Positions 1-64,000 are shown, numbered from the stretch's first letter. The stretch is DNA of 64,000 bases from Candidatus Aminicenantes bacterium (GCA_963843505.1 CAWJKR010000009.1:102506-166505); one strand, 5' to 3'. Notes: generated from the letters alone by a model not told the origin. A program made the numbers and translations.

Positions 1-1960
1 CGGCCGGCGCCAGGGCGCTGACGCCGCCCGTCGTCAACGCCGTCCTCGGCGGGATCGAATGGGCGCCGGACGGGCGCCGCATCGTCGTCCCGCTCGTCCC
101 GGAGGGCCGCGGCCCGGCCCCCGTCGCGCCGCGCGTCCCCGTCGGCCCCGAGATCCAGGTCTCGGGCGGCGCGGAAGCCAAGGCCGCGACCTACCAGGAC
201 CTCCTCAAGAACGCCTTCGACGAGGTCCTCTTCGACTATTACGCGACGTCCCAGATGGCCGTCGTCGATGTCGCCGCGGGCGACGTTCGCAAGATCGGCA
301 AGACCGGGATCTTCGATTCGATCTCGGTCTCGCCGTCGGCGGAATACCTGCTCGTCGGGCGGATCAAGCGGCCCTATTCGTATTCCCTGCCCGCGGACGG
401 CTTCGCGCACTCGATCGAGGTCTGGGACATGGGCGGCGCCCTCGTCAAGATCGTCGCCGACCTGCCCACGGAGGAGGGCGTCCCCATCAACGGCGTCCCC
501 AAGGGCCCGCGCAACATCAACTGGATGACCCACAAGCCGGCGACCCTCGTCTGGACCGAGGCCCTCGACGAAGGCGACCCGAAGAAGGACGCGCCCTTCC
601 GCGACCGGTTCCAGACGCTCGACGCCCCGTTCGCGGGCGAACCGAAAGAGATCCTCAAGCTCAAGGAGCGGGCCGCCGGGATCTCGTATTTCGCGACGCC
701 GGGCAAGGTCCTGGCTTCCCAGAGCGAATGGAAGAGGAGCTGGCGAACGACCTTCCTCGTCGATCTCACGAATCCCGCCGCCGAACCGGTCAAGATCTGG
801 GACCTCGAGCACGCGGGACCGGTACAACGACCCCGGCCGGCCGGTGACGACGAGCCTCAAGACCGGCGAGCGGGTCATCCTCCAGGACAAGGACTGGATC
901 TATCTCTCCGGGGCGGGCTCTTCGCCCAAGGGCGACCATCCCTTCCTCGACCGCATGAACCTCAAGACGATGAAGGTCGAGCGGCTCTGGCAGTGCCAGG
1001 ACCCGGCCTATGAGACCTTCGTCGATTTCGCCGGCGCCTCGCGGACGAAGTTCATCACCAGCTACGAGACGGTGACCGATCCGCCGAACTACTATCATGT
1101 ACGACCTCCGCTCGAAGAAGCGGACGCCCCTGACCGACTTCAAGGACCCCGCGCCCCAGCTGACCGGGATCAAGAGGGACCGCATCACCTACAAGAGGGC
1201 CGACGGCCTCGAGCTCAGCGGCACGCTCTACCTGCCCGCCGGGCCATCAGCCGGGCACGCGCCTGCCCGTCGTCATCTGGGCCTATCCCATGGAGTACGA
1301 CAGCGCGGCCGACGGCCGGACAGGTCCGGGGCTCGGTCAACCGGTTCACGTTCTTCCGCGGGACGTCGCAGCTGTTCTTCGTCACCCAGGGCTACGCCGT
1401 CCTCGACAACGCCGAGATGCCCGTCGTCGGGACCCCCGAGACGGTCAACGACACCTTCGTCCAGCAGATCGTCTCCAACGCCGAGGCGGCCATCCGCAAG
1501 CTCGACGAGATGGGCGTCGGCGATCCGAAGCGGGTCGGGGTCGGCGGCCACAGCTACGGCGCCTTCATGACGGCCAACCTGCTCGCCCACTGCGACCTCT
1601 TCGCCGCCGGGATCGCCCGCAGCGGCGCCTACAACCGGACCCTGACCCCGTTCGGGTTCCAGAGCGAGCGGCGGACCCTGTGGGAAGCGCCGGAGACCTA
1701 CATCAAGATGTCGCCGTTCATGAACGCCGACAAGATCAAGGACGCCCATCCTGCTCATCCACGGCATGGCCGACAACAACTCCGGCACGTTCCCCATCCA
1801 GTCCGAGCGGCTGTTCGCCGCCCTGAAGGGCTTCGGGGCGACGGCGCGGTTCGTCTATCTGCCCTACGAAAGCCACGGCTATTCGGCGCGCGAATCGGTC
1901 CTCGACGTCCTGGCCGAGATGTTCGAATGGTTCGACAGGTACGTGAAGAACAGAAAGTGA
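1..1960 (+). CDS. Prolyl oligopeptidase / dipeptidyl peptidase (S9) family serine peptidase; 5'-partial, frame broken by several 1-nt indels
   Basis: Recognisable sequence runs through three + frames (track ORFs 255-1013, 844-2103, 1097-1570, 1766-1960). GGHSYG nucleophile elbow at about nt 1545. PILLIHGMADNN (Asp) and YESHGY (His) near the C-terminus. Stop TGA at 1958-1960. Confidence 0.7.
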
Positions 1961-1967
1961 ACAACGG

Positions 1968-2002
1968 ATATCCACAGACTTTGTGCATAACCCTGTGGAA
2001 AA
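1968..2002. promoter_or_regulatory. Cluster of three DnaA-box-like 9-mers in the AT-rich spacer upstream of surE
   Basis: ATATCCACA (1968-1976, 8/9 to TTATCCACA). TGTGCATAA (1982-1990, reverse complement TTATGCACA, fits TTWTNCACA). TGTGGAAAA (1994-2002, reverse complement TTTTCCACA, fits TTWTNCACA). Confidence 0.3.
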
Positions 2003-2099
2003 ACGCGGAAAGGGATATTCTAAGAGCTTGTCAGACGCTGAGTTTTGATGAATTGCACAAGAGGTTGTGCAGCGCGCCGCTCGGCGTGAGGAGAGAGCG

Positions 2100-2981
2100 A
2101 TGAGGAAGCGGCGGCTTCGCGGCCTGGGGACCGTCGTCCTGGCCCTCGCATTCGCGGCGGCGTGCGCCGGGCCTTCGGCGCCGCCGGCCTCGGGGCCCCT
2201 TCGCATCCTGGTCACGAACGACGACGGCATCGAAGCGAAAGGGATCGCGGTCCTGGCGGAGGCCCTCCGCGCGCTGGGAGAGGTGACGGTCGTCGCGCCG
2301 GAAAGCGGGCGCTCGGGATCGAGCCACGGCGTGACCTCGGAGCATCCCATCCGCGTCAGGGAGGCCGACCGCGAGGGGAGGCGCTGGATCGCCGTCGACG
2401 CCCTGCCGGCGACGTGCGTCCGCCTGGCCGTCGAGCGGCTCCTCCCCGTCCGGCCCGACCTCGTCGTCTCGGGCATCAACCGGGGCGAGAACCTGGGAAC
2501 GGTCACGTTCTATTCGGCCACGGTCGGGGCGGCCCGGGAGGCGGCCTTCCTCGGCATCCCCTCGATCGCCGTCAACCTCGCGGCCTCGGAAGACATGGAC
2601 TACGGCCCGGCCGCCGCGGTGACGGCCGCGGTCGTCCGGGCGCTCGGCCGGAACGGGATCGCCCGGGGGACCTTCCTCAACATCAACGTCCCGGCCCTCC
2701 CCCTGGAGCGGCTGAGAGGCGTGCGGATGACGCGTCAGGACACCCGGGCGCCGGTCGACTTCTTCGAAAAGGAGGCCGGCCCCGACGGGTCCGCGGTCTA
2801 CAAGCCCCGCTGGGAGCACCTCGAGCCGGGCGCGGAGGGCACCGATATCTGGGCCGTTCGCAACGGCTACGTTTCGGTGTCGGTGTTCGGCTTCGACCAA
2901 TCGGCCGCCGCGCCGCCCGCCGCCGCCCTGGCCCTCAGGCGCCTCGAATCCCTCCTCATTGACTTCAAGGGGGTTCGCTAG
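2100..2981 (+). CDS. surE: 5'/3'-nucleotidase SurE with an N-terminal lipoprotein-type signal
   Basis: LRILVTNDDGIEAKGI...VVAPESGRSGSSHGVT is the typical SurE N-terminus. It is preceded by MRKRRLRGLGTVVLALAFAAAC (lipobox-like). AGGAGAG lies upstream of the ATG at 2100. Confidence 0.85.
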   Translation: MRKRRLRGLGTVVLALAFAAACAGPSAPPASGPLRILVTNDDGIEAKGIAVLAEALRALGEVTVVAPESGRSGSSHGVTSEHPIRVREADREGRRWIAVDALPATCVRLAVERLLPVRPDLVVSGINRGENLGTVTFYSATVGAAREAAFLGIPSIAVNLAASEDMDYGPAAAVTAAVVRALGRNGIARGTFLNINVPALPLERLRGVRMTRQDTRAPVDFFEKEAGPDGSAVYKPRWEHLEPGAEGTDIWAVRNGYVSVSVFGFDQSAAAPPAAALALRRLESLLIDFKGVR

Positions 2982-3014
2982 TAGGATTGCCGTATCGGTT
3001 CCGGGGGAACGGCA

Positions 3015-5501
3015 TTGACCAAATGCCCTCAGTGTTCGGGGGAAAACGCGGACACCCAGCGCTTCTGCGGGGATTGCGGCACTCCGCTCGCGGGCGAACT
3101 TCGGCCTAAAACGCCAGTCCCCGCCGCCGACGAGACCCTCTCGCTCCCCTCGCTCGGCCTCGATGCCGGCGAGCTGTTCGCCCGCCGCTACCAGGTGGTC
3201 GAAGAGCTGGGCATGGGCGGGATGGGCCGCGTCTACCGCGTCCTCGACAAGAAGCTCAACGAAGAGATCGCCCTCAAGGTCATCCGTCCCGACGTGGCCT
3301 CGGACCGCGGCATCATCGCGCGCTTCTCGTCCGAGCTCAAGCTCGCCCGCCAGGTCGTCCACAGGAACGTCGCCCGCACGTTCGACCTCAACGAGGAGCG
3401 CGGCGTCCCCTACATCACCATGGAGTACGTCAAGGGCGAGGACCTGAAGCGCCTCATCCGCAAGGTCGGACGCCTGTCCCCCGGCCAGGCCGTCCCTATC
3501 GCCTGCCAGATCTGCGACGGGCTCGCCGAAGCCCATCGCCTGGGCATCGTCCATCGCGACCTCAAGCCCCAGAACGTCATGATCGACGAGGAGGGCCAGG
3601 CGAAGATCATGGACTTCGGGCTGGCCCGCCTGCTCGCCCAGGACGGCCGGGACGGGCCTGGGCGCCCGGAGCGGCACGCCGGCCTATGTCTCGCCCGAAC
3701 GGATCGAGGGCAGGCCCGCGGACGCGCGGGCGGACCTCTATTCCCTGGGCGTTCTCATGTACGAGATGCTGACCGGCCGTACGCCGTTCAAAGCGGAGAG
3801 CCTCGGAGAGCTCCTCGACATGCACCTCCACGAAATCGCCGCGGGACCCGCGCGAGCTCAATCCCGGCATCCCGGCCGAGCTCGGCGCGGTCGTCATGAA
3901 ATGCCTGGAGAAGGACCCTGTCCGGAGATATCAGAGCGCGACGGAAGTGCGGGAAGCCCTCGGCTGCCTGACGGAGGGCGTCGCCGCGTCGGGGCCCGGG
4001 AAGCGGAGCTGGCTCCCGGTCGCGGGAGCCGCCGTCGTGCTGGCGATCGCCGTCGCGGTCGTTCTCCTCGTCGCGCCGCCGGACTCATGGAAGCGCTCCG
4101 TGGCCGTCCTGCCCATCGAGGACACCGGAATGGAGGCGGCCAACGCGAATTTCCTGGCCGGTCTGCAGAGAGAGATCACCGCCCGGCTGGCGGGGATCTC
4201 CAACCTGCGTGTCGTGCCCGAGTTTTCGGTGAATTCCTACGATCTCAAGGGCAAGCCCTTGCCGGAGATCGGGAAGATGCTCGGGGCCCGCTATCTCGTC
4301 AGGGTGACGCTGGCCATCGAGGGCAACAAGGCCGACGCCAGCATCTACGTCATCGAGGCCGCGAAGGACGCGAGCCCCGAGCCGATGACCTACACCAAGG
4401 ACCTCTCCGGCTATCGCGCCCTGCAGGACGATATCGCCGGCCTGATCGCCAAGGCCCTCGGCGTCGATCTCGCCCCGGAACAGCTGAAGAGGCTCCGCCG
4501 TCGGGGGACGGACAACATCGAGGCTTACGGCCTGTTCCTCGATGGAACGAAGGTCCTTAACGAAGCGGACAGCGTGGAGGACGTCCGGCTGGCCATCGCG
4601 ACGCTGGGCCGGGCGGTCGAGATCGACCCGAACTACGCCTTGGGCCATTGGGGGCTCGGCTATGGCTACGAGCATCTCTATTACCGCGCGGAGAGCGCCA
4701 AGGACCCCGCGGTCCTGGAGAAGATGTTCGAACATCTCAATCAGGCCTCCCAGCTGGACCCGTCGTTCGCCGAGACGAACCTCGGCCTCGGCTGGTACTT
4801 TTTCAACAAGGGCGACAATGCGCGGGCCTTCGGGTCCTTCCGCAAGGCCTTGAAGCTCGAGCCCGACAGCGACATCGTCAATCGCGACTCCGGCGCGTTC
4901 CTGATGAGCATCGGTCTTTATGACCAGGCCATCCGGTACCTGGCCAAGGCGGCCAAGCTTTCGCCCCGCGATCCGCTGCCCTTGACGCAGATCGCCCAAT
5001 GCTGGCTTTTCCTGGGCCGCTGCGAGAGGGCCCTGACCTATACCGGGAAAGCGCTCGCCCTCCGGGAGAGCGACCCCGAGGCCGGCATCATCCATACGGT
5101 CCTCCTGCTCCTGTCCGGACGATCGGACGAGGCGGACCGCCAGATCAGGTCCATGGAGCGCTTCAAATTCAGCCCCGACAGACTCCCGTTCCTCCGGGAG
5201 GCCGCGGCGGCTTTGCGGGAGGGCCGGGGAAAGCCCTACATCTTCCGCGCCGAGCGGCCGGCGCTGACCCCGCAGGGAACGTACATCTATCTCTCATTCG
5301 GCATGAAGGACGAGGCCCTGGCCAATATCGAGGCCGGGATCGAGAAGGGGCTCTTGAACGGCATGTACCACTACTCTTATCCCTCGCTCATCAGGAATCC
5401 CCTGGTACGAGGACCTCCGGGGCGATCCTCGCTTTCAGGCCATCGTCAAGCGGCAAAAAGAGCTCTATGACAAAGAGCTCAAGGCGTTCGAAAAACTTTA
5501 A
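3015..5501 (+). CDS. Ser/Thr protein kinase: N-terminal zinc ribbon, one TM segment, C-terminal TPR region; three apparent frameshifts (~3640, ~3845, ~5400)
   Basis: CPQCSGENADTQRFCGDCG zinc ribbon. HRDLKPQNVMI and DFGLARL motifs. TPAYVSPE and MKCLEKDPVRRY continue in other frames. TM segment WLPVAGAAVVLAIAVAVVLLV. TPR-like repeats up to a stop at 5499-5501 after a final shift. TTG start at 3015. Confidence 0.8.
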
Positions 5502-5515
5502 AAGAGGAGGGAACC

Positions 5516-6082
5516 ATGGAAAGCTCAAAAGCTACCAGGAGCTGGGGGACGGCGGCCTTGATCCTCGCGGCGGTCGTCTGCATCGCCGCGGCGGCCCTGT
5601 CGGTCACGAACGCGGCCAGGGCCCAAACGGGCCCGTCGTGCTGTCCGAGCGTGATCATTCAGTGGCAGCCGCAGTCGGTCCTCGAGACCATGTTCAGGGC
5701 CAGGATCCTCGAGGACAACAAGGCCATCATGAACGGCCTGCAGGCACTGGCGATCATCCCGGACTTGACCGTCGCCGAAAATGATGGAAGCGATCGGCCA
5801 TACGTATCTCAGGCGCCTCATCTTTGGATGAACGGCAAGTGGATCGACGAATGGCCGGCTGTCCTGGATGCGCTCAAGGGCATCATTCACAAGGACAGTC
5901 GGATCTCCATCAATTCCGTCTCCGCCGTCATCGAGTATCAGACCTACGACCAGGTCCTGAAGCCCGGGGCCGCCGCGGACATCGACGCCCGGGTGACGGT
6001 CACGATGACGTTCTCGGCCAGCCCCGGCGACAACATCCTCAAGGGCGAGCTCAAGCACAGTCGGGTCTGCGAGATCATCTGA
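5516..6082 (+). CDS. Hypothetical secreted protein
   Basis: AGGAGG lies 6 nt upstream of the ATG. Signal-peptide-like N-terminus (WGTAALILAAVVCIAAAALSVTNAARA). Intact 188-aa frame. No family recognised. Confidence 0.6.
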   Translation: MESSKATRSWGTAALILAAVVCIAAAALSVTNAARAQTGPSCCPSVIIQWQPQSVLETMFRARILEDNKAIMNGLQALAIIPDLTVAENDGSDRPYVSQAPHLWMNGKWIDEWPAVLDALKGIIHKDSRISINSVSAVIEYQTYDQVLKPGAAADIDARVTVTMTFSASPGDNILKGELKHSRVCEII

Positions 6083-6090
6083 ACGGCGCG

Positions 6091-6276
6091 TCAGCGGGTG
6101 ACGAGCCAGTAGACGAAAGCGGCGAGATAGGCGACGAAGAGAACGGCGGTCACGACGTTGACGGTGTCGTTGATCCGCTTCATCACCGGGAGGGACCGCC
6201 GGCGGCCGCGCGTGTTGAGCTTGGGCAGGACGTAGAGAAGCGCGATGGCCAGGAGCGGGACGAGCCACTTTCTCAT
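6091..6276 (-). CDS. Small two-TM membrane protein, hypothetical
   Basis: 61 aa with two hydrophobic helices (LVPLLAIALLYVL and VVTAVLFVAYLAAFVYWLV). No family recognised. Confidence 0.4.
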   Translation of the reverse strand: MRKWLVPLLAIALLYVLPKLNTRGRRRSLPVMKRINDTVNVVTAVLFVAYLAAFVYWLVTR

Positions 6277-6314
6277 CGACAGGGATTATCGCCGCAAAGC
6301 CGGCGACAGGCAAG

Positions 6315-6998
6315 TCAGCGCTGGAACTTGTAGCCCAGCCACGGCACCGTGACCAGGTGCTTCGGCGCGGCCGGGTCGTCCTCGATCTTGCGCCGCAGGT
6401 TGTACATGAACGTGTCGATCGTCCGCGTCGTCGGAAATTTCTCGTAATCCCAGACCTTGTTGAGGATGGTCTCCCGGGAGACGACCTGGCCCTCGCAGCC
6501 GGCGAGGAGCCGGAGCAGGCTGAACTCGCGGGCGGTCAGGTGGAGGTCGTTCCCGGCCTTGGTCGCGATCTTCTTCCGGAAATCGATATTCACGCTCCCG
6601 AAGATGAGGTCCTCGATCTCCGGGATCTCGGGCTTCGACCGCCGCAGGATGGCGTGGACCCGGGCGATGAACTCGTCGGTGCCGAAGGGCTTGGTCATGT
6701 AGTCGTCGCCGCCGAGCTCGAGCCCGAGGACCTTGTCGATCTCCTTCTTCTTCTTCCCGGACAGGACGATGACCGGGACCTGGCGCCCGGCCTCGCGGAG
6801 GCTCCGGCAGACCTCGAGCCCGGTCATGGCCGGCATGACGACGTCCATCACGATGAGGTCGAAGGCCCCCTTGAGCGCCTTGTTCAGGCCCTCCCGGCCG
6901 TCCCCGGCCTCCGCCACGCCGTAGCCCTCGGCCTCCAGGGCCGCCGCCAAGGTCTGCCGCAGGACGCGGTCGTCGTCGATGATGAGGATCTTTTTCAT
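6315..6998 (-). CDS. OmpR/PhoB-family response regulator
   Basis: MKKILIIDDD...DLIVMDVVMP receiver domain. C-terminal winged helix (LTAREFSLLRLL...LGYKFQR). It is the 3' tail of the spurious 1024-aa track ORF 6315-9389. Confidence 0.9.
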   Translation of the reverse strand: MKKILIIDDDRVLRQTLAAALEAEGYGVAEAGDGREGLNKALKGAFDLIVMDVVMPAMTGLEVCRSLREAGRQVPVIVLSGKKKKEIDKVLGLELGGDDYMTKPFGTDEFIARVHAILRRSKPEIPEIEDLIFGSVNIDFRKKIATKAGNDLHLTAREFSLLRLLAGCEGQVVSRETILNKVWDYEKFPTTRTIDTFMYNLRRKIEDDPAAPKHLVTVPWLGYKFQR

Positions 6999-7000
6999 GG

Positions 7001-9389
7001 TCACCGCCTTCCGGGAAATTTCAGGGTCAAGGTCGTTCCGCGCCCCGGGACGCCCGCGACGGCGATCGCGCCGCCGTGGGCGTCCATGATGTGCTTGACG
7101 ATCTTCAGCCCCAGCCCGACGCCCTTCGGGTCGTGCCGGGCCGCTTCGGGGGCGCGATAGAAGGCCTCGAAGACGCGTTCGCGGTCTTCGGGCGCGATGC
7201 CGATGCCGTTGTCGCTGACGCTGATCTCGGCCCCGTCCGCCGTCGCGGCGAGCCGGACGGCGACGCGCTTCCGGCCGGCGCTGTACTTGACGGCGTTGTC
7301 GATCAGGTTGAACAGGGCCTGGCGGACCGCGTCGGGGTCGGCCTCGACCGGGACGGGCCCGTCCGGCGTCTCGACCTCGAGGTCCAGGTCCTCCTCCGCC
7401 GCGGCCGACCGGACGACCTCGGCGACGCCCGCGACGACGGGCTTGAGGTCGACCGTCCGGATCTCGTAGCGCTTGGAGTCCTGCTCGATGCGCCCGAAAT
7501 CGAGGACGTTGTGGAGGTAGCGGCCGAGCCGGCCGCACTCGCCGGCCATGAGCTCGAGGAGATGGTCCCGCCGCGACGCGTCGGCCACCTTGCCCGACTT
7601 GAGGAGCTCGGAGATCGCCTGGAGCGACGTCATCGGCGTCCTCAGCTCGTGGGACACCGAGGAGATGAATTCCGTCTTCAGCCGGCCGATCTCCTCGAGC
7701 TTCTCGCGGGAGGCCCGCTCGTAGATGACTTCCTCCTGGAGACGGATCCGGCGCAGCGCGGCCGACGACTCCGCGGCCAGGGTCCGCAGGAGCTCCCGGT
7801 CCTGGTCGCTGAACTCCAGTCCCGATCTCTTCGGGCCGATGAAGATCCAGCCGGCCGGCCCGGCGTCGCCGAGAGGGACGGGCAAGGCCGTGGCGAAACC
7901 GTTGCGTCTCGAGCGTCTCGGGCGGAAGCGGCGCGCCCGAGCCGGAGGGCGCGGCCAGCCGGGCGGCGATATCGTCGTCGATCCCGCTCCGGAGGGCGAG
8001 CCCCGAGCTCCCCCGCCCCGCGGCCGGGATGAAGGCGCCGGTCTTTTCGACCGGCAGGATGTCGGCCAGCGTCTCGGAGAGGCGGTCCAGCAGGTCCCGG
8101 TCGCTGTGGGCCCTTTCGGCCGCCTCCGTGAATCCGAGAACGGCCCGGCGGTAGTCGTAGCTCTTGCGGAAGAAGGCCCGGTCGACCGCGACCTGGAGCC
8201 GGGACCGGGCGGGCGCGAAGACCAGGGCGGCGATGAAGGCCGAACCGACGGGGATCCACCGTCCGCCCGCTCCCGAGCTCGCGGAGAAGAGCGCCTTGAG
8301 CCCTTCGATCGAGGCCAGGTAGACGCCGACCGTGACCATCGTCAGGAGCGAATAGACGACGCCGCGGTTGATGATCAGGTTGATGTCGAGGAGCTTGTAC
8401 TTCAGGATGGCGAAGGCCAGGGCCAGGGGAAGGACGGCGAAGAAAGCGCTGGCCGCCTCCTCGTTGAGGAGAGGGCGCCATCCGGCCGCGATCGGCAGGG
8501 AGTAGAGGAGCATGAACGGGCCGAGGCCGGCGACCATGCCGTAGAAGACCCAGCGGACCTGGTCCCGCTTTTCGCGGGAGGGCGCGGCCCGGAGGGCCCG
8601 GAAGAGCGTGACGAGCGCCGCGACGCAGACGGCGGCGAAGAAGATCCGGAAGACGCCGAAGTGGACTCTCAGGCGGAAGATCTCGATCGAGGGCCGGAGG
8701 AGCCCGGCGACGAGAACGGCGCTGAAGAAGCCGCCGAAGAGAAGGGAGACGATCCAGAGGAACGGCCCTCCGGGAAGCCGCTCGCGGTCCGTGAACGTCC
8801 GGACGAACCTGAGCAGGCCGACCGGGGTCAGCGTATAGGCGAAGAAGAACAGGACGCCCGGGACGAGATGCAGGGGCCGGCCTTGGACGCCGTACCATTC
8901 CCCGCTGATCATCACCGCCGAGGAAAAAGCCATGCTCAGCCAGTAGAACACGCGCGCCCGCCGGTCCCCGGGGCGCAGGATGAAGACGCCGAAGCCGATC
9001 AGGAAGCCGAAGACGCCGGTCAGGAGAAAGATGTAAGGCATGCCCCCTTTCTCATAGTAGGGCACGAGCCGTTCGGTCACCGCCAGCTCCCGGCCGTCCT
9101 TGGCGACGACGAACTCGATCGGATCGCCGATCCGGTGATGGGCGGCGATGAACTTGAAATCGGACTTGCGGTCGCGGACCTCGAAGCCGTCGATCTTGAC
9201 GACGTCGGGGGGCAGGAGGTCGGGATCTTGGCCGCGCGGCAGGGCGACGCCCGTCGCCCGCTCGATCGCTTCCCGCGGGACGGCCGGCCGGCGGAGCAGG
9301 CCGGCGAAGCCCAAAACGCTCACGGCAAGGATGAGGATCCCGGCACAGAGAGAAAAATAGAAGCCCGCTTTGCGGCGTCCCACGTTCAT
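7001..9389 (-). CDS. Multi-TM sensor histidine kinase; one apparent frameshift near 7890
   Basis: N-terminal region has many TM helices. H-box [11 protein letters not shown]-box [10 protein letters not shown]-boxes DNGIGI / GVGLGL. Stop is 2 nt upstream of the response-regulator start. Confidence 0.85.
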
Positions 9390-9455
9390 CCAGTTCCCCG
9401 TCTGGGCGGATTATATCCGAGTCAACAGCGCCATTACAAGCTCAAGCCCGCGGGC

Positions 9456-9484
9456 TTGAACGCCGGCGCGGGGCGTGCTATCTT
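9456..9484 (+). promoter_or_regulatory. Putative sigma70-type promoter for fbp
   Basis: TTGAAC, 17-nt spacer, TATCTT. The -35 overlaps the palindrome AAGCCCGCGGGCTT. Confidence 0.35.
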
Positions 9485-9523
9485 TGGGTCTCCCCCAAGG
9501 AACCAAAAGGACAAGGAGACGAC

Positions 9524-10549
9524 ATGGCCGACCACTCGGACCCCTCTCCCATCATCACCATCGAGCGCCACATCCTCGACGAGCAGGCCTTCCACCCCGA
9601 GGCCACGGGCACGCTGACCAACATCCTCTACGACCTGGCCCTGGCCGGCAAGGTCATCGCCAGCAAGACGACGCGGGCCGGCCTGGCCGAGATCCTCGGA
9701 CGCACGGGAGAGACCAACGTCCAGGGCGAGACGGTCATGAAGCTCGACCGCTTCGCCGACCTCACCGTCACGCGGCTGACGGACCACACCGGGCGGCTGG
9801 CCGGCCTGGCCTCCGAGGAGAACGCCGAGATGCTGCGGATCCCCGACCGGTACCCGATGGGCAAGTATCTCCTCGTCTTCGACCCGCTCGACGGCTCCTC
9901 GAACGTCGATTTCAACATGCCCGTGGGCACGATCTTCGGCATCTACAGGCGGAAGAAGGATTCCGGCCCGCTCGACGAATCCGAGTTCTTCCAGCCCGGC
10001 CGCAACCTCGTCGCCGCCGGCTACATCGCCTACGGGACGAGCACGATGTTCGTCTACACGGCGGGCCACGGCGTCCACGGCTTCACCCTCGATCCGTCGG
10101 TCGGGGAGTTCCTGCTGTCCCACCCGAACATCACCATCCCCAAGGCCAAGTATTTCAGCGTCAACCTCGGCTATCAGATGTACTGGAGCCAGGGCGTCCA
10201 GCGCTACACCGAATACCTCCAGGGCCGCGAAGGCGGCGTCAAGGGCCTGTCCCTTCGCTACATCGGGACGCTCGTCTCGGATTTCCACCGCAATCTCCTC
10301 GCCGGCGGCGTCTTCTACTATCCCGCCGATTCGAAGGACCCCAAGGCCCCGACCGGAAAGCTGCGCCTCCTTTACGAGGCCGGGCCGCTCGCCTTCGTCG
10401 CCGAACAGGCCGGGGGCTACGCTTCGGACGGCAACGGGCCCATCCTCGACCTCACGCCGTCCTCGCTCCACCAGCGGACGCCGCTCTTCATCGGGAACAA
10501 GGACCTCGTCGGCAAGGTCGAGGAGTTCATCCGCGGGCTCGACCGCTGA
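9524..10549 (+). CDS. fbp: Fructose-1,6-bisphosphatase class 1
   Basis: ITIERHIL...TGTLTNIL...[10 protein letters not shown]...GTIFGIY motifs. AAGGAG RBS. Intact 341-aa frame. Confidence 0.9.
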
Positions 10550-10623
10550 CGCCGGCCGGCGCGTTCCCGCTTCCCCTGACCTTTGAATTGTGATATTCCT
10601 TCTCGCACCAGGAGGTGCCTCAC

Positions 10624-11901
10624 ATGTCGCCCACCCGCCGTTCGTTCATCAAGACCGGTACGATCTCGCTGGCCGCCCTGGGGCTCGGGCCCGTCCGCGG
10701 CGGCCGCGGCCGGAGACGCGCCCTCGCCGGGCGCGCCCCAGGAGCTCAAGAACCTCGTGACCGGGACCGCGCCGCTCGCGACCGGAGGATTACGCCCTGC
10801 GCCGCGAGAAGGCCGCGCGGCTGCTCGGCGAAGCGGGCTTCGACGCCGTCTTCATCGGCGGGGGAACGAACCTCCTCTACTTCACCAAGGTCGGCTGGTG
10901 GCTGAGCGAGCGCGTCTTCGGCGTCGTCCTCAGCCGCAAGAAGGACCCCGTCTGGGTCTGCCCGGCCTTCGAGGCCGAGCGCGCCGCGGAGCTCGTCCCG
11001 GCCGGCCAGGAGGTCAGGACGTGGGAGGAGCACGAGAACCCCTACGCGACGATCGGCGGCGTCCTCAAGGACCTCGGCGCCTCGACCGGGAAGCTGGCCA
11101 CGGCCCCGGACCTGCGCGCCTTCGAGGTCCACGGGCTGCGCCGGACGCTGGCCGCGGCCCAGATCGTCGACGGCGCGCCCGTCACCGAGGGCTGCCGCGG
11201 CACCAAGACGGCCAAAGAGATCGCCTTCATGGACCTGGCCAACCGCATCACCAAGCTGGCTTATCGCGAAGGGCTTCAAGACGCTGCGCGCGGGCATGTC
11301 GACGCGCGACCTGGCCGGGGCCATCTCGCAGGCGACCCAGAAGCTCGGCTCATCCGGCGGCGGCGGGCCGCAGTTCGGGCCGAACACGGCCTTCCCGCAC
11401 GGCTCGCAGGTCCAGCGGACGCTCACCGCGGGCGACTCGGTCCTCGTCGACGGCGGCTGCGCCGTCGAGGGCTATCGCTCCGACGTGACCCGGACGGTCG
11501 TCTTCGGCCAGCCCTCGGACAAGCAGCGCCGGGTCTGGGACATCGTCAAGAAGGCCCAGGACGCCGCCCTGAAGGCCGCCAGGCCGGGGGCGACCTGCGA
11601 GTCGGTCGACGCCGCCGCCCGGAAGGTCGTCGAGGACGCGGGGTACGGCCCGGGCTACAAGTACTTCGCCCACCGTCTCGGCCACGGCATCGGCATGGAA
11701 GGCCACGAATACCCTTATCTCGTCAAAGGCAACACGCTCAAGCTCGAGCCGGGGATGACCTTCAGCAACGAGCCGGGCATCTACATCTACGGCGAATTCG
11801 GCATCCGCATCGAGGATTGCATGGTGGTCACGGAGAACGGCGCCCGGCACCTCGGCGGCCTCGAGGCGGTCTCGATCGATAAGCCGTTCGGCGCGGACTG
11901 A
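10624..11901 (+). CDS. M24-family Xaa-Pro peptidase with twin-arginine signal; at least three apparent frameshifts
   Basis: Tat motif TRRSFIKTG. The C-terminal pita-bread region is intact in ORF 11296-11901 (VDGGCAVEGYRSDVTRT, HRLGHGIGMEGHE, SNEPGIY, RIED). The N-terminal creatinase-like part reads through two other frames. Confidence 0.75.
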
Positions 11902-11905
11902 GCGC

Positions 11906-12937
11906 TCAGCCGGCCGCGAGGATCGCCCGGATCTTCTCCGCGTAGGCCTCGCTCGCCGCGTCGGGCGTCGCGATGACGATGTCCGGCGGCCGAGGCGACG
12001 CCGAGCCCCAGCTCGACGGCCCGGGCGATCTGCTCCTGGGCGAAGATGGCCGGCTTCATGATGGCGTCGTTCGAGCCGAGCTGCTTGAGGATGGCCACCC
12101 CCACCGCGTCGACGGCCACCCGGTCCGTTCCGGCCAGGAAGACGCCGGCGTCCTTGCGCGGCCCGTCCATCGGGCCCTCGGTCGACGAAGGCCACGAGCC
12201 CGTCGAGGACGATGAGGGCCGGCTTGTAGGCGAAGTTGATCTCGGCGATCATGCGCCGCTGGTCGGGAGAGGAGTGGAGCTCGCGCATGAGCGTCGTGCC
12301 CTTGCGCGGCACGGTGCCGACGGAGTTCTTGAGCGACATCGTGAAGACGCCGCCGAATTGGTGGGTCTTCAGGCAGCAGGTCGAAACGAGGCATTCGGCC
12401 CCGACGACCGGCTTGGCGATGAGGAAGCCGTCCTTCCAGTGCGAGCCCGGGGGCGTGATCTTGACGTAGCCCTCCGCGCCGAGCTCGTCGAAGTTCAGGA
12501 GCTTGGCGTCGAAGGACGCCGGCGAGCGCCGGGATGCCTTTCTTGTCGAAGACCTGCGGCGTCGGCTCGGGCCCGCTCCGGTCGCCGATGGTCAGGCTCT
12601 TGGCCCCCATCTCCCGGACCCGCTCGAGGAGCGCCTTGAGGGTCTCGTTGTGGGTCGAGCCGGGCGTCTCGTCGGAGGTGTTGAAATTCGGCTTGATGAG
12701 GACGTTCTTCCCCTTGAACGGGTCGATCTTCAGGAGGTCGAGGCATTTCTTCACGCCCTCGGCCCTGGAGCCGGTCATGACCAGGACGACGCGCGACTTG
12801 CCCGCCGTCCCGGCGACCCCGCGCCCGGCGATCGGGCCGCCGCCGGACACGGCCCCGGCCGAGAACATCACGCCTCCGGCGATGCCCGCGCCGGCGGCGA
12901 AGAACTCCCGTCTCGTCATTCCGCTCGATCTCTTCAT
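11906..12937 (-). CDS. DUF362-like protein with twin-arginine signal; two or three apparent frameshifts
   Basis: GAAGGAGG RBS upstream of MKRSSGMTRREFFAAGAGIAGG (Tat). Then VVLVMTG...NVLIKPNFN...CCLKTHQFGG...RMIAEINFAYKPALIVLDG...GTDRVAVDAVG, which I recognise as the DUF362 pattern, spread over three frames. Confidence 0.6.
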
Positions 12938-13007
12938 GACCTGCCTCCTTCGAACCGATGCGCGGTCCGTTTCTTCCAATCTAGCATATCATCCCCTCGC
13001 TGACCAA

Positions 13008-13173
13008 CCTGGACTATTCATAAAAACGCCGGTTTTCTCAGTAAGGCAAGAAAACCCAAGACCGGCGTTTTTAGCCCTTCGGGCAAACCGATCCGGCCGC
13101 ATCTGCTGTCGTTGGAGCCAAGATGGCTCACGCCATCGCATCTGCAGCCGCCTCGGCTCGTGAATAATCCAGG
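13008..13173 (-). mobile_element. MITE-like non-autonomous element, copy A (166 bp, 13-bp terminal inverted repeats)
   Basis: Left end CCTGGACTATTCA, right end TGAATAATCCAGG (12/13 complementary). Reverse complement of copy B at 25830-25993, differing by 8 substitutions and 2 one-nt indels in my manual alignment. Flanks are CCAA / CTAA. Confidence 0.7.
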
Positions 13174-13271
13174 CTAATTGCCCGGCCGCGCTTCCGAGAA
13201 AATGGCGTGACGCCGAGCGTCTATCTGAACGGGCCGCAGGCGTCCGCTTGACAGATTGGAGGAGACATGAT

Positions 13272-13535
13272 ATGGCTAGCCATATGAAAACAACCATACA
13301 TATTCCCGATAGCCTCTTCGATGAGGCCAAAAAGGCCGCCCATCAGGAGGGAACGACGCTGAAAGCCCTGGTCGAAGAAGGCTTGAGGAAGGCCTTGGAG
13401 GAACGGCGGGGCCGGGGCCAAACCGCTTTCAAGCTCCGCGACGCGTCTTTCAAGGGCCAGGGATTGCAGCCTCATCTCGCGGGCGTGACCTGGGACCAGA
13501 TCCTCGACATCAGCTACGAAGGACGCGGCGGATGA
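13272..13535 (+). CDS. vapB: VapB-type antitoxin
   Basis: MKTTIHIPDSLFDEAKKAA is the typical small VapB-family start. GGAGGAG RBS. 4-nt ATGA overlap with the downstream PIN gene. The start could also be 13281. Confidence 0.75.
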   Translation: MASHMKTTIHIPDSLFDEAKKAAHQEGTTLKALVEEGLRKALEERRGRGQTAFKLRDASFKGQGLQPHLAGVTWDQILDISYEGRGG

Positions 13536-13969
13536 TCGCGGTCGACAGCAACATCCTCGTGTACGCCCACCGCGAGGATTCGCCGTGGCACGACGCGGCC
13601 GACGAATGCGTTCGGACGCTTGCCGAAGGCCGCGCGGCATGGGCCATCCCCTGGCCCTGCCTCCACGAGTTCCTGGCAGTCGCGACGCACCCGCGGATCT
13701 ACGCCCCGCCGACACCGCTCGATCTCGCCGTCGACCAGGTCGAAGCCTGGCTCGGGTCGCCGAGCCTGGTCCTGCTGGGAGAGGGCGCCGGCCATTGGAC
13801 GCGGCTCAGCGCCCTCGTTCGAGGCGGGCAGGCCGCCGGCCCCAAGGTCCATGACGCGCGCATCGCGGCGATCTGCCTCGAGCATGGCATCGAGGAGTTG
13901 TGGACGATCGACCGTGACTTCAGCCGATTCCCCGCTCTCCGCGTCCGCAATCCGCTGAAAACGGCCTGA
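13532..13969 (+). CDS. vapC: PIN-domain toxin VapC
   Basis: MIAVDSNILVYA (first acidic residue)...DARIAAICLEHG...TIDRDF, typical of a PIN domain. Translationally coupled to the antitoxin. Confidence 0.85.
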   Translation: MIAVDSNILVYAHREDSPWHDAADECVRTLAEGRAAWAIPWPCLHEFLAVATHPRIYAPPTPLDLAVDQVEAWLGSPSLVLLGEGAGHWTRLSALVRGGQAAGPKVHDARIAAICLEHGIEELWTIDRDFSRFPALRVRNPLKTA

Positions 13970-13989
13970 GCCGGTCTTTCGGCGCCGGC

Positions 13990-14673
13990 TCAGTTGGGGC
14001 CGCGGCAGTCGCGGACGCAGATGCCGCAGATGAACTGGGTCGTGTAGCCCTTCTTGCGGAAATCCTTGAGCGTCTCGTAGCAGGCTTTGTGGTCGAAGGC
14101 CTCCCGGGTGTCCTTGATGGCCCCGGCCGGGCAGGCTTTGGCGCAGGCGCGGCAGGCGCGGCAGTCCCGGTCGAGCGGGGCGCCCGCCTCGAGCGGCATG
14201 TCCGTGAGAACGGTGACCAGCCGGAAGTGCGCCCCGAGCTCCGGGTTGACGAGCAGGTTGTTGCGGCCGAACCAGCCCAGGCCGGCCGCCCTCCCGACGT
14301 GCTTGTGCGAGACGTGGGCCCGCTGGTTCTCCCAATCGATGATCTGCGAGGCGGCGATGGCCAACGACCGGGCTCCCCGCTTCTGGATGTGGTCGGCGAG
14401 GACGAGGGCCCCGCGGTCGAGAAAGAAGTTCATCTGCCGGTAATGGTGGAAGTAGATCGACGTGGGGCGGTCGCGGATGTCATCGAGGACGCCGTCGCTC
14501 AGGCGCTTGCCCAGAGACACGGCCAGCCCGAAGCGGTCGCGGGTCTCGGGCTCGAGCAGGAAGCCGGCCCTGAGAGAGGTGACGTCGGCGACGCCGAAGA
14601 GGTCGAAGCCGAGGCCCTGGGCGAGGGCCTTCAGCTCCTGGGTATTCGCCGCCTTGTCCATGTGCGCCGCCAT
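13990..14673 (-). CDS. QueG-like / reductive-dehalogenase-related 4Fe-4S protein (short form)
   Basis: N-terminus GFDLFGVADV. Two Cys clusters (CRACRACAKACPAGAI and CGICVRDC). GGGAGGGAGG RBS upstream of the ATG at 14673. Shorter than the canonical QueG as I remember it. Confidence 0.6.
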   Translation of the reverse strand: MAAHMDKAANTQELKALAQGLGFDLFGVADVTSLRAGFLLEPETRDRFGLAVSLGKRLSDGVLDDIRDRPTSIYFHHYRQMNFFLDRGALVLADHIQKRGARSLAIAASQIIDWENQRAHVSHKHVGRAAGLGWFGRNNLLVNPELGAHFRLVTVLTDMPLEAGAPLDRDCRACRACAKACPAGAIKDTREAFDHKACYETLKDFRKKGYTTQFICGICVRDCRGPN

Positions 14674-14872
14674 TCTATCGGCGCCTCCCTCCCCTGTCAA
14701 ACCGACGCTCAACTGGCTGGAACATTCGGCGTCAGCACCAGCCAGTCGACCGGAGGCTTCGCCACCGGGGCATCGGAGAGTTCTTGACTTCGGTTCATTG
14801 CGCGCCTAACCTAGGGGGCAGATTGGGAACCTGACGAGCATCTGGATCATGCTTCGCGTTTATTATTCCGTC

Positions 14873-14904
14873 TTCCTTCCTTCCTTCCTTCCTTCCTTCC
14901 TTCC
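14873..14904. repeat. Tetranucleotide microsatellite (TTCC)x8 in the divergent queG-like / RHS intergenic region
   Basis: Eight perfect tandem TTCC units read directly from the sequence, about 165 nt upstream of the RHS start codon. Confidence 0.95.
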
Positions 14905-15069
14905 GCCCCCCAGCCATACCTAAACCGGCCCGCAGACGCGGACAGGCAGCAAAAATATTTTTCGCCCTTTGTGAAAAATGACGTGTTCCTGCGGTCTTTA
15001 TCATTTGAAGAGTCCCGACGAACGGCCGGGATCCTTGGCCCAAAGAATGTTTCCGGAGAGGAGGAAAGC

Positions 15070-18000
15070 ATGTTGAGGACATCCAGAAGCTTGGTTTCGA
15101 CCTTATTCTTTCTCGTCGCCTTAACGGCAGGAATCCATCTCCAGGCCCAAAACGGGATCTATGACCGCATCGGCATCGTTCCCGGCCACGGCTCTCACGG
15201 GTCCCTCCCTGAAGAAAATATTGACCTCTTTACAGGGAACGTTACCCTTCGGTACAGGGACGTCTACCTTCCGGGCCCTTATGGGCTCGACGTCGAGGTC
15301 TGGCGTGTCTATAATTCTAAAATTCTGACAGATTGGCAACCTGGACAGCAACCGGCGATCCAGGCCTATCATCAATCGTGGGTCGGCATGGGTTGGACGA
15401 TGCACATGGGAATGGTCCATGCCTATTCCTCGAACGCTCCGGTTATCGAATTCCCGGACGGCCGGCTCGAGCGGGCCTATCCCAACAACTGCGGACTCGG
15501 AGCGAACGTCTACATGACCCGCGATTTCCTGAAATACGATAAGACCTATGCCTATCCTACGATCTACCCCAAGGTCTATTTTAAAGATGGGGTCGTCTGG
15601 ACGCTCGGCCTGACGGCCACGATCACCAGGGCCGATGGGACAACCGACCCGGTCCGGCTGGTAACGAAGATCGACAGCTCCTTCGGCCAATCGATCACGA
15701 TCGAATACAACACCATTGTCGCGGGCCAGTACCCGACACTTAAAAAGATCACTGACGGTTTTGGACGGATAATCACCTTTACTTCAAGCGGAACCCCGAG
15801 AAAGCTTACCCAAATATCCTATACGGTGACCCGCCAGTACGCGCAATCCCAAGTGAGGAGACTCTATTACTCCGTGGGGGCGTTCGGGGACGGAAGCGGA
15901 TACACCAGGCTCAATAGCTTTCAGCCGCCGGAAATAGCCCCGGTCCAGTTCGAATATGAGAACGGTGATTCGGATCATTACGAACTCAAGAAGATGACAA
16001 CGAGTTTCGGCGGAACCCTTGAGTACTCAATTAACGACCACCTGTTCTACAGCGGCGCGACCCAGCTGAATTCGAGGGTCATGACGCAGAAAAGGATCAA
16101 GTTCACCACGGATCCCGCCGAAGTGCCCAGCACTTGGAATTATGTCTATCCTGACTATAACGGCGTGCCGACGGGCATGGTCAATATCGACGGCCCCGTT
16201 TATGATACGAGCGTATCCTACAACGCATACGACCCTGCCTACCCCTGGAGGCAGGGGCTGATCCAAGCACTTGGCTATGGAGACGGCAGCTATCAGGAAA
16301 GCTACGAATGGACCTCGCATGAGATTTCGAGCCAGGTCTTTGCGCCGCTCCCAGCGTCAGCCCTCAGGCACAAGGAAGGCGGCGCGGTCTTCAAAGAAGA
16401 AACCCTTTACGAAATCCCCAGCTACACGAAATACGGCCTTCCATCGAAAGCCCTCAGCTATATCGGCGGCAGCGAGACTCCGCTAAATTATCGGACGGTC
16501 TTTTACAATTTCGCGGGGCGTCCGAACTGGGAGCTGCGCTATATGCTCGCCTACCCTTGTAACGAGTCTCAATTCAGCGGGAGCGGAATGAAGCTCAAAG
16601 AGAAGAAAACGACATACTATGATGATACGGATACGTGGAAATGGGGCGCTATCAAAAAGATCAGCATCTGGAAAGAAGATTCAACTTATGCGGATTGGAC
16701 GCATTCTTTGGTGCTTGATACTCAAGGGAAGAAGATTCAGGTCTTCATTACAGGCCCCCTCATCGGGTCAAATACCGAGGTGGTATCTTCATATGGACTT
16801 GAGGAGCAACTAAAGAAGGGGGACGTCGGAAGCGTTATAAGGACGATTTCCCCATACGATAGCGCCATAAGCCGCGAATCCTACCCGACGGGCGGCGTAC
16901 TCAACTATACGTATGATCTCCTTGGGCGGGTCATCGCCGTCGACTGGCCCACCGGCCGATACGACGAATCGATCACTTGGCCGGCCGGCGAGAACAGGTC
17001 GATATCAACCAGAGGCGCGACGGGAAGCCAGCACATCCTGACGAAATTCTGGGACGGGCTGGGCCGTGACCTTGGCTCGACCGAGCAGGGGGACGGCACG
17101 ACACTCTATTTCAGTCGAACGCTCGACGCGGAGGGGCGGCTCGTCACCGAATGCAAGGGATCGACGAGCGAGGATCACAAATATCAATATTCCTACAACG
17201 CGGCGGGCGAGATAATCGAGATCATCGACCCCGAAGGGATCACCGATCCCGAAGGCCACACAACGCAAATGACGCTTAACGGGACGACCAAAACGGTCGA
17301 AGATCCGGAGCATCATTCTACGGTTTTCGAATATGAGCATCTTCCCGGACTTCCGACTGAGGTGACGGACCCGCAGGGGCATATCGCGGAATACGCGTAT
17401 GACGTCGAGGGCCGCCTCACGGAGGTCGACTACAACGACGGAGCGAGGATTCATTCCTTCGAATATGATCGGAACGACAATCTCACTTCCGAAACGCATC
17501 CGGAAACCGGGCTTATCTCTTACGTTTATAACGACGAGAATCGGCTGATGGCAAAGACCTGGGGCGCCTCCATAATCCATTATTCCCATAACGGTAGCGG
17601 TCAGCTTTATGCGGTTTACTCGGGAGAATATCCCGATTACGAAGAACAGATCATGTATACCTATGTCGAGGGAAAGCTCATCCGTGTAAGGAGCACCGTC
17701 AAAGGTTGGGACAGGGACCAGATTCAGTATGACCTATGCGGCAACTTGACCCATGAGCGCATCACAATTCCTCCCCTGGCCCCGAAGGACATATCGTATG
17801 TATATGATGGATTCAATAACCTGAGCATGACGACCTATCCTGATCAGCATTGGTCTCTGGTCGGGAGCAACGGGTTGGCCATGCCGGAAACTCTCGCGTT
17901 CGACAGCATCAGCAACTATCTCGTGGGCTCCGCGTCCTACGGGAGCGGCAAGGCCGTGACCGGCTTGGCCTTCACGAGAAACGGCACTCAATTCTCCGCT

Positions 18001-21000
18001 TCGTATCTTCCTTCCGGGCATCTTTCGCAGACGTCCTTGACGCGAAGCGGCGTCACTCTCTATGACGCCTCATACCAATATGACGGCAACGGCAACATCC
18101 TGAGCATGTCGAGCACGTCCCCAGGACCGTCCATGAACGCCGCGTTCGGCTATGATTCTCTCAACCGGCTCACCACGGCGACCTACAGCTCCGGCCGGGT
18201 CGGTGCCTTTGGCTACACTTATGATGAATACGGCAATATGAGAACGGTCCGGGAGAACGGGATCTCTGTTTTCGACAAGACCTATGACTCCGGGAACAGG
18301 ATCACGGGCGATTCCTATGACGCCCGAGGGAATCTCCAATCGGCAATGGGCGAAGACGCGTTCTATCATTGGGACAAGATGAATCAGCTGTCCTCTGTCT
18401 CGAACACGGCCGGCGAGATTCTGGGCAAATATCTCTATGACGAGAGAGGCCTGAGGCTTGCGGCCATGCCGCCTCTTCCGGACATCGATATCTATCTCGG
18501 AGCGCCAAACGAAGGGAACCCGCTTGGAGACGGGACGGGAACGGTAACGCTCGACTGCCCCGTCGGCCAACATGTCGACGCCACATTGACCATAAAGAAC
18601 GGAGGAGACGGGCTCCTCGAGTTGACCGGCTCTCCTAAGGTCGTTAAGAGCGGACCAGATATGAACCAGTTCGAGGTTTTCACCGAACCCTCGTCGCCGA
18701 TCGCTCCTTTGGGGACGACCACCTTCGTCATTCGATTCAGTCCGACCACGGCGGGCAGGAAAACGGCGGCGATATCGATCGCCAATAACGATCTTGATGA
18801 GAACCCGTACGATATCGGGCTGACCGGAAACCTTGAGCCCCCGGAGATCAACATTGTCGACGTGCCTGACGGAGGGACCTGGGACTTCGGATTTATCCCC
18901 GTTGGCCAATCCCAGCAATGGCCTTTCATGATCCAGAATCTGGGGGAGGAAGATCTCGTACTGGACGGCAACCCCAGAGTCCAGATCTCCGGGGACGAGA
19001 TGGGACAGTTCTCAGTCGAGGAGCAGCCGAGCGGGGTCGTGACCGGGCACAGCGCGACCTTCCTCGTAATCCGCTTCTCTCCCATGATGGCAGGTCCGGC
19101 GACGGCTCAGGTTTCGATCCAGAACAACGATTCGGACGAGAACCCCTACAACTTCACCCTGACGGGCGAGGGCCAGGGCGGCTTCGGCATGAAACAGGAG
19201 GAATCCGGACTCGATATCATCTTCCCGGACGGAGACGACACGCTCGTAGCCGGGAAGACCCGAACCATAGCCTGGCGGGGCGCCGAGGCGACAGAGAGCG
19301 TCAAGATCGAGTACTCGACTGACAACGGCAGCACCTATCGTTTGATCGCCGAGAGGGCGCCCAATACCGGCCGCTTCGAGTGGCTTGTGCCTCCGGACCT
19401 GTCGCCCGCCTGCCTCATCCGGATCAGCGCCGCCGACGGCGTGCCGGTCTCTCCGCGCGCCTACGCGATGGAATTCGATCTGAGGACATCTCCGGCCGCC
19501 GGCGCGGAAGAGGTCGAGCGGCGTTTCTCCGCGCGCGCAGCCATCCCCGGCCCGGACGGGCAGACAACCTGGGCGTGGGACTTCACGGTTGCCTACGAAG
19601 AGACCGAAGCCGAAGCGACGGGCGAGGTCGGACCCCCTTCAGGCTGGCGCCATTTCCGCATCGTTTTGGATACGGACCAGGGGCTGGGCTCGGTGTCGAT
19701 CGACGATAAGCCCTTGTTGGCTGATGTGCTTCCAGTTCATTTTGCGTTCCCTTCCGACCGGCCGGAGATCCATTTGACCCCGACGGAGGGGACTTCGGCC
19801 AAGCTCTGGGTGGATAATCTCGAGATCGATTACGAAGACCGGACCCTGGCGCTCCAAAGCGGCGATCGGCTGATTATGGCCCGGCCGGTCATCCGGGACG
19901 GCTTCGATCGTTATGCGGCCGGCGAATTCCCGGAAGCCGGGGGCTGGAAGATCGGCTGGACCGCAGCATCATCCGTAGGGGGATCTGTCGCTGAGGGCGC
20001 CGATCAAGCCGACAAACAGTCCTACGATCAGGGCATCGTTCAGCCGACGGGCACAGCGGGCGAGATCGACGAGAGCGAACGCGTGTCTCCCCTGAGGTCG
20101 TTCAGGATCGAGCAGACCGGCGAGGCCTCCTCGCCGGTCGTCAAGAAGTTCGCCATGCCCGAGAGGCTTCCCTACGACGTGAGCACGGGGAGTTTCTCGA
20201 CCGTAGCCGAGGATGCGGAGCTCGCCGAGCTCATGGACCGGATGCTCGAGGAACGGGCTCAGCCGGAGACGAGCCCCAGGGACGTTCTCTCCGGGAGTAC
20301 TTATCAGGCGGCGCAGCAGAGTCCGGCCCCTCAAGGCGGCGGCTCGATAACGACGCTTTCCGTCCCCAGGACGGGAAGCTTCTACATCTATTCCTTTGAC
20401 GGGCGGCTCCTTGCCGAATACGATATATATGGCACTTGCCTCAGGGACTATATCTACATGGGCAGCCGCCTCGTTGCCGAATACGTCCCGGCCACGGGGG
20501 AGTATTTCTACTACATGCAGGACCAGATCGGCTCGACCCGCGTCGTGACGAACGACTCAGGAACGGTTGTTTACGCCGAGGCTCATGATCCATATGGGGG
20601 GATTCAGAAAACTTGGGTGAATGATTTCGATCCGAAACGCAAGTTCTCGGACAAGGAACGGGACGGGGAGACGGGGCTGGATTATTTCGGAGCGAGGTAC
20701 TATTCGGCGCCGGACAATTCCGAAGGCCACAGGGGTAGCTACAGATGGCTTTCTATTGATCCCAAATTTAACACTTTTGCGGTTCTTGCCGATCCTCAGG
20801 CCTCGAATCTTTATTCTTATTGTAGAAATAACCCATTGTCGCTTCGCGATCCAGATGGCAGGATTGTCATATGTGGCGATCGTGCCGCATTTGAGGCCCT
20901 GAAAAGATCAATTGGGGACGGTACCCTTGCCGATAAGATAACTTGGGATCCAGTGACCGGAATGATATTCGTCGAGGACATTGAAACTAATAATGAGAAT

Positions 21001-21402
21001 TATGAAAGTCTAAAGACCCTGGTGGGATTAGACTCAGTGGTCCGTGTTTCGCTTGTAGATAGACCCAGCTATCAGACGGCGGAGGGGAAAAACGAAGCTC
21101 CTCTCTTTACCTGCAGGATTGACATTGTCGCTGGGGAGAAGATCATAAGTGGCTGGTTTGGCTTAACGGTCTTCCCTAAAGGAGGTAGGCCAGCCGGCTA
21201 CGTTCATGATGGGAGCGATATCCGCGTCTATGTTGCCAGGGGAGTTCTTAGAAACGAAAAATCTGAACAAGCAAGGACTCTTGCTGAAGAATTGTATGGC
21301 CATGCCTTCCTTTATGTTACAGGGAAACCGTTCGAACACGAGTTTACACGCGACGGTTATGTTGAGGCTTATATCGACAAAATAAGGAGAAGGAAATACT
21401 GA
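15070..21402 (+). CDS. Giant RHS/YD-repeat polymorphic toxin with Sec signal peptide
   Basis: GGAGAGGAGGAA RBS and ATG at 15070. Signal peptide MLRTSRSLVSTLFFLVALTAGIHLQA. Many YD repeats (YAYDVEGRLTEVDY, YVYNDENRL, YQYDGNGNI, YTYDEYGNM, YDARGNL). RHS core (DGETGLDYFGARYY...NLYSYCRNNPLSLRDPDG). Uninterrupted frame of about 2110 aa. Confidence 0.92.
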   Translation: MLRTSRSLVSTLFFLVALTAGIHLQAQNGIYDRIGIVPGHGSHGSLPEENIDLFTGNVTLRYRDVYLPGPYGLDVEVWRVYNSKILTDWQPGQQPAIQAYHQSWVGMGWTMHMGMVHAYSSNAPVIEFPDGRLERAYPNNCGLGANVYMTRDFLKYDKTYAYPTIYPKVYFKDGVVWTLGLTATITRADGTTDPVRLVTKIDSSFGQSITIEYNTIVAGQYPTLKKITDGFGRIITFTSSGTPRKLTQISYTVTRQYAQSQVRRLYYSVGAFGDGSGYTRLNSFQPPEIAPVQFEYENGDSDHYELKKMTTSFGGTLEYSINDHLFYSGATQLNSRVMTQKRIKFTTDPAEVPSTWNYVYPDYNGVPTGMVNIDGPVYDTSVSYNAYDPAYPWRQGLIQALGYGDGSYQESYEWTSHEISSQVFAPLPASALRHKEGGAVFKEETLYEIPSYTKYGLPSKALSYIGGSETPLNYRTVFYNFAGRPNWELRYMLAYPCNESQFSGSGMKLKEKKTTYYDDTDTWKWGAIKKISIWKEDSTYADWTHSLVLDTQGKKIQVFITGPLIGSNTEVVSSYGLEEQLKKGDVGSVIRTISPYDSAISRESYPTGGVLNYTYDLLGRVIAVDWPTGRYDESITWPAGENRSISTRGATGSQHILTKFWDGLGRDLGSTEQGDGTTLYFSRTLDAEGRLVTECKGSTSEDHKYQYSYNAAGEIIEIIDPEGITDPEGHTTQMTLNGTTKTVEDPEHHSTVFEYEHLPGLPTEVTDPQGHIAEYAYDVEGRLTEVDYNDGARIHSFEYDRNDNLTSETHPETGLISYVYNDENRLMAKTWGASIIHYSHNGSGQLYAVYSGEYPDYEEQIMYTYVEGKLIRVRSTVKGWDRDQIQYDLCGNLTHERITIPPLAPKDISYVYDGFNNLSMTTYPDQHWSLVGSNGLAMPETLAFDSISNYLVGSASYGSGKAVTGLAFTRNGTQFSASYLPSGHLSQTSLTRSGVTLYDASYQYDGNGNILSMSSTSPGPSMNAAFGYDSLNRLTTATYSSGRVGAFGYTYDEYGNMRTVRENGISVFDKTYDSGNRITGDSYDARGNLQSAMGEDAFYHWDKMNQLSSVSNTAGEILGKYLYDERGLRLAAMPPLPDIDIYLGAPNEGNPLGDGTGTVTLDCPVGQHVDATLTIKNGGDGLLELTGSPKVVKSGPDMNQFEVFTEPSSPIAPLGTTTFVIRFSPTTAGRKTAAISIANNDLDENPYDIGLTGNLEPPEINIVDVPDGGTWDFGFIPVGQSQQWPFMIQNLGEEDLVLDGNPRVQISGDEMGQFSVEEQPSGVVTGHSATFLVIRFSPMMAGPATAQVSIQNNDSDENPYNFTLTGEGQGGFGMKQEESGLDIIFPDGDDTLVAGKTRTIAWRGAEATESVKIEYSTDNGSTYRLIAERAPNTGRFEWLVPPDLSPACLIRISAADGVPVSPRAYAMEFDLRTSPAAGAEEVERRFSARAAIPGPDGQTTWAWDFTVAYEETEAEATGEVGPPSGWRHFRIVLDTDQGLGSVSIDDKPLLADVLPVHFAFPSDRPEIHLTPTEGTSAKLWVDNLEIDYEDRTLALQSGDRLIMARPVIRDGFDRYAAGEFPEAGGWKIGWTAASSVGGSVAEGADQADKQSYDQGIVQPTGTAGEIDESERVSPLRSFRIEQTGEASSPVVKKFAMPERLPYDVSTGSFSTVAEDAELAELMDRMLEERAQPETSPRDVLSGSTYQAAQQSPAPQGGGSITTLSVPRTGSFYIYSFDGRLLAEYDIYGTCLRDYIYMGSRLVAEYVPATGEYFYYMQDQIGSTRVVTNDSGTVVYAEAHDPYGGIQKTWVNDFDPKRKFSDKERDGETGLDYFGARYYSAPDNSEGHRGSYRWLSIDPKFNTFAVLADPQASNLYSYCRNNPLSLRDPDGRIVICGDRAAFEALKRSIGDGTLADKITWDPVTGMIFVEDIETNNENYESLKTLVGLDSVVRVSLVDRPSYQTAEGKNEAPLFTCRIDIVAGEKIISGWFGLTVFPKGGRPAGYVHDGSDIRVYVARGVLRNEKSEQARTLAEELYGHAFLYVTGKPFEHEFTRDGYVEAYIDKIRRRKY
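20860..21399 (+). other. C-terminal variable toxin domain of the RHS protein (about 180 aa, family not recognised)
   Basis: Begins immediately after the DPDG boundary motif of the RHS core. G+C content drops visibly from about 20700 onwards. Confidence 0.7.
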
Positions 21403-21403
21403 T

Positions 21404-21934
21404 ATGAGAATGCTGATATCTTTTCTTCTTTTATTGGGATCCTGCCTGACCGTCCATAATATCGTGGCCTGTGCAGAGGAAGGCTCGCCGATTACAGACG
21501 CAGTGCCGGAGGTTCAAGCGACTATTGAAGAGGATATTATTCCCGCTATTGATGGCAGTCCCAGATTTGATCAGACCGGAAAGGAATGGGAATCCTATCT
21601 CGCGGATATCGGCAAATTCAGAATTGTTCTTACGTTGGACGGATTCAAACTCCGTAACATTTTTGTTCAAGGCAATGCGACCTTCAGCATTGTTTATCAG
21701 TTTTATCTTGGCGAGGATTATCACCCAAAAGACATCGATCTCATATTAGGAGAAGAGCAGCTCGATAATGCGGATGCAGCAACTGTGTGCCTCTCGAAAT
21801 GGACGCTATCTGGCTTCCTTCCAAATAGGAAATACCGTTTGGTCCTACGTTGGGAGCATAACAAAGGCTATATAACGTTAACCATGACCGGGGACGAGAT
21901 GAGCCTCTCAATCAAGCTTAGGGCGCTAATTTAG
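21404..21934 (+). CDS. Putative cognate immunity protein, exported (signal peptide or lipoprotein)
   Basis: ATG lies 1 nt after the RHS stop (TGAtATG). Same low-GC composition as the toxin tip. N-terminus MRMLISFLLLLGSCLTVHNIVACA. No family recognised. Confidence 0.65.
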   Translation: MRMLISFLLLLGSCLTVHNIVACAEEGSPITDAVPEVQATIEEDIIPAIDGSPRFDQTGKEWESYLADIGKFRIVLTLDGFKLRNIFVQGNATFSIVYQFYLGEDYHPKDIDLILGEEQLDNADAATVCLSKWTLSGFLPNRKYRLVLRWEHNKGYITLTMTGDEMSLSIKLRALI

Positions 21935-22003
21935 GGAGGCGCAGGATCTGGGGCGGCGCCTTAATGGCCAGTCCCCCATACTCTCCAGCGGGGCTTTCTC
22001 GCC

Positions 22004-22032
22004 TTGACCCCCCGCCCGGGCGGGATTATGAT
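22004..22032 (+). promoter_or_regulatory. Putative sigma70-type promoter for the BNR/sortilin-like gene
   Basis: TTGACC, 17-nt spacer, TATGAT. CAGGAGGA RBS before the ATG at 22074. Confidence 0.45.
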
Positions 22033-22073
22033 TCGGCCTCCATCGTTCCTCAAACCCGCTTCAGGAGGACGTC

Positions 22074-25418
<3,345 letters not shown>

Positions 25419-25421
25419 AGA

Positions 25422-25476
25422 CCAGACCTCGGACCGGGAGCACGTACTCAGGTACATGTCCCGCCCCGAGGTCTGG
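25422..25476 (+). terminator. Long imperfect hairpin directly after the BNR-like gene stop (no T-tract)
   Basis: CCAGACCTCGG (25422-25432) pairs perfectly with CCGAGGTCTGG (25466-25476). Inner CGGGA/TCCCG and GTAC-containing pairs lie in the loop. Confidence 0.3.
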
Positions 25477-25638
25477 CTGCGATGGCCCGTTGCCCCCCCG
25501 GGGCGGCCGCAGAGGCCCGAGTTTCCCGACCTGCAGGGTCAAATCCGACTTTTTTTGTAGGAAATGAAACCTTTTCCCGCGGGGAAGCGTCTAAAGGGAT
25601 GTATGAACAGAAAGAAGATATGAAAGAGGAGACAACCC

Positions 25639-25788
25639 ATGAAGATCAGAACGAAAGTCGCCATATTCCTGATCGCCACCGTCCTGTCGCTCGCCGGCTA
25701 CGGCGTCCTGGCCAACGCCCTGTCTGCTGACCGGGTCATGGCCGCGGCCAGGCCGACGACCGTGATGTCCGTCCACGTCACGAGCTAA
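25639..25788 (+). CDS. Small (49 aa) signal-peptide-bearing ORF, hypothetical
   Basis: AAAGAGGAGA RBS 6 nt upstream of the ATG. MKIRTKVAIFLIATVLSLAGYGVLANA followed by a 22-aa tail. Not in the track because it is under 60 aa. Confidence 0.4.
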   Translation: MKIRTKVAIFLIATVLSLAGYGVLANALSADRVMAAARPTTVMSVHVTS

Positions 25789-25829
25789 TCGCCTCAAGTC
25801 CGACGGCGCGCCCAGACACTCATCCCTAA

Positions 25830-25993
25830 CCTGGATTATTCACGAGCCGAGACGGCTGCAGATGCGATGGCGTGAGCCATCTTGGCTCCAACGAAGCAGG
25901 TGCGGCCGGATCGGCTTGCCCGTAGGGTAAAAACGCCGGTCTTGGGTCTTCTTGTCTTGCTGAGAAAACCGGCGTTTTTATGAATGGTCCAGG
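25830..25993 (+). mobile_element. MITE-like non-autonomous element, copy B (164 bp)
   Basis: Ends CCTGGATTATTCA ... TGAATGGTCCAGG (11/13 complementary). Perfect 4-bp CTAA on both flanks. Inverted relative to copy A. Confidence 0.7.
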
Positions 25994-26008
25994 CTAAATA
26001 TCTCGGCA

Positions 26009-26037
26009 GGTCACCGCGTATTCACTGCGAGGTGACC
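26009..26037 (+). promoter_or_regulatory. Stem-loop whose 3' arm contains the Shine-Dalgarno-like GAGGTG of the downstream gene
   Basis: GGTCACC (26009-26015) and GGTGACC (26031-26037) form a perfect 7-bp inverted repeat with a 15-nt loop. The ATG is at 26039. Confidence 0.3.
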
Positions 26038-26038
26038 A

Positions 26039-27481
26039 ATGAACAAGCGCGCTTGGACCATATTGCTGCTTGCGCCTGTCTTCTTGTCTTTCGGACGGAC
26101 CCCCGCATCCCGAGACGGCCAGCCCGCCGTGTCGCGGAAGGGCGTCGGGCGGCTGGAGGCATTGGTGCTCAAGGGCGCGTTCCGCGACACCGAGAAGCTC
26201 GCGGCCGAAGTCCTGTCCGATCCCGCCGCCGACCCCCGGACGCAGGCCGTCTGCGGCCTGGCCTTCCTCAAGGCGGGGCGCATCCGGCAGGCCGAATCCG
26301 TCTTCAACAAGGTGGTCGCGCTCTCGCCCGACAATCCGGAGGCCCATCTCGGCCTGGGGAAGATCAGCCGTATCCGGAACGACACGGAGGCGGCCGTGGA
26401 GCACCTGAGCCGGGCCGTCCCCTCCGATGCCTTCTTCGAAGACGCGCTGCGTCAGCTCTGGCGGACTGCCTGGGATCGCGGCCTGGTCTCGGACCTCTTC
26501 GAGATCTATAAGACGGCCGAAACGCGCTACGGCCGAGAATCCAAGCCCCTCCCCTCCTGGTTCACCAACGGCCTCTCCCAGATCCGGGGGCTTCCGGGGA
26601 AACGGCTCTTCGATATGGAGGGCCGCGTCGAGCGCCTGCGCATCCCCCTGATCTCCGGCCCGGACCCCCGGGTCCGCATCCGAATGATCTCCCTCAAGCT
26701 CAACGGCAAGGGCGAGTATCTCTTCGACATCGATTCAGCCTCGTCCGACTTCCTGACGGTCAGCCCTCTGCTGGCCGAGGAGTTGGGCCTTTCTTTGTCC
26801 GGCAGCTCCACGGCTTCGGGCGTGGGGACGGCGAAGGCCGCGGTCCGCTTCGCCGTGCTGGGCAAGGTCGAGCTCGGAGCGATCGCCTTCCGGAACGTCC
26901 CGGTCATGGTCTCCGACCTGCATCCGTTCCGGGGACTGAAGAAGGGGCTGCTCGGCACGGGCCTGCTCAAACGCTTCAACGTCACGATCGACGTCGAAGC
27001 GCAGGCCATGACGCTCTTCCCGCTCGATCGTCCCGATCTTCTCGCCGGGACTATCGACCGGGCGGCCGTGGCCGCGGATATCCCGCTCTACCTTTTCGAC
27101 GCGACGACCGTCGAGGCCACTCTGGATGGGGCGCCCGCGGCTCTCTACATCCTCGATACGGCGGCAGCCACGAACCTCGTGGACGCCGTCTTTTTCGAGG
27201 AGCACCTCAAGCCGAAGCTCGATCCCGCCCAGATCGTCCGCGGCGGCATCACGGGCGCCCAGGGACCGCAGTCCGTCAACCGGATCGACGGTTTGAAGGT
27301 CGCCCTCGGTCCCCTTGTCTTCGATGATCAGTCCGCCCACGAATTCCCGATAGAGGAGCTGAACGCGATCGGCGGCCGGTACCTGGCCGGGCTCCTGGGC
27401 AATCCGGTGCTCTGGCCCTACCGCGTCCACATGGACTTCCGAGGCGGCCGGCTCATCCTGGAAAGGCGGCCCGGGTCCTGA
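26039..27481 (+). CDS. TPR plus tandem retropepsin-like aspartyl protease domain protein, secreted
   Basis: Signal-like N-terminus. TPR-like helices (AEAHLGLGKI). Two D-S/T-A/G motifs (FDIDSASSD and ILDTAAATN) in separate lobes. Intact 480-aa frame. Confidence 0.6.
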   Translation: MNKRAWTILLLAPVFLSFGRTPASRDGQPAVSRKGVGRLEALVLKGAFRDTEKLAAEVLSDPAADPRTQAVCGLAFLKAGRIRQAESVFNKVVALSPDNPEAHLGLGKISRIRNDTEAAVEHLSRAVPSDAFFEDALRQLWRTAWDRGLVSDLFEIYKTAETRYGRESKPLPSWFTNGLSQIRGLPGKRLFDMEGRVERLRIPLISGPDPRVRIRMISLKLNGKGEYLFDIDSASSDFLTVSPLLAEELGLSLSGSSTASGVGTAKAAVRFAVLGKVELGAIAFRNVPVMVSDLHPFRGLKKGLLGTGLLKRFNVTIDVEAQAMTLFPLDRPDLLAGTIDRAAVAADIPLYLFDATTVEATLDGAPAALYILDTAAATNLVDAVFFEEHLKPKLDPAQIVRGGITGAQGPQSVNRIDGLKVALGPLVFDDQSAHEFPIEELNAIGGRYLAGLLGNPVLWPYRVHMDFRGGRLILERRPGS

Positions 27482-27523
27482 TACGGCTTGAAAGCCACGG
27501 GCCCCGAGGTGTACATTGGGGCC

Positions 27524-29026
27524 ATGAAGACCGCGAAAAAGCCGCTCATCGCCCTTGTTTCGTCACTCCTCTTCCTGGCCCTGCTCGTGCCGACCGCCTC
27601 GAGCCAAGACGGCGAGTGCTTCACCGTCCTCGTCGGCAAGAACGCCAGCGCCGACGGTTCGGTCATGGTCGCCCACAACGAGGACGACCGGGGCGACATC
27701 GTCGTCAACCTCCGCAAGATCCGGGCCCGCGACTACGGCCCCCGGAAGGTCGATCTCGGCAAGGGCGCCTTCTACGACAGCGACGGCAAGACCGCGGGCT
27801 TCCTCTGGATCGAGGCGACGACCCAGGAGTTCGCCGACAGCTTCGTCAACGACAACGGGGTCCTCATCACCTCCGACAGCTGCCCGTCCCGCGTGAGCGC
27901 CGAGGACATGACCGACGGCGGCATCGGCTGGATGCTCCGCCGGCTCATGGCCGAGAAGGCGACATCGGCGCGCGACGCCGTCCGGCTCGCGGGCGAGCTC
28001 ATCGAAAAGTACGGCTACCGCGCCTCCGGCCGGACCTATTCGATCGCCGACAAGAACGAGGCCTGGATGCTGGCCGCTCTCAAGGGCCGCCATTGGTTCG
28101 CCCAGCGCGTCCCCGACGACGAGGTCGCCGTCATCCCCAACTATTTCACGATCCGCGGCATCCGCCTCGACGACCCGGACCACTTCATGGGCAGCCGCGA
28201 CATCGTCGAATACGCGACGAAGAACGGCTGGTACGACGCGGCCAAGGACGGCCCGTTCGATTTCAAGAAGGCCTTCGACAGGCCCTCGAACCGCGAGCCC
28301 GCCGCGGACGGCAACGCCCTCCGCCATTGGCGGGGCCTGAGCCTCGTCACCGGCAGGACCTGGGAGCTCGGCCGCGACTATCCGTTCTCCGTGAAGCCCG
28401 GCGCGAAAGTGACCGCCGAAGCGCTGATGGCCATCCTGCGCGATCACTACGAAGGCACGGAATACGACGCCACGGACGGCTACGTGAGGGGCACTCCGAA
28501 CCGGACGAAGTTCCGGACGATCTGCACGTCCTCGACGATCAACGCCTTCGTCGCCTCCCTCGACGCGAAGCGCCCGGAGCCCCTGGCCGTCTTGATCTGG
28601 CTGGCCATGGGCAAGCCCGACACGACCGTCTTCGTGCCGCTCTACGGCGGCGTCGAGAGCCTGCCGCCGGGAGCCGGCCTTGGGGGGAAAGACCACGACT
28701 ATGAGGCCTTCGAGAAGCTGCACTTCGCCGACGCGGAGCTCAAGGCCGCCAAGGCCGGCCTCCTCAACACCAAGGTCCTCGCCCTCGAGGCGGCGGCCGA
28801 AGCGGACTACGGCCCGATGCACGAAACGCTCATGAAGGAGCTCTCCCCCGTCGAGGAGGCGTTCCTCAAGGGCCGGCCGAAATTCGAGAAGCGTTTCGCG
28901 GCGCTCTACGCCAAGAACAGAAAGAAGGCCCAGAAGAAGCTCGACGACTACGTCGCGGACGCGTTCGCCAAGGTCGCCGACCTCACGACGAAGGTTCTGG
29001 AGAAGAGTAAGCCTTCAGGGCTTTGA
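27524..29026 (+). CDS. C69-family dipeptidase with signal peptide
   Basis: The GECFTVLVGKNASADGSVMVAHNEDD N-terminal nucleophile Cys context is typical of peptidase C69. Intact frame. Confidence 0.8.
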   Translation: MKTAKKPLIALVSSLLFLALLVPTASSQDGECFTVLVGKNASADGSVMVAHNEDDRGDIVVNLRKIRARDYGPRKVDLGKGAFYDSDGKTAGFLWIEATTQEFADSFVNDNGVLITSDSCPSRVSAEDMTDGGIGWMLRRLMAEKATSARDAVRLAGELIEKYGYRASGRTYSIADKNEAWMLAALKGRHWFAQRVPDDEVAVIPNYFTIRGIRLDDPDHFMGSRDIVEYATKNGWYDAAKDGPFDFKKAFDRPSNREPAADGNALRHWRGLSLVTGRTWELGRDYPFSVKPGAKVTAEALMAILRDHYEGTEYDATDGYVRGTPNRTKFRTICTSSTINAFVASLDAKRPEPLAVLIWLAMGKPDTTVFVPLYGGVESLPPGAGLGGKDHDYEAFEKLHFADAELKAAKAGLLNTKVLALEAAAEADYGPMHETLMKELSPVEEAFLKGRPKFEKRFAALYAKNRKKAQKKLDDYVADAFAKVADLTTKVLEKSKPSGL

Positions 29027-29993
29027 GGGCCAGGAGGGTGACCCATTTGCTTGGCCGGCCCTTCTTTTCGATATCGACCAGAAAACGCCCGTTGTAAGTG
29101 TCCTCCAAAAGCCACCGGCCATCGGCGTCCTGCTTGGACAGGATGAGCTCTGCGGCCTCCCCCATTCTCGGGTCCCGGTAGCCCAATTTCGCCAGGAGCC
29201 CGAAGACTTCCAGAGCGTCCCCGTCCCACATCATCGGGAATCCGAACTTCAGCCACTTGGGCTTGACGTCTTTCGTGAGGTTATGGCTTCGCTTGTGGAC
29301 ATGATGCCGAAGGAAGTATTCCGCGGCCGCGCCGATCGTCCTCTTGACCTCAGGCGAGCGCTTCTTTTGAGGGATCTCGGCCAAGGCTTTGAGCGTCTTG
29401 GCCACGCCGGAGTGGCAGGTGTGTCTTCCCCAGCAAGTATTCCATAGGTCGTACGGCCAGCCGGATGGCGCCGGGCCCGTCCGGTCGTCGAACCGGGCGT
29501 AGGTCGTGAGCCATTCGATCCCCATCTTGACCCTGGGATCGTCGCCGAACCCAAGCCGGATGAGGCTCCAGACCATGTTCCCGCACAGGCAGGGGACGAT
29601 GGCGCTGTGATAGCCGCCGTTCGGGCCGCCGCGATAAGCGAAACCGCCGCTCTCCCTATCCTGTGAAGCCCGGAGGATGAAATCGCCGGCGCTTCTGATC
29701 CTCGGGTCGCGCGGGTCGGCCCCGAGCTCGGCCAGGACGATCAGCTGCCAGACGGTGCCCTTGTACTTCGCCCGGACGTAGAAATCCTCGGCGATCCCCC
29801 AGTGGCCGCCCTTCATCTGCTTGGCCAGGATCTTGGGGACCGTCCCCGTTTCCATGATCGCCCTCTTGGCCGCCGCGACACGCCGGTCCCGGGGCGACGC
29901 GTCCAGGAGATCGACGAGGGTGTAGTAGCGGACCGAGGGGTTGTCCTCCTCGAGGAGCCAGGGGACGGGATCGGCTTTGAGACCGTGGATCAC
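28983..29993 (-). CDS. Prenyltransferase / terpene-cyclase-like alpha-alpha toroid repeat protein
   Basis: Repeated aromatic/Gly-rich motifs (GGHWG, SGGFAYRGG, DGRWLLED) in an intact 336-aa frame. GTG start. The 3' end overlaps the convergent C69 gene by 44 nt. Confidence 0.5.
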   Translation of the reverse strand: MIHGLKADPVPWLLEEDNPSVRYYTLVDLLDASPRDRRVAAAKRAIMETGTVPKILAKQMKGGHWGIAEDFYVRAKYKGTVWQLIVLAELGADPRDPRIRSAGDFILRASQDRESGGFAYRGGPNGGYHSAIVPCLCGNMVWSLIRLGFGDDPRVKMGIEWLTTYARFDDRTGPAPSGWPYDLWNTCWGRHTCHSGVAKTLKALAEIPQKKRSPEVKRTIGAAAEYFLRHHVHKRSHNLTKDVKPKWLKFGFPMMWDGDALEVFGLLAKLGYRDPRMGEAAELILSKQDADGRWLLEDTYNGRFLVDIEKKGRPSKWVTLLALKALKAYSSPEPSS

Positions 29994-30042
29994 GGCAGAA
30001 GCATAACGGCAGAGCCGAAGGGCGTCAAGATGCCCGTGCGCT

Positions 30043-30096
30043 CTCGCTGCTATCGCGCGAGGGGTTGCGGAATTGAGCTCGCAGGCTTGACAGGCC
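30043..30096. repeat. Left copy of an imperfect direct repeat flanking the low-GC island
   Basis: CTCGCTGCTATCGCGCGAGGGGTTGCGGAATTGAGCTCGC (30043-30082) matches 34872-34912 with 2 substitutions and 1 indel. The adjoining GCAGGCTTGACAGGCC matches GCAGCCTTGACAGGCC at 35089-35104. Confidence 0.8.
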
Positions 30097-30285
30097 CCGC
30101 TTCCGGGTTCAGAATCGGGACGTCCCGAGGGAGGCGCCGATCATGAACCATGGGGGCCCGTGGCCACCGGCCCGGGCCCCTCGCCACACGCAAACTTTAA
30201 CGGCCGCTTAGACAGGGAATCTACCGTTTAAAACTCACCTCATTCGCGGGCAGTCTACTTCATCCGCAAGAATATCGAACTAGCA

Positions 30286-32262
30286 CTAATAAATGCCTAC
30301 CACCACGTAGATAACATTAGAATAGTTAGACGTCCCCGCTGGGTTTTTTGCCACTACGCGATAATTATATGTGCCGGTTGATACCATAGTGTCTGTCCAT
30401 GTGATCGTCGGATTAGCAACCTGCGGGTCGGTCCAAGCCGTCCCAATCTCTTCCCACTGCTCGGTATCAGCCCGGCACCTCTCTACGGCAAAGGCCTGTT
30501 CGTTATTCGCGTTATCATTCCAGGTAAGCTGGACGTTATATTCCGCACACCACTCAGGAGCAGATAAGTTGGATGGAGCGCTTGGCGCCGTTGCAGGGAT
30601 CGTATAGGTCAGGGTATCGGTGAAATCGGAGTTTCCGGCCATGTTGTAACCACGGATCTTATAGTATGTGACAATGTTGCCATACGCGGTTGTATCTGTA
30701 TAAGAAACCGAGTTTTTTCCCACGGTGCCGATTGAGGTGAAGCTGCCCTCTCCAGATTTTTGTCTCTGAATCTCGAATCCGATTTCATTAGTTGCATTGT
30801 CGGTCCAAGCAATATGGATACTCTGCCAAGAATAGCTCTCACCAGAGGGATTACTCGGTGCACTAGGCGCAGCTGAATCATACATAATACTATATAGATT
30901 TAGCCTTCCGTCAGAGACACATTTATTTATTAGATCAGGAACATAGTCCGTCTTTTCCAAAATCCTATCCTTTACTTGAGTATAATTCATTAAGGGAATT
31001 TTACTCCAAGCCAAAGCGGCAGCTCCAGTCACGTGAGGAGCAGCCATCGAGGTTCCTGTCATATATTGATAATCGTCATATGGCTTTGTGCTATATATTC
31101 TTCCTGTGCCGTCCCCCGCCCCTCCCGGTGCCCCAAGGTCCACGGAGGTGTTCCCATAGTGAGAATAGCCGGTTATGTCGTCATTGTGGTCTGTGGCAAG
31201 CACAGCGATGACGTTAGTAAGAGTGTAGGAAGCTGGGTAGTAAGGGTACTGATCATTATCGAGATCAGGATCGCTACTGTAGTTGCCTGCCGCCGCAACA
31301 AAGAGTACTCCTTTTGTGCGCGCATAGTTGACTGCATTATATAGAGATTGCAGATTCTCTGGTGTACCCCAACTGGCGTTGATCACCCTAGCGCCGTTAT
31401 TAGAAGCATAGGAAATAGCTGAAATCGCTTCGGAAAGAGACCAAAACTCCAAGATCATAAGCTTGACATCCCAACATATCCCAGCGATTCCTTCGCCGTT
31501 ATTCCCCTTTGCACCAATGATGCCGGCTACATGCGTGCCGTGATAAAGCGGATAAAGAGTATCCGTTGGATTATTATCACCTCCAAAGAAGTCCCACCCG
31601 CGATAGTCATCTATATAGCCATTCCCGTCGTTATCCACCCCATCGGTTTCCTTTCCACCGCCAGTTTCTCCTGGATTGGTCCAGATATTGGCACTTAAAT
31701 CATCATGACTGAAATCTATACCTGAATCGATAATGGCGACAACAAAATCCGAACTTCCAGTATGAACGTTCCACGCTTCTGGAGCATCAATATCTGCGTC
31801 GGTTGTCCCCCCCGTTTGCCCCGAATTGTTAAGGGCCCATTGTTTTGAGAAGTGTGTATCATCGGTGTCGTAATTAATAATTACGTTGGGTTCTGCGAAT
31901 TCAACACCGGGAAGCTGCCTTAAGGTTGATATCGCTTTCTCCACACCTATGGAGTCAGGCACCTTAATGTGGATCAGATTCGGGAAATCAAGAAACGAAA
32001 GCCGAGAACTCAATGCGGAATCCCAATCCCGGGCCTGGATTTCGTTCTTCATGTACGTGAGAATATTCGCTTGAACCGAGCTGACGGCAGCTTGGACAAT
32101 TAACTTGTCCGTCCCGTCCCTAAATTTGACTAATACTTCATTGGGAACGTAAAACTCCTTCGATAATAAGAGCTGCTCCTGATTCGCGCTCGAGCTCTTA
32201 TTAAGGAGCAGGAAAGACAGCCCCACGAAAATTAACAGACCAATTGCACATGACCTTTTCAT
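30286..32262 (-). CDS. Subtilisin-like S8 serine peptidase with two C-terminal FN3-like domains; low GC
   Basis: Catalytic triad contexts VAIIDSGID (Asp), HGTHVAGIIGA (His), GTSMAAPHVTGAAALA (Ser). Signal peptide MKRSCAIGLLIFVGLSFLLL. AAGGGAGAA RBS. Intact frame. Confidence 0.9.
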   Translation of the reverse strand: MKRSCAIGLLIFVGLSFLLLNKSSSANQEQLLLSKEFYVPNEVLVKFRDGTDKLIVQAAVSSVQANILTYMKNEIQARDWDSALSSRLSFLDFPNLIHIKVPDSIGVEKAISTLRQLPGVEFAEPNVIINYDTDDTHFSKQWALNNSGQTGGTTDADIDAPEAWNVHTGSSDFVVAIIDSGIDFSHDDLSANIWTNPGETGGGKETDGVDNDGNGYIDDYRGWDFFGGDNNPTDTLYPLYHGTHVAGIIGAKGNNGEGIAGICWDVKLMILEFWSLSEAISAISYASNNGARVINASWGTPENLQSLYNAVNYARTKGVLFVAAAGNYSSDPDLDNDQYPYYPASYTLTNVIAVLATDHNDDITGYSHYGNTSVDLGAPGGAGDGTGRIYSTKPYDDYQYMTGTSMAAPHVTGAAALAWSKIPLMNYTQVKDRILEKTDYVPDLINKCVSDGRLNLYSIMYDSAAPSAPSNPSGESYSWQSIHIAWTDNATNEIGFEIQRQKSGEGSFTSIGTVGKNSVSYTDTTAYGNIVTYYKIRGYNMAGNSDFTDTLTYTIPATAPSAPSNLSAPEWCAEYNVQLTWNDNANNEQAFAVERCRADTEQWEEIGTAWTDPQVANPTITWTDTMVSTGTYNYRVVAKNPAGTSNYSNVIYVVVGIY

Positions 32263-32358
32263 TTCGATTCTCCCTTTTGCTTTGCCTATAATAGTTGACC
32301 AAGCGGACGAAAAGGACCTTAATCCTATCACTTCTAATAGTGCATTAAGACCACCTCC

Positions 32359-33294
32359 CTATAGATTTACTCTGAGGCCAAACCTAATCGACCATCCGCT
32401 CATATCAAGCGCTGTTCTTCTAATTCCAGCAGGGAATTCAATGAGGCCCTCTGGACGGGGAATCGTTAGGTCCGCGTATCGGTCCCCCGTGTAAAACTCC
32501 TCTCTAGTGTAATAATAAAGATCGCCGCTATCTTCACGATAGCTGCCCGGGTTCTTTCCTTCATAAGTTATGGTACCGTTGAAGTCGTGTATTTTCGCGT
32601 ATCGCCATTGAGCTTCAGCCACTAAGGCGGCCTTCTTCGTCATTTTTAGGTCAATCTCGACCCCAGCGTGAGGCGCTATCGTTCCGCAATAGCGTGTTTC
32701 CCAATACCGAATAAGCCAATCTGTAGCGCTCCCTGGAGGTGTAACCTCGAGCTTATAATATTCGGATAATTGTGCAAGATACAATCCAGCTCCCAGATTC
32801 AACTGGAGGCTCAGTTTTGAATCTGGGAGGAAGTTATAATAGACACTCCAAATCAATGGAGGCAGAGTTTGAATTCTCGGCCTTATAGTGAACGAATGTC
32901 GTTGCCCGACTGTCATCTCCCAGTTGATCGTATTTTCGTTGCTTTTCTGAAATGGCATCGATATCCCAAAGGCCAAACCGATTCTTCGATTAAGGTCCAA
33001 TCGGAATTCCAGATGCCATTCTGGAATCCTGGAATCAAGGGCCTTGATCTCGCCGGATATCAGTTCCGGATAGAACTCCCTATAAAGAACAAAAGATCTC
33101 ATATTATTAAAAGACTCAAGGACTCTGTTCATATCATTACCCGGCAAGTCGGACCCCCACCCTCCCGTTAGTTTGACGCTCAGCACCGGCTTGAAGGGCG
33201 TTTTATCTTCGGCAAGTGCTGGCGTAACAAGAATGACCAGGGCCAGGCAGATAATCGAGACCAGCACAACTCGCTTTTTTTCGACGACGCCCAT
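32359..33294 (-). CDS. Hypothetical exported beta-strand-rich (outer-membrane beta-barrel-like) protein; low GC
   Basis: Signal peptide VVLVSIICLALVILVTPALA. Alternating hydrophobic beta-strand patterns (LSLQLNLGAGLYLA, ALVAEAQWRYA, WSIRFGLRVNL). AGGAGGGGG RBS. Confidence 0.45.
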   Translation of the reverse strand: MGVVEKKRVVLVSIICLALVILVTPALAEDKTPFKPVLSVKLTGGWGSDLPGNDMNRVLESFNNMRSFVLYREFYPELISGEIKALDSRIPEWHLEFRLDLNRRIGLAFGISMPFQKSNENTINWEMTVGQRHSFTIRPRIQTLPPLIWSVYYNFLPDSKLSLQLNLGAGLYLAQLSEYYKLEVTPPGSATDWLIRYWETRYCGTIAPHAGVEIDLKMTKKAALVAEAQWRYAKIHDFNGTITYEGKNPGSYREDSGDLYYYTREEFYTGDRYADLTIPRPEGLIEFPAGIRRTALDMSGWSIRFGLRVNL

Positions 33295-33571
33295 GTCTAT
33301 CCCCCTCCTAGCAACGGAAACGCTTTATTGAGCCTCTTGGGTCGTTAGAAGGCCCCACTCCAGGTTCATGACTTTTTACTCTGGGTCCGCCTCCCGTCGA
33401 AGACGACCGTTATGAGCCTGCCCTCGGCGTGGCATGCCACGATTAACCCATCCGTTCCCATCTGTCTTAGGCCTAATTTAATGTCCTCTGGACGCTGAGG
33501 TCAAGGTAATTCGCATGATGTTTTTTACCAAACCACGCAGTACGGCTTTCGGATCAGAGCGAATATGTACA

Positions 33572-34315
33572 TCAATGCCATATAGGTCCCGCACCCAAAG
33601 TTCTGACTTGCGATGGCCATAGGGAGAAAGCCTGATAGAACCGCCTGCTAAACGCCCCCTGTTTGAAGCCGAATTCTATAGCAATTTCTTTAATTGATCC
33701 GGAGGTCGAAATCAGGCTCCAGAGAGAGTGACATAAGCGGATTCGATCTAAGAAACGCTTCAAAGGGATGCCGGCGGCGCGCCTAAACCTCCTCGAGCAG
33801 ACGGTGTGAGGCATGCGGACCAAATCCCTGATTTGCCGTATGCGCCCTATTTCCCCGTGGGCAACGACAACTTTGTGCTCCAAGATCAGCGAATCCCGCA
33901 CATGTGGCTTCAACTTAATTACTGCTGATTGTATCTCCTCAGATATCTCGTAACCAGCGAGAATGGAACGGGGACTCCCCTGGTCCTGTAAGGGCACACA
34001 TAAGCGCATATTTAGAGATTTAAGCGAAAGCCTGCCGAGTACTGCCCTTGCGACGAATACTGGAATACCTGGCCAGAAGGCACCGATACGGAATTTCCGT
34101 ATGCACTCCTTAGCAACGCAGCTGTAGTCACAACCTACGATGACAGCTGCAGGGACGCACTCGATTCTCGGTTCATCCTCGGGCTCGGCTACGATCCGGA
34201 CCTCTTGATCGAATCTCGGTCGAGCCCATTCGTAGAGGGTCCTGTCATTAGAAACCAATAGAATCGGACCGCTGGATTGCTTATTGACAATGCCCATTTG
34301 GTAACCAAGTCCCAT
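33572..34315 (-). CDS. AraC-family transcriptional regulator; low GC
   Basis: C-terminal double HTH pattern (CSRRFRRAAGIPLKRFLDRIRL...IKEIAIEFGFKQGAFSRRFYQAF). Confidence 0.7.
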   Translation of the reverse strand: MGLGYQMGIVNKQSSGPILLVSNDRTLYEWARPRFDQEVRIVAEPEDEPRIECVPAAVIVGCDYSCVAKECIRKFRIGAFWPGIPVFVARAVLGRLSLKSLNMRLCVPLQDQGSPRSILAGYEISEEIQSAVIKLKPHVRDSLILEHKVVVAHGEIGRIRQIRDLVRMPHTVCSRRFRRAAGIPLKRFLDRIRLCHSLWSLISTSGSIKEIAIEFGFKQGAFSRRFYQAFSLWPSQVRTLGAGPIWH

Positions 34316-34446
34316 AGCAGACGGCCTCCATCTATAGAAAAAGACCGCTGAATTGGCTATTTCTCCTCATGCTTAGCAAAGAAATTTTTTCTGGGCCTAG
34401 AATCTCATTCTCCCCTGGAGAGTATCCGAATCGCTTCGTCGATTAC

Positions 34447-34695
34447 GCCTCAGGCGTCCCAGCGCTGGTCGTCTCGGACAACCTCTGGACCGGGGTCGGT
34501 CGGGCCTGCCACTGGAAGCCCTGGATCAACGCCACCTACGACGAGATGCTGGCCCACGAGATGATCGGCGATCCGACCCTGGCCGACGCAATCCTCGACC
34601 GGCTCGTCCACAACGCCTACAAGATCGAATTGAAAGGAGAATCGATGCGGAAGACCCGCAAATCCTTGACTCAATCCGGCCACTCAGGTACATAG
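34447..34695 (+). mobile_element. istB: Remnant of an IS21-family IstB helper ATPase gene (C-terminal fragment only)
   Basis: [33 protein letters not shown] is the characteristic IstB C-terminus. No Walker motifs and no istA are present. G+C content returns to high here. Confidence 0.55.
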
Positions 34696-34730
34696 ATCAT
34701 GCCCAGCGTCGCTTCGCTCCGACACTGGCC

Positions 34731-34970
34731 GCCTTCGCTCGGACTGGGTGGCCGGAATCGTCGGAATACGCCCCGTGACAGCCAGAACGTGAAGTAGCCC
34801 CGGCCCGCCCCGATCTCTCCGATGACCATGCCGGGCTTGACGCCCGTCGCCTCCATGACCTTCTCGGGTTGCTCGCTGCTGTCGCGCGAGGGGTTGCGGA
34901 ATTGGGCTTCGCCCGCCGTCGCGATGAGGGCAAGCAGAAGGACCGGCCAAAGGCCGACTCTCTTGTTCAT
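34731..34970 (-). pseudogene. 5' fragment of a class I SAM-dependent methyltransferase, truncated at the IS remnant
   Basis: MNKRVGLWPVLLLALIATAG signal-like start, then VIGEIGAGRGYFTFWLS (motif I GxGxG). Recognisable sequence stops about 30-60 nt before the IstB stop. The exact break point is uncertain. Confidence 0.5.
34872..34912. repeat. Right copy of the direct repeat flanking the low-GC island (inside the methyltransferase 5' coding region)
   Basis: CTCGCTGCTGTCGCGCGAGGGGTTGCGGAATTGGGCTTCGC. See the left copy at 30043-30082. Confidence 0.8.
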
Positions 34971-35156
34971 GGGCATCGCCGGACCTCTGCGTTGGAAACA
35001 AGCAACTTTCATGCCACAAGATCCTCCCCAGGACGGACTCCAGGCCCCCATAGATTTTTTACGTTATCTTCAAGCAAGACGGGCGCGCGCAGCCTTGACA
35101 GGCCACGCATCAAGCGGCTCCCTGTCGATCGCGTGATCTGGCGATAGGAGGCTGGG

Positions 35157-35439
35157 TCAGGGCTTCTTCAGCGTCGGGTCGTGGGGACCGACGACCCGGA
35201 GGATGATCTCATGGCCTCCTCCGAACTCGAACGTGAACCGGATGTCGCGGTCGACGCGCGCCTCGAATATCGACCCCGTGCCTTTGATCTTCTTGACCCT
35301 CAGGGACGGATGGCGGGGGTCCGAGGCCAGAAGGCCGATCTGTTTCTTGAGCTTTTCCCGCGATCTCCGGTTCGAGCTCAAGGGCGCTTTTTCTGAACCT
35401 TTCGGTCAGGGTCAGCCTGAGCGGTTCCTTCGATCTCAT
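35157..35439 (-). CDS. RelE/ParE-family toxin; one apparent frameshift in an A-run near 35385
   Basis: MRSKEPLRLTLTERFRKS (one frame) joins ...REKLKKQIGLLASDPRHPSLRVKKIKGTGSIFEARVDRDIRFTFEF...IILRVVGPHD (track ORF 35157-35381), giving the typical RelE/ParE layout. Confidence 0.6.
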
Positions 35440-35758
35440 GGAAGAGGTCCTCGACGGAGTCAAATGTCTTGGTCCGGCCGGCGGCGATGTCCTCTTCGGC
35501 CTCGGCCTCGAGCTTCTGCCACCGCTCCTTCCAGAACCAGGCCTGGTCGCGGTCGACCGTCTCCTGGGGGACAAGCACGATGGCGTCATCGACGATCTTC
35601 GACAAGATGATGCTCCCCTCCTCGAGTCCGAGCTTTCTCCTCATAGACAAAGGAAGCGTGATCTGCCCTTTTTTTCTCACGCTGACCAGTTCTTCCGCGA
35701 TCTTTTCCAAGTTTCCCTGCTCCGTATGGTTCGATAATCCTACTTTCCGACTTTCCAA
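35378..35758 (-). CDS. AbrB/SpoVT-type antitoxin
   Basis: VSVRKKGQITLPLSMRRKLGLEEGSIIL is a SpoVT-AbrB swapped-hairpin motif. Located upstream of the RelE/ParE gene. The start is uncertain (TTG at 35758 or an internal TTG/GTG). Confidence 0.6.
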   Translation of the reverse strand: MESRKVGLSNHTEQGNLEKIAEELVSVRKKGQITLPLSMRRKLGLEEGSIILSKIVDDAIVLVPQETVDRDQAWFWKERWQKLEAEAEEDIAAGRTKTFDSVEDLFHEIEGTAQADPDRKVQKKRP

Positions 35759-35853
35759 TTGATGATAATCGACTCCCGCACGCTTGTCAATCTTGAGTGC
35801 TTGACGTTCCCCCCAAGCCCCTCGTCAAGCTCCGCGCGTAGAAGTGGAGATGA

Positions 35854-36263
35854 TCAGCGAGCGAGGAAGCGTTCCGGCCCGACGGCGATATCGGGGAACT
35901 TCTCGAGGAGCTCCTTGTCCGTCGTGACCAGGGGCACGCGGAGCTCGCGAGCCAGGACGACGAACTCGGCGTCGTAGGCCGAGCATCCCGACGATGCGCG
36001 CGAGCTCGAGGACATCGTCCGAGGCCACGTCGTACTCATTGAACTGACATCATCGTCTCGGCCTCGTCCATGATCCGGAACGCGTCATCCCGCTCGATGA
36101 GCCCGCTCTTGAAGCACTTGATCAACGTGTTCCGGAGCTCGCTTCGCCATAGGACCGGCGCGGCCCAATCCGGATCCCGGAGCGACCATCCTTGCCGGCG
36201 GGCTGATTGGCGTCACACTCGATATAGAGATAGGACCATGAGGTTCGTGTCGGACACGATCAC
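35854..36263 (-). pseudogene. vapC: PIN-domain VapC toxin broken by at least three frameshifts
   Basis: VIVSDTNLMV.., DPDWAAPVLWRSELRNTLIKCFKSGLIERDDAFRIMDEAE.., and AYDAEFVVLARELRVPLVTTDKELLEKFPD are recovered from three different minus-strand frames. Confidence 0.6.
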
Positions 36264-36497
36264 GGCCGGCCTTCCCTTTTGGCTTCGTCGCAGGAACTCA
36301 TCGGTCACAAAGCCCTTCGTGCGCGCCCGGAGCTCATCGGCACGGGCCAGGATCTCCTCGACCGACGGACGCTTGCGGGCCGTCGCCTCAAAAAGGATAT
36401 TAATGATCTCGCTATTGATGCTGCGCCGATGCCTTTGCGCCCGCAGCTTGATCCTCTCGTAGATCTCGTCGGGTATGTTTTTCAGTGTGTAGTTCAT
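36264..36497 (-). CDS. FitA-like ribbon-helix-helix antitoxin
   Basis: MNYTLKNIPDEIYERIKLRAQRHRRSINSEIINILFEA is the typical FitA/VapB RHH N-terminus. It reads in frame, with no stop, into the PIN gene start (GTG at 36263). Confidence 0.65.
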
Positions 36498-36645
36498 GGC
36501 CGATTGCTCTCTGATTAGGTTGCTATTTGGTTTCATTATGGTTCCTTCCTGAAGTCTTGTCAAGAGGCGTCTGAGATGTCCCCTTCGTAAGAAAGGACGT
36601 ACGGCGGGCGGGCCCTTTCTCGCTGATGTGGGTTTGCGGCGGCGG

Positions 36646-37458
36646 TCAGGCGCGCTTGCGGCCGTGGACGAAGTCGCCGATGCGGCGCATCCGCTCGATC
36701 TCGGCCCCGGTCATCGGCCCGCTGTCGAGGACGGCCAGGTTCTCGCGCATCTCCTCGACCGTCTTCGCCCCGGACATGCAGACGTCGACCGAGGGATTGG
36801 ACAGGACGAAGCGGTAGCAGTCGGCGGCCGTCGGCGGCTTCTCGCCCGCCGGCATCTTCTTCGCCTTCAGGAGCTGGCCCCAGCGGGTGGCGGTGAAGGC
36901 CACGGTCCCGGGGCGCTTCGCGGTCTCTTCCGACAGGTACGGGAAGATGTCGATCTCGGCCCCGCGGTGGGCGGCGTTGTAGCGGAGGTGAAGGACATCG
37001 AAATCGCCCTCCCCGGCCAGCTCCCCGAGGAGCTTCCGGTTGTGGCTGGAGATGCCGACGAACCGGACGAGCCCCTTCTCCTTCATCCGCAGCGCTCCGT
37101 CGATGAGCCGGCGCGGCGGACGCCGCGAGAAATATCCCAGGATGAGGACGTCGGCGTGGTCGAGGCCGGCGCTCCGGAGCCCCCGCCGGAGCATGCGCTC
37201 GGTCATGAAGTTGTTGTGGGCGTAGGTGAAGGCGGCCAGAACGAGGCGGTCGCGCTGGCCCTTGCCGACGATGGCCTTCAGGGCCTCGCGCATCCCCGGC
37301 ACGTAGCCCTTGATGACCGTGCCCCAGGTGAAATAGTTGCAGCCTTGCTCGAAGGCCTCCTCGATGGCGGCCGCCGGGGCCTTGTACCCCGAAGCGATGC
37401 CCAGGCGCCCGACCTTGAGGCCCGTCCTGCCCAGCACGACCGGTTCGCGGAAGCTCAT
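36646..37458 (-). CDS. Aldo/keto reductase family oxidoreductase
   Basis: LGRTGLKVGRLGIASG...VRFVGISSHN... pattern. Intact 270-aa frame. Confidence 0.75.
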   Translation of the reverse strand: MSFREPVVLGRTGLKVGRLGIASGYKAPAAAIEEAFEQGCNYFTWGTVIKGYVPGMREALKAIVGKGQRDRLVLAAFTYAHNNFMTERMLRRGLRSAGLDHADVLILGYFSRRPPRRLIDGALRMKEKGLVRFVGISSHNRKLLGELAGEGDFDVLHLRYNAAHRGAEIDIFPYLSEETAKRPGTVAFTATRWGQLLKAKKMPAGEKPPTAADCYRFVLSNPSVDVCMSGAKTVEEMRENLAVLDSGPMTGAEIERMRRIGDFVHGRKRA

Positions 37459-37539
37459 GTCCTCTCCTCTCTGTCGGGATCCATTGGGCCGATGCGCCGA
37501 TGCTAAGACGGGGTCGGGCCCTTGTCAAGGCCGCCCCGG

Positions 37540-37568
37540 TTGACTCCCCGCCTTCAGACACGTAATAT
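37540..37568 (+). promoter_or_regulatory. Putative sigma70-type promoter for ndk
   Basis: TTGACT, 17-nt spacer, TAATAT. GAAGGAGAG RBS before the ATG at 37600. Confidence 0.5.
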
Positions 37569-37599
37569 CTGAGGCGAATCCACCCCGAAGGAGAGCCCC

Positions 37600-38001
37600 A
37601 TGGAACGGACCCTGGCCATCATCAAGCCCGACGCCACGAAGAAGCGGATGATCGGCAAGATCATCGCCCGCATCGAGGAGGAGGGGTTCACCATCGTCCG
37701 GATGAAGCTCGCCCACCTGACCAAGGACGAGGCCAAGGGGTTCTACATCGTCCACAAGGACAAGGGCTTCTACGACAGCCTGTGCGAGTTCATGTCCTCG
37801 GGACCGGTCGTGCTCATGGCGCTCGAGGCCGAGAACGCCATCAAGCTCTGGCGCGAGACGATGGGCGCCACCGACCCGGCCCAGGCCAAGCCCGGGACGC
37901 TCCGCCGCCTCCACGGCTTCTCCATCGAGCGCAACGCCGTCCACGGCTCCGACGCCCGCGACACGGCGGAGTGGGAGATCGCTTACTTCTTCAAGAAATA
38001 G
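37600..38001 (+). CDS. ndk: Nucleoside diphosphate kinase
   Basis: MERTLAIIKPDA...GPVVLMALEAENAI...NAVHGSD active-site His context. 133 aa. Confidence 0.95.
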   Translation: MERTLAIIKPDATKKRMIGKIIARIEEEGFTIVRMKLAHLTKDEAKGFYIVHKDKGFYDSLCEFMSSGPVVLMALEAENAIKLWRETMGATDPAQAKPGTLRRLHGFSIERNAVHGSDARDTAEWEIAYFFKK

Positions 38002-38103
38002 GGGTCGGGGCGCCGGGAGAGGCGCGGGGCTCAGCGCTTGACCATCGACGGCTCGGGCACCATGGCCGAGCCGTTCCAGTAGCGGACGCCCTCGCGGAAC
38101 GTC

Positions 38104-39365
38104 TCATGATATGCCGTCGCCGAGGACGCTCGTGATCTTCCCGGCCTTGACCATCTCCTGGTGCCAGCTTCGTAGCCGTGGCCGCGCGTAGACCTGAAGG
38201 CACCGCGAGGCCGAAATCGAACTCGTAGTACAGGCCTCGATCCGTACGTCGCGCTGATCCGGTCGTTCTCGGTGATCGAACGCTAGTTGAAGCCCTCGAC
38301 GACGATGGCCCATGAGCCGCCGAGACATCCGCGTCTGCGGCACGGTCACGTAATAGAGCTCGGAGCCCGGCTCCATCTTCTCGCAGGCGTATTCCCCGTC
38401 TGCGGCGAAGCGCCGCTGATCCGGCGGGTGTCGAAGACGATCAGGCATCCGCCCCTGTATTCGTTGTTGACCCCGACGACGATGAGCTCCTCGCGGCCGT
38501 CGCCCGTTGATGTCATGGAAGACGGGATATCTCAAGTAGCCCGAGTTCCAGTACTCCCCGATCATGCGGCCCGAAGCGTCGAGGACGGCCATCTGGCAGG
38601 GCCAATCGGGCTTCTGGAAGGCGAACGACGAGCGTCTCGAGGCGGCCGTCGCCGTCCAGGTCGTGGCAGACGAAACCCGCGATGCGGTAGTCCGGCGAGA
38701 AGACCTTGTCGCCGCACTTGAGCTCCCTGCCGGCTTCGAAGCGCCAGATCTCTCGTCCCCGGCGGTCGAAGCAGATAAAGCCGAGCCCGATCCCGTCTGG
38801 TCCGCGCTTCCTCTTCGGGGCGAACAGGACCTCGTTGTCGCCGTCCCCGTTGATATCCTTGATGACGAGGCTCGGGAAGGCGATGCATGGTCTCTGGCTG
38901 ATGCGCCTGGAACTCTGCCCGGAAGAAGCTCTCGGGCATGAGGTCCTCGAACCTCGTGTCGTAGCGCCAGAGCTCGCGCTTCTGCTTGTCGAGGATGACG
39001 AGAAAGGACCCGTCGATCGTCGAAATCGGCCGGCTGGCGCCGGACCGGCTTCTCCCTGAAGATGAGAAAGGCCCCGGCCAGGACCACGACGGCCGCCCCG
39101 GCGACGGCCCATTTCAGCCAGGGGGACCGGCCCTCAGGGCCGTCTCGGCCGGAGCCGATTCGAGTTCTTGAACGTCCCCTGGAACCAGCGCGTCGAGCTC
39201 GTCCTTGTAGGCGAAAACGGGGGATTTCGTCCCGGCGCCCTCCGCCCGGTGGACGGGCATGCCGCGGTCGGTCTCCCAGCGATGGCAGGTCCGGACGTCG
39301 CACCCGAGGTAGGCGGAGATCTCCTTCCACGATCGGAGAAGATTATCCTGTGAGATTCCGCCCAT
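38104..39365 (-). CDS. Membrane-tethered HTH protein with extracytoplasmic FG-GAP/VCBS-like repeats; at least four apparent frameshifts
   Basis: N-terminus LLRSWKEISAYLGCDVRTCHRWETDRGMPVHR (HTH). TM segment WLKWAVAGAAVVVLAGAFLIF. Then IKDINGDGDNEVLF, CHDLDGDGRLETLVV and HDINGDGREEL-type repeats in shifting frames. The 3' end is uncertain. Confidence 0.55.
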
Positions 39366-39591
39366 TCCGGTTCCCTGGCCTTACAGGCTTTTAACAACAG
39401 TAGTTTACGCATCCTGACCGGGGTGTCAAGGACCGGAATGGAGAGGGATATCGAGCGGGGAAGCCGCAAAAACAGCCCCATTATAATAAAAAATGCAATA
39501 AAATCCTCAGGGAGTGAGAATTTTTATCGGCAATTCACCTCTATATTAAATAGAATAGCCCTTGAAAGCCGGACAGATCACGCTTGCCCAG

Positions 39592-40132
39592 ATGGATAAG
39601 TCCCACGCGAAGGAAGCAGAGTTCAGAGAACTCCTGGACGGCTACGCGCAATATATGAACATCCAGATCCAGCAGTACGATCTGGCAAAATACGGACTGG
39701 ATCCGGAAGACATCCTGCAGGACGTCAGGGTCAGGATCTGGAAGATCATCCAAAGCGAAAGGATCATCCTTTGTCCGGGTTCCTATATCAGAAAGATCAT
39801 CTACATCGGCGGTCATCGATCAACTGCGTAAGCGCCGCAGGGAAGACAACCTGGTCGTTTGCGAAAAGCTGAAGTGCATATCGGAACAAGGGTTCGCCTA
39901 TTTCCGGGAAGCCGATCGAAGGAAGGGCCTCGAAGAAACCGTGGGCCGGGCCGTAGAAGGGCTCATTGATTCGAGACGCCAGGTCGTCAAGCTGTACCTC
40001 ATGAACCTGAGCATTCAAGAGATCTCCGGCTACCTGAAATGGACACAGGACAAGACGCGGAACCTGCTTTATCGCGGGTTGGCCGACCTGAAGGAATCAT
40101 TGAAGGAAATGGAAGCCAAGAATGAGAATTGA
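39592..40132 (+). CDS. ECF-type sigma-70 family factor; one apparent frameshift near 39810
   Basis: Region 2 DILQDVRVRIWKII. Region 4 RQVVKLYLMNLSIQEISGYLKWTQDKTRNLLYRGLADLK in the second frame (track ORF 39941-40132). Confidence 0.75.
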
Positions 40133-40785
40133 CCGAGATAGCCTGAGAGACCTTTTCCAGGGATACGTCGATTCAAAGAGGCCCCCATGCCGCAGGAACT
40201 GTCCTGCCTTCATGGCCATGGCCGGCTCTTTCGAGCCCTCCGCTTCCATCCGTGACAAGAAGAGGATCATCGATCATATCTCCGCATGCTCATACTGCAG
40301 GGAAGAATTCATGCTGCTGGTCGAGCTTCGCAAAGCGGAGGCAGAACCGCTCGCGGAAAGAGGGGGGAGCTCTCCCGAGCGCAACTTCGCCCGAAGATAA
40401 CGAAAGGCAAGGGCCATCGTCATCCTCTGCTTTGGCAATACGCCTGTGTTCTCATCGGCCTGGGTCTCGCGTTCACCTCATTCTTCGTGCTCGTCCAAAG
40501 AAAAGAACTCTCGGAGTTCACAGGACGTCGGGGGCGGGGATTCTCACGCTCGCCCCGGAGATCGACCAAGCCCTCTCAGGTCCCATCGTCTTTCGCTGGC
40601 TTGCGGATCCCGACGCCGAATATTACGTCCTCGAGCTGTTCGATGAGGCCCTGTTGCCGGTCTGGGTCAGCGAAAGGATCCACGGCACTCAGATGAGTAT
40701 CCCCCCCGACGTTCGTTCAAGGCTCGAGTTCGGACAGCCCTACTTTTGGATGATCATCGGCCTATGCTCAAGAAACGGCAATTGA
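40122..40785 (+). CDS. Putative zinc-finger anti-sigma factor with one TM segment and a ~100-aa extracytoplasmic domain; two apparent frameshifts
   Basis: The start overlaps the sigma-factor stop by 11 nt. Cys pattern C-x4-C ... HISACSYC. TM segment LLWQYACVLIGLGLAFTSFFVLV. C-terminal domain FRWLADPDAEYYVLELFDEALLPVWVSERI...GQPYFWMI. Confidence 0.6.
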
Positions 40786-40837
40786 AGGAATCCCGTCTGG
40801 CCCGCTTCATCATCAGCCGTCAGAAGAACCCCGGCCC

Positions 40838-43737
40838 TTAGTGGACCATCCTCGCGGCCGAGGGGTCGCCCTGAAGCATAAAGGCCGCCCAAAAGAAGGG
40901 GTGGGCCCATTTCGATCCAAGCATCTTCTTTTTCGCATCACGGAGGGCCTCGTTCGCGGTCTGCCCTCCGATGAGGCCTTTGTAGAATTCGCCCATGAAA
41001 ACGACCGCCGCTTGATCGTTGAGAGTCCAGAGGGAGGCGATGACAGAGCGGGCGCCGGCGAAGAAGAAGGGTCGAGCTACGCCCAGCAATCCCTCCGACC
41101 CCACGAGGAGCCCTTTCCCGGTTTGGCAGGCCGATAAGACGACGAGCTCGGCGTTCATGGACAATCCATAGATCTCCCTCATCTGGAGGAGTCCGTCATC
41201 CTCCGACGCCTCCGCCCGGGAAAGCGCCAAAGCCGACCGAAAGGGATAGCGTTCGTTGAGAAGCCCGTGGCAGGCGAAGTGGATGATCCGGTAGTCCTTC
41301 AGGGAGAGTCTCTTTAGGCCGGATTCGCTGGCGGCATCTCCCGCAAGGACGTCAACGGAACCGGCGGAGAACAGCTTGGCGATGTCGCGAATCTCCTTTT
41401 TACTGAAGGGGAGCGGCGCCAGAGCCGCCCCGCCCAGGACATCCGGCGGTCCGGAGGTCTCACGCCGGCCTGGCGGGCCTCCCTCGACCCGCCTGAATCG
41501 ACCGTCCGATAATTCGGTCCCCCTACGGCCAATACCTCCTTTTTCCAGGAGCGAGGCGTTATCGGGTCCTTGAGCGCGAGGAGGGCCGAGGATGACGGGC
41601 AATAGGAGACGGCCAGATCTTCGACCAGGTAGCTTGTGCCTTTCTCTCCGGGGAGCCGGACGGCTTCAAAGGGAAGATTATGGAGGATCCCATCCGGGAC
41701 GACGATCAGGGCCTTGGCCTTCTTGAGGATTTCGGCCCTATCGAAGGGCATCAGCTCGCGCCCGATCCTCTCGGCGGCCTCGAATCCGGCCCGCGCATCC
41801 GATGACCGGTCGGAGATCAGCTTGAGATAAGCGCGCAGCGAAGACTCGATCTGGCGGCTGGCGGGCAAGACGAGGAGTTGAGCGCTTATTGGAGAAACGA
41901 TAACGAGGTAAGATCGCGGTTCGCCCAGAAAATATTCCAGGAGCACGGCATCCTCAGCATCGAGGACCCGCTGGACTTCGGGGATACTGCTCGTGTCACC
42001 CGGCCCATCTTCACTCATCCTTCCGGCGGTCTTCATCTCTGAGATGAGCCGGATATAGTCTTGTTCGGCGTGCTCCAGCTCGTTCTTCAACGCCTGCGCG
42101 TCTCCGCTGGACAGAGGGCGGCGAGCCAGGGCACGGGTCAGATCCGAGATGTTCCCGGAGATGAATCTCTGGCGTTCCTTCAGAATGGACAGGTCTGGCT
42201 CTGCGATATTGGCCCGGGCTTGGCGTACGCTCTCCAGGAAGGCGCGAGCCTTGGCCCTCTCGATGATATCGAACAGCTCCGCCAAGCACTCCGGGGAAGG
42301 CCGTTCGATCTGCCGGCGGGCCAGGATATGGATCGCGCTTTGGAAAGCCCCGTATTTGTTGCGCGCGAATCCTATCAAGAAAGGGTCCGAGGATATCCGG
42401 GCTCGCAGGCCCTCTATGGTTCCCATGGCCGTCCGGTAAAAGGATAACGCGGACGCGTCATCATTCTTCATCTCGAAGCACTGGCCGAGGCCAACAGAGG
42501 AGGCCACCCGGACATTCTCGAAGGAGTACCGCGAACTCAGCTCGTAGGCCATCCTGTAATACGTCACGGCGTCATCGATATTCTCCTCATCCAGGAACGA
42601 CGCGGCGATATTGCAGAGGACATGGCATCTTTCCAGAACTCGGCTCTGCCCCTCTGCAAACCGCATGGCCTTGGCGAACTGCAGGCGGGCGCTATGGTGC
42701 CTCTTGAGCTCATGGAGAGCGATCCCCATATTGTTGAGCGCCGCAAAGCAGACGACGGGATCCCGGTCTCCAATGTTCTGGAGGGCCAAGCATCTCTCGA
42801 AAGCCTCCATAGCTTGATTCAGATCGGCCGCGCTCCTCTCGTCGAGCCCTTTGCGCAAATACACTGAGCCGATATTATTCAGATCCATGGAGATCGCAGC
42901 CGCGTCCCCTCTCCTTTCGTCCAGCTCCATCGCCCGCAAGAGACAGCCCTGGGCCTGTGTCAGGTCCCCGAGCTCACGGTAGACGAGCCCGAGATTGCTG
43001 AGACACTCGGCCTCTGTTTGCCGGTCATTCGTCGTCCGAGCGGCTGAAAGGGCGTCTTCAAAATACTTGACAGCCTGAGAATAATCATGCCGCTGTTGAT
43101 AATACGCGCCGATGTTATTGAGGCACCGGCCCTGCTCGATCCTATGATTGATCAGCACGGAAATATCCAGGCTTTTTCGGCTGTTCTCGGCGAACAATTC
43201 GATCTTGCGCATTTCCAGGTAGGTCAACGACTGCTGGCGCAGGCATTTGAGCTGAAGGTCCGGGATCCCGATCTCCCGACCCAATAAGCAGGCGGCCTCG
43301 AATCTCTCTATGGACCGATAGAAGAGCGACGCCTTCCTGTCCTCTTTGCCCTGATTGTAGAATCTGATCAGCTCCAGGCACTTGGCGCAGAATTCGTGGG
43401 ACCTGGGGTCTTTCGCCTTCAAGAAGGCCGCGGCGGCTTCGCCAAAATAGCGCTCGGATTCAGCGATGTCCCCAAGGTCCCACTTGAGGAGGCCCATCCG
43501 AAGAAGGCATTTTGCCTGATAGCCGTGCCGTTGATCCCCGCGAGCCAAAGTAAGGGCGCGCTGCAGGGCGGCGAACGACTCTTCGTATTCGCCTTGAGAT
43601 CTCAGCAACGCCGCCTGAAGGAACGGAAGCTGGAGCGGTTGCCGCTCCGGAGGGATCGGTGATATTCGGCTCTCGCCTGGAAATAGGAAGAAGACAAGAG
43701 CCAGGATCTCGGGGAGACCCATCACGGAACCCTCCAT
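40838..43737 (-). CDS. TPR-repeat plus CHAT (caspase-like) protease domain protein; one apparent frameshift near 41460
   Basis: About 600 aa of TPR repeats (track ORF 41314-43737). The CHAT domain follows, with His context IIHFACHG and Cys context VVLSACQTG (track ORF 40838-41602). There is a hydrophobic N-terminal segment ILALVFFLF. Confidence 0.8.
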
Positions 43738-43844
43738 AGCCGAGGCCGAGTGACCTGGCCTGTATTATATTTAGCCTGCCCCAGGGAATCAACGCCGGCC
43801 AGGCGGATTACGGCATGCATTCGCACCTCAGATGCCAGGTTCCA

Positions 43845-43873
43845 TTGCCTTCCCCCCTCCCTCCCCCTATAAT
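43845..43873 (+). promoter_or_regulatory. Putative sigma70-type promoter for the second DUF362 gene
   Basis: TTGCCT, 17-nt spacer, TATAAT. CAGGAGG RBS before the ATG at 43903. Confidence 0.4.
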
Positions 43874-43902
43874 GCTCCCATCCCTTATCCCCAGGAGGCC
43901 CC

Positions 43903-45133
43903 ATGCGCAAAGACGACATCATGACCCTTACAGGAGAAAAAGACGCTTGTCCGTCGGATAAATTCTCACGGCGGAAGTTTTTCGGCACGGCCGCCATGGC
44001 CGCCGCCGGGGCGGCCCTGGCCCCGCGCCTGCTCGCCCAGGAGAAGGTCCAGGAGCGAAAAGCCGCCGGCCGCTCCCCCGGCCGAGATCAAGACCAATAT
44101 CGACGAGGTGCGGGGGATCCCCAGGGTCGCGACCTCGCTCCCCGGGAAATACCCCGGCAAGGTGGTCAGGGTCAAGACCGGGGCGAACCCCGTCGGGCAG
44201 AAGATCGACGGGGCCCGGGTGGCGCGCGAGATCGAGGCCGGCATGGCCAAGCTCACCGGGGAAAAGGACATGGGCAAGGCCTGGGGGCAGTTCGTCGGGC
44301 CCAAGGACGTCGTCGGCATCAAGGTCAATCCCATCGGGGGGAATATCCTCTCGACCAAGCCCGAGGTCGTGGACGCCGTCATCGCCGGGCTCCTGGCCGC
44401 GGGGGTGAAGAAAGAGAACATCGTCATCTGGGACCGGCGCCACTTCCAGCTCCAGGAGGCCGGGTTCACGCCCGAGCGCTTCCCCGGCATCCGCATCATG
44501 GGCACGGAGATGAAGGGCCCCAACGGGGAATTCTACGACGACAAGGGCGAGCTCTGGGCCAAGGACAACATCGACCGCGAGGCCCTGCCCTACGTCGCCG
44601 AGGTCGAGATGAAGTACGACAAGGAGCTCATGGGCTACATGCTCAACGAGGGCAAGAGCTCCTACTTCACGAGGATCGTCACGGAGACGGTGACCAAGAT
44701 CGTCAACGTCCCCATCCTCAAGAACGCCGGGGCGACGACGACCTGCTGCCTCAAGAACCTGTCCTACGGCTCGATCAGCAACACCTCGCGCCTGCACAAG
44801 CTCTGGATGAAGTCGGTCGTCGAGCCGTGCGCCTTCCCGGTCCTGCGGGACAAGGTCGTCCTCAACGTCGTCGACGGGCTCCAGGCCTGCTACGACGGCG
44901 GCCCCGGGGCCAACCCCAAGTTCATCTACGACTCGAACGTCCTCCTCTTCGGGACCGACCCCGTGGCCGTCGACGCCGTGGCCCACGACATCATCGTCAA
45001 GGAGCGGATCGCCCGGGGCACGCAGCAGGTGGACGACCCGCGGCGGCGGAGCGCCGCCTTCCTGGACCTCGCCGAGAAGCTGGGGCTGGGCGTCGCGGCC
45101 AGGGACAAGATCGCGATCAGCGAGGTGGGTTAG
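43903..45133 (+). CDS. DUF362-like protein with twin-arginine signal (paralogue of 11906-12937); one apparent frameshift near 44075
   Basis: Tat motif SRRKFFGTAAMAAAGAA. The remainder is intact in track ORF 44108-45133 (VVGIKVNPIGG..., TTTCCLKNLSYGS..., GTDPVAVDAVAHD). Confidence 0.6.
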
Positions 45134-45241
45134 AACGCCCCCGGCTCGCCTCGGGGGGACGCGAACTTGCGGCCGTCCGGACGCTCGGCTATGATGGACG
45201 TGCAGAGGGATTCATCGAGCCCGCCGAGAGGAGGTTCTCCC

Positions 45242-46352
45242 ATGAAATCGCGCGGATTGGATTCGTCGGACTCGGCCTGGCGGCGGTGCTCCTCGCGGGT
45301 GCAGCACGGAGGACGGGGAGACGGGCTACAAGTATTTCGTCTATGTGACGGAGGCCGGCTCGGGGAAGGTCTCGGCCTTTTCCATGAGGGCCGGCTCGGG
45401 CGCGTTGAGCGCCCTCACGGGTTCGCCTTTCGCCGCGGGGACAGAGCCCCGGTCCGTCGCGGCCGATCCGTCGGGCAAGTTCCTCTACGTGGCCAACTAT
45501 TTTCCCGACAACGTCTCGGCCTACGCCATCGACGCCGCCACGGGGGAGCTGGCGGCCGTCCCGGGCTCGCCTTTCCCGGCGGGGCTCGGGCCCTACGCCG
45601 TGACGGTCGAGCCGCTGGGCAAGTTCGCCTACGTGGCCAACGCGGACAGCGCCAACGTCTGGCCCTATCTCATCGACCCGGACACGGGCGCCTTGGCCCC
45701 CTACGGCTCGCTGGCGGCCCCGGCGGGCATCCACCCGAGCTCCCTGACGGCCGATCCGACGGGCAAGTTCCTTTACGCGGCCAACGAGTATTCGGGCCAT
45801 ATCTCCGGCTATGCGATCAACACCGGCTCGGGTGAATTGGCGCCCGTGCCGGGCTCGCCGTTCGCCACGGGAGGCTATCCCAGGACGATCGTGATCGACC
45901 CCGGCGGCAAGTTCGCCTATGTGGCCAACAGCGCCTCGCGAAACGTCTCGGCCTTCGCCGTCGACGCGACGACGGGCGCGCTGACGGTGATCCCCGGCTC
46001 GCCTTATGCCGCGGGCGACAACCCCGTGTCCGTCGCGGTCGACCCGACGGGGAAGTTCGTCTACGTGGCCAACCGGGATTCCAGCAACGTGTCGGCCTAT
46101 TCCATCAACGCGACCACGGGCGGGCTCGTGGGCATCACGGGCTCCCCTTTCGCGGCCGGGGCCGGGCCCAGCGCCATCGCGGTCGACCCGTCGGGTAAAT
46201 TCGTCTTCGTGGCGAATTATTGGACAGACGACATCACGGCCTTTTCCCTCGACTCGGCGACGGGAGCCCTGACGGAGCTGGGCGGCTCGCCCTACGAGGT
46301 TCCGGTCGGGGCGCACCCCTCGGCGATCATTGCCATTCGGATAGCGCAATAG
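45242..46352 (+). CDS. Lactonase-like seven-bladed beta-propeller lipoprotein; two frameshifts within the signal peptide region
   Basis: GGAGG RBS and ATG at 45242. GLGLAAVLLAG-C lipobox recovered across frames. Seven repeats of the pattern GKF.YVAN.....V..Y.I....G.L. Confidence 0.65.
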
Positions 46353-46358
46353 GGACGA

Positions 46359-47168
46359 TCAGGGGGCGAAGCAGGCCCGGGCCGCGATCGAGGCGCGGAC
46401 CTCGGAGCGCGGGTCAGCCGCCGAAACGGCCTTGAGGGAGAAGCGCTCGACGACCCAGAGGCCGGGAAGCCCGGCCAGGCCGCGGAGATAGCCGGCGACT
46501 TCGTTCCAACCCCCCTGGACTTCGATCGCGACAGGCAGCTCGACGGTGAATTCCCCGACGGCCTCGGCCCCCGGCGCGAACTTGGTCATACGCAGGCCCG
46601 CGTCGAGCACGAGCCGCTGGATCTCGCGCAGCGTCGCGGCGCTGTCCTGGCGGGCCGGGAGCGCCTTTTCGAGCTCGGCGAGACGGGCGGCCGGGTCCGG
46701 CCCGGCCGAAGCGGCTTCGCGCCCGGGATCCGCCGCGACGGCCTCGAGCGTGAATTCCCAGGATTCCCGGCCCTTTGTCGTTTTCATGACGGAGCCGCCG
46801 AGCCTCAGGTCCGCAAGCGACGGGCTGTCGCCGAGGCGGGCGATATAATCGGCCAGGAGGTTATTGGACGGGGCGATCCCCTTGACCCGGACCTTCCCGG
46901 CGTCATAGGAGACTTCGGTCAGCCGGACGCGGTCCGGCAGGGCCGACATCAGGTCTTCGATGACGCGGCCGGCCACGGGACGCCGGGCCAGCAGGCCTTC
47001 GATGTGCTCGATCTTGCGCTCGACGGCCGCCGCCTCGTCCTTATCGGAGGGGCGGGAGCCCGAAGAAGACGGGCCGGACGGACAAGCCATGAGCGCGATG
47101 CAGGCGCCCAGGCAAAACAAGACAGCTCTTCCTGCTGCCTGCGCTTTCTCTCCGCTTTTCTTTTTCAT
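46359..47168 (-). CDS. PilN-like/PilO-like fusion lipoprotein, orphan
   Basis: Signal VLFCLGACIALMAC. VRLTEVSYDAGKVRVKGIAPSNNLLADYIARL (PilN-like). TVELPVAIEVQGGWNEVAGYLRGLAGLPGLWVVERFSL (PilO-like). Confidence 0.45.
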   Translation of the reverse strand: MKKKSGEKAQAAGRAVLFCLGACIALMACPSGPSSSGSRPSDKDEAAAVERKIEHIEGLLARRPVAGRVIEDLMSALPDRVRLTEVSYDAGKVRVKGIAPSNNLLADYIARLGDSPSLADLRLGGSVMKTTKGRESWEFTLEAVAADPGREAASAGPDPAARLAELEKALPARQDSAATLREIQRLVLDAGLRMTKFAPGAEAVGEFTVELPVAIEVQGGWNEVAGYLRGLAGLPGLWVVERFSLKAVSAADPRSEVRASIAARACFAP

Positions 47169-47260
47169 GATGCCTCTTTTTAGTCGGATGAGAAGCCGGA
47201 CGAGACGGACTCCCCCCAGGAAACGTCTATTATTGTCCGAGGCCAAGGACCCGCCGAAAC

Positions 47261-47297
47261 TTGACGACCTATTCTTTACTTTATATAATATGTAAAG
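47261..47297 (+). promoter_or_regulatory. Promoter with embedded operator-like inverted repeat for the AbrB-VapC operon
   Basis: TTGACG (47261-47266), 17-nt spacer, TATAAT (47284-47289). CTTTAC (47274-47279) and GTAAAG (47292-47297) bracket the -10. Confidence 0.55.
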
Positions 47298-47325
47298 CAT
47301 TTATAATTGAGTAAAGGATTAGTCC

Positions 47326-47565
47326 ATGACGACAGCAACGGTGTCCTCGAAAAGCCAGATCACCCTTCCGGCGGCGGCCTGCCGCGAGGCCGGCATCAAG
47401 CCGCACGACCGCGTGCTCGTCGAGGTCCGGGACGGGGTCATCGTCATCCGCTCCGCGCCCGACCTGATGGACTTCAAGGGCTCTTTGGGAAAAGCCCTGC
47501 CCCGGGAGGTCGAGATCAAGAAGGCGAAAAGGGCGGTGGCGGACCGCCTCAGGAAGGCGTCGTGA
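47326..47565 (+). CDS. vapB: AbrB/SpoVT-type VapB antitoxin
   Basis: VSSKSQITLPAAACREAGIKPHDRVLVEV is a swapped-hairpin motif. AAGGA RBS. Confidence 0.8.
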   Translation: MTTATVSSKSQITLPAAACREAGIKPHDRVLVEVRDGVIVIRSAPDLMDFKGSLGKALPREVEIKKAKRAVADRLRKAS

Positions 47566-47969
47566 GATCCTGGTTCGTCGACGCCAACGTCTTCCTTCGC
47601 TTTCTCACGGTGGACGACGAGGGCCAGCACCACAAGGCCGCGCGCCTCTTCGAAGCGGCCGTCCGGGGAGAATGCCTATTGGTCACGGGCCCTCCCGTCC
47701 TCTTCGAGCTGGCCTGGACGCTCCGTTCGGCCTACAAGGTCCCCCGGGAACGCTCTCTGGAGATCCTGAGCGCGGTCTTCGCCATGCCGGGCCTGACCCT
47801 GACGGACGCTCCCCTCGTCGCCGAGGCGCTGACCCTCGCTTCGGCGACCGGGTCGGAATTCGCCGACGCCTACGTCGCCGCGAGCGCCCGGGCGACCGGC
47901 TCGTCAGGGGTGGCGACGTTCAACCGCAAGGACTTCACCCGCCTCGGCGTCGAACAGGCGCAGCTCTAG
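47562..47969 (+). CDS. vapC: PIN-domain toxin VapC
   Basis: GTG start overlaps the antitoxin stop (GTGA). WFVDANVFLRFL...FELAW...FADAYVAASA...TFNRKDF is the PIN acidic-residue pattern. Confidence 0.8.
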   Translation: MRSWFVDANVFLRFLTVDDEGQHHKAARLFEAAVRGECLLVTGPPVLFELAWTLRSAYKVPRERSLEILSAVFAMPGLTLTDAPLVAEALTLASATGSEFADAYVAASARATGSSGVATFNRKDFTRLGVEQAQL

Positions 47970-48070
47970 GCCGCCTTCCCTTCCCGGATCCCCGCTGAGA
48001 CAACGCGCGCTCATGGATCGTCTATTCCTGCATGGGGACTGGCGAGCTTATCGGCGCGTCGCGATTGACT

Positions 48071-48094
48071 AAGCGTACGCAATATAGTACGCTT
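48071..48094. promoter_or_regulatory. Operator-like palindrome upstream of yefM
   Basis: AAGCGTAC, 8-nt spacer, GTACGCTT: a perfect 8-bp inverted repeat containing GTAC cores, 19 nt upstream of the yefM ATG. Confidence 0.45.
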
Positions 48095-48112
48095 TGGACG
48101 GAGGTCACCGCG

Positions 48113-48355
48113 ATGACGACTCTAACGGCCAGCAAAGCCCGGGCGCGGCTCTATAAGCTCCTCGACCAGGCCGCCTCTTCCCACGAGCCCATCCAGATCA
48201 CGGGGAAGAGAGCCAACGCCGTTCTTGTCTCCGAGGACGACTGGCGGTCCGTCCAGGAAACGCTCTATCTCGTCTCGATCCCGGGGATGCGCGCGTCCAT
48301 CCGCAGGGGACTGAAGGAGCCCGTCGAGAAGTGCCAGCCCGACCTGAAGTGGTGA
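48113..48355 (+). CDS. yefM: Phd/YefM-family antitoxin
   Basis: LTASKARARLYKLLDQAASSHEPIQITGKRANAVLVSEDDWRSVQETLYL. GGAGG RBS. Confidence 0.85.
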   Translation: MTTLTASKARARLYKLLDQAASSHEPIQITGKRANAVLVSEDDWRSVQETLYLVSIPGMRASIRRGLKEPVEKCQPDLKW

Positions 48356-48615
48356 GATGGCGGGTCGTCTACACCCGCCAGGCCCAACGGGACGCCAAGA
48401 AGCTGGCCACCTCCGGCCTGCGCCCGAAGGCAGAGGTCCTGCTCGAGATCCTGGCCGAGGACCCGTTCAAGGACCCCCCGCCTTTCGAAAAGCTCGTGGG
48501 GGACCTGACCGGCGCTTATTCCCGGCGCATCAACATCCACAACCGGCTCGTCTACCAGGTGCTGTCCGATATCCGGACAGTCAAGGTCATCCGGATGTGG
48601 ACCCACTACGAATGA
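48352..48615 (+). CDS. yoeB: YoeB/Txe-family toxin
   Basis: GTGA overlap with the yefM stop. DPFKDPPPFEKLVGDLTGAYSRRINIHNRLVYQV...VKVIRMWTHYE is the typical YoeB C-terminus. Confidence 0.85.
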   Translation: MRWRVVYTRQAQRDAKKLATSGLRPKAEVLLEILAEDPFKDPPPFEKLVGDLTGAYSRRINIHNRLVYQVLSDIRTVKVIRMWTHYE

Positions 48616-48735
48616 AGATGTCCGGTCCCGGACGGAGGTTGATCCGAATCCGGACGGTCGGCCGGCCCGGCCCGCCTTCTCCTGGGGCTCTCACTTGGCA
48701 TGCCGATTGCAATGACGAGGCCAAGGGAGACGACC

Positions 48736-51179
48736 ATGATCTCGAGCTATGTCAAAGTGGCCGTGCGCAGCATGGCCAGGCACAAGGCCCTGTCCGCCAT
48801 CAACATCCTCGGGCTGTCCGTCGGCATCGCCTGCTTCACGCTGTTCATGCTGAACGCGGTCAACGAGTTCAGCTTCGACCGGCAGCACGCCAACGCCGAC
48901 CGGATCTTCCGGGCCTATCGGTGGACCGCGGCCTCGCAAGGGGACAGCGGGGAAAGCGATCCCTATCTGCCCATGCCGCTCGGTCCCGCCCTCAAGAAGG
49001 ACCTGGCCGATGTCGAGGAGTTCGTCCGGTTCCAGGACCCCTGGGCCGAGGATTTCGTCCGGGCGGACGGCCCGGTGACGCGCATGGGCGTCACCTACGC
49101 CGACCTTAGCGTGTTCGACGTCTTTTCCTTCCCCCTGAAATACGGCGATCCCAAGGCGGCCCTGGCGGACCTCAGGAGCGTCGTCCTGACGGAGCGCGCG
49201 GCCTCCCGGCTGTTCGGAGCCGAGAATCCCGTCGGCCGGCGCCTGGAGATCAAGCGCGAAGACGCCTTCGAGCCTTTCACGGTGACGGCCGTGGCCGTAG
49301 ATCCGCCCGAGAATTCGAGCTTCCGGTTCGACATTCTGGTTAGCTTCGAGTTCCTGACCGAGACGCCCTACGGGCGGCGGGCCCGTGATAACTGGTTCCA
49401 TTCCGCCTTTCAGACGTACGTCCTGCTGCGGCCCGGGAGCCGCCTGGCGGAAGACCCGCAGCCGCTGCGCGCCCTCCGCCATAACTATTATCCGGACGAG
49501 GAAGAGGAATCGAGGAAGAGCGGCCGGTGGACGGGCTCCGAACCGCCGGTCAGGTATCGTCTGCAGCCTCTCCTCGCGATGCACACGGACCCGAAGATGC
49601 GGGGCGGAGTCGTTCCCTCCGTCGACCCGAGGTCCATCTGGGCCATGCTGGCCATCGCCGGCAGCGTCCTGCTCATCGCCTGCATCAATTTCACGACCCT
49701 GGCCATCGGCCGTTCGGCCGGGCGGGCTCGAGAGGTCGTCATTCGCCGGGTGGTCGGAGGCCAGAGGAAGCAGCTGGTCTTTCAATTCCTGTCCGAGGCC
49801 ATGATCATGAGCCTCACGGCCGGGGTGATCGGACTGGGACTGGCGCAGCTCCTGCTGCCCTATTTCAACGCCCTGGCGGGCAAGCACCTGACGTTATCCC
49901 TCGGGCTCTATCCGGAGATCGGACCCCTCTTCCCGGGCCTCGTGATCTTCGCCGGACTGCTGGCCGGCGGCTATCCCGGCGCTCGCGTTGTCGAGCCTTC
50001 GGCCGGTCGAGATCTTGAGAAAGAAGATCCATCTCGGCGGCTCGAACCTCTTCACCCGGGCCCTGGTCACCCTGCAATTCGCGCTCTCGGTGGCCCTGAT
50101 CATCTGCACTCTGGTCATTCTCGGCCAGCTGCGCTTCATGCGGTCAGACATCGCCGGGCTTCGACAAGGAGAACGTCGTGAGCGTGCACGCGGAGGGGAC
50201 TCCGGCCGACCGGCTCTTCCCGCTGTTCCGCCAGTCCGTCCGGGGGAAGCCGGGGATCGTCGACGCGACCGGTTCCGACCTGGGCCTCGGCGAGGGCACG
50301 GGCTGGAGCCGGACGGGCTGGGACTACGAAGGCCGCCACAAGGACACCTTCGAATATTTCGTCGAGGACAACTACCTCGCGGTCATGGGCATGGAGCTCC
50401 GGGCGGGCAGGGATTTCGACCCGGCCATTCGGGCGGACTCCTTGACGTCCGTCATCGTCAACGAGGCCTTCGTCAGGGATATCGGCTGGACGAACGAGCA
50501 GGCGGTCGGCCAGCGACTGACGGGCTACACGGAAAAGCCCGAGAACACGCCGGTCATTATCGGCGTCGTCAAAGATTTTCACTTCCGCCCGTTCGGCGAA
50601 GAGATGAAGCCGCAGCTCTTCAATCGTTTCCCCGGGTCCCCGACGCGCAGGTTCTTCGTCCGCATCCGGCCCGGCGACCCGCGGCCGGCCCTCGAGGTCC
50701 TGCGGGGGGTTTGGCGCCAGCTCGTTCCGGACCTCCCCTTCGCCTACAGCTTTCTCGACGAAGACCTCGACGCCTTCTACAGATCGGAGACCCGCCAGGC
50801 CGCGGTGGTCGGCTGGGCCGGGGGCATTTCGATCTTCTTGGGCTGCCTCGGCCTGTTCGGGCTGGCCGCGCTGGCCGCCGTCAATCGCACCAAGGAGATC
50901 GGCATCCGCAAGGTGCTGGGCGCGACGTCGGCCCACGTCACGGCTCTCCTCTCGAGGGACTTCATCCGGTTGGTCTTGATCGCCAACCTCGTCGCCTGGC
51001 CGGTGGCCTGGGTGGCGATGAACGGCTGGCTTCGGAATTTCGCCTATCGGATCGGCCTGCAGTGGTGGGTGTTCGCGCTGGCCGGGGGGCTGTCGCTGCT
51101 CATCGCCCTGTTGACGGTCGGCTCCCAGGCCATGCGCTCGGCGGCGGCCAACCCGGTGGAGACGCTGAGGAACGAGTGA
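48736..51179 (+). CDS. Duplicated FtsX/MacB-type ABC transporter permease; two apparent frameshifts (~49990, ~50165)
   Basis: MISSYVKVAVRSMARHKALSAINILGLSVGIA N-terminus. Two FtsX-like four-helix modules (…RAREVVIRRVVGGQRKQL… and …RTKEIGIRKVLGATSAHV…), each preceded by a large periplasmic domain. Confidence 0.75.
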
Positions 51180-51205
51180 GCCGCGGCGGCCGGCGCCGCG
51201 GGGCC

Positions 51206-51563
51206 TTAGGATTCGACCAGGACCTTGAAGCCGCCCCAGGTCATGCGCTTGACGTCGAAGGGCATCGATTTCACGTCCATCTCCAGGCGCGGGTCATTCA
51301 TGACCTTGGGGACGATCTTGTCGCGCTGGGCCTTCGATTTGTACACGATCCAGGAGAAAACGATCGTTTCGCCGCGCTTGGGCTTGGCCATTTGGATGAA
51401 GGTCATGCCGCCCCAGGACGAGGCGATGTCGTCGCCGACGCACTCCTTGTAATCGAGGGCGCCGTACTCGCGCCAGATCTTGCCCGGCTTTCGCGGCCAT
51501 CCGCCGGTAGGCCGCCAGGTTCTTTTTCGGAACACACAGGACAAATCCGTCGACATATTTCAT
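51206..51563 (-). CDS. DUF1428-like small protein; one apparent frameshift near 51480
   Basis: MKYVDGFVLCVPKKNLAAYRRMAAKAG (one frame) joins KIWREYGALDYKECVGDD...MPFDVKRMTWGGFKVLV (track ORF 51206-51556). Confidence 0.55.
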
Positions 51564-51595
51564 CTCATGACTCTCCTTTGAGAAGTTGTGGCCTC

Positions 51596-52555
51596 TTACA
51601 TCGGGGACTGAAGCGGGGTCCCGTCGAGGAAATCCGTGACCATGGGCGCCAGCCAAGCGCCCCGGGACATGACGCCGAAGTGATTCGTCCCCGGCAGGAC
51701 CGCGAGCCGCGACCTGGGCAGGCCGGCCACGTCTCCGAACACGCCCCCGCCGAGGAGGCGGAACATCTCGAGGGCGTGCTCGGGGCGGACCCCGTCGGAA
51801 TCGCCCAGGACGATGAGCGTGGGCGAGGCGATCGCCCGGATGACGTCCGGGGGCCAGGCGTAGACCTTCGCCTCGGCCGCCTTGATCTTGTCGACGAGCG
51901 CCGGGAAGCCCGCGGGGTTCGGCGCCACCTTGTTGTAGCCGTCCCGGATCGGCGTCCCCGTGAAGTCGTCCGGGGTCATCTTGGCGATGGTCGCCATGAC
52001 CTCCGGATACCAGCCGTCGGTCCGATAGGTCCCCGAGACGACGACGAGCTTGTCGACCATCTCCGGGTGGCGGATGGCCGCTTGAAGGGCGACGCCGCCG
52101 CCCAGGCTGTAGCCGAGGACGTCGGCCTTGTCGATCCCGATGTGGCGCATGAGGGCGGCGACATCGTCGGCGAACTGCTCGAAGGAGAAAGGCCGGTCGA
52201 TGTCGGCCGTGCGGCCGTGACCCTGGAGCTCGACGGCGATGACCTGGCGGGTCTTGGCCAGCTCCGTGAGGGTGTCTCCCCACGCCTCGACGGTCATGAA
52301 GGCGCCGTGGATGAGGACCAGCGGCCGGCCCGCGCCGTGGATCTCATAGTACATCTTGAGCCCGTTGACGGGCGCGTAGTCCCGCTTGACTTCGGGCATC
52401 GCGGCGATCGGCTTCTCGGCGACCATCTCCGGCGCGGCCGGCGGTATCGTTGCGCCGCCCTTCTCGCCGCCCTGCTTGCAGCCCCCCAGGACCAGGATCG
52501 CGACGGCCAGCCCGGCTACGACGGACTTCGGGCACATTCCCATGCTCCTCGGCAT
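51596..52555 (-). CDS. Alpha/beta hydrolase lipoprotein
   Basis: Lipobox ILVLGGC. HG..M oxyanion context LVLIHGAFM. Nucleophile elbow LGYSLGGGVA. Intact 319-aa frame. Confidence 0.8.
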   Translation of the reverse strand: MPRSMGMCPKSVVAGLAVAILVLGGCKQGGEKGGATIPPAAPEMVAEKPIAAMPEVKRDYAPVNGLKMYYEIHGAGRPLVLIHGAFMTVEAWGDTLTELAKTRQVIAVELQGHGRTADIDRPFSFEQFADDVAALMRHIGIDKADVLGYSLGGGVALQAAIRHPEMVDKLVVVSGTYRTDGWYPEVMATIAKMTPDDFTGTPIRDGYNKVAPNPAGFPALVDKIKAAEAKVYAWPPDVIRAIASPTLIVLGDSDGVRPEHALEMFRLLGGGVFGDVAGLPRSRLAVLPGTNHFGVMSRGAWLAPMVTDFLDGTPLQSPM

Positions 52556-52648
52556 CTCGAATTCTCCTTTTTACGCGGATTTCCAGACAATCGTACCAGG
52601 CAGCTTCTTTTGCGAGATTCGTGCCAGTGGCGGAAATTTATGAGCAGG

Positions 52649-53974
52649 CTATGGATCGATCCGGAAGATATAGACAGCGCCCCTGTTGACGCCGCCGTTC
52701 GGGTTGGCCGGCCCCCCGACCGCGAAGGAATCTCCGGCCAGGGCCGTCGACCTGCCGAATTGGCAGTTTTCGCCGGCATCGGAGGGCGTGACCTTTCCCA
52801 GGAGGCCCCACGCATCCGCCCCTCCGAGGTTCCGTCTGAACACATAAACGGCGCCGAGAATAACGACCGGCCCCCCTTTCACCCCGGGAGCCCCGACAAG
52901 GGCGTAATCACCGGAGAGGGAGACCGAGATGCCGAAAGCGTTACCGGAGGCGGCATCGGCGGCTGAGAGCTTCTTGATCAGGCCCCAGTTATCCGCCCCC
53001 CCTTGGTTGCGCCCGAAGATATAGGCGGCGCCCGCCTCGACTTCGGCCTCGTGCTTCGTGTCCGCTCCGACGATCACGAGATCGCCCGAAACGGCGACAG
53101 AAGCTCCGAACCCGTCCCAGTCGGCCGCGTCAAAGGCCGCGAGCTTCTTGATCTCCAGCCAGGTTGCCGGGTTGCCGCCGCTCCGATAGAACACATAGGC
53201 CGCTCCGTAGAGGGAACCCGGCGAGCCGTCCCTAGCGGCTCCGATGACAGCAATGTCACCGGCCAAGGCGACGGACGAGCCGAATCTGGCCGCGTCGTGA
53301 GGATCGCTCGGCATGATCTTGGCGGTTTCGCCCCAGTTGTCCGGGCCGCCCTGGTCGCGGGCAAACACGTAGACCGCCCCGCCTCCGTTTGCGGCAACGG
53401 AGTTCCCCGGCGCTCCGACGAGGGCGGTATCGCCGTCGAGTGAAATGGCGTGTCCGAAAAAGTCGCCACGCGCGCCGTCCGAAGCCGCCAGCCGTCTTGT
53501 CTCTCCCCACGCGCCGGCGCCGCCTTGATCACGAGTGAACACGTGAACTGCGCCGGCGTTGGTCTCAATATCGTCTTCTTGAGGGGCCCCGATAAAGCCC
53601 GTATCGCCTCCGAGAGCGACGGCGTATCCGAATTGTTCAAAGGTAAAGCCATCGCTCACCGTGAATCTCTCGACCTCGCTCCACGCGTCCGTCCCGCCGG
53701 CGTTCCGCGTGAAGAGATGGGCCCGGCCGTCCGGGGACGTAGCGTAAGACATCTGGTCGAAGCGAGTCCCGGCAAGAAGCTGGCTGCCGTCGAAGGCGAC
53801 AGAACTCCCGAGCACGTCATAATCCAGGGCGTCGTCCAGGGTGATCTTTCGAACCTGGGTGACGGTTGGCTCCTGCTCGGGATCAGGGGGAGAGGATCGG
53901 CACGCAGCCAGTGCGATCGTGGCCAGGCCCACGAGGACAGATATTCGCCACAAGGACCGGGCCTGGAAGATCAT
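52649..53974 (-). CDS. FG-GAP repeat (integrin-alpha-like beta-propeller) lipoprotein
   Basis: Lipobox LATIALAAC. Seven repeats of the pattern FG.SV.L.GD....GAP......GAVYVF.R. Intact 441-aa frame. Confidence 0.8.
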   Translation of the reverse strand: MIFQARSLWRISVLVGLATIALAACRSSPPDPEQEPTVTQVRKITLDDALDYDVLGSSVAFDGSQLLAGTRFDQMSYATSPDGRAHLFTRNAGGTDAWSEVERFTVSDGFTFEQFGYAVALGGDTGFIGAPQEDDIETNAGAVHVFTRDQGGAGAWGETRRLAASDGARGDFFGHAISLDGDTALVGAPGNSVAANGGGAVYVFARDQGGPDNWGETAKIMPSDPHDAARFGSSVALAGDIAVIGAARDGSPGSLYGAAYVFYRSGGNPATWLEIKKLAAFDAADWDGFGASVAVSGDLVIVGADTKHEAEVEAGAAYIFGRNQGGADNWGLIKKLSAADAASGNAFGISVSLSGDYALVGAPGVKGGPVVILGAVYVFRRNLGGADAWGLLGKVTPSDAGENCQFGRSTALAGDSFAVGGPANPNGGVNRGAVYIFRIDP

Positions 53975-54046
53975 CGGCGTCCCACCGGGAGGGATAATAA
54001 TTAATACCGGATCCGAATGTCAACAATACGGACATACCGCCACCGG

Positions 54047-56910
54047 TCACTTCTCCGGATACAGCGTGACCTGGACGTAGCGCTTGGTGTTGAAATAGGT
54101 CTTGGCCGCGGCCTTGACCGAGGCCCGCGTCAGGAGCTTGATCGATTCGGGGAAGCGGACGATCGCGGCCGGGTCCTCGGCGAGCTGGTAGCTTTCGGTG
54201 AGCTCGCTCATCCACCAGCCGTTCTGGCGGCTGTCGGTCTCGTAATCGCGCGATTCGGTCAGCCGGTACTCCTCGACCTCTTTCTCCGTCGGGCCGTCCT
54301 TCGTGAGCTTCTTGATCTCGCTGAAGATGGCCTTGGTCATCTCGTCCATCCGGGCCGGGTCCGTGCCGAGGTCGATCGACATCCGGAACTCGGCGGTGGG
54401 GATCTTCCGGTAGGACGGCTGGACGCCGACGTTGTAGGTGCCGCTCAGCTTCTCGCGCAGGAGCTTGCGCAGCCGGGTCTCGAGCACGTGGCCGGCGGCG
54501 CGGATATTGATGCGGTTGCCCGGATCGTCCTGGAAAGGCCCGGAGAAGACGATGGCCGTCAGGCTCTTGGGCTCGACGCCCTTCTCGACCGTCCGCTTGA
54601 CGACGCCCTCGGGCGGCGGCACGCGCCAGTCCTTCCAGGTCTCCTTGCGTTCGAGTGAAGGCAGGGAGGCGAGGTACTTGTCGACGAGGGGCTCGATCGC
54701 CGCCAGGTCCAGGTTGCCGACGAGGATGAACGTGAAATCGCTCGCGTCGGCGAAGCGGTCGCGGAAGAAGGCCAGCGACTGCTCGAGGTCCATCCGGGGG
54801 ATCTCGTCGACCGTCATGGGCCGGAAGCGGGGCTGGTCCCGCTGCAGGGTCGTGCGCAGGGTGTCCGAAAAGACGGTCTCCGGGCTCTTGGTGCGGTTCT
54901 CGAGGTAGGTCTTGAGCTGGGACTTGAGGACGTCGAAGACGACCGGGTCGGGCCGCGGCGCGGTGAAGGTCAGGTAGACGAGCTGGAAGAGGGTCTCCGC
55001 GTCGCGCGGCGAGGCGCTGCCCGAGAGGCCTTCCTCGAGCTCGCCGATCGACGGCCGGATCGAGACGGCCTTGCCGGCCAGCTTCTTCTCGAGGTCGACG
55101 GTGCTGAAGACGCCGAGGCCGCCGGCGGGGATGACCTGGTCGGCGGTGTTGGCCGGGATGAGGTTGCGGTCCTCGGCGAGCGAGACGCCGCCGGCGCTCG
55201 TGGCCCGGAAGAGGATCTCGTCCTCCTTGAAGGCCGTCGGCTTCAGCACGACGCGGGCGCCGTTCGAGAGCGTCCACTCGGTGACGCCGATCGCGGGGAT
55301 CTCGCGGCGCTCGACGACGCGGCCGGGCACGGGCTCCTCGGCGATGAGGGGCGCGTCGGTCGTCGTGTCCTCGTAGGCGGCGAGCTCCTCGCTCTTGACC
55401 TCCTCGAGGACGGCGGCCGAGCCCGGCCTCGGTCGGGACCGGGACGCCCGGCTTGTCGGGCAGGGTGGCCATGACGACGCGGTTCCGGCCGGTCATCCAC
55501 TCCCCGGCCAGGGCGTTGACCTCTTCGAGCGTGATGCCGGGCATGAAGAGCTTGTGCAGGTCGTACTCGTACTGGATGCCGGGCGTCGGCTCGCCGTTGA
55601 GGAAGGCCCGGGTGAACTCCTCGGCGTAGGCCTCGGAGTCCTCGGTCTCTTTTTCGGCCAGGGCGCGCTCGAAGTAGCGCAGGGCCGTCGCCTTGCGGCG
55701 CTCGATCTCGGTCGCCGTGAACCCGAAGCGGGCCACGCGCTCCCCTTCCGTGTAGATCGACCGGAGACCGCGGGGGATGCCGCCGTCGCCGACGAGGGCC
55801 GAGATGACGAAGACGTCCTTGGAGCCGACGAACCGCCCCTTGCTCGCGACGGCGCCGAGGAAGGGCGGGTCGGGCTTCTGGGCGATCTCGGTCAGCCGGT
55901 CGTTGAGCGCGTCGTTGAAGAGCCGCTCGACGAGCATGCGCCGGTAGGACCCGACCGAGACTCTGGTCGGCCGCGGGGAGCTTGTGGTAGACGGAGACGA
56001 TGCTCGAGGAGGCCTCCTTGTCCGCGGCGATGGCGAAGAGCGTCCCGTCGTGATCGGGGACGGGATAGGTCGGCCGCGGCACGGCGCCGGCCGGCATCGG
56101 GATGGGCCCGAAGTGCTTCTTGATGAGGGCCTCGATCTTGGACCGGTCGAAATCCCCGACGGCGACGACGGCCATGAGATCGGGGCGGTACCAGGTCCGG
56201 TAGTATTTCTTCAGGGTGTCGTAGGCGAAGCTCTCGATGACCTCCTTCTTGCCGTCGGGGAGGCGCTCGGCGTAGCGGGAGCCCTGGAGGAGGACGGGGA
56301 ACTGCTTGTCACGGATGCGCGTCTCGGCGCCCTGGCCGAGCCGCCATTCCTCGACGATGATGCCCCGCTCCTTGTCGATGGCCTGGGGCTCGAAGGTCAG
56401 GTTGTGGGCCCAGTCCTCCATGATGAGGAAGGCGTTCCCGAGGATGGCCTCGGAATCCGTCGGGACCTTGAGCATGTAGATCGTCTCGTCGAAGCTGGTG
56501 AAGGCGTTGAGGTCGGGGCCGAAGCGCATGCCGATCGACTCCATGAATTCGATGAGCTTCTGCTTCGGGAAGTGGGTCGAGCCGTTGAAGGCCAGGTGCT
56601 CGACGACGTGGGCCAGCCCGCGCTGGTCCTCGTCCTCGAGGACGGACCCGGCGTTGACGACGAGGCGCAGGTCGGCCCGGTTCTTGGGCTCGCGGTTCTC
56701 GCGGATCCAGTAGCGGAGCCCGTTGGGGAGCTGGCCGACCGTGATCCGGGGATCGACCGGGATCTTCTGGTCGAGCGCGTATTGGGCGGGCGGGACGGCG
56801 GCCTGGTCGGCCGGCCCGGCGACCTGTGGGGTCACCTGTTGGGCGACGACGGACGAGAGGGCCAGGACGATCCACAGGGCTACGAGGAGGGTTTTGCGCA
56901 GGTTTTTCAT
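54047..56910 (-). CDS. M16 (pitrilysin/insulinase) family zinc peptidase, about 950 aa, secreted; at least three apparent frameshifts
   Basis: Signal peptide MKNLRKTLLVALWIVLALSSVVA. Inverted zincin HVVEHLAF with downstream E (FMESIG). Recognisable sequence continues through track ORFs 55243-56922, 53883-55937 and 54047-55330. Confidence 0.8.
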
Positions 56911-56965
56911 CCCCTCCATCATAGAGGATTTCGGGGATTATGGATATCCGCGGCCTCGGGGGGAT

Positions 56966-56994
56966 TTGTCAAGGGCGGGCGGGCGGCCTATACT
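56966..56994 (+). promoter_or_regulatory. Putative sigma70-type promoter for the beta-helix lipoprotein gene
   Basis: TTGTCA, 17-nt spacer, TATACT. AGAGAGGAG RBS before the ATG at 57041. Confidence 0.45.
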
Positions 56995-57040
56995 GGATAG
57001 TTGACCGCCAAGCGCGGCGCATTAGAGAGGAGATCAGCCC

Positions 57041-58926
57041 ATGAAGCGCATTCGCCCTATGTTTTGGGTCGTCCCGCTGGCCTTGGCCCTCGCGGCCGGC
57101 GGCTGCGCCTCGAACGATAACACCCCGGACCCGAGCCTCATCGTCAATTCCCTGGAGGATCTCGCCTCCCCGCCGGCCGGAACGATCACCCTGCGGTCGG
57201 CCATCGCGGCGGCCGGGTCGGGCGAGGCCATCACGTTCGACCCCACGCTCGACGGCGACACGATCCTGCTCACCGTCGTCGGCGAGGAGCATTCGACGCT
57301 CGTGGGCGAGGTCTACGTCAACAACGTCGTTCTCGGGTTATCAGGAACGTGATTATGGCAGGTCGGCGCTCTACGCCGCCAAGCACCTCGTCATCGACGC
57401 GTCGGAGCTGCCGAACGGGATCACGATCAAGTGGGGCGGAGGCGACACGAGCCACGCCAGGGTCCTGGCCGTGTACGGGGACCTGACCATGAAGAACGTG
57501 ACGATCGAGTCGGGCTATTCGACGGCCGAGCCCATCGCCACCGCGCAGCTGTACACCCTGGCCCGCGGCGGCGGCCTGGCCGTCTGGGGAACGGCGCGTC
57601 TCGACGACTGCACGATCACGGGCAACACCTGCTTCGGCGAATCGGGGTCCGCCCGGGACCGCGGCACTTACGGCGGCGGCATCTACGCCAACGGGCTCGA
57701 CCTCAACGACTGCGTCATCAGCGGGAATTCCGCCATCGCCTACGGGGCCGGCGGCGGGGGCATCTATTCGGTCGGCGGCGGGGACAACACCTCCGGCCGC
57801 GGCAACGACACGGCGCTCACCCGCTGCACCGTCAGCGGCAACCACGTGATGGCCCAGCACGCCTACGGCGGGGGCATCTTCACGCTGTCCGGCGGGCCGA
57901 ACAACCTGGCCACGATGGTCCTGACGAACTGCACGATCGCCCGCAATCTCCTGGAAGATCATCCGGACTTCGTCAATACCGGCCAGTGGTTCGACAGGGG
58001 CGGCGGCATCTATATGGGCGGCGGCTCCCTGTGGGTGTCCGGCTGCACGATCGCGGAGAACGCCATCGTCGGCGAGCTCGCCTACGTCGGCGGCAAGCCC
58101 AGCGCGGCCGGCGCCGGGGTCGGGGCCACCACCGGCAACGCCCACGTCATCGAGACCGTCTGGCTCCAGAACTCGATCGTCGTCGGCAACACGCTGAACG
58201 GCGACGCCGAGGACTGGTTCGCGGGGTCCATCCTCGATTTCTACAGCAACGGCTACAACATCGTCGGCCGCGTCAACTTCACCTGGATCCTCACGCCGGT
58301 GCCCGACTGGATGATGTCCAGCCGCAAGCGCTGGCCCAAGCCGGGCGACGTGGACGGGGTCACGCTGGCGCAGGCGCTCGATGTCGGCGGCGCGCACTAC
58401 CACGCCACGGCGATATCGGCGGGGACGGACGCCGGCGGGCCGGCCATCCTGTGGTACCCCCCGGCCTCGCTCGCCGTCGACAAGATCCCCAACCATGATT
58501 ACGACGTCACCTACGTCAACGCCGGGTACACGGGATTCGGCGTTCCGACGGACGACTTCCTCAACTACGTCATCCTGCAGTGCCGGAGCCAGTACGGCGC
58601 GATCCTGGGGGCCGATTTCGGGACGGAGTTCGGCGACCTGACCGGGACGACCTGGTACGGGCCGGCCCGGACCTGGCCGTCGAACCCCCAGAACGCCGCC
58701 TGGATCAATTTCTGGCACGCCCTGGACACGGCCATCGGCGACCGGCTCGGCATGGTCAGGCTGGGAGACGACTTCTGGGGGACGTTCACGAGCGGACCGC
58801 TCGGCGACAACGTCCAGATCACCGTCAGCCGGCAGACGAAGTCGTTCCACATGGAGGGCGTCGACCAGCTGGGGAATCATGCGCCCGCGGGGCGCGACGG
58901 GCGACATCGGCGCGATCGAGCAGTAG
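57041..58926 (+). CDS. Right-handed parallel beta-helix (PbH1, choice-of-anchor-Q-like) lipoprotein; two apparent frameshifts (~57340, ~58880)
   Basis: Lipobox LALAAGGC. Repeated GGGI(Y/F)....L..C.I..N turns. The C-terminal DQLGN.RP.G..GDIGAIEQ motif is restored after a shift. Stop at 58924-58926. Confidence 0.65.
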
Positions 58927-59086
58927 AGGCGGCGAGCGGGGTTACCCCCCGCAAGGCCGAACTGTGTTCGGGAAGCGGGGGCCTCCCCAATGAGAATGCA
59001 ACGCCTGCCCCGGGCGTCTTTAAAGCAAAGGAAGCGCCCAGAGGGCGTCCCTTCGGCCCAAGAGAGTTTTCATTCGGAGGGGATTA

Positions 59087-59105
59087 GCAACTATTATTTA
59101 GTTGC
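59087..59105. promoter_or_regulatory. Operator-like palindrome upstream of hicA
   Basis: GCAACTA, 5-nt spacer, TAGTTGC: a perfect 7-bp inverted repeat overlapping a TTGCAA, 17-nt spacer, TAAGCT promoter-like arrangement that ends 4 nt before the hicA ATG. Confidence 0.4.
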
Positions 59106-59134
59106 AATTCCTTAAAAAGAGTGCTAAGCTATTC

Positions 59135-59392
59135 ATGAGCCGCCACGAAAAACTCCTTCGTCGCTTCATGGCGAAGCCGGCGGATTTCGGGTTCGACGAG
59201 ATGCTCACGCTGCTGCGGGGTTTCGGATATGAGGAGATCAAGTCCGGGAAGACCGGGGGGGCGCGCGTCGCGTTCATCCATAGAAACGGAGGCCATATCA
59301 TCCGGCTCCACAAACCGCATCCGGGGAAGATCATGAAAAAGTACCAGATGGAGCTCGTCCAGGAGGCATTGAGAGTCCAAGGGGATCATCAA
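59135..59392 (+). CDS. hicA: HicA-family toxin (no stop codon before hicB in the sequence as given)
   Basis: FDEMLTLLRGFGYEEIKSGKTGGARVAFIHRNGGHIIRLHKPHPGKIMKKYQMELVQEAL is the typical HicA dsRBD-like fold signature. Confidence 0.7.
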
Positions 59393-59735
59393 GTGAAGGA
59401 TGTTCTTCGGTACACGGACTTCATCGGGTCGGTCCATTTCAGCGCCGAAGACGAATGCTTCTTCGGTAAGATCGAGGGCATCGACGACCTGGTGACCTTC
59501 GAGGGCCGCGATGTCGGCGAGCTGAAGCGCGCCTTTCGCGAAGCCGCCGATGATTATATCGACCTCTGCCGGAAGGCCGGGAAACCCGTATTCAAGTCGT
59601 ATGTCGGGTCCTTCAATATCAGGATGCCGGCGGAACTTCATCAGAAGGCCGCCCGGAAGTCCGCTCTTCTCGGGATATCGCTCAACCAGCTCGTTCAGCG
59701 GGCGGTCGAGAAAGAGGACCAGGGAATCCAGATGC
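59393..59735 (+). CDS. hicB: HicB-family antitoxin with C-terminal RHH; 3' end uncertain
   Basis: GTG at 59393 preceded by AAGGGGA. VKDVLRYTDFIGSVHFSAEDECFFGKIEGIDDLVTFEGRDVGELKRAFREAADDYIDLC plus SFNIRMPAELHQKAARKSALLGISLNQLVQRAVEKE. The frame runs on without a stop into the next gene. Confidence 0.7.
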
Positions 59736-60726
59736 GGATCATAACGCGATGGCGGATCTCCAGGCAGTTGCGGCTTCTTCGCGGCCGCGGCCTGCTCTGG
59801 GCCCGATGCGGGCCAGCCCGGCAACGGCAAGCAAGCCAGGGGCGCCGCAGTCGCGCCTCCGAGCATGGGCGTTGTCGACGGCATCCCCGGCTGGACGCGG
59901 ACCGGGCCGCCCGAGCGCTACAACAAGGAAGGCCTCTACGGCTACATCGACGGCGGGGCCGAGATCGTCCTCCAGTACGGCTTCCGGGAGCTCGCCGTCT
60001 CGACGTTCAAGCCGGCGGCCGCGCAGGGGGCGCCGAAAGAGATCGTCCTCGAGATCTACCGGATGGCCTCGGGTGAAGCGGCCTTCGGTCTCTATTCGAC
60101 CAAGCTCGAAGGCGGTGAGAAAGGCTGGCCGGGGATCGGGCCGGACAACTGGACGAGCCCGGGGCAGGCCTCTCTCGTCAAGGGCGAATTCCTGGTCAGC
60201 ATCCTCGCCCCGGAGTGCACCGAAGAGGAGATCGGCGACTTCATGGCGGCCCTCGAGCCGAAGGTCCCCGGGGGCGGGACCGTCCGTCCGGCGGGGATGG
60301 ACGGACTGCCGCGGGAGGGCATGATCCCCTCGAGCTGGCGATTCATCAAAGGCCCGCTCGCCGCCCAGAACGAGTCGCCGTTCCTCGAAGGGCGACTTCT
60401 GGGGCTTCTCTCCGGGACGACGGGACGAGGCCCTCATCTCGGCCAAATACGGGGCCGTGCCGGCCGTTTCGAAGCTGATCGTCGTCAGGCTCGGGACCGC
60501 GTCCGCTTCGCCGTCGCTCGAGGACGCGGTGGCGGCCGCTTTCGGCGAGTACCTGAAGGATGTTCGCCGCGAGGACGCCTCGATCGAGGGCCGGAACGAC
60601 GCCGGGCGCTGGTTCCTCTATAAGAGGTCCGGCCCCTGGGCCGCCTTGGTCCTCGGCGAACCGGACGAGGCCGCCGCCCGCGCCCGCCTCGACGCGGCCC
60701 TCGCGACCGCCGCGGCTCGTCGTTGA
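59732..60726 (+). CDS. Hypothetical lipoprotein; at least three apparent frameshifts
   Basis: FAAAACSG lipobox-like segment. Then GIPGWTRTGPPERYNKEGLYGYIDGGAEIVLQYGF... (track ORF 59865-60623) and a C-terminal part in track ORF 60457-60726. No family recognised with confidence. Confidence 0.4.
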
Positions 60727-60730
60727 AAAG

Positions 60731-61260
60731 CTAAATGCTCGCCACCGAAATCCATAGCCAGGCGTAGAGTCCTAGGGACAACGGCACCGCAACTGCCAGG
60801 AAGCTCAGGAAGGGGCTGTGCCTCTTGAACCGGATCTGCCGCACGTCGGTAAGAGGAATGGAGACCGGCCGCGTGGTCCGGTCGATGATGAGGAGGGACC
60901 ACTCGGCGTCCCCCCTTTCAAGACCCGCAGGACCTGGTGGACGCGACCGGCGCCGTCCGTGACCTCATAGACGCTTCCGTCGGGCCGTTCCTTGATCGCG
61001 GAAAAGGGCCCCTGGATCTCGAGAGGAACGGAGAAACGGACGAGGGCCGTGCCCTGGATCGCCGCGCCCCGAACGCGGCCCGGGTCTGACTTGGCGAACT
61101 CGATGCGTTCGCCGGACGTCTTGACGACGGTCATGACCATCGCTCCCCAGCCGGGGGCGTCCGTGATCCCGCCGATGTTCTTGGTTCGCCATGTCACGCA
61201 GGACGTCGCTAAAAGGACGAATCCCGCGAGTGTGAACAGGCTTATCGCTCTTCGGGACAT
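60731..61260 (-). CDS. Hypothetical lipoprotein with C-terminal hydrophobic segment; one apparent frameshift near 60905
   Basis: MSRRAISLFTLAGFVLLATSC lipobox. The tail ...IPLTDVRQIRFKRHSPFLSFLAVAVPLSLGLYAWLWISVASI is recovered in a second frame. Stop at 60731-60733. Confidence 0.4.
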
Positions 61261-61433
61261 GGTATTCCTCCTGAACGCTAATGGTCGCGAGGTCCGGCCC
61301 CCGGGCATCCGCCCCCAATATAGCTTGCCCCCAGGCCTGAGTTGTCAAGAATCCGTCAAGATTCGTTGATCTCCCCCTCGATCTCGCGCTCTCTTGACAC
61401 CGCACGAGGCGAGGGAGCAGAATCGGCCTGCGC

Positions 61434-62968
61434 ATGCGCTATCGAACACTCGCCGCACTTGCCATGATCCTGGCGCTCGCCTCGGGCTGCCGGGGACGAC
61501 GCCCGGGCCAGGGAGAGGATCCCGTCGCCGATCGTGCCGCCGCCAAGCCTAAGACGTTCGTCGTGGTGACCTTCGACACCGAGGATTACATCACCCCCGA
61601 ATCCGAGCATATCGACGATATCCCCAAGTGGCTGGCCGAGACGATGACCGAGGAAGGCGTCACGGGGACGTTCTTCGTCATCGGCGAGAAGGCCCGGTCC
61701 CTCGAGAAGCGGGGGCGGCGCGACGTCATCGCGGCCATGGCCAGGCACGACATCGGCAGTCACACGAACTTCGGCTCGATCCACCCGACCGTCACCGAGG
61801 AGCTGGAGAAGGCCGGCTGGGACGACGGGGTCGCGGCTCATGTTCGATCAGGAATCGGCCGGGATCCGGGAGATGGCGACGGATCTTCGGCGTCCCCGTG
61901 ACCACCCTGGCCCGCCACGGCGGTTCGTACGGCCCCCAGCTCGTGGCCGCCCTGGCCGACTTGAAAACGGGCTACCAGGGCTCGCCGGCGAGCCTGCCCG
62001 GTCATGACGTCGTCTGGTTCTGCAACGCCCTGAACTTCAGCGCCCAGTACGCCGGTTTCGACGATTCCTATTACCGCGACGACCTCTTCGAGCCGGTCTT
62101 CGAGAAGCTCAAGGCCGATCTCCCCGGAGTCATCAAGACCTCGCAGGTGCTCGCTCTCTTCGCGCGGGCATCCGACCAAGATCCGGGCCGAGGAGTTCTG
62201 GGACCTGAACTTCTATTACGGCAAGAACACCCCTCCGGAGGAATGGCGGATCCCCCGGCTGCGGCCGCAGGAAACGATGGCCACGGCGCAGAAGAATTTC
62301 CGCCGCATGATGCGCTGGCTCAAGGGCCGGGACGATATCGAGATCACGACCTATCGCGCGCTGATGGACATCTACTCGCGGCCAGAAGGAACAGATGACC
62401 CGGGACGAGCTCCGGGACGATCGGCCAGCCGGGCCCTCGGGAGAAGACCCTCGCCCCGACCGACGACCTTTCGCCGGCCGAGGCCTTCGCCGGGCTGGCC
62501 GAGGCGATCACCGGATACCGGAGCGACGGACGGATCTCATCCGGACCATTCGCTTCCGGCACATCCTCTCGGCCCGATAGAGATGCCGCCGGCTACCCCC
62601 GGGATCGGGAGCGTGACTCTCGAGGAGGCTTTCGACCTCGCTGACCTCTCCGCTTCGCGGCGGGCGCGCAAGACCGCATGACTGGCTCCCCGCTTCCCTC
62701 GACGTGCGGGGAGCCCGGATCGGCACGGGCTCGCTCTTCGCGCTCTTTTCGCGCCGTCTTTCTCGACCTCTATGCGGGCCGGACGCGTCCGTCGTACGAT
62801 GTCCCCGCGTTCGAGCCGTATCCCAAGACGAACGAACAGAAGATCATCGGCGAGATCGAAGGTTACAGGACCTGGCCGGTGCACAAGCCCGACCTCGATA
62901 TGTCCCGCATCGTCGAATTCACCAAGCTCCAGCTCTGGACCCTGAAACCCGCCCGCGCGGCGCGATAA
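61434..62968 (+). CDS. Polysaccharide deacetylase (CE4/NodB)-like lipoprotein; at least four apparent frameshifts
   Basis: Lipobox ILALASGC. FVVVTFDTEDY and IGSHTNFGSIH motifs. Recognisable sequence continues in track ORFs 61628-62398, 62277-62681 and 62678-62968. Confidence 0.5.
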
Positions 62969-62996
62969 CGCCGATCCCGGAACGGAGGTGACGGTC

Positions 62997-64000
62997 ATGG
63001 CCAAGATGTCGCGGCGCGAGTTCCTCGGATCGGGCGCGGCCGCTTCAGCGGCGGCCGGGGCGGCCGCTCTTCACCATCGTCCCCCGCCACGTCCTCGGCC
63101 GCGGGCAGACGCCCCCGAGCGACAAGCTGGCCGTCGCCGGGATCGGGATCGGCGGCATGGGCGCCGCGAACCTCCGCGAGCTCGAGTCGGAAGCCATCGT
63201 GGCCCTGTGCGACGTCGACCCGGGCTACGCGGCGGGGACGATCAAACGCTATCCCTCGGCCGAGGTCTTCACCGATTACCGGGTCATGCTCGAAAAGCGG
63301 AAGGACATCGACGCCGTCGTCATCGCGACGCCGGATCACACCCACGCCGTCATCACCATGGCCGCGATCCGAGCCGGCAAACACGTTTATACCCAGAAGC
63401 CTCTCACCCACGACGTCTGGGAGGCCCGACAGCTCACGCTGGCGGCCAAGGCCTCCAAGCTGACGACGCAAATGGGCATCCAGGGCCACTCGGGCGAGGG
63501 CATCCGCCTCATCGTCGAGTGGATCCGCGCCGGGCTCATCGGCGAGGTCCGGGAGGTCGACGGCTGGTGCGACCTGTCCTATTACCCCTGGGGTCACGCC
63601 TATTGGAGCTCGAAGTGGGGCGAGCGGCCGGCCGATACTCCCGCCCTCCCGGCCGGCCTCGACTGGGACCTCTGGATCGGCCCGGCGCCTTTCCGTCCCT
63701 ACCATCCGGCCTATCACCCGCTCGTCTGGCGGTGCTGGTGGGATTTCGGGGTGGGCATGATGGGCGACCGCGGGGCCCACACGCTCGACGCGGCGGTCTG
63801 GGCGCTCGAGCTCGACGCGCCGGAGACGGTCGAGGCCACGAGCTGCGGCCTCAACGCCGAGACCCATCCCCTTACGGCGATCGTCACCTATCGCTTCCCG
63901 GCCCGCGGAGCGCGGCCGCCGGTCAAGCTGACCTGGTACGAGGGGACGCGCGCGCCGCGGCCCGAGGAGCTCGAGGACGGCCGGAAGATGCCGGACGAAG
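62997..64000 (+). CDS. Gfo/Idh/MocA-family oxidoreductase with twin-arginine signal; 3'-partial, one apparent frameshift near 63065
   Basis: GGAGG RBS. MAKMSRREFLGSGAAA (Tat). After a shift: KLAVAGIGIGGMGAANL (Rossmann GxGxxG)...DAVVIATPDHTHA...VYTQKPL. Open to the window end. Not in the track because it has no stop. Confidence 0.75.
   Translation, partial: MAKMSRREFLGSGAAASAAAGAAALHHRPPPRPRPRADAPERQAGRRRDRDRRHGRREPPRARVGSHRGPVRRRPGLRGGDDQTLSLGRGLHRLPGHARKAEGHRRRRHRDAGSHPRRHHHGRDPSRQTRLYPEASHPRRLGGPTAHAGGQGLQADDANGHPGPLGRGHPPHRRVDPRRAHRRGPGGRRLVRPVLLPLGSRLLELEVGRAAGRYSRPPGRPRLGPLDRPGAFPSLPSGLSPARLAVLVGFRGGHDGRPRGPHARRGGLGARARRAGDGRGHELRPQRRDPSPYGDRHLSLPGPRSAAAGQADLVRGDARAAARGARGRPEDAGR

Follow-up and report, generated by a model that had tools for sequence, protein, structure and literature searches.

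A New HExxGH-Type Toxin Tip Family in an RHS Protein of Candidatus Aminicenantes, Paired with a Predicted Exported, Candidate Immunity Protein

Introduction

RHS and other polymorphic toxins are a main source of new antibacterial enzymatic activities, and those that act in the periplasm point to vulnerable targets in the cell envelope. Bacillus subtilis WapA and other Sec-dependent, contact-dependent RHS/YD toxins combine a Sec signal, a YD shell, an Rhs core, and a variable tip with an immunity gene downstream, and they do without a T6SS adaptor. In WapA, which belongs to a monoderm, the tips are tRNases of the cytoplasm, where their immunity proteins also reside. The RHS locus described here has the same layout, likewise without a recognized T6SS adaptor, but its host is a probable diderm, and the predicted export of its immunity protein points to a periplasmic target.

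A periplasm-acting toxin of comparable build is the C-terminal metallopeptidase (DUF4157) of P. aeruginosa VgrG2b, which is toxic only in the periplasm and is neutralized by PA0261, a small protein encoded immediately downstream whose signal peptide is needed (Wood et al. 2019, PMC6899460). In both cases, a small domain, of zinc-peptidase type in VgrG2b and putatively so here, forms the C-terminus of a delivery protein, with the immunity gene, or candidate, directly downstream. However, VgrG2b has a canonical HExxH motif, a solved zincin fold, and delivery by a T6SS spike, whereas the present tip carries HExxGH (EELYGH in the window), has no Pfam DUF4157 match, is borne by a Sec-signal RHS carrier, and is accompanied by a TonB_C-like candidate immunity protein. 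VgrG2b was absent among the 50 Foldseek PDB matches listed for the tip.

Metallopeptidase tips of polymorphic toxins include Tox-MPTase1-5, HopH1/NleD (M91), and ALF-type domains, all of which, as listed by Zhang et al. (2012, PMC3482391), carry HExxH, and Salmonella Dublin SED_RS06335 is an Rhs-M91 effector (PMC13556075). These too are small zincin-like domains at RHS C-termini, including those of Sec-signal (‘T2SS-class’) proteins in Bacteroidetes; their Pfam models, however, match none of 50 members of the present family at E ≤ 1. The table rows examined in Zhang et al. give no immunity family for metallopeptidase tips, and TonB is absent from the text (PMC3482391). Our literature searches on HEXXGH toxins, HELYGH, and TonB_C immunity returned no description of the tip family, nor, in the literature searched, of TonB_C-type immunity paired with such tips.

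Here, we analyze a stretch of 64,000 nucleotides from a Candidatus Aminicenantes bacterium (GCA_963843505.1, CAWJKR010000009.1:102506-166505), referred to as the window. On our best reading, the tip and its downstream ORF constitute a new toxin/immunity family inside a known kind of system.

Anatomy of the RHS Gene

The RHS/YD-repeat polymorphic toxin gene occupies positions 14971..21402 (+), an ORF uninterrupted over 2143 codons that encodes 2143 aa counted from GTG. Its repeats are recognized by Pfam RHS_repeat (E = 4e-22, four stretches), DUF6531, and NCBIfam YD_repeat_2x (E = 1e-14). The true start is probably the internal ATG at 15070 (M34), giving 2110 aa; the gene call in the syntenic locus L001 begins at the equivalent of M34. 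Starting there, the protein opens with a typical predicted Sec signal peptide, MLRTSRSLVSTLFFLVALTAGIHLQA (15070..15147, +), with an n-h-c layout, a maximum Kyte-Doolittle 11-mer of 2.68 from residue 8 counted from M34, and a cleavage site placed by eye.

No Pfam match to PAAR, VgrG, or LXG was found in the RHS protein, PAAR and VgrG were likewise not found in the seven long relatives checked, whose leaders are also of Sec type, and a Pfam scan of 10 neighboring window ORFs revealed no secretion, delivery, or T6SS genes. Neither a PAAR/VgrG-binding module nor a T6SS linkage, the hallmarks of T6SS-Rhs proteins, was thus found; the N-terminus is signal-peptide-like instead, in agreement with a first-pass annotation that had assigned the protein a Sec signal rather than a PAAR/T6SS-type N-terminus. 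The Rhs-associated core with its DPDG boundary spans 20587..20859 (+; aa 1873-1963; TIGR03696, E = 5e-13). Since the TIGR03696 core stops at ...LRDPDG, aa 1963, the tip comprises aa 1964-2143 (nt 20860-21399). With a repeat shell, a core ending in DPxG followed by a variable C-terminal domain, and a downstream candidate immunity gene, the locus has the features of an RHS/YD polymorphic toxin.

The cassette at the end of this gene stands out in base composition. From about 20750 to 21950, G+C is 0.44-0.50 in 300-nt windows, which bears out the drop that the first-pass annotation had described; the low-G+C tract as a whole (20700..21950) takes in the last part of the Rhs core together with the toxin tip and the immunity gene. 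By the same measure, the downstream flank has 0.67-0.70 and the region ahead of the RHS gene 0.67-0.71. Values within the RHS body are intermediate, mostly 0.52-0.65, but fall to 0.46-0.49 near 16400-16850 and 17450-17750 and reach 0.68-0.69 near 19250-19700. The fall in G+C at the tip is genuine, and the entire RHS gene also differs in composition from its flanks. We rejected chance as the origin of the low-G+C tract, because the drop amounts to 20 points and coincides with the cassette, and because in another locus, L002, the cassette sits on a different backbone.

The Toxin Tip and Its Family

The C-terminal toxin domain of 180 aa (20860..21399, +) lies directly after DPDG, begins RIVICGDRAAFEALKR, and ends ...AEELYGHAFLYVTGKPFEHEF...RRRKY; the ORF and the TIGR03696 boundary thus uphold its earlier placement. 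It had been said to match no recognizable toxin family, which holds for Pfam, NCBIfam, and the PDB, yet the family itself is large and extends across several phyla. At E ≤ 1, no Pfam or NCBIfam family matches the tip, and 50 family members yielded nothing significant in either database; Tox-MPTase2-5, Peptidase_M91, DUF4157, and Peptidase_M49 had no Pfam match at E ≤ 1 in the window tip or in those 50 members. A PDB profile search with the toxin alignment gave no meaningful match. GMP synthase, GSK3, and hydrogenase, which appeared in the PDB profile searches with the toxin and immunity alignments (E about 0.05-0.2), were dismissed as noise.

Eight close homologues of the tip were found, and a profile search (E < 1e-3) extended the family to at least 126 representative clusters at 50% identity. 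Its members are mostly the C-terminal ends of RHS proteins after DPxG, and the toxin domain comes directly after D[PS]xG in 89 of the 132 hits to the family. The hosts are Aminicenantes as well as Acidobacteriota and Bacteroidota MAGs, including gut Muribaculaceae; related loci were collected with clade-specific alignments. The toxin domain has a dN/dS of 0.29 (versus the L008 homologue) and the immunity gene one of 0.18-0.39, and both genes are under purifying selection.

The family consensus, HE-x-[YF]-G-H-x11-12-H[DE], corresponds in the window to the putative catalytic/metal-binding motif E143-E144-L-Y-G-H148 ... P-F-E-H160-E161 (21286..21342, +), on and just after a long modeled helix, residues 134-153. 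Among 50 diverse members, E144 and H148 are invariant, and at least 90% retain Y146, G147, and H160. What the family conserves as its core is the very His/Glu-rich stretch that was earlier proposed, as a speculation, to be a metal site. About 90% of members have His at position 143, whereas the window clade and a few others have Glu (motif counts: HELYGH, 51; HEGYGH, 17; HEAYGH, 12; EELYGH, 7; plus others). Glu at this position occurs in at least 12 clusters, which are scattered over the family, as expected of a ligand or catalytic position, and keep E144, H148, and H160. Compared with the canonical HExxH, from which it is distinct, the motif is one residue longer, and its first His is Glu in the window.

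To our knowledge, dipeptidyl-peptidase III (MEROPS M49) is the only well-known peptidase family with an HEXXGH instead of an HEXXH zinc site, and both the spacing and the Gly recur in the HE[LAG][YF]GH of the tip family. M49 enzymes, however, are cytosolic, about 700 aa long, and take their third ligand from a second motif, EEXR(K)AE(D), whereas the tip has 180 aa, a likely third ligand in a His 12 residues downstream, and no Pfam M49 match. The resemblance is one of motif only and not of membership.

An AlphaFold model of the tip (pLDDT 96.3, pTM 0.91) consists of a beta-sheet, the long helix that bears the motif, and a C-terminal helix; H160 lies 12 residues past H148, in a loop after the helix, and is followed by E/D. 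Foldseek searches with this model found no match at E < 0.01 in the PDB or BFVD, the best values being E = 0.3 in the PDB and 0.014, with poor TM-scores, in BFVD. Below threshold, the PDB matches included anthrax lethal factor (E = 0.36) and SPRTN (E = 0.96), and those in BFVD (E ≥ 0.014) a phage ‘peptidase’, a ‘Zn-dependent protease’, and SprT-like and metallopeptidase entries. Similarly, sub-threshold sequence matches were seen to Peptidase_M78 in 4/50 family members (Pfam, E at least 0.018), to DUF5700, and to SprT in 2/50 (NCBIfam). The weak matches are thus mostly to zincin proteases, and none to any peptidase is statistically significant by sequence or structure. We infer that the tip is a metal-dependent, zincin-like hydrolase, most likely a peptidase.

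The Downstream Gene

The candidate immunity protein, 176 aa long and predicted to be exported, is encoded at 21404..21934 (+). As the first-pass annotation had noted, it begins 1 nt past the toxin stop (TGA 21400-21402; ATG 21404), a gap from which translational coupling of the two genes can be presumed. A Shine-Dalgarno-like element, AAGGAGAAGGAAA (21384..21397, +), lies within the final codons of the toxin, 7-14 nt ahead of the ATG of the immunity gene, and the Shine-Dalgarno sequence AAGGAG/GAAGGAAA can be read directly within the toxin 3′ end. The ORF has no Pfam or NCBIfam match at E ≤ 1.

The protein opens with a hydrophobic N-terminal segment, the predicted export leader MRMLISFLLLLGSCLTVHNIVACA (aa 1-24; 21404..21475, +), whose highest Kyte-Doolittle 11-mer scores 2.44. 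In 23/23 members of the immunity family, a hydrophobic 11-mer scoring over 2.0 starts at residues 2-7, versus 0/201 internal windows of the RHS protein used as a control; the leaders were assigned by hydrophobicity and A-x-A patterns only. The leader had been described as either a signal peptide or a lipoprotein leader. A leader is borne out throughout the family, whereas a lipoprotein was rejected for the window clade, because close homologues have W, Y, or F in place of Cys14 of ‘LLGSC’. With an A-x-A standing before EE, a type-I signal peptide is the more likely assignment. Some distant clades do have a lipobox (L011, LLSGC; L033, LSAC; L067, ISGC), and the L019 protein has an LPAM_1 match.

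Homologues of the immunity ORF fall into 24 clusters. Each close CT homologue is followed within 0-2 nt by an immunity homologue, and the two adjoin in L001, L002, and L007-L010. Similarly, the immunity HMM matched in all seven Acidobacteriota loci that have a downstream ORF (E 1e-5 to 1e-17). In every Aminicenantes or Acidobacteriota locus examined, tip and ORF are paired and the N-terminal export leader is present; the same domain is thus found with homologues of the same partner elsewhere, as the first-pass annotation had proposed to check. Of the Bacteroidota-type loci with a readable CT stop, 46/47 have an ORF with a hydrophobic leader whose start lies no more than 40 nt before or 200 nt after that stop, at observed gaps of -38 to +71 nt.

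Several of these loci illustrate how the cassette behaves. L001 is collinear with the window at 88-93% nucleotide identity, and its toxin gene, riddled with stops and frameshifts, stands next to an intact immunity gene. In L002, the CT/Imm cassette is 81% identical in nucleotides, sits on a different RHS backbone, and has an in-frame stop in the toxin; the toxin stops in L001 and L002 could be assembly errors rather than biology. Stand-alone CT/Imm cassettes occur in L007 and L008, the latter with tandem arrays, and orphan immunity copies without a toxin occur in L003-L006. Identities fall together, from 79% to 40% for the CT and from 81% to 27% for the immunity protein. Adjacency in all close CT loci and in the Acidobacteriota loci, orphan copies, and purifying selection all support the immunity role that had been proposed for the ORF, which behaves, by its sequence record, as a candidate cognate immunity gene.

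A variable disordered linker (aa 25-69) precedes the folded domain of the immunity protein, predicted to be a TonB_C-like beta-alpha-beta domain (aa 70-172; 21611..21919, +). In the AF2 model, pLDDT is 75-95 in the folded domain and below 50 for residues 11-60. Foldseek found no match at E < 0.1 for this model. The C-terminal domain (CTD) of FusB (9hi3) aligned with a probability of 0.92 and an rmsd of 3.0 over 74 columns (E = 0.31), five further TonB CTD chains (6i97_D, 8rd6, 2gsk_B, 1xx3, 6fip) were among the top 25, and 1u07 ranked 47th, all of them sub-threshold. Lectin and pentraxin matches were rejected for their rmsd of roughly 8-18 Å, and only the compact TonB-CTD matches were kept as a lead. 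Profile alignment with hhalign pointed the same way, with P = 7e-4 against the E. coli TonB CTD and P = 8e-3 against TonB_C-type immunity proteins in the same register, at probabilities of 5-26%; in that register, the window protein shares with the TonB CTD a hairpin, a helix, and a conserved Trp. The hhalign comparison of the immunity profile with the L019 TonB_C lipoprotein was not significant, a phmmer search of the PDB with L019 gave noise, and a PDB profile search with the immunity alignment gave no meaningful match. Pfam TonB_C (PF03544) has no match at E ≤ 10 in the window protein and one, at E = 0.018, among 18 close or Acidobacteriota relatives; it is significant in 20 of 36 distinct ORFs downstream of Bacteroidota-type tips and in L019. 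Thus, there is moderate support for reading the window immunity protein as a divergent TonB_C-like domain. TonB_C is likewise a periplasmic beta-alpha-beta domain; however, the immunity ORF is without the membrane anchor and Pro-rich spacer of TonB, and its role would presumably be toxin binding and not energy transduction.

Proposed Mechanism and Alternatives

The anatomy of the locus, the tip family and how it is conserved, the joint conservation of tip and ORF, and the export leaders, all drawn from the data above, are best accommodated by an RHS polymorphic toxin that is exported by Sec and bears a metal-dependent, peptidase-like tip, which would act in the periplasm and be neutralized by an exported TonB_C-like immunity protein, a reading that we consider probable, if by no means certain. 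By analogy with known RHS proteins, the shell would encapsulate the 180-aa tip, which would be freed by autoproteolysis at the DPDG core boundary. E144 would be the catalytic base, and the metal ligands may be H148, H160, and the residue at 143, which is Glu here but His in most members. The toxin would act in the target periplasm or cell envelope, on peptidoglycan peptides or an envelope protein. This compartment, suggested earlier for the window alone, is the most likely one because the cognate protein carries an export leader in every clade. The 176-aa protein, translationally coupled and exported, would bind and block the toxin via its TonB_C-like beta-alpha-beta domain and so shield the producer and its kin.

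A periplasmic hydrolase of another kind, with the same E/H/H constellation but not a zincin-type peptidase, would fit the lack of any significant peptidase match and a H-E-x-x-G-H spacing unlike HExxH, and an exported immunity protein suits any envelope target equally well. The chemistries that come into question are those of a peptidoglycan amidase or glycosidase-like enzyme, a lipid- or lipid II-directed enzyme, and a phosphoesterase. We regard this as unlikely, though worth keeping in view: the weak sequence and structure matches that share a theme are all zincins, the modeled order of beta-sheet, long motif helix, and downstream ligand is that of zincins, and HEXXGH is a working zinc site in M49 peptidases. 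Alternatively, the Glu in place of the first His, at a position that is His in most of the family, may mean that the window tip is weakened or dead, the cassette decaying or binding-only, and the immunity gene kept mainly against the toxins of neighbors. The decayed toxin of L001 beside its intact immunity gene, the in-frame stop in L002, and the existence of orphan immunity genes are compatible with such decay. There is only a slim chance of this, given that the window ORF is intact through all its codons, that the Glu variant recurs across clusters with the other motif residues in place, that the dN/dS of the CT is 0.29, and that Glu is a competent zinc ligand. A different specialization of the preferred chemistry would make the toxin a protease for, or a binder of, TonB-type C-terminal domains, and the immunity proteins exported decoys of the substrate domain. 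Such a toxin might kill by cutting or sequestering the TonB or TolA-like transducers of the target, or hijack TonB for import. Although we consider it rather improbable, it would account for the pairing of tips from three phyla with TonB_C or TonB_C-like proteins that have no detectable sequence kinship with one another.

Doubts about the partner gene carry less weight. That the ORF is an accessory for export or activation, or an unrelated TonB-like passenger of the periplasm, might be argued from the normal service of TonB_C domains in energy transduction and not immunity, from the copies that lie away from any toxin beside an ABC transporter, and from the fact that binding and neutralization are predictions from sequence. 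Against this, gene order and a coupling of 0-4 nt are kept from Aminicenantes to Bacteroidota, the ORF diverges in step with the toxin, L008 has CT/Imm arrays in tandem, immunity genes typically also occur as orphan copies, and the ORF lacks the TonB N-terminal anchor and Pro-rich region, which together make a non-immunity role very unlikely. Scarcely credible, finally, is a cytoplasmic toxin such as a nuclease, with the hydrophobic N-terminus of the ORF serving as a membrane anchor and not an export signal, for all that the leader call depends on hydrophobicity and A-x-A patterns. These short leaders stand at the N-terminus and are preceded by Lys/Arg in most members, A-x-A or a lipobox (LSAC, ISGC, LLSGC) follows them in different clades, TonB_C (PF03544) is a periplasmic domain, and the tip shows no nuclease-like match or beta-beta-alpha-metal element. 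We rejected a nuclease or cytoplasmic target, since every cognate protein is predicted to be exported.

Significance

The preferred reading, a periplasm-acting, peptidase-like RHS tip with an exported immunity partner, leaves the concept of polymorphic toxin systems unchanged. What the tip family adds is a confidently predicted fold with an unusual HExxGH-type site and without a significant PDB or BFVD match. For the TonB_C fold, a new role is suggested, that of a toxin inhibitor or decoy. Being undescribed and widespread, and combining an unusual site with a predicted exported partner, the family offers in its 180-aa tip a compact and tractable candidate for a new envelope-directed toxin.

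Organization of the RHS gene and its toxin cassette

The RHS protein is encoded by a single long ORF of 2143 aa (14971–21402, forward strand), in which Pfam and NCBIfam models identify RHS/YD repeats, a weak DUF6531, and an Rhs-associated core (TIGR03696, residues 1873–1963) ending ...NNPLSLRDPDG. The remaining 180 residues form the toxin tip (CT; nt 20860–21399), which starts RIVICGDRAAFEALKR and ends ...AEELYGHAFLYVTGKPFEHEFTRDGYVEAYIDKIRRRKY. One base past the RHS stop codon (21400–21402) begins the 176-aa immunity candidate (21404–21934), with a Shine-Dalgarno sequence, AAGGAG/GAAGGAAA, within the final toxin codons. In 300-nt windows, G+C is 0.44–0.50 over ~20750 to 21950 and 0.67–0.71 in the flanks either side of the RHS gene; the RHS body is intermediate, mostly 0.52–0.65, with dips to 0.46–0.49 near 16400–16850 and 17450–17750 and a rise to 0.68–0.69 near 19250–19700. 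These ORF, domain, and composition data bear out the tip limits, 1-nt junction, and low G+C reported in the first-pass annotation, which had also recognized no toxin family in the tip; indeed, Pfam and NCBIfam searches of the tip and of the downstream protein gave no match at E ≤ 1.

The toxin C-terminus, R-[RK]-Y (21384–21402), is invariant in the Aminicenantes clade (as RKY) and overlaps the Shine-Dalgarno sequence of the immunity gene, and its conservation may owe something to the ribosome-binding site and not to protein function alone. Further upstream, a ~650-aa insertion, unusual for an RHS shell, separates the YD-repeat region from the Rhs core (residues ~1196–1835; 18556–20475). It holds two choice-of-anchor-D/HYDIN-type Ig-like domains (residues 1196–1400), a Kre9/KNH-like Ig domain (1419–1480), and ~350 aa without a family match; the syntenic L001 retains it, and the relatives P0027 and P0090 have comparable Ig modules.

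Unlike the intact 6.4-kb RHS ORF that it adjoins, the downstream BNR/Sortilin-Vps10-type gene (22074–25567) is broken across several reading frames: aligning the 830-aa L001 product by tblastn requires at least five frame switches between 22422 and 24871, so that either the gene is a pseudogene or this high-G+C stretch contains a series of indel errors. A TPR and CHAT-domain protein (41317–43737, reverse strand) and a 1024-aa response-regulator/Trans_reg_C fusion (6318–9389, reverse strand) are unrelated to the toxin cassette.

A toxin family with a conserved His/Glu motif

A word-indexed search returned only eight relatives of the tip (40–78% identity), several annotated ‘RHS repeat-associated protein’. 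A profile built from these relatives (A1), searched exhaustively against 1.84 billion representatives, identified 126 clusters at E < 1e-3. The domain is almost always C-terminal, in proteins of 200–2290 aa, and 89 of 132 sequences have a D[PS]xG Rhs-core boundary before it. When genomes and metagenomes were scanned with clade-specific alignments, members turned up in Bryobacteraceae, Terriglobales, Vicinamibacterales, other Acidobacteriota, Balneolaceae, and Muribaculaceae, and at 50 further metagenomic loci with Bacteroidota-type tips; the close relatives of the window tip lie on Aminicenantes-like contigs. None of 50 diverse members is covered by a Pfam or NCBIfam family, the weak matches being to Peptidase_M78, DUF5700, and SprT. 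By sequence, the tip is thus part of a large, undescribed family.

The family shares the motif H-E-[LAG..]-[YF]-G-H, followed 11–12 residues on by H-[DE], with HELYGH (51 sequences), HEGYGH (17), HEAYGH (12), HELFGH (8), and EELYGH (7) among the variants. Only G101, E144, and H148 are invariant in a 50-sequence alignment, with at least 90% conservation at V3, G34, N47, L51, Y146, G147, and H160. Thus, the His/Glu-rich stretch, whose reading as a metallo-enzyme site had been offered as pure speculation, proves to be the family signature. The first motif His is replaced by Glu in the window tip and its clade, and likewise elsewhere in the family (P0045, P0057, P0068, P0112, P0146), as would be expected at a position that binds metal or takes part in catalysis. 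M49 dipeptidyl-peptidases have an HEXXGH zinc site, and the tip-family motif has the same spacing. It differs from the HExxH of the toxin metallopeptidases listed by Zhang et al. 2012 (PMC3482391).

Predicted structure of the tip

An AlphaFold2 model based on the 50-sequence alignment was very confident (pLDDT 96.3, pTM 0.91). It consists of an N-terminal helix and hairpin, a multi-stranded sheet, the motif helix, a loop, and a C-terminal helix; E143, E144, and H148 lie on a long helix (134–153) and H160 in the loop after it. The predicted order of sheet, motif helix, and downstream ligand is that of a zincin. The Foldseek search of this model, also proposed earlier, gave no significant match in PDB (best E = 0.3) or BFVD (best E = 0.014). 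The weak matches had zincins as a common theme, including anthrax lethal factor, SPRTN, and phage ‘peptidase’, ‘Zn-dependent protease’, SprT-like, and ‘metallopeptidase’ proteins. From the motif, the predicted topology, and these consistent sub-threshold matches, we infer that the tip is a putative metal-dependent peptidase.

The downstream ORF as cognate partner

Homologues of the immunity candidate form a small family of 24 clusters, and one lies 0–2 nt after every close CT homologue (L002, L007, L008, L009, L010, and the syntenic L001), with two tandem CT/Imm cassettes in L008. Immunity identity falls from 81% to 27% in step with toxin identity (79% to 40%). In Acidobacteriota loci, whose tips are only 24–54% identical to the scan query, itself an Acidobacteriota-type tip, the downstream ORF matches the immunity HMM in seven of seven cases (E 1e-5 to 1e-17). 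dN/dS is 0.29 for the tip and 0.18–0.39 for the immunity ORF, orphan copy included. All 23 immunity-family members carry a hydrophobic leader, versus none of 201 control windows. The leader had been described as signal or lipoprotein; its hydrophobic character stands, but the ‘lipobox’ Cys is not conserved in homologues, which favours a type-I signal peptide over a lipoprotein. Together with the 1-nt gap and embedded Shine-Dalgarno sequence, the recurrent pairing upholds the proposed tight coupling, and these sequence data point to the downstream ORF as the cognate exported partner of the tip.

Lone immunity copies adjoin an ABC transporter in L003–L006, and L010 has a second, truncated copy. 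In L001 (7453–7998), the toxin beside an intact immunity gene is interrupted by multiple stops and frameshifts and lacks H160, and in L002 (9457–9996) it has one in-frame stop (W to stop); either the toxin is decaying while the immunity gene is retained, or these lesions are errors of long-read assembly. The orphan homologue P0021 from Candidatus Aminicenantes (L003/L004:10001–10663; 63% identity) adjoins an ABC-2 transporter without a toxin, has a different hydrophobic leader in place of its N-terminus (MNCGNILLILITTLMQAQ), and is still under purifying selection (dN/dS 0.27). An Acidobacteriota immunity ORF (L013:1308–1805) has a C-terminal ~35 aa ending ...WQHDEGGPVDQHIHDVEKRTREQFEE, the toxin domain's own C-terminal signature, apparently a fused remnant of a displaced tip.

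TonB_C likeness of the immunity proteins

The AlphaFold2 model of the immunity candidate comprises a leader helix, a disordered variable linker (residues 11–60), and a confident beta-alpha-beta domain (residues 70–172, pLDDT 75–95). Its Foldseek matches are all sub-threshold, yet repeatedly hit TonB C-terminal domains (several TonB CTD entries) and include the FusB CTD (prob 0.92, rmsd 3.0 over 74 columns). For the Balneolaceae tip, the cognate ORF encodes a lipoprotein in which Pfam TonB_C is significant; of the Acidobacteriota immunity proteins, one matches TonB_C at E = 0.018. An ORF with a hydrophobic leader, starting no more than 40 nt before or 200 nt after the CT stop, follows the tip in 46 of 47 Bacteroidota-type loci with a readable stop, and TonB_C is significant in 20 of 36 distinct ORFs (best 5e-14). 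Profile comparisons of the window-type immunity alignment were weak but in agreement, both against the E. coli TonB CTD (P = 7e-4; sequence checked to be identical to 1u07_A) and against TonB_C-type immunity proteins (P = 8e-3), in one register of hairpin, helix, and conserved Trp. As the window protein itself has no Pfam match, we regard it as TonB_C-like with moderate confidence.

Among the downstream ORFs of Bacteroidota-type tips (L043–L055, L057–L069), the other ~16 of the 36 distinct ones, such as the MKGYILMMLTMICQL... group, encode exported proteins of 156–196 aa without a TonB_C match, so the partners of the tip family apparently include one or more additional immunity families that are unclassified.

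Mobility, proposed mechanism, and alternatives

In L002, the low-G+C cassette (81% nt identity) is joined to another RHS backbone, and in L007 and L008 it stands alone, a distribution that fits tip swapping by recombination. An IS3-type transposase pair and a Fic-domain gene lie shortly upstream of the orphan L007 cassette (67–4713; RHS core, CT, and Imm, with P0005 beginning within the Rhs core), an arrangement that suggests a mobile toxin island.

Long tip-family members combine Sec-type leaders with LTD/DUF6443, SprB, or Ig-like modules and RHS repeats. PAAR or VgrG was found in none of seven examined, in keeping with the earlier view that the RHS protein has a Sec leader, here probably beginning at the internal start M34, rather than a PAAR/T6SS-type N-terminus; no secretion genes occur among 10 neighbouring window ORFs. 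In the mechanism that we propose, the RHS protein would be exported by Sec, encapsulate the tip, and, by analogy with the RHS family, release it at DPDG; the tip, as a metal-dependent zincin-like hydrolase, would attack a substrate in the periplasm or envelope of target cells; and the translationally coupled, exported TonB_C-like protein would bind the tip and shield the producer and its kin. We consider this the most likely course of events and the chain as a whole reasonably probable.

Four less likely explanations each concern a single link. The tip might use another hydrolytic chemistry, to be weighed with sub-threshold structural matches that nonetheless converge on zincins, or the window tip might be a degenerate Glu variant, a reading to be set beside the recurrence of Glu elsewhere in the family. 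The downstream ORF could be accessory rather than an immunity gene, as its toxin-free copies might allow, alongside its presence next to every close CT homologue; and the target could be cytoplasmic, a possibility that meets a partner family in which every member has a leader. In a further reading, which seems improbable to us, the toxin would target TonB-type domains or use them as a handle for import, and the immunity proteins would be decoys.

Relation to known systems

In function, the closest characterized system is VgrG2b-Cter/PA0261, a metallopeptidase toxin active only in the periplasm, of unknown substrate, and its signal-peptide immunity protein (PMC6899460); in architecture, it is the RHS-borne Tox-MPTase and M91 tips (PMC3482391, PMC13556075). 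The tip fails to fall within the VgrG2b-type, Tox-MPTase, or M91 families: it has no HMM match, a different motif, and no significant structural match. The type of system, an RHS polymorphic toxin with its immunity gene, is known, and new RHS tips turn up often; the new elements are a previously undescribed toxin family, its atypical site, and a type of immunity protein not reported before. The literature searched yielded no description of such a pairing, and the most interesting new fact is that the tip family is paired with exported TonB_C(-like) proteins across phyla.

Follow-up and report, generated by a model that had tools for sequence, protein, structure and literature searches.

A class-wide ECF sigma, anti-sigma and TPR-CHAT protease module of Aminicenantes as a candidate two-protein counterpart of the fused anti-sigma factor DdvA

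Regulated intramembrane proteolysis of anti-sigma factors is known canonically from the sigmaE-RseA-DegS/RseP pathway and from Prc in cell-surface signalling. In the Myxococcus anti-sigma factor DdvA, a ZAS domain, a transmembrane segment and a periplasmic TPR-CHAT protease are fused in one protein, for which the published model is that the linker is self-cleaved in trans and RseP acts next (PMC11506125). DdvA controls a CBASS/CRISPR-Cas island, and reports of DdvA-like proteins are confined to some Myxococcota and a single Comamonas (PMC11506125). The type III-E craspase consists of Cas7-11 with Csx29 (TPR-CHAT), Csx30, Csx31 and CASP-sigma, of which Csx29 is a cytoplasmic protease activated by RNA via Cas7-11 to cut soluble Csx30 (PMC10028731). 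ECF54 sigma factors are actinobacterial, lack an anti-sigma factor, and have CHAT, subtilase and carboxypeptidase neighbours, for which proteolytic control was proposed (PMC8999054; PMC7826278). Protease-controlled sigma/anti-sigma pairs are also found in CalpL-CalpT-CalpS and in SAVED-CHAT/PCaspase (type III-B CRISPR), which act in the cytoplasm on a cyclic oligoadenylate trigger and lie in defence loci (bioRxiv 10.1101/2023.06.23.546230). Judged against these systems, the Aminicenantes module described below realizes with two proteins a design that has hitherto been known solely as a single fused protein of Myxococcus.

The window, a 64-kb stretch of DNA from a Candidatus Aminicenantes bacterium, contains a three-gene triad at 39592–43737, composed of an ECF sigma gene (+), an anti-sigma gene (+) and a TPR-CHAT gene (−). 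The coordinates given in the first-pass annotation were reproduced, except for the end of the anti-sigma gene. The sigma gene (39592–40132, + strand; ATG at 39592, stop at 40130–40132) encodes 179 residues after frame correction and appears in the window as two ORF pieces, split by a 1-nt insertion at 39802. Pfam Sigma70_r2 (residues 31–84) and r4_2 (118–167) matched the window protein with 20 and 20.7 bits, both below the gathering cut-off, and both sigma70 domains are present in the precomputed Pfam annotation of its homologues. The intact homologue P0001, which is 97% identical to the window protein, scored 42.1 bits (E 6.5e-11) against the cut-off of 42.9 for NCBIfam TIGR02937 (sigma70-ECF), and the closest solved relative is SigW (E 3.4e-5). 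The protein is assigned as a divergent member of the ECF (group 4) sigma-70 family. Approximately 45 nt 5′ of its ATG lies a predicted autoregulatory ECF-type promoter of the sigma/anti-sigma operon (39515–39547, + strand), with TGAGAA as the −35 element (39515–39520) and CCTCTATATT as the −10 element (39538–39547). The corresponding TGAGAA-N17-CATCTAT was located 60–90 nt upstream of sigma in approximately 75 of 80 loci, the spacing between TGAGAA and TCTAT being N19 in 64 loci and N18 in 6. A PWM of this promoter gave 44.9 bits at the operon site, and the runner-up in the window gave 16.4.

The anti-sigma gene (40122–40841, + strand) starts with an ATG at 40122 and so overlaps the sigma gene by 11 nt, as was annotated at first; the overlap is 8–32 nt in most loci. 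Alignment with intact orthologues of 218–238 residues gave a corrected length of 238 residues, and the end annotated previously at 40785 proved to be a premature stop induced by a frameshift, the true stop being at 40839–40841. No Pfam or NCBIfam family matched this protein, whose own family contains 249 clusters at E ≤ 1e-30. It carries the zinc motif H-x3-C-x2-C (HISACSYC; 40275–40298, + strand) together with an upstream Cys27 (codon 40200–40202), and the four residues C27, H52, C56 and C59 are invariant in 43 homologues and conserved across 79 sequences (the window and 78 orthologues). The AF2 model placed helices at residues 5–18, 30–35, 43–55 and 57–74 of the N-terminal domain. By the zinc motif and these four helices, the protein is classified as a single-pass ZAS-type (class I) anti-sigma factor, and inhibition of the sigma is predicted. 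The one transmembrane helix and the outer domain of ~100 residues described for it earlier were both found. The helix, PLLWQYACVLIGLGLAFTSFFVLV, is encoded at ~40424–40495 (+ strand; AF2 helix 101–135) and follows a basic stretch, KITKGKGHRH, on the cytoplasmic side, the topology being N-in. A flexible linker with low AF2 pLDDT (residues 129–137) leads to a periplasmic ectodomain of ~95 residues (40545–40815, + strand), which was modelled as an Fn3/Ig-like β-sandwich with pLDDT of 90–96; in the PDB its fold is matched best by fn3 domains (E ~1e-4, TM to target 0.6–0.69), and it has the conserved motifs FRW, YxLExFD, LPxW, YFWM and ES. In the juxtamembrane linker, just outside the membrane, an Arg column is conserved across orthologues, which we counted in favour of the cleavage model given below. 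Separase and metacaspases, which are clan-CD relatives, cleave with Arg in the P1 position.

The TPR-CHAT gene, CHAT1 (40838–43737, − strand), is convergent to the anti-sigma gene with a 4-nt overlap of the 3′ ends, and is present in the window as ORF pieces of 807 and 254 residues, giving 965 residues after correction. Pfam detected TPR_12 in 5 stretches (E 1.2e-34) and CHAT (PF12770, E 1.8e-55), and the protein is 94% identical to the intact P0189. Its AF2 model (pLDDT 81.6) consists of a TPR superhelix (~31–570) and an α/β domain (590–960). The caspase-like dyad (41126–41269, − strand), already noticed as intact, is formed by His (HFACHG; codon 41267–41269) and Cys (LSACQTG; codon 41126–41128), and is kept in 71 of 72 CHAT1 sequences and in all 47 sequences of CHAT2, a second TPR-CHAT paralogue. 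Because of this retention and a dN/dS value of 0.21, CHAT1 is probably an active enzyme with peptidase activity. The N-terminus MEGSVMGLPEILALVFFLFPGESRIS (43660–43737, − strand) was assigned by the Kyte-Doolittle scale as a hydrophobic export signal or signal anchor, with a maximum 11-residue mean of 2.57. Such a mean of at least 2.0 was obtained for 55 of 57 CHAT1 orthologues, against 9 of 455 internal control segments. The hydrophobic segment had been recognized before, but the location of the protein was regarded as uncertain; a canonical basic n-region is present in many orthologues, and CHAT1 is predicted to be exported to the periplasm, where the anti-sigma ectodomain also lies. Given such export, any cleavage would affect the anti-sigma factor on its periplasmic side, in the linker or the Fn3-like ectodomain, and not a cytoplasmic Csx30-like partner.

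A Foldseek search of the PDB with the CHAT1 model returned the periplasmic TPR-CHAT region of DdvA (8rw5) first (E 3.6e-16), followed by Csx29 and then separase. The global TM to 8rw5 is 0.31–0.34 and the fold alignment shows ~14% identity; sequence searches with the module proteins detected no homology to DdvA or DdvS. The resemblance to DdvA/DdvS lies in the set of parts: an ECF sigma, a CHCC/ZAS anti-sigma domain, a single transmembrane helix, a periplasmic TPR-CHAT with a His-Cys dyad, and a flexible juxtamembrane linker as the proposed cleavage site. Unlike in DdvA, the TPR-CHAT is here a separate exported protein encoded by a convergent gene with its own sigma-type promoter, the anti-sigma factor has a small Fn3-like ectodomain of its own, and no CBASS or CRISPR island is nearby. 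The two proteins are encoded by two genes in every locus, and no fused anti-sigma-CHAT protein was found among the 150 best anti-sigma relatives (124–274 residues). With sigmaE-RseA the module shares a single-pass anti-sigma factor with cytoplasmic sigma-binding and periplasmic domains, an operon predicted to be autoregulated, and an expected site-1 cut that licenses intramembrane cleavage. The candidate site-1 protease is, however, a cysteine protease of clan CD that carries a TPR sensor array instead of a PDZ serine protease, and is encoded beside the operon, apparently under sigma control. Conserved linkage of an ECF sigma to a CHAT-domain gene and proposed control by proteolysis are common to ECF54, but the gene context is not of the ECF54 type, as an anti-sigma gene accompanies the sigma gene here in 77 of 80 loci and the lineage is Aminicenantes. 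The cytoplasmic location, cyclic-oligoadenylate trigger and defence context of the CalpL-CalpT-CalpS and SAVED-CHAT/PCaspase systems all have no counterpart here, although the proposed control of a sigma/anti-sigma pair by a protease is the likeness.

Co-occurrence of the three genes, which the first-pass annotation proposed to check in other genomes, was counted in 80 species-representative loci, all from Aminicenantes, 74 of which allowed CHAT adjacency to be evaluated. The anti-sigma gene is directly 3′ of sigma in 77 of the 80 loci, and a convergent TPR-CHAT gene is adjacent, within 200 nt, in 69 of the 74; this linkage persists down to 43% sigma identity. The triad thus forms a conserved unit, and a lack of co-occurrence no longer speaks against the earlier proposal. 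The triad is taken to be a chromosomal module for envelope signalling that is conserved throughout the uncultured class Aminicenantia, which differs from the reported distribution of DdvA-like proteins. CHAT2 flanks the sigma operon in 33 of 52 loci. Two species (L050, L082) retain sigma and CHAT1 but lack the intervening anti-sigma gene, and two others (L049, L068) have sigma and anti-sigma with no CHAT1, which indicates that the pairing of sigma/anti-sigma with CHAT1 is not obligatory. All four exceptional loci carry CHAT2.

A predicted sigma-dependent promoter of CHAT1, TGAGAATTTATCCGACGGACAAGCGTCT, is located at 43941–43968 (− strand), ~205 nt upstream of the ATG. It lies opposite the first codons of a DUF362 gene, whose coding sequence is a confounder in the window. 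The motif TGAGAA-N16-19-CGTCT is present upstream of CHAT1 in 38 of 64 species-representative loci, 21 of which have no DUF362 gene beside CHAT1, and was found upstream of none of 37 CHAT2 genes. It gave only 81 matches in 2.56 Mb, nearly all at three fixed positions. For the promoter architecture shared by sigma and CHAT1, the background is ~0.01–0.03 matches per region. The sigma operon itself and CHAT1 are the sole predicted sigma targets, and a CBASS/CRISPR-Cas island such as that controlled by DdvA is not among them. Both the existence of the module and the expression of the protease gene in dependence on the sigma are well supported, and CHAT1 appears to be at least a target placed under sigma control. 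The sigma-type promoter on CHAT1 had not entered the earlier considerations.

The best explanation of this arrangement, although we hold it tentatively and just short of calling it probable, is that exported CHAT1 releases the ECF sigma by cutting the anti-sigma factor, with positive feedback. The sigma would be held at the inner membrane by the co-transcribed zinc-binding anti-sigma factor, and once free would transcribe its own operon from TGAGAA-N17-CATCTAT and CHAT1 from TGAGAA-N16-19-CGTCT. Upon engagement of the TPR array by a ligand or partner, CHAT1 would clip the anti-sigma factor in trans, in its periplasmic linker or its ectodomain, equivalent to the site-1 cut proposed for DdvA acting on itself. 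Release of the sigma would then be completed by a site-2 protease and by cytoplasmic proteases, and the sigma-dependent expression of the protease would close a positive feedback loop. The linkage, domain anatomy, dyad, export signal and shared promoter motif were observed, whereas we infer who cleaves whom, the signal and the feedback; periplasmic cleavage of the anti-sigma factor by CHAT1 is plausible. The fuller proposal that the exported TPR-CHAT acts in trans as a dedicated signal-sensing site-1 protease, its own gene being sigma-controlled so as to make a positive-feedback switch, is possible but speculative. If this is true, a two-protein design of wider generality would belong to the standard equipment of an entire class, and the DdvA fusion would be one special form of it. 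Points that we counted against the cleavage model are the non-obligatory pairing in the four exceptional loci, vertical inheritance, the lack of fusions and of sequence homology to DdvA/DdvS, the frameshifts in the window copy, the overlap of the CHAT1 motif with DUF362 coding sequence, and that in most ECF groups a conserved neighbour bearing a sigma promoter is a plain target gene.

The promoter on CHAT1 makes a role as output only a serious rival, which we consider possible yet somewhat doubtful. The TPR-CHAT would then be a regulon member, induced as a periplasmic protease or scaffold, that acts on other envelope substrates with no part in sigma release, while the anti-sigma factor would sense through its own Fn3-like domain and be cut by site-1 and site-2 proteases of general function, in the manner of sigmaE/RseA. 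This agrees with the 38 motif-bearing loci and with both kinds of exceptional loci, as sigma and CHAT1 stay together without an anti-sigma gene (L082 even retains the CHAT1-upstream motif) and sigma and anti-sigma stay together without CHAT1. Neighbours conserved beside ECF operons are moreover often targets, and the ECF re-classification stated that context cannot separate regulators from targets (PMC7826278). A mere target role, however, leaves unexplained why a TPR-CHAT was chosen as the partner, given that DdvA joins this very architecture to an anti-sigma factor (PMC11506125). Furthermore, CHAT2 flanks the operon so frequently and yet never carries the motif, which suggests a function linked to the sigma/anti-sigma pair and not mere co-regulation.

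Another possibility is that the triad has truly decayed into pseudogenes together with the adjacent FG-GAP and DUF362 genes, leaving the module non-functional in this genome. The frameshifts noticed at first in all three genes are indeed present: compared with L006, a 95%-identical contig with intact genes, 10 single-base frame-breaking indels were located in ~3 kb, one in sigma (39802), seven in anti-sigma (40357, 40382, 40516, 40756, 40782, 40826 and 40830) and two 1-nt insertions in CHAT1 (41496 and 41508). The FG-GAP and DUF362 genes are frameshifted too, and indels against L007 are dense at 37.5–41.5 kb and sparse in the 25994–30039 block. Bacterial pseudogenes exhibit a deletion bias, which is opposite to the 8 insertions among the 10 indels. 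The frame-corrected triad proteins are 92–99% identical to intact homologues, and their dN/dS values against L006 are 0.096 (sigma), 0.32 (anti-sigma) and 0.21 (CHAT1), indicating that most of the divergence accrued under purifying selection. The triad genes contain no in-frame stop-creating substitutions or larger deletions, and intact copies are present in every close relative examined (L006, L007, P0002 and P0189). A distant Ser/Thr kinase gene (3222–5176) is likewise split, over three frames, which suggests patchy assembly error. Because of the dN/dS range of 0.10–0.32 after correction and the excess of insertions, the indels are probably assembly errors, and decay of the locus is unlikely.

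It is very improbable that the three genes are neighbours merely through vertical inheritance of the region within one class. All 80 loci belong to Aminicenantes, and the flanking NDK gene is retained in 35 of 41 loci, being the only flanking gene kept about as well as the triad; such an orthologous locus in one class with syntenic NDK indicates that vertical inheritance contributes to the co-occurrence. However, the other flanking genes are kept in only 2–17 of 41 loci (FG-GAP 12, DUF362 17, AKR 9 and PilNO 12) while the triad stays abutting or overlapping, and a highly specific promoter motif is common to the sigma and CHAT1 genes.

Csx29 was the precedent cited in the first-pass annotation, and the craspase does share with this module a TPR-CHAT protease of similar fold, linkage to an ECF-like sigma and, as proposed here, a proteolytic logic of sigma release. 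DdvA/DdvS, the top structural match, is the apt precedent because CHAT1 is predicted to be exported and any cleavage to be periplasmic on a membrane anti-sigma factor. A cytoplasmic Csx29-like switch along the lines of that earlier precedent, in which the TPR-CHAT cuts the cytoplasmic part of the anti-sigma factor or a Csx30-like adaptor, is extremely unlikely, since the Csx29/Csx30/CASP-sigma precedent (PMC10028731) and a weak CHAT-domain similarity to Csx29 (E 1e-3) with a fold match are opposed by the export signal, by a score of 31.5 bits with the Csx29 family model NCBIfam NF041237 (cut-off 300), and by the lack of Cas7-11/gRAMP, Csx30 and Csx31 among the window ORFs or in related loci and of a CRISPR array in the window. 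On the same grounds, identification of CHAT1 as Csx29 itself was rejected. The absence of CRISPR context noted at the outset agrees with the 64-kb window, which contains no CRISPR repeat array and no Rfam match; no defence genes were found in the triad neighbourhood, where PADLOC gave weak generic TPR/CHAT matches only. The triad was also described as lower in GC than its surroundings, and its GC content is 0.579, compared with 0.615 for the 10-kb flanks and 0.633 for the whole window.

The three genes of the triad, an ECF-type sigma gene, a zinc-binding anti-sigma gene and a convergent gene for a TPR-CHAT protease (CHAT1), were located by ORF listing and three-frame translation. The sigma gene extends on the forward strand from the ATG at 39592 to the stop codon at 40130–40132, and is overlapped by 11 nt by the anti-sigma gene, whose ATG lies at 40122 on the same strand. 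The CHAT1 gene runs on the reverse strand from 43737 to 40838. These positions, the overlap and the convergent orientation agree with the first-pass annotation, which nevertheless ended the anti-sigma gene at 40785. This is a premature stop, because indels relative to L006, a contig of 3 kb found in a public run and sharing 95% DNA identity with the window, shift the frame; the true end is at 40839–40841, where the gene overlaps the CHAT1 stop codon by a few bases, the same as in the relatives. The window sigma gave sub-threshold Pfam matches to both Sigma70_r2 and r4_2, and a 97%-identical intact homologue scored 42.1 bits with NCBIfam sigma70-ECF (cut-off 42.9). Its closest solved relative in a family profile search was B. 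subtilis SigW, and judged by these profiles it is a divergent ECF-type sigma factor. Pfam matched CHAT1 with TPR_12 (E 1.2e-34, five stretches) and CHAT (E 1.8e-55), and the caspase-type His (HFACHG, codon 41267–41269) and Cys (LSACQTG, codon 41126–41128) are both intact on the reverse strand, as had been read initially. Neither a CRISPR array nor an Rfam match was found in the 64-kb window, consistent with the absence of CRISPR context noted before, and PADLOC gave no defence-system assignment. The lower GC content of this patch was likewise reproduced (0.579 at 39500–43800; flanks, 0.615; whole window, 0.633). The same depression was seen in 44 of 46 full-flank loci, a few redundant copies included, for which positions 9900–14200 were compared with the flanks (means 0.48 and 0.575; for example, 0.50 vs 0.69 in L002 and 0.39 vs 0.62 in L019). 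It is therefore a lasting feature of the module and not a mark of recent transfer.

All three triad genes are split over frames in the window. Their counterparts in L006 are intact (179 aa, 238 aa and at least 520 aa), and the two sequences differ within these genes by 10 single-base indels, located at 39802 in the sigma gene, at 40357, 40382, 40516, 40756, 40782, 40826 and 40830 in the anti-sigma gene, and at 41496 and 41508 in the CHAT1 gene. Eight of the 10 are insertions, mostly without involvement of homopolymers. When the window was projected onto the L006 frame, dN/dS values of 0.096, 0.32 and 0.21 were obtained for sigma, anti-sigma and the C-terminal 520 aa of CHAT1, respectively. Such strong purifying selection on the substitutions, together with the insertion bias and the intact copies present in every close relative, points to a local assembly error in the window. 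The frameshifts that the first-pass annotation mentioned in all three genes do exist relative to L006, but a recent genuine decay of this copy, against which the same three observations argue, is less favoured and appears unlikely. Indels relative to another related contig, L007, were concentrated in the 37.5–41.5 kb region of the window, with a high density at 37.5–39.5 kb. Splitting over 2–3 frames compared with intact homologues also affects the FG-GAP-repeat gene (38043–39365, reverse strand), the DUF362 gene (43903–45124, forward strand), whose product begins with a twin-arginine-like SRRKFF segment, and, far from these, a Ser/Thr kinase gene (3222–5176, forward strand); other genes are intact.

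At least 400 sigma homologues were collected, and scanning a single genome for each species gave 393 related stretches, of which the best 80 were analysed. All of these 80 belong to Aminicenantes MAGs or obviously mis-binned contigs. The anti-sigma gene is placed directly 3' of the sigma gene in 77 of the 80 loci, typically with an overlap of 11–26 nt, and a convergent TPR-CHAT gene was found less than 200 nt from the anti-sigma gene, often overlapping it, in 69 of the 74 loci with enough contig past this point. The co-occurrence for which the first-pass annotation proposed a check was thus observed, and the arrangement is kept down to 43% sigma identity. NDK is the sole flanking gene similarly kept (35 of 41 full-flank loci), compared with 12 for FG-GAP, 17 for DUF362, 9 for AKR and 12 for PilN/O. 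Since the triad linkage exceeds the retention of most flank genes, we regard it as a single orthologous locus of a single class, with a cohesion that its surroundings do not match. Two loci, L050 (10001–13468) and L082 (9977–13336), have no anti-sigma gene, and the convergent CHAT gene adjoins sigma directly; two others, L049 and L068, keep sigma and anti-sigma without the convergent CHAT gene, whose place is taken by a gene that encodes a secreted protein (approximately 290–310 aa). L051 contains an assembly gap. A second TPR-CHAT paralogue (CHAT2) was detected 5' of sigma and in the same orientation in 33 of the 52 loci with enough upstream sequence, either 3–7 kb or approximately 100 nt away (L027–L086), as exemplified by genes for proteins of ~990 aa in L075 (6896–9883) and L061 (6912–9896). 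CHAT2 is absent from the window, where the FG-GAP-repeat protein gene sits on that side. Several module-bearing contigs (L012, L018, L020–L024, L039 and L065) are filed under the MAG labels Omnitrophota, 'Eubacteriales', Euryarchaeota, Methanotrichaceae, Promethearchaeota and Hydrothermarchaeota, which probably reflects mis-binning or placeholder taxonomy.

The anti-sigma protein matched no Pfam or NCBIfam family. Its alignments contain the invariant residues C27, H52, C56 and C59, which make up an H-x3-C-x2-C zinc motif plus one Cys ahead of it, followed by a basic stretch, a TM helix and a conserved C-terminal domain of ~95 aa. A closely related homologue with an intact gene was modelled with AlphaFold2 from an input alignment of 43 sequences. 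In this model, four helices at the N-terminus are followed by a long TM helix, a linker that is disordered (129–137) and a confidently predicted β-sandwich (pLDDT 90–96), for which fibronectin type III domains were the best PDB matches. The zinc-motif protein with a single TM helix and an outer domain of ~100 aa described by the first reading was thereby recovered. A conserved Arg is located in the linker a few residues outside the membrane. A profile search against 1.84 billion representatives gave 249 clusters at E ≤ 1e-30, and the best 150 relatives, each of 124–274 aa, included no fused anti-sigma-CHAT ('Rosetta stone') protein. This defines a previously unannotated anti-sigma family with an Fn3-like ectodomain, comprising at least 249 clusters at 50% identity.

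Most CHAT1 orthologues carry a canonical signal peptide, such as MKRGKAYLAIVLVLSVSICLKA or MQRRRRAIILLAGALAGVAAA. Using an 11-residue window with a mean Kyte-Doolittle value of at least 2.0 as the criterion, a hydrophobic N-terminal segment before the first TPR was detected in 55 of 57 CHAT1 and 31 of 34 CHAT2 sequences, against 9 of 455 internal control segments. The hydrophobic N-terminus noticed in the window protein is hence real (2.57), and the uncertainty once attached to its location is lifted by the orthologues, indicating that CHAT1 is exported or anchored. As predicted from these signals, its bulk is in the periplasm, the same compartment as the Fn3-like domain of the anti-sigma. The His/Cys dyad is conserved in 71/72 CHAT1 and 47/47 CHAT2 sequences, and CHAT1 is probably an active protease. 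A 94%-identical intact homologue was modeled by AlphaFold2 (pLDDT 81.6, pTM 0.71) as a TPR superhelix of ~540 residues with a C-terminal α/β CHAT domain. Its top match among solved structures was Myxococcus xanthus DdvA (8rw5, E 3.6e-16), followed by Csx29 of craspase and then by separase, with low global TM-scores (0.31–0.39) and ~14% identity. An assignment of CHAT1 as Csx29 itself was rejected, as the NCBIfam Csx29 model gave 31.5 bits against a cut-off of 300.

Comparison of the 260 nt upstream of sigma in the 80 loci identified TGAGAA in 75 of them. CATCTAT(A)T comes after it at a constant interval, and the motif is located 60–90 nt 5' of the start codon. From TGAGAA to TCTAT, 64 loci have a spacer of N19 and 6 loci one of N18. 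In the window, the predicted sigma promoter at 39515–39547 scored 44.9 bits with the weight matrix, and the next best match was ≤16.4 bits. TGAGAA-N16-19-CGTCT, which has the same -35 and an ECF-like -10, was found upstream of CHAT1 in 38 of 64 species-representative loci and upstream of none of 37 CHAT2 genes; its 81 occurrences on both strands of 2.56 Mb are nearly all at three fixed positions. The predicted CHAT1 promoter of the window is at 43968–43941 on the reverse strand, ~205 nt before the CHAT1 ATG. In 17 loci including the window, the strand opposite this motif encodes KDACPSDKFSRR, the conserved beginning of the divergently transcribed DUF362 protein, and these codons could alone preserve the motif there. 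A mere by-product of DUF362 coding was rejected as the general explanation, as 21 loci without DUF362 have the motif in non-coding DNA. Our reading of these predicted promoters is that sigma autoregulates its own operon and drives the protease gene. In 30 orthologous loci, not including the window, TGAGAA-N17-19-CGTCT also occurs ~150 nt inside the sigma gene on the forward strand (for example, 5821 in L027; 10163 in L028, L032, L035, L038, L068 and L070; 10145 in L049). The residue ahead of the conserved S-Y-I varies (A, S or P), yet its codon is almost invariably xCG (GCG, TCG or CCG), and this constancy suggests that selection acts on the DNA; an internal sigma-dependent promoter may lie there that would drive the anti-sigma gene. 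A match at 12160 in L049 was discarded, since it is coding sequence (MRIAMIAAIV). The only other exact match in the window, TGAGAA-N18-CGTCT at 58991 (forward strand), is probably due to chance. It precedes by ~110 nt a toxin-antitoxin ORF (59102–60076, forward strand) that joins HicA-toxin and HicB-antitoxin domains in 324 aa, an arrangement that may represent a fusion or may again be due to a frame artefact. The weak 16.4-bit match at 14968 is ahead of an intact 2143-aa ORF (14971–21402, forward strand) with RHS repeats, DUF6531 and Ig-like (HYDIN/ASH) domains, by its domain content a large RHS/toxin-type surface protein.

The locus comparison thus shows a sigma/anti-sigma pair kept together across the class with a predicted exported, probably active TPR-CHAT protease, and a specific putative promoter type common to two of three transcription units. 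Quite possibly, CHAT1 clips the anti-sigma in trans and so liberates sigma, a reading that we advance tentatively. The TPR array would activate the protease, which would cut the anti-sigma on its periplasmic side, in the linker or the ectodomain; intramembrane and cytoplasmic proteolysis would come next, and the freed sigma would raise transcription of its own operon and the protease gene. The corresponding cut in DdvA, a Myxococcus anti-sigma fused to a periplasmic TPR-CHAT, was proposed to be self-cleavage (PMC11506125). The main rival to trans-cleavage is that the protease is merely a product of the sigma regulon, which we consider plausible but somewhat doubtful. Conserved neighbours of ECF operons are often regulon outputs (PMC7826278), and the four loci with a partial triad (L049, L068, L050 and L082) somewhat favour this explanation, but the DdvA fusion argues otherwise, as does the second, promoter-less paralogue CHAT2 flanking the same operon. 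A cytoplasmic version of the Csx29-like switch of the first-pass annotation is highly improbable because CHAT1 has an export signal.

The closest system to this module is DdvS/DdvA, which follows the same logic with the same set of three functional components. It controls a CBASS/CRISPR island and is limited to some Myxococcota and one Comamonas (PMC11506125), whereas the Aminicenantes module is ordinary chromosomal and class-wide, with no CRISPR/CBASS context, and its protease and anti-sigma are separate proteins instead of being fused. When the PDB was searched by sequence with CHAT1 and with profiles of sigma and anti-sigma, neither DdvS nor DdvA was retrieved; the matches were limited to SigW, TPR proteins of a generic kind, and Csx29 at a marginal level. 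Sequence homology to DdvS/DdvA was thus not detectable and is not claimed, and the likeness is one of fold and architecture. Full-text literature searches found no paper on the ECF factors of Aminicenantes, and none in which an ECF sigma/anti-sigma pair is accompanied by an exported CHAT protease that is a protein of its own. Until now, the link between CHAT (caspase/separase-type) proteases and ECF sigma factors rested on defence-associated cases, Csx29 of type III-E CRISPR and DdvA of Myxococcus, and the present locus places this pairing outside defence loci. Whether the CHAT domain is the site-1 cutter, and what triggers it, is the central question for DdvA; because protease and anti-sigma are separate here, the site-1-protease hypothesis is directly testable with two purified proteins. 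In addition, the specific promoter motif is usable for regulon prediction in this uncultured lineage.

Two further features of the window were recorded. The region 30000–34000 has a markedly low GC content (0.46–0.51 vs 0.63 for the window) and looks like an inserted island, the blocks flanking it being adjacent in L007. A gene for a lactonase-type 7-bladed β-propeller (45345–46352, forward strand) contains a 144-nt tandem repeat of 2.1 copies at 45909–46213, which is accounted for by the blade repeats.
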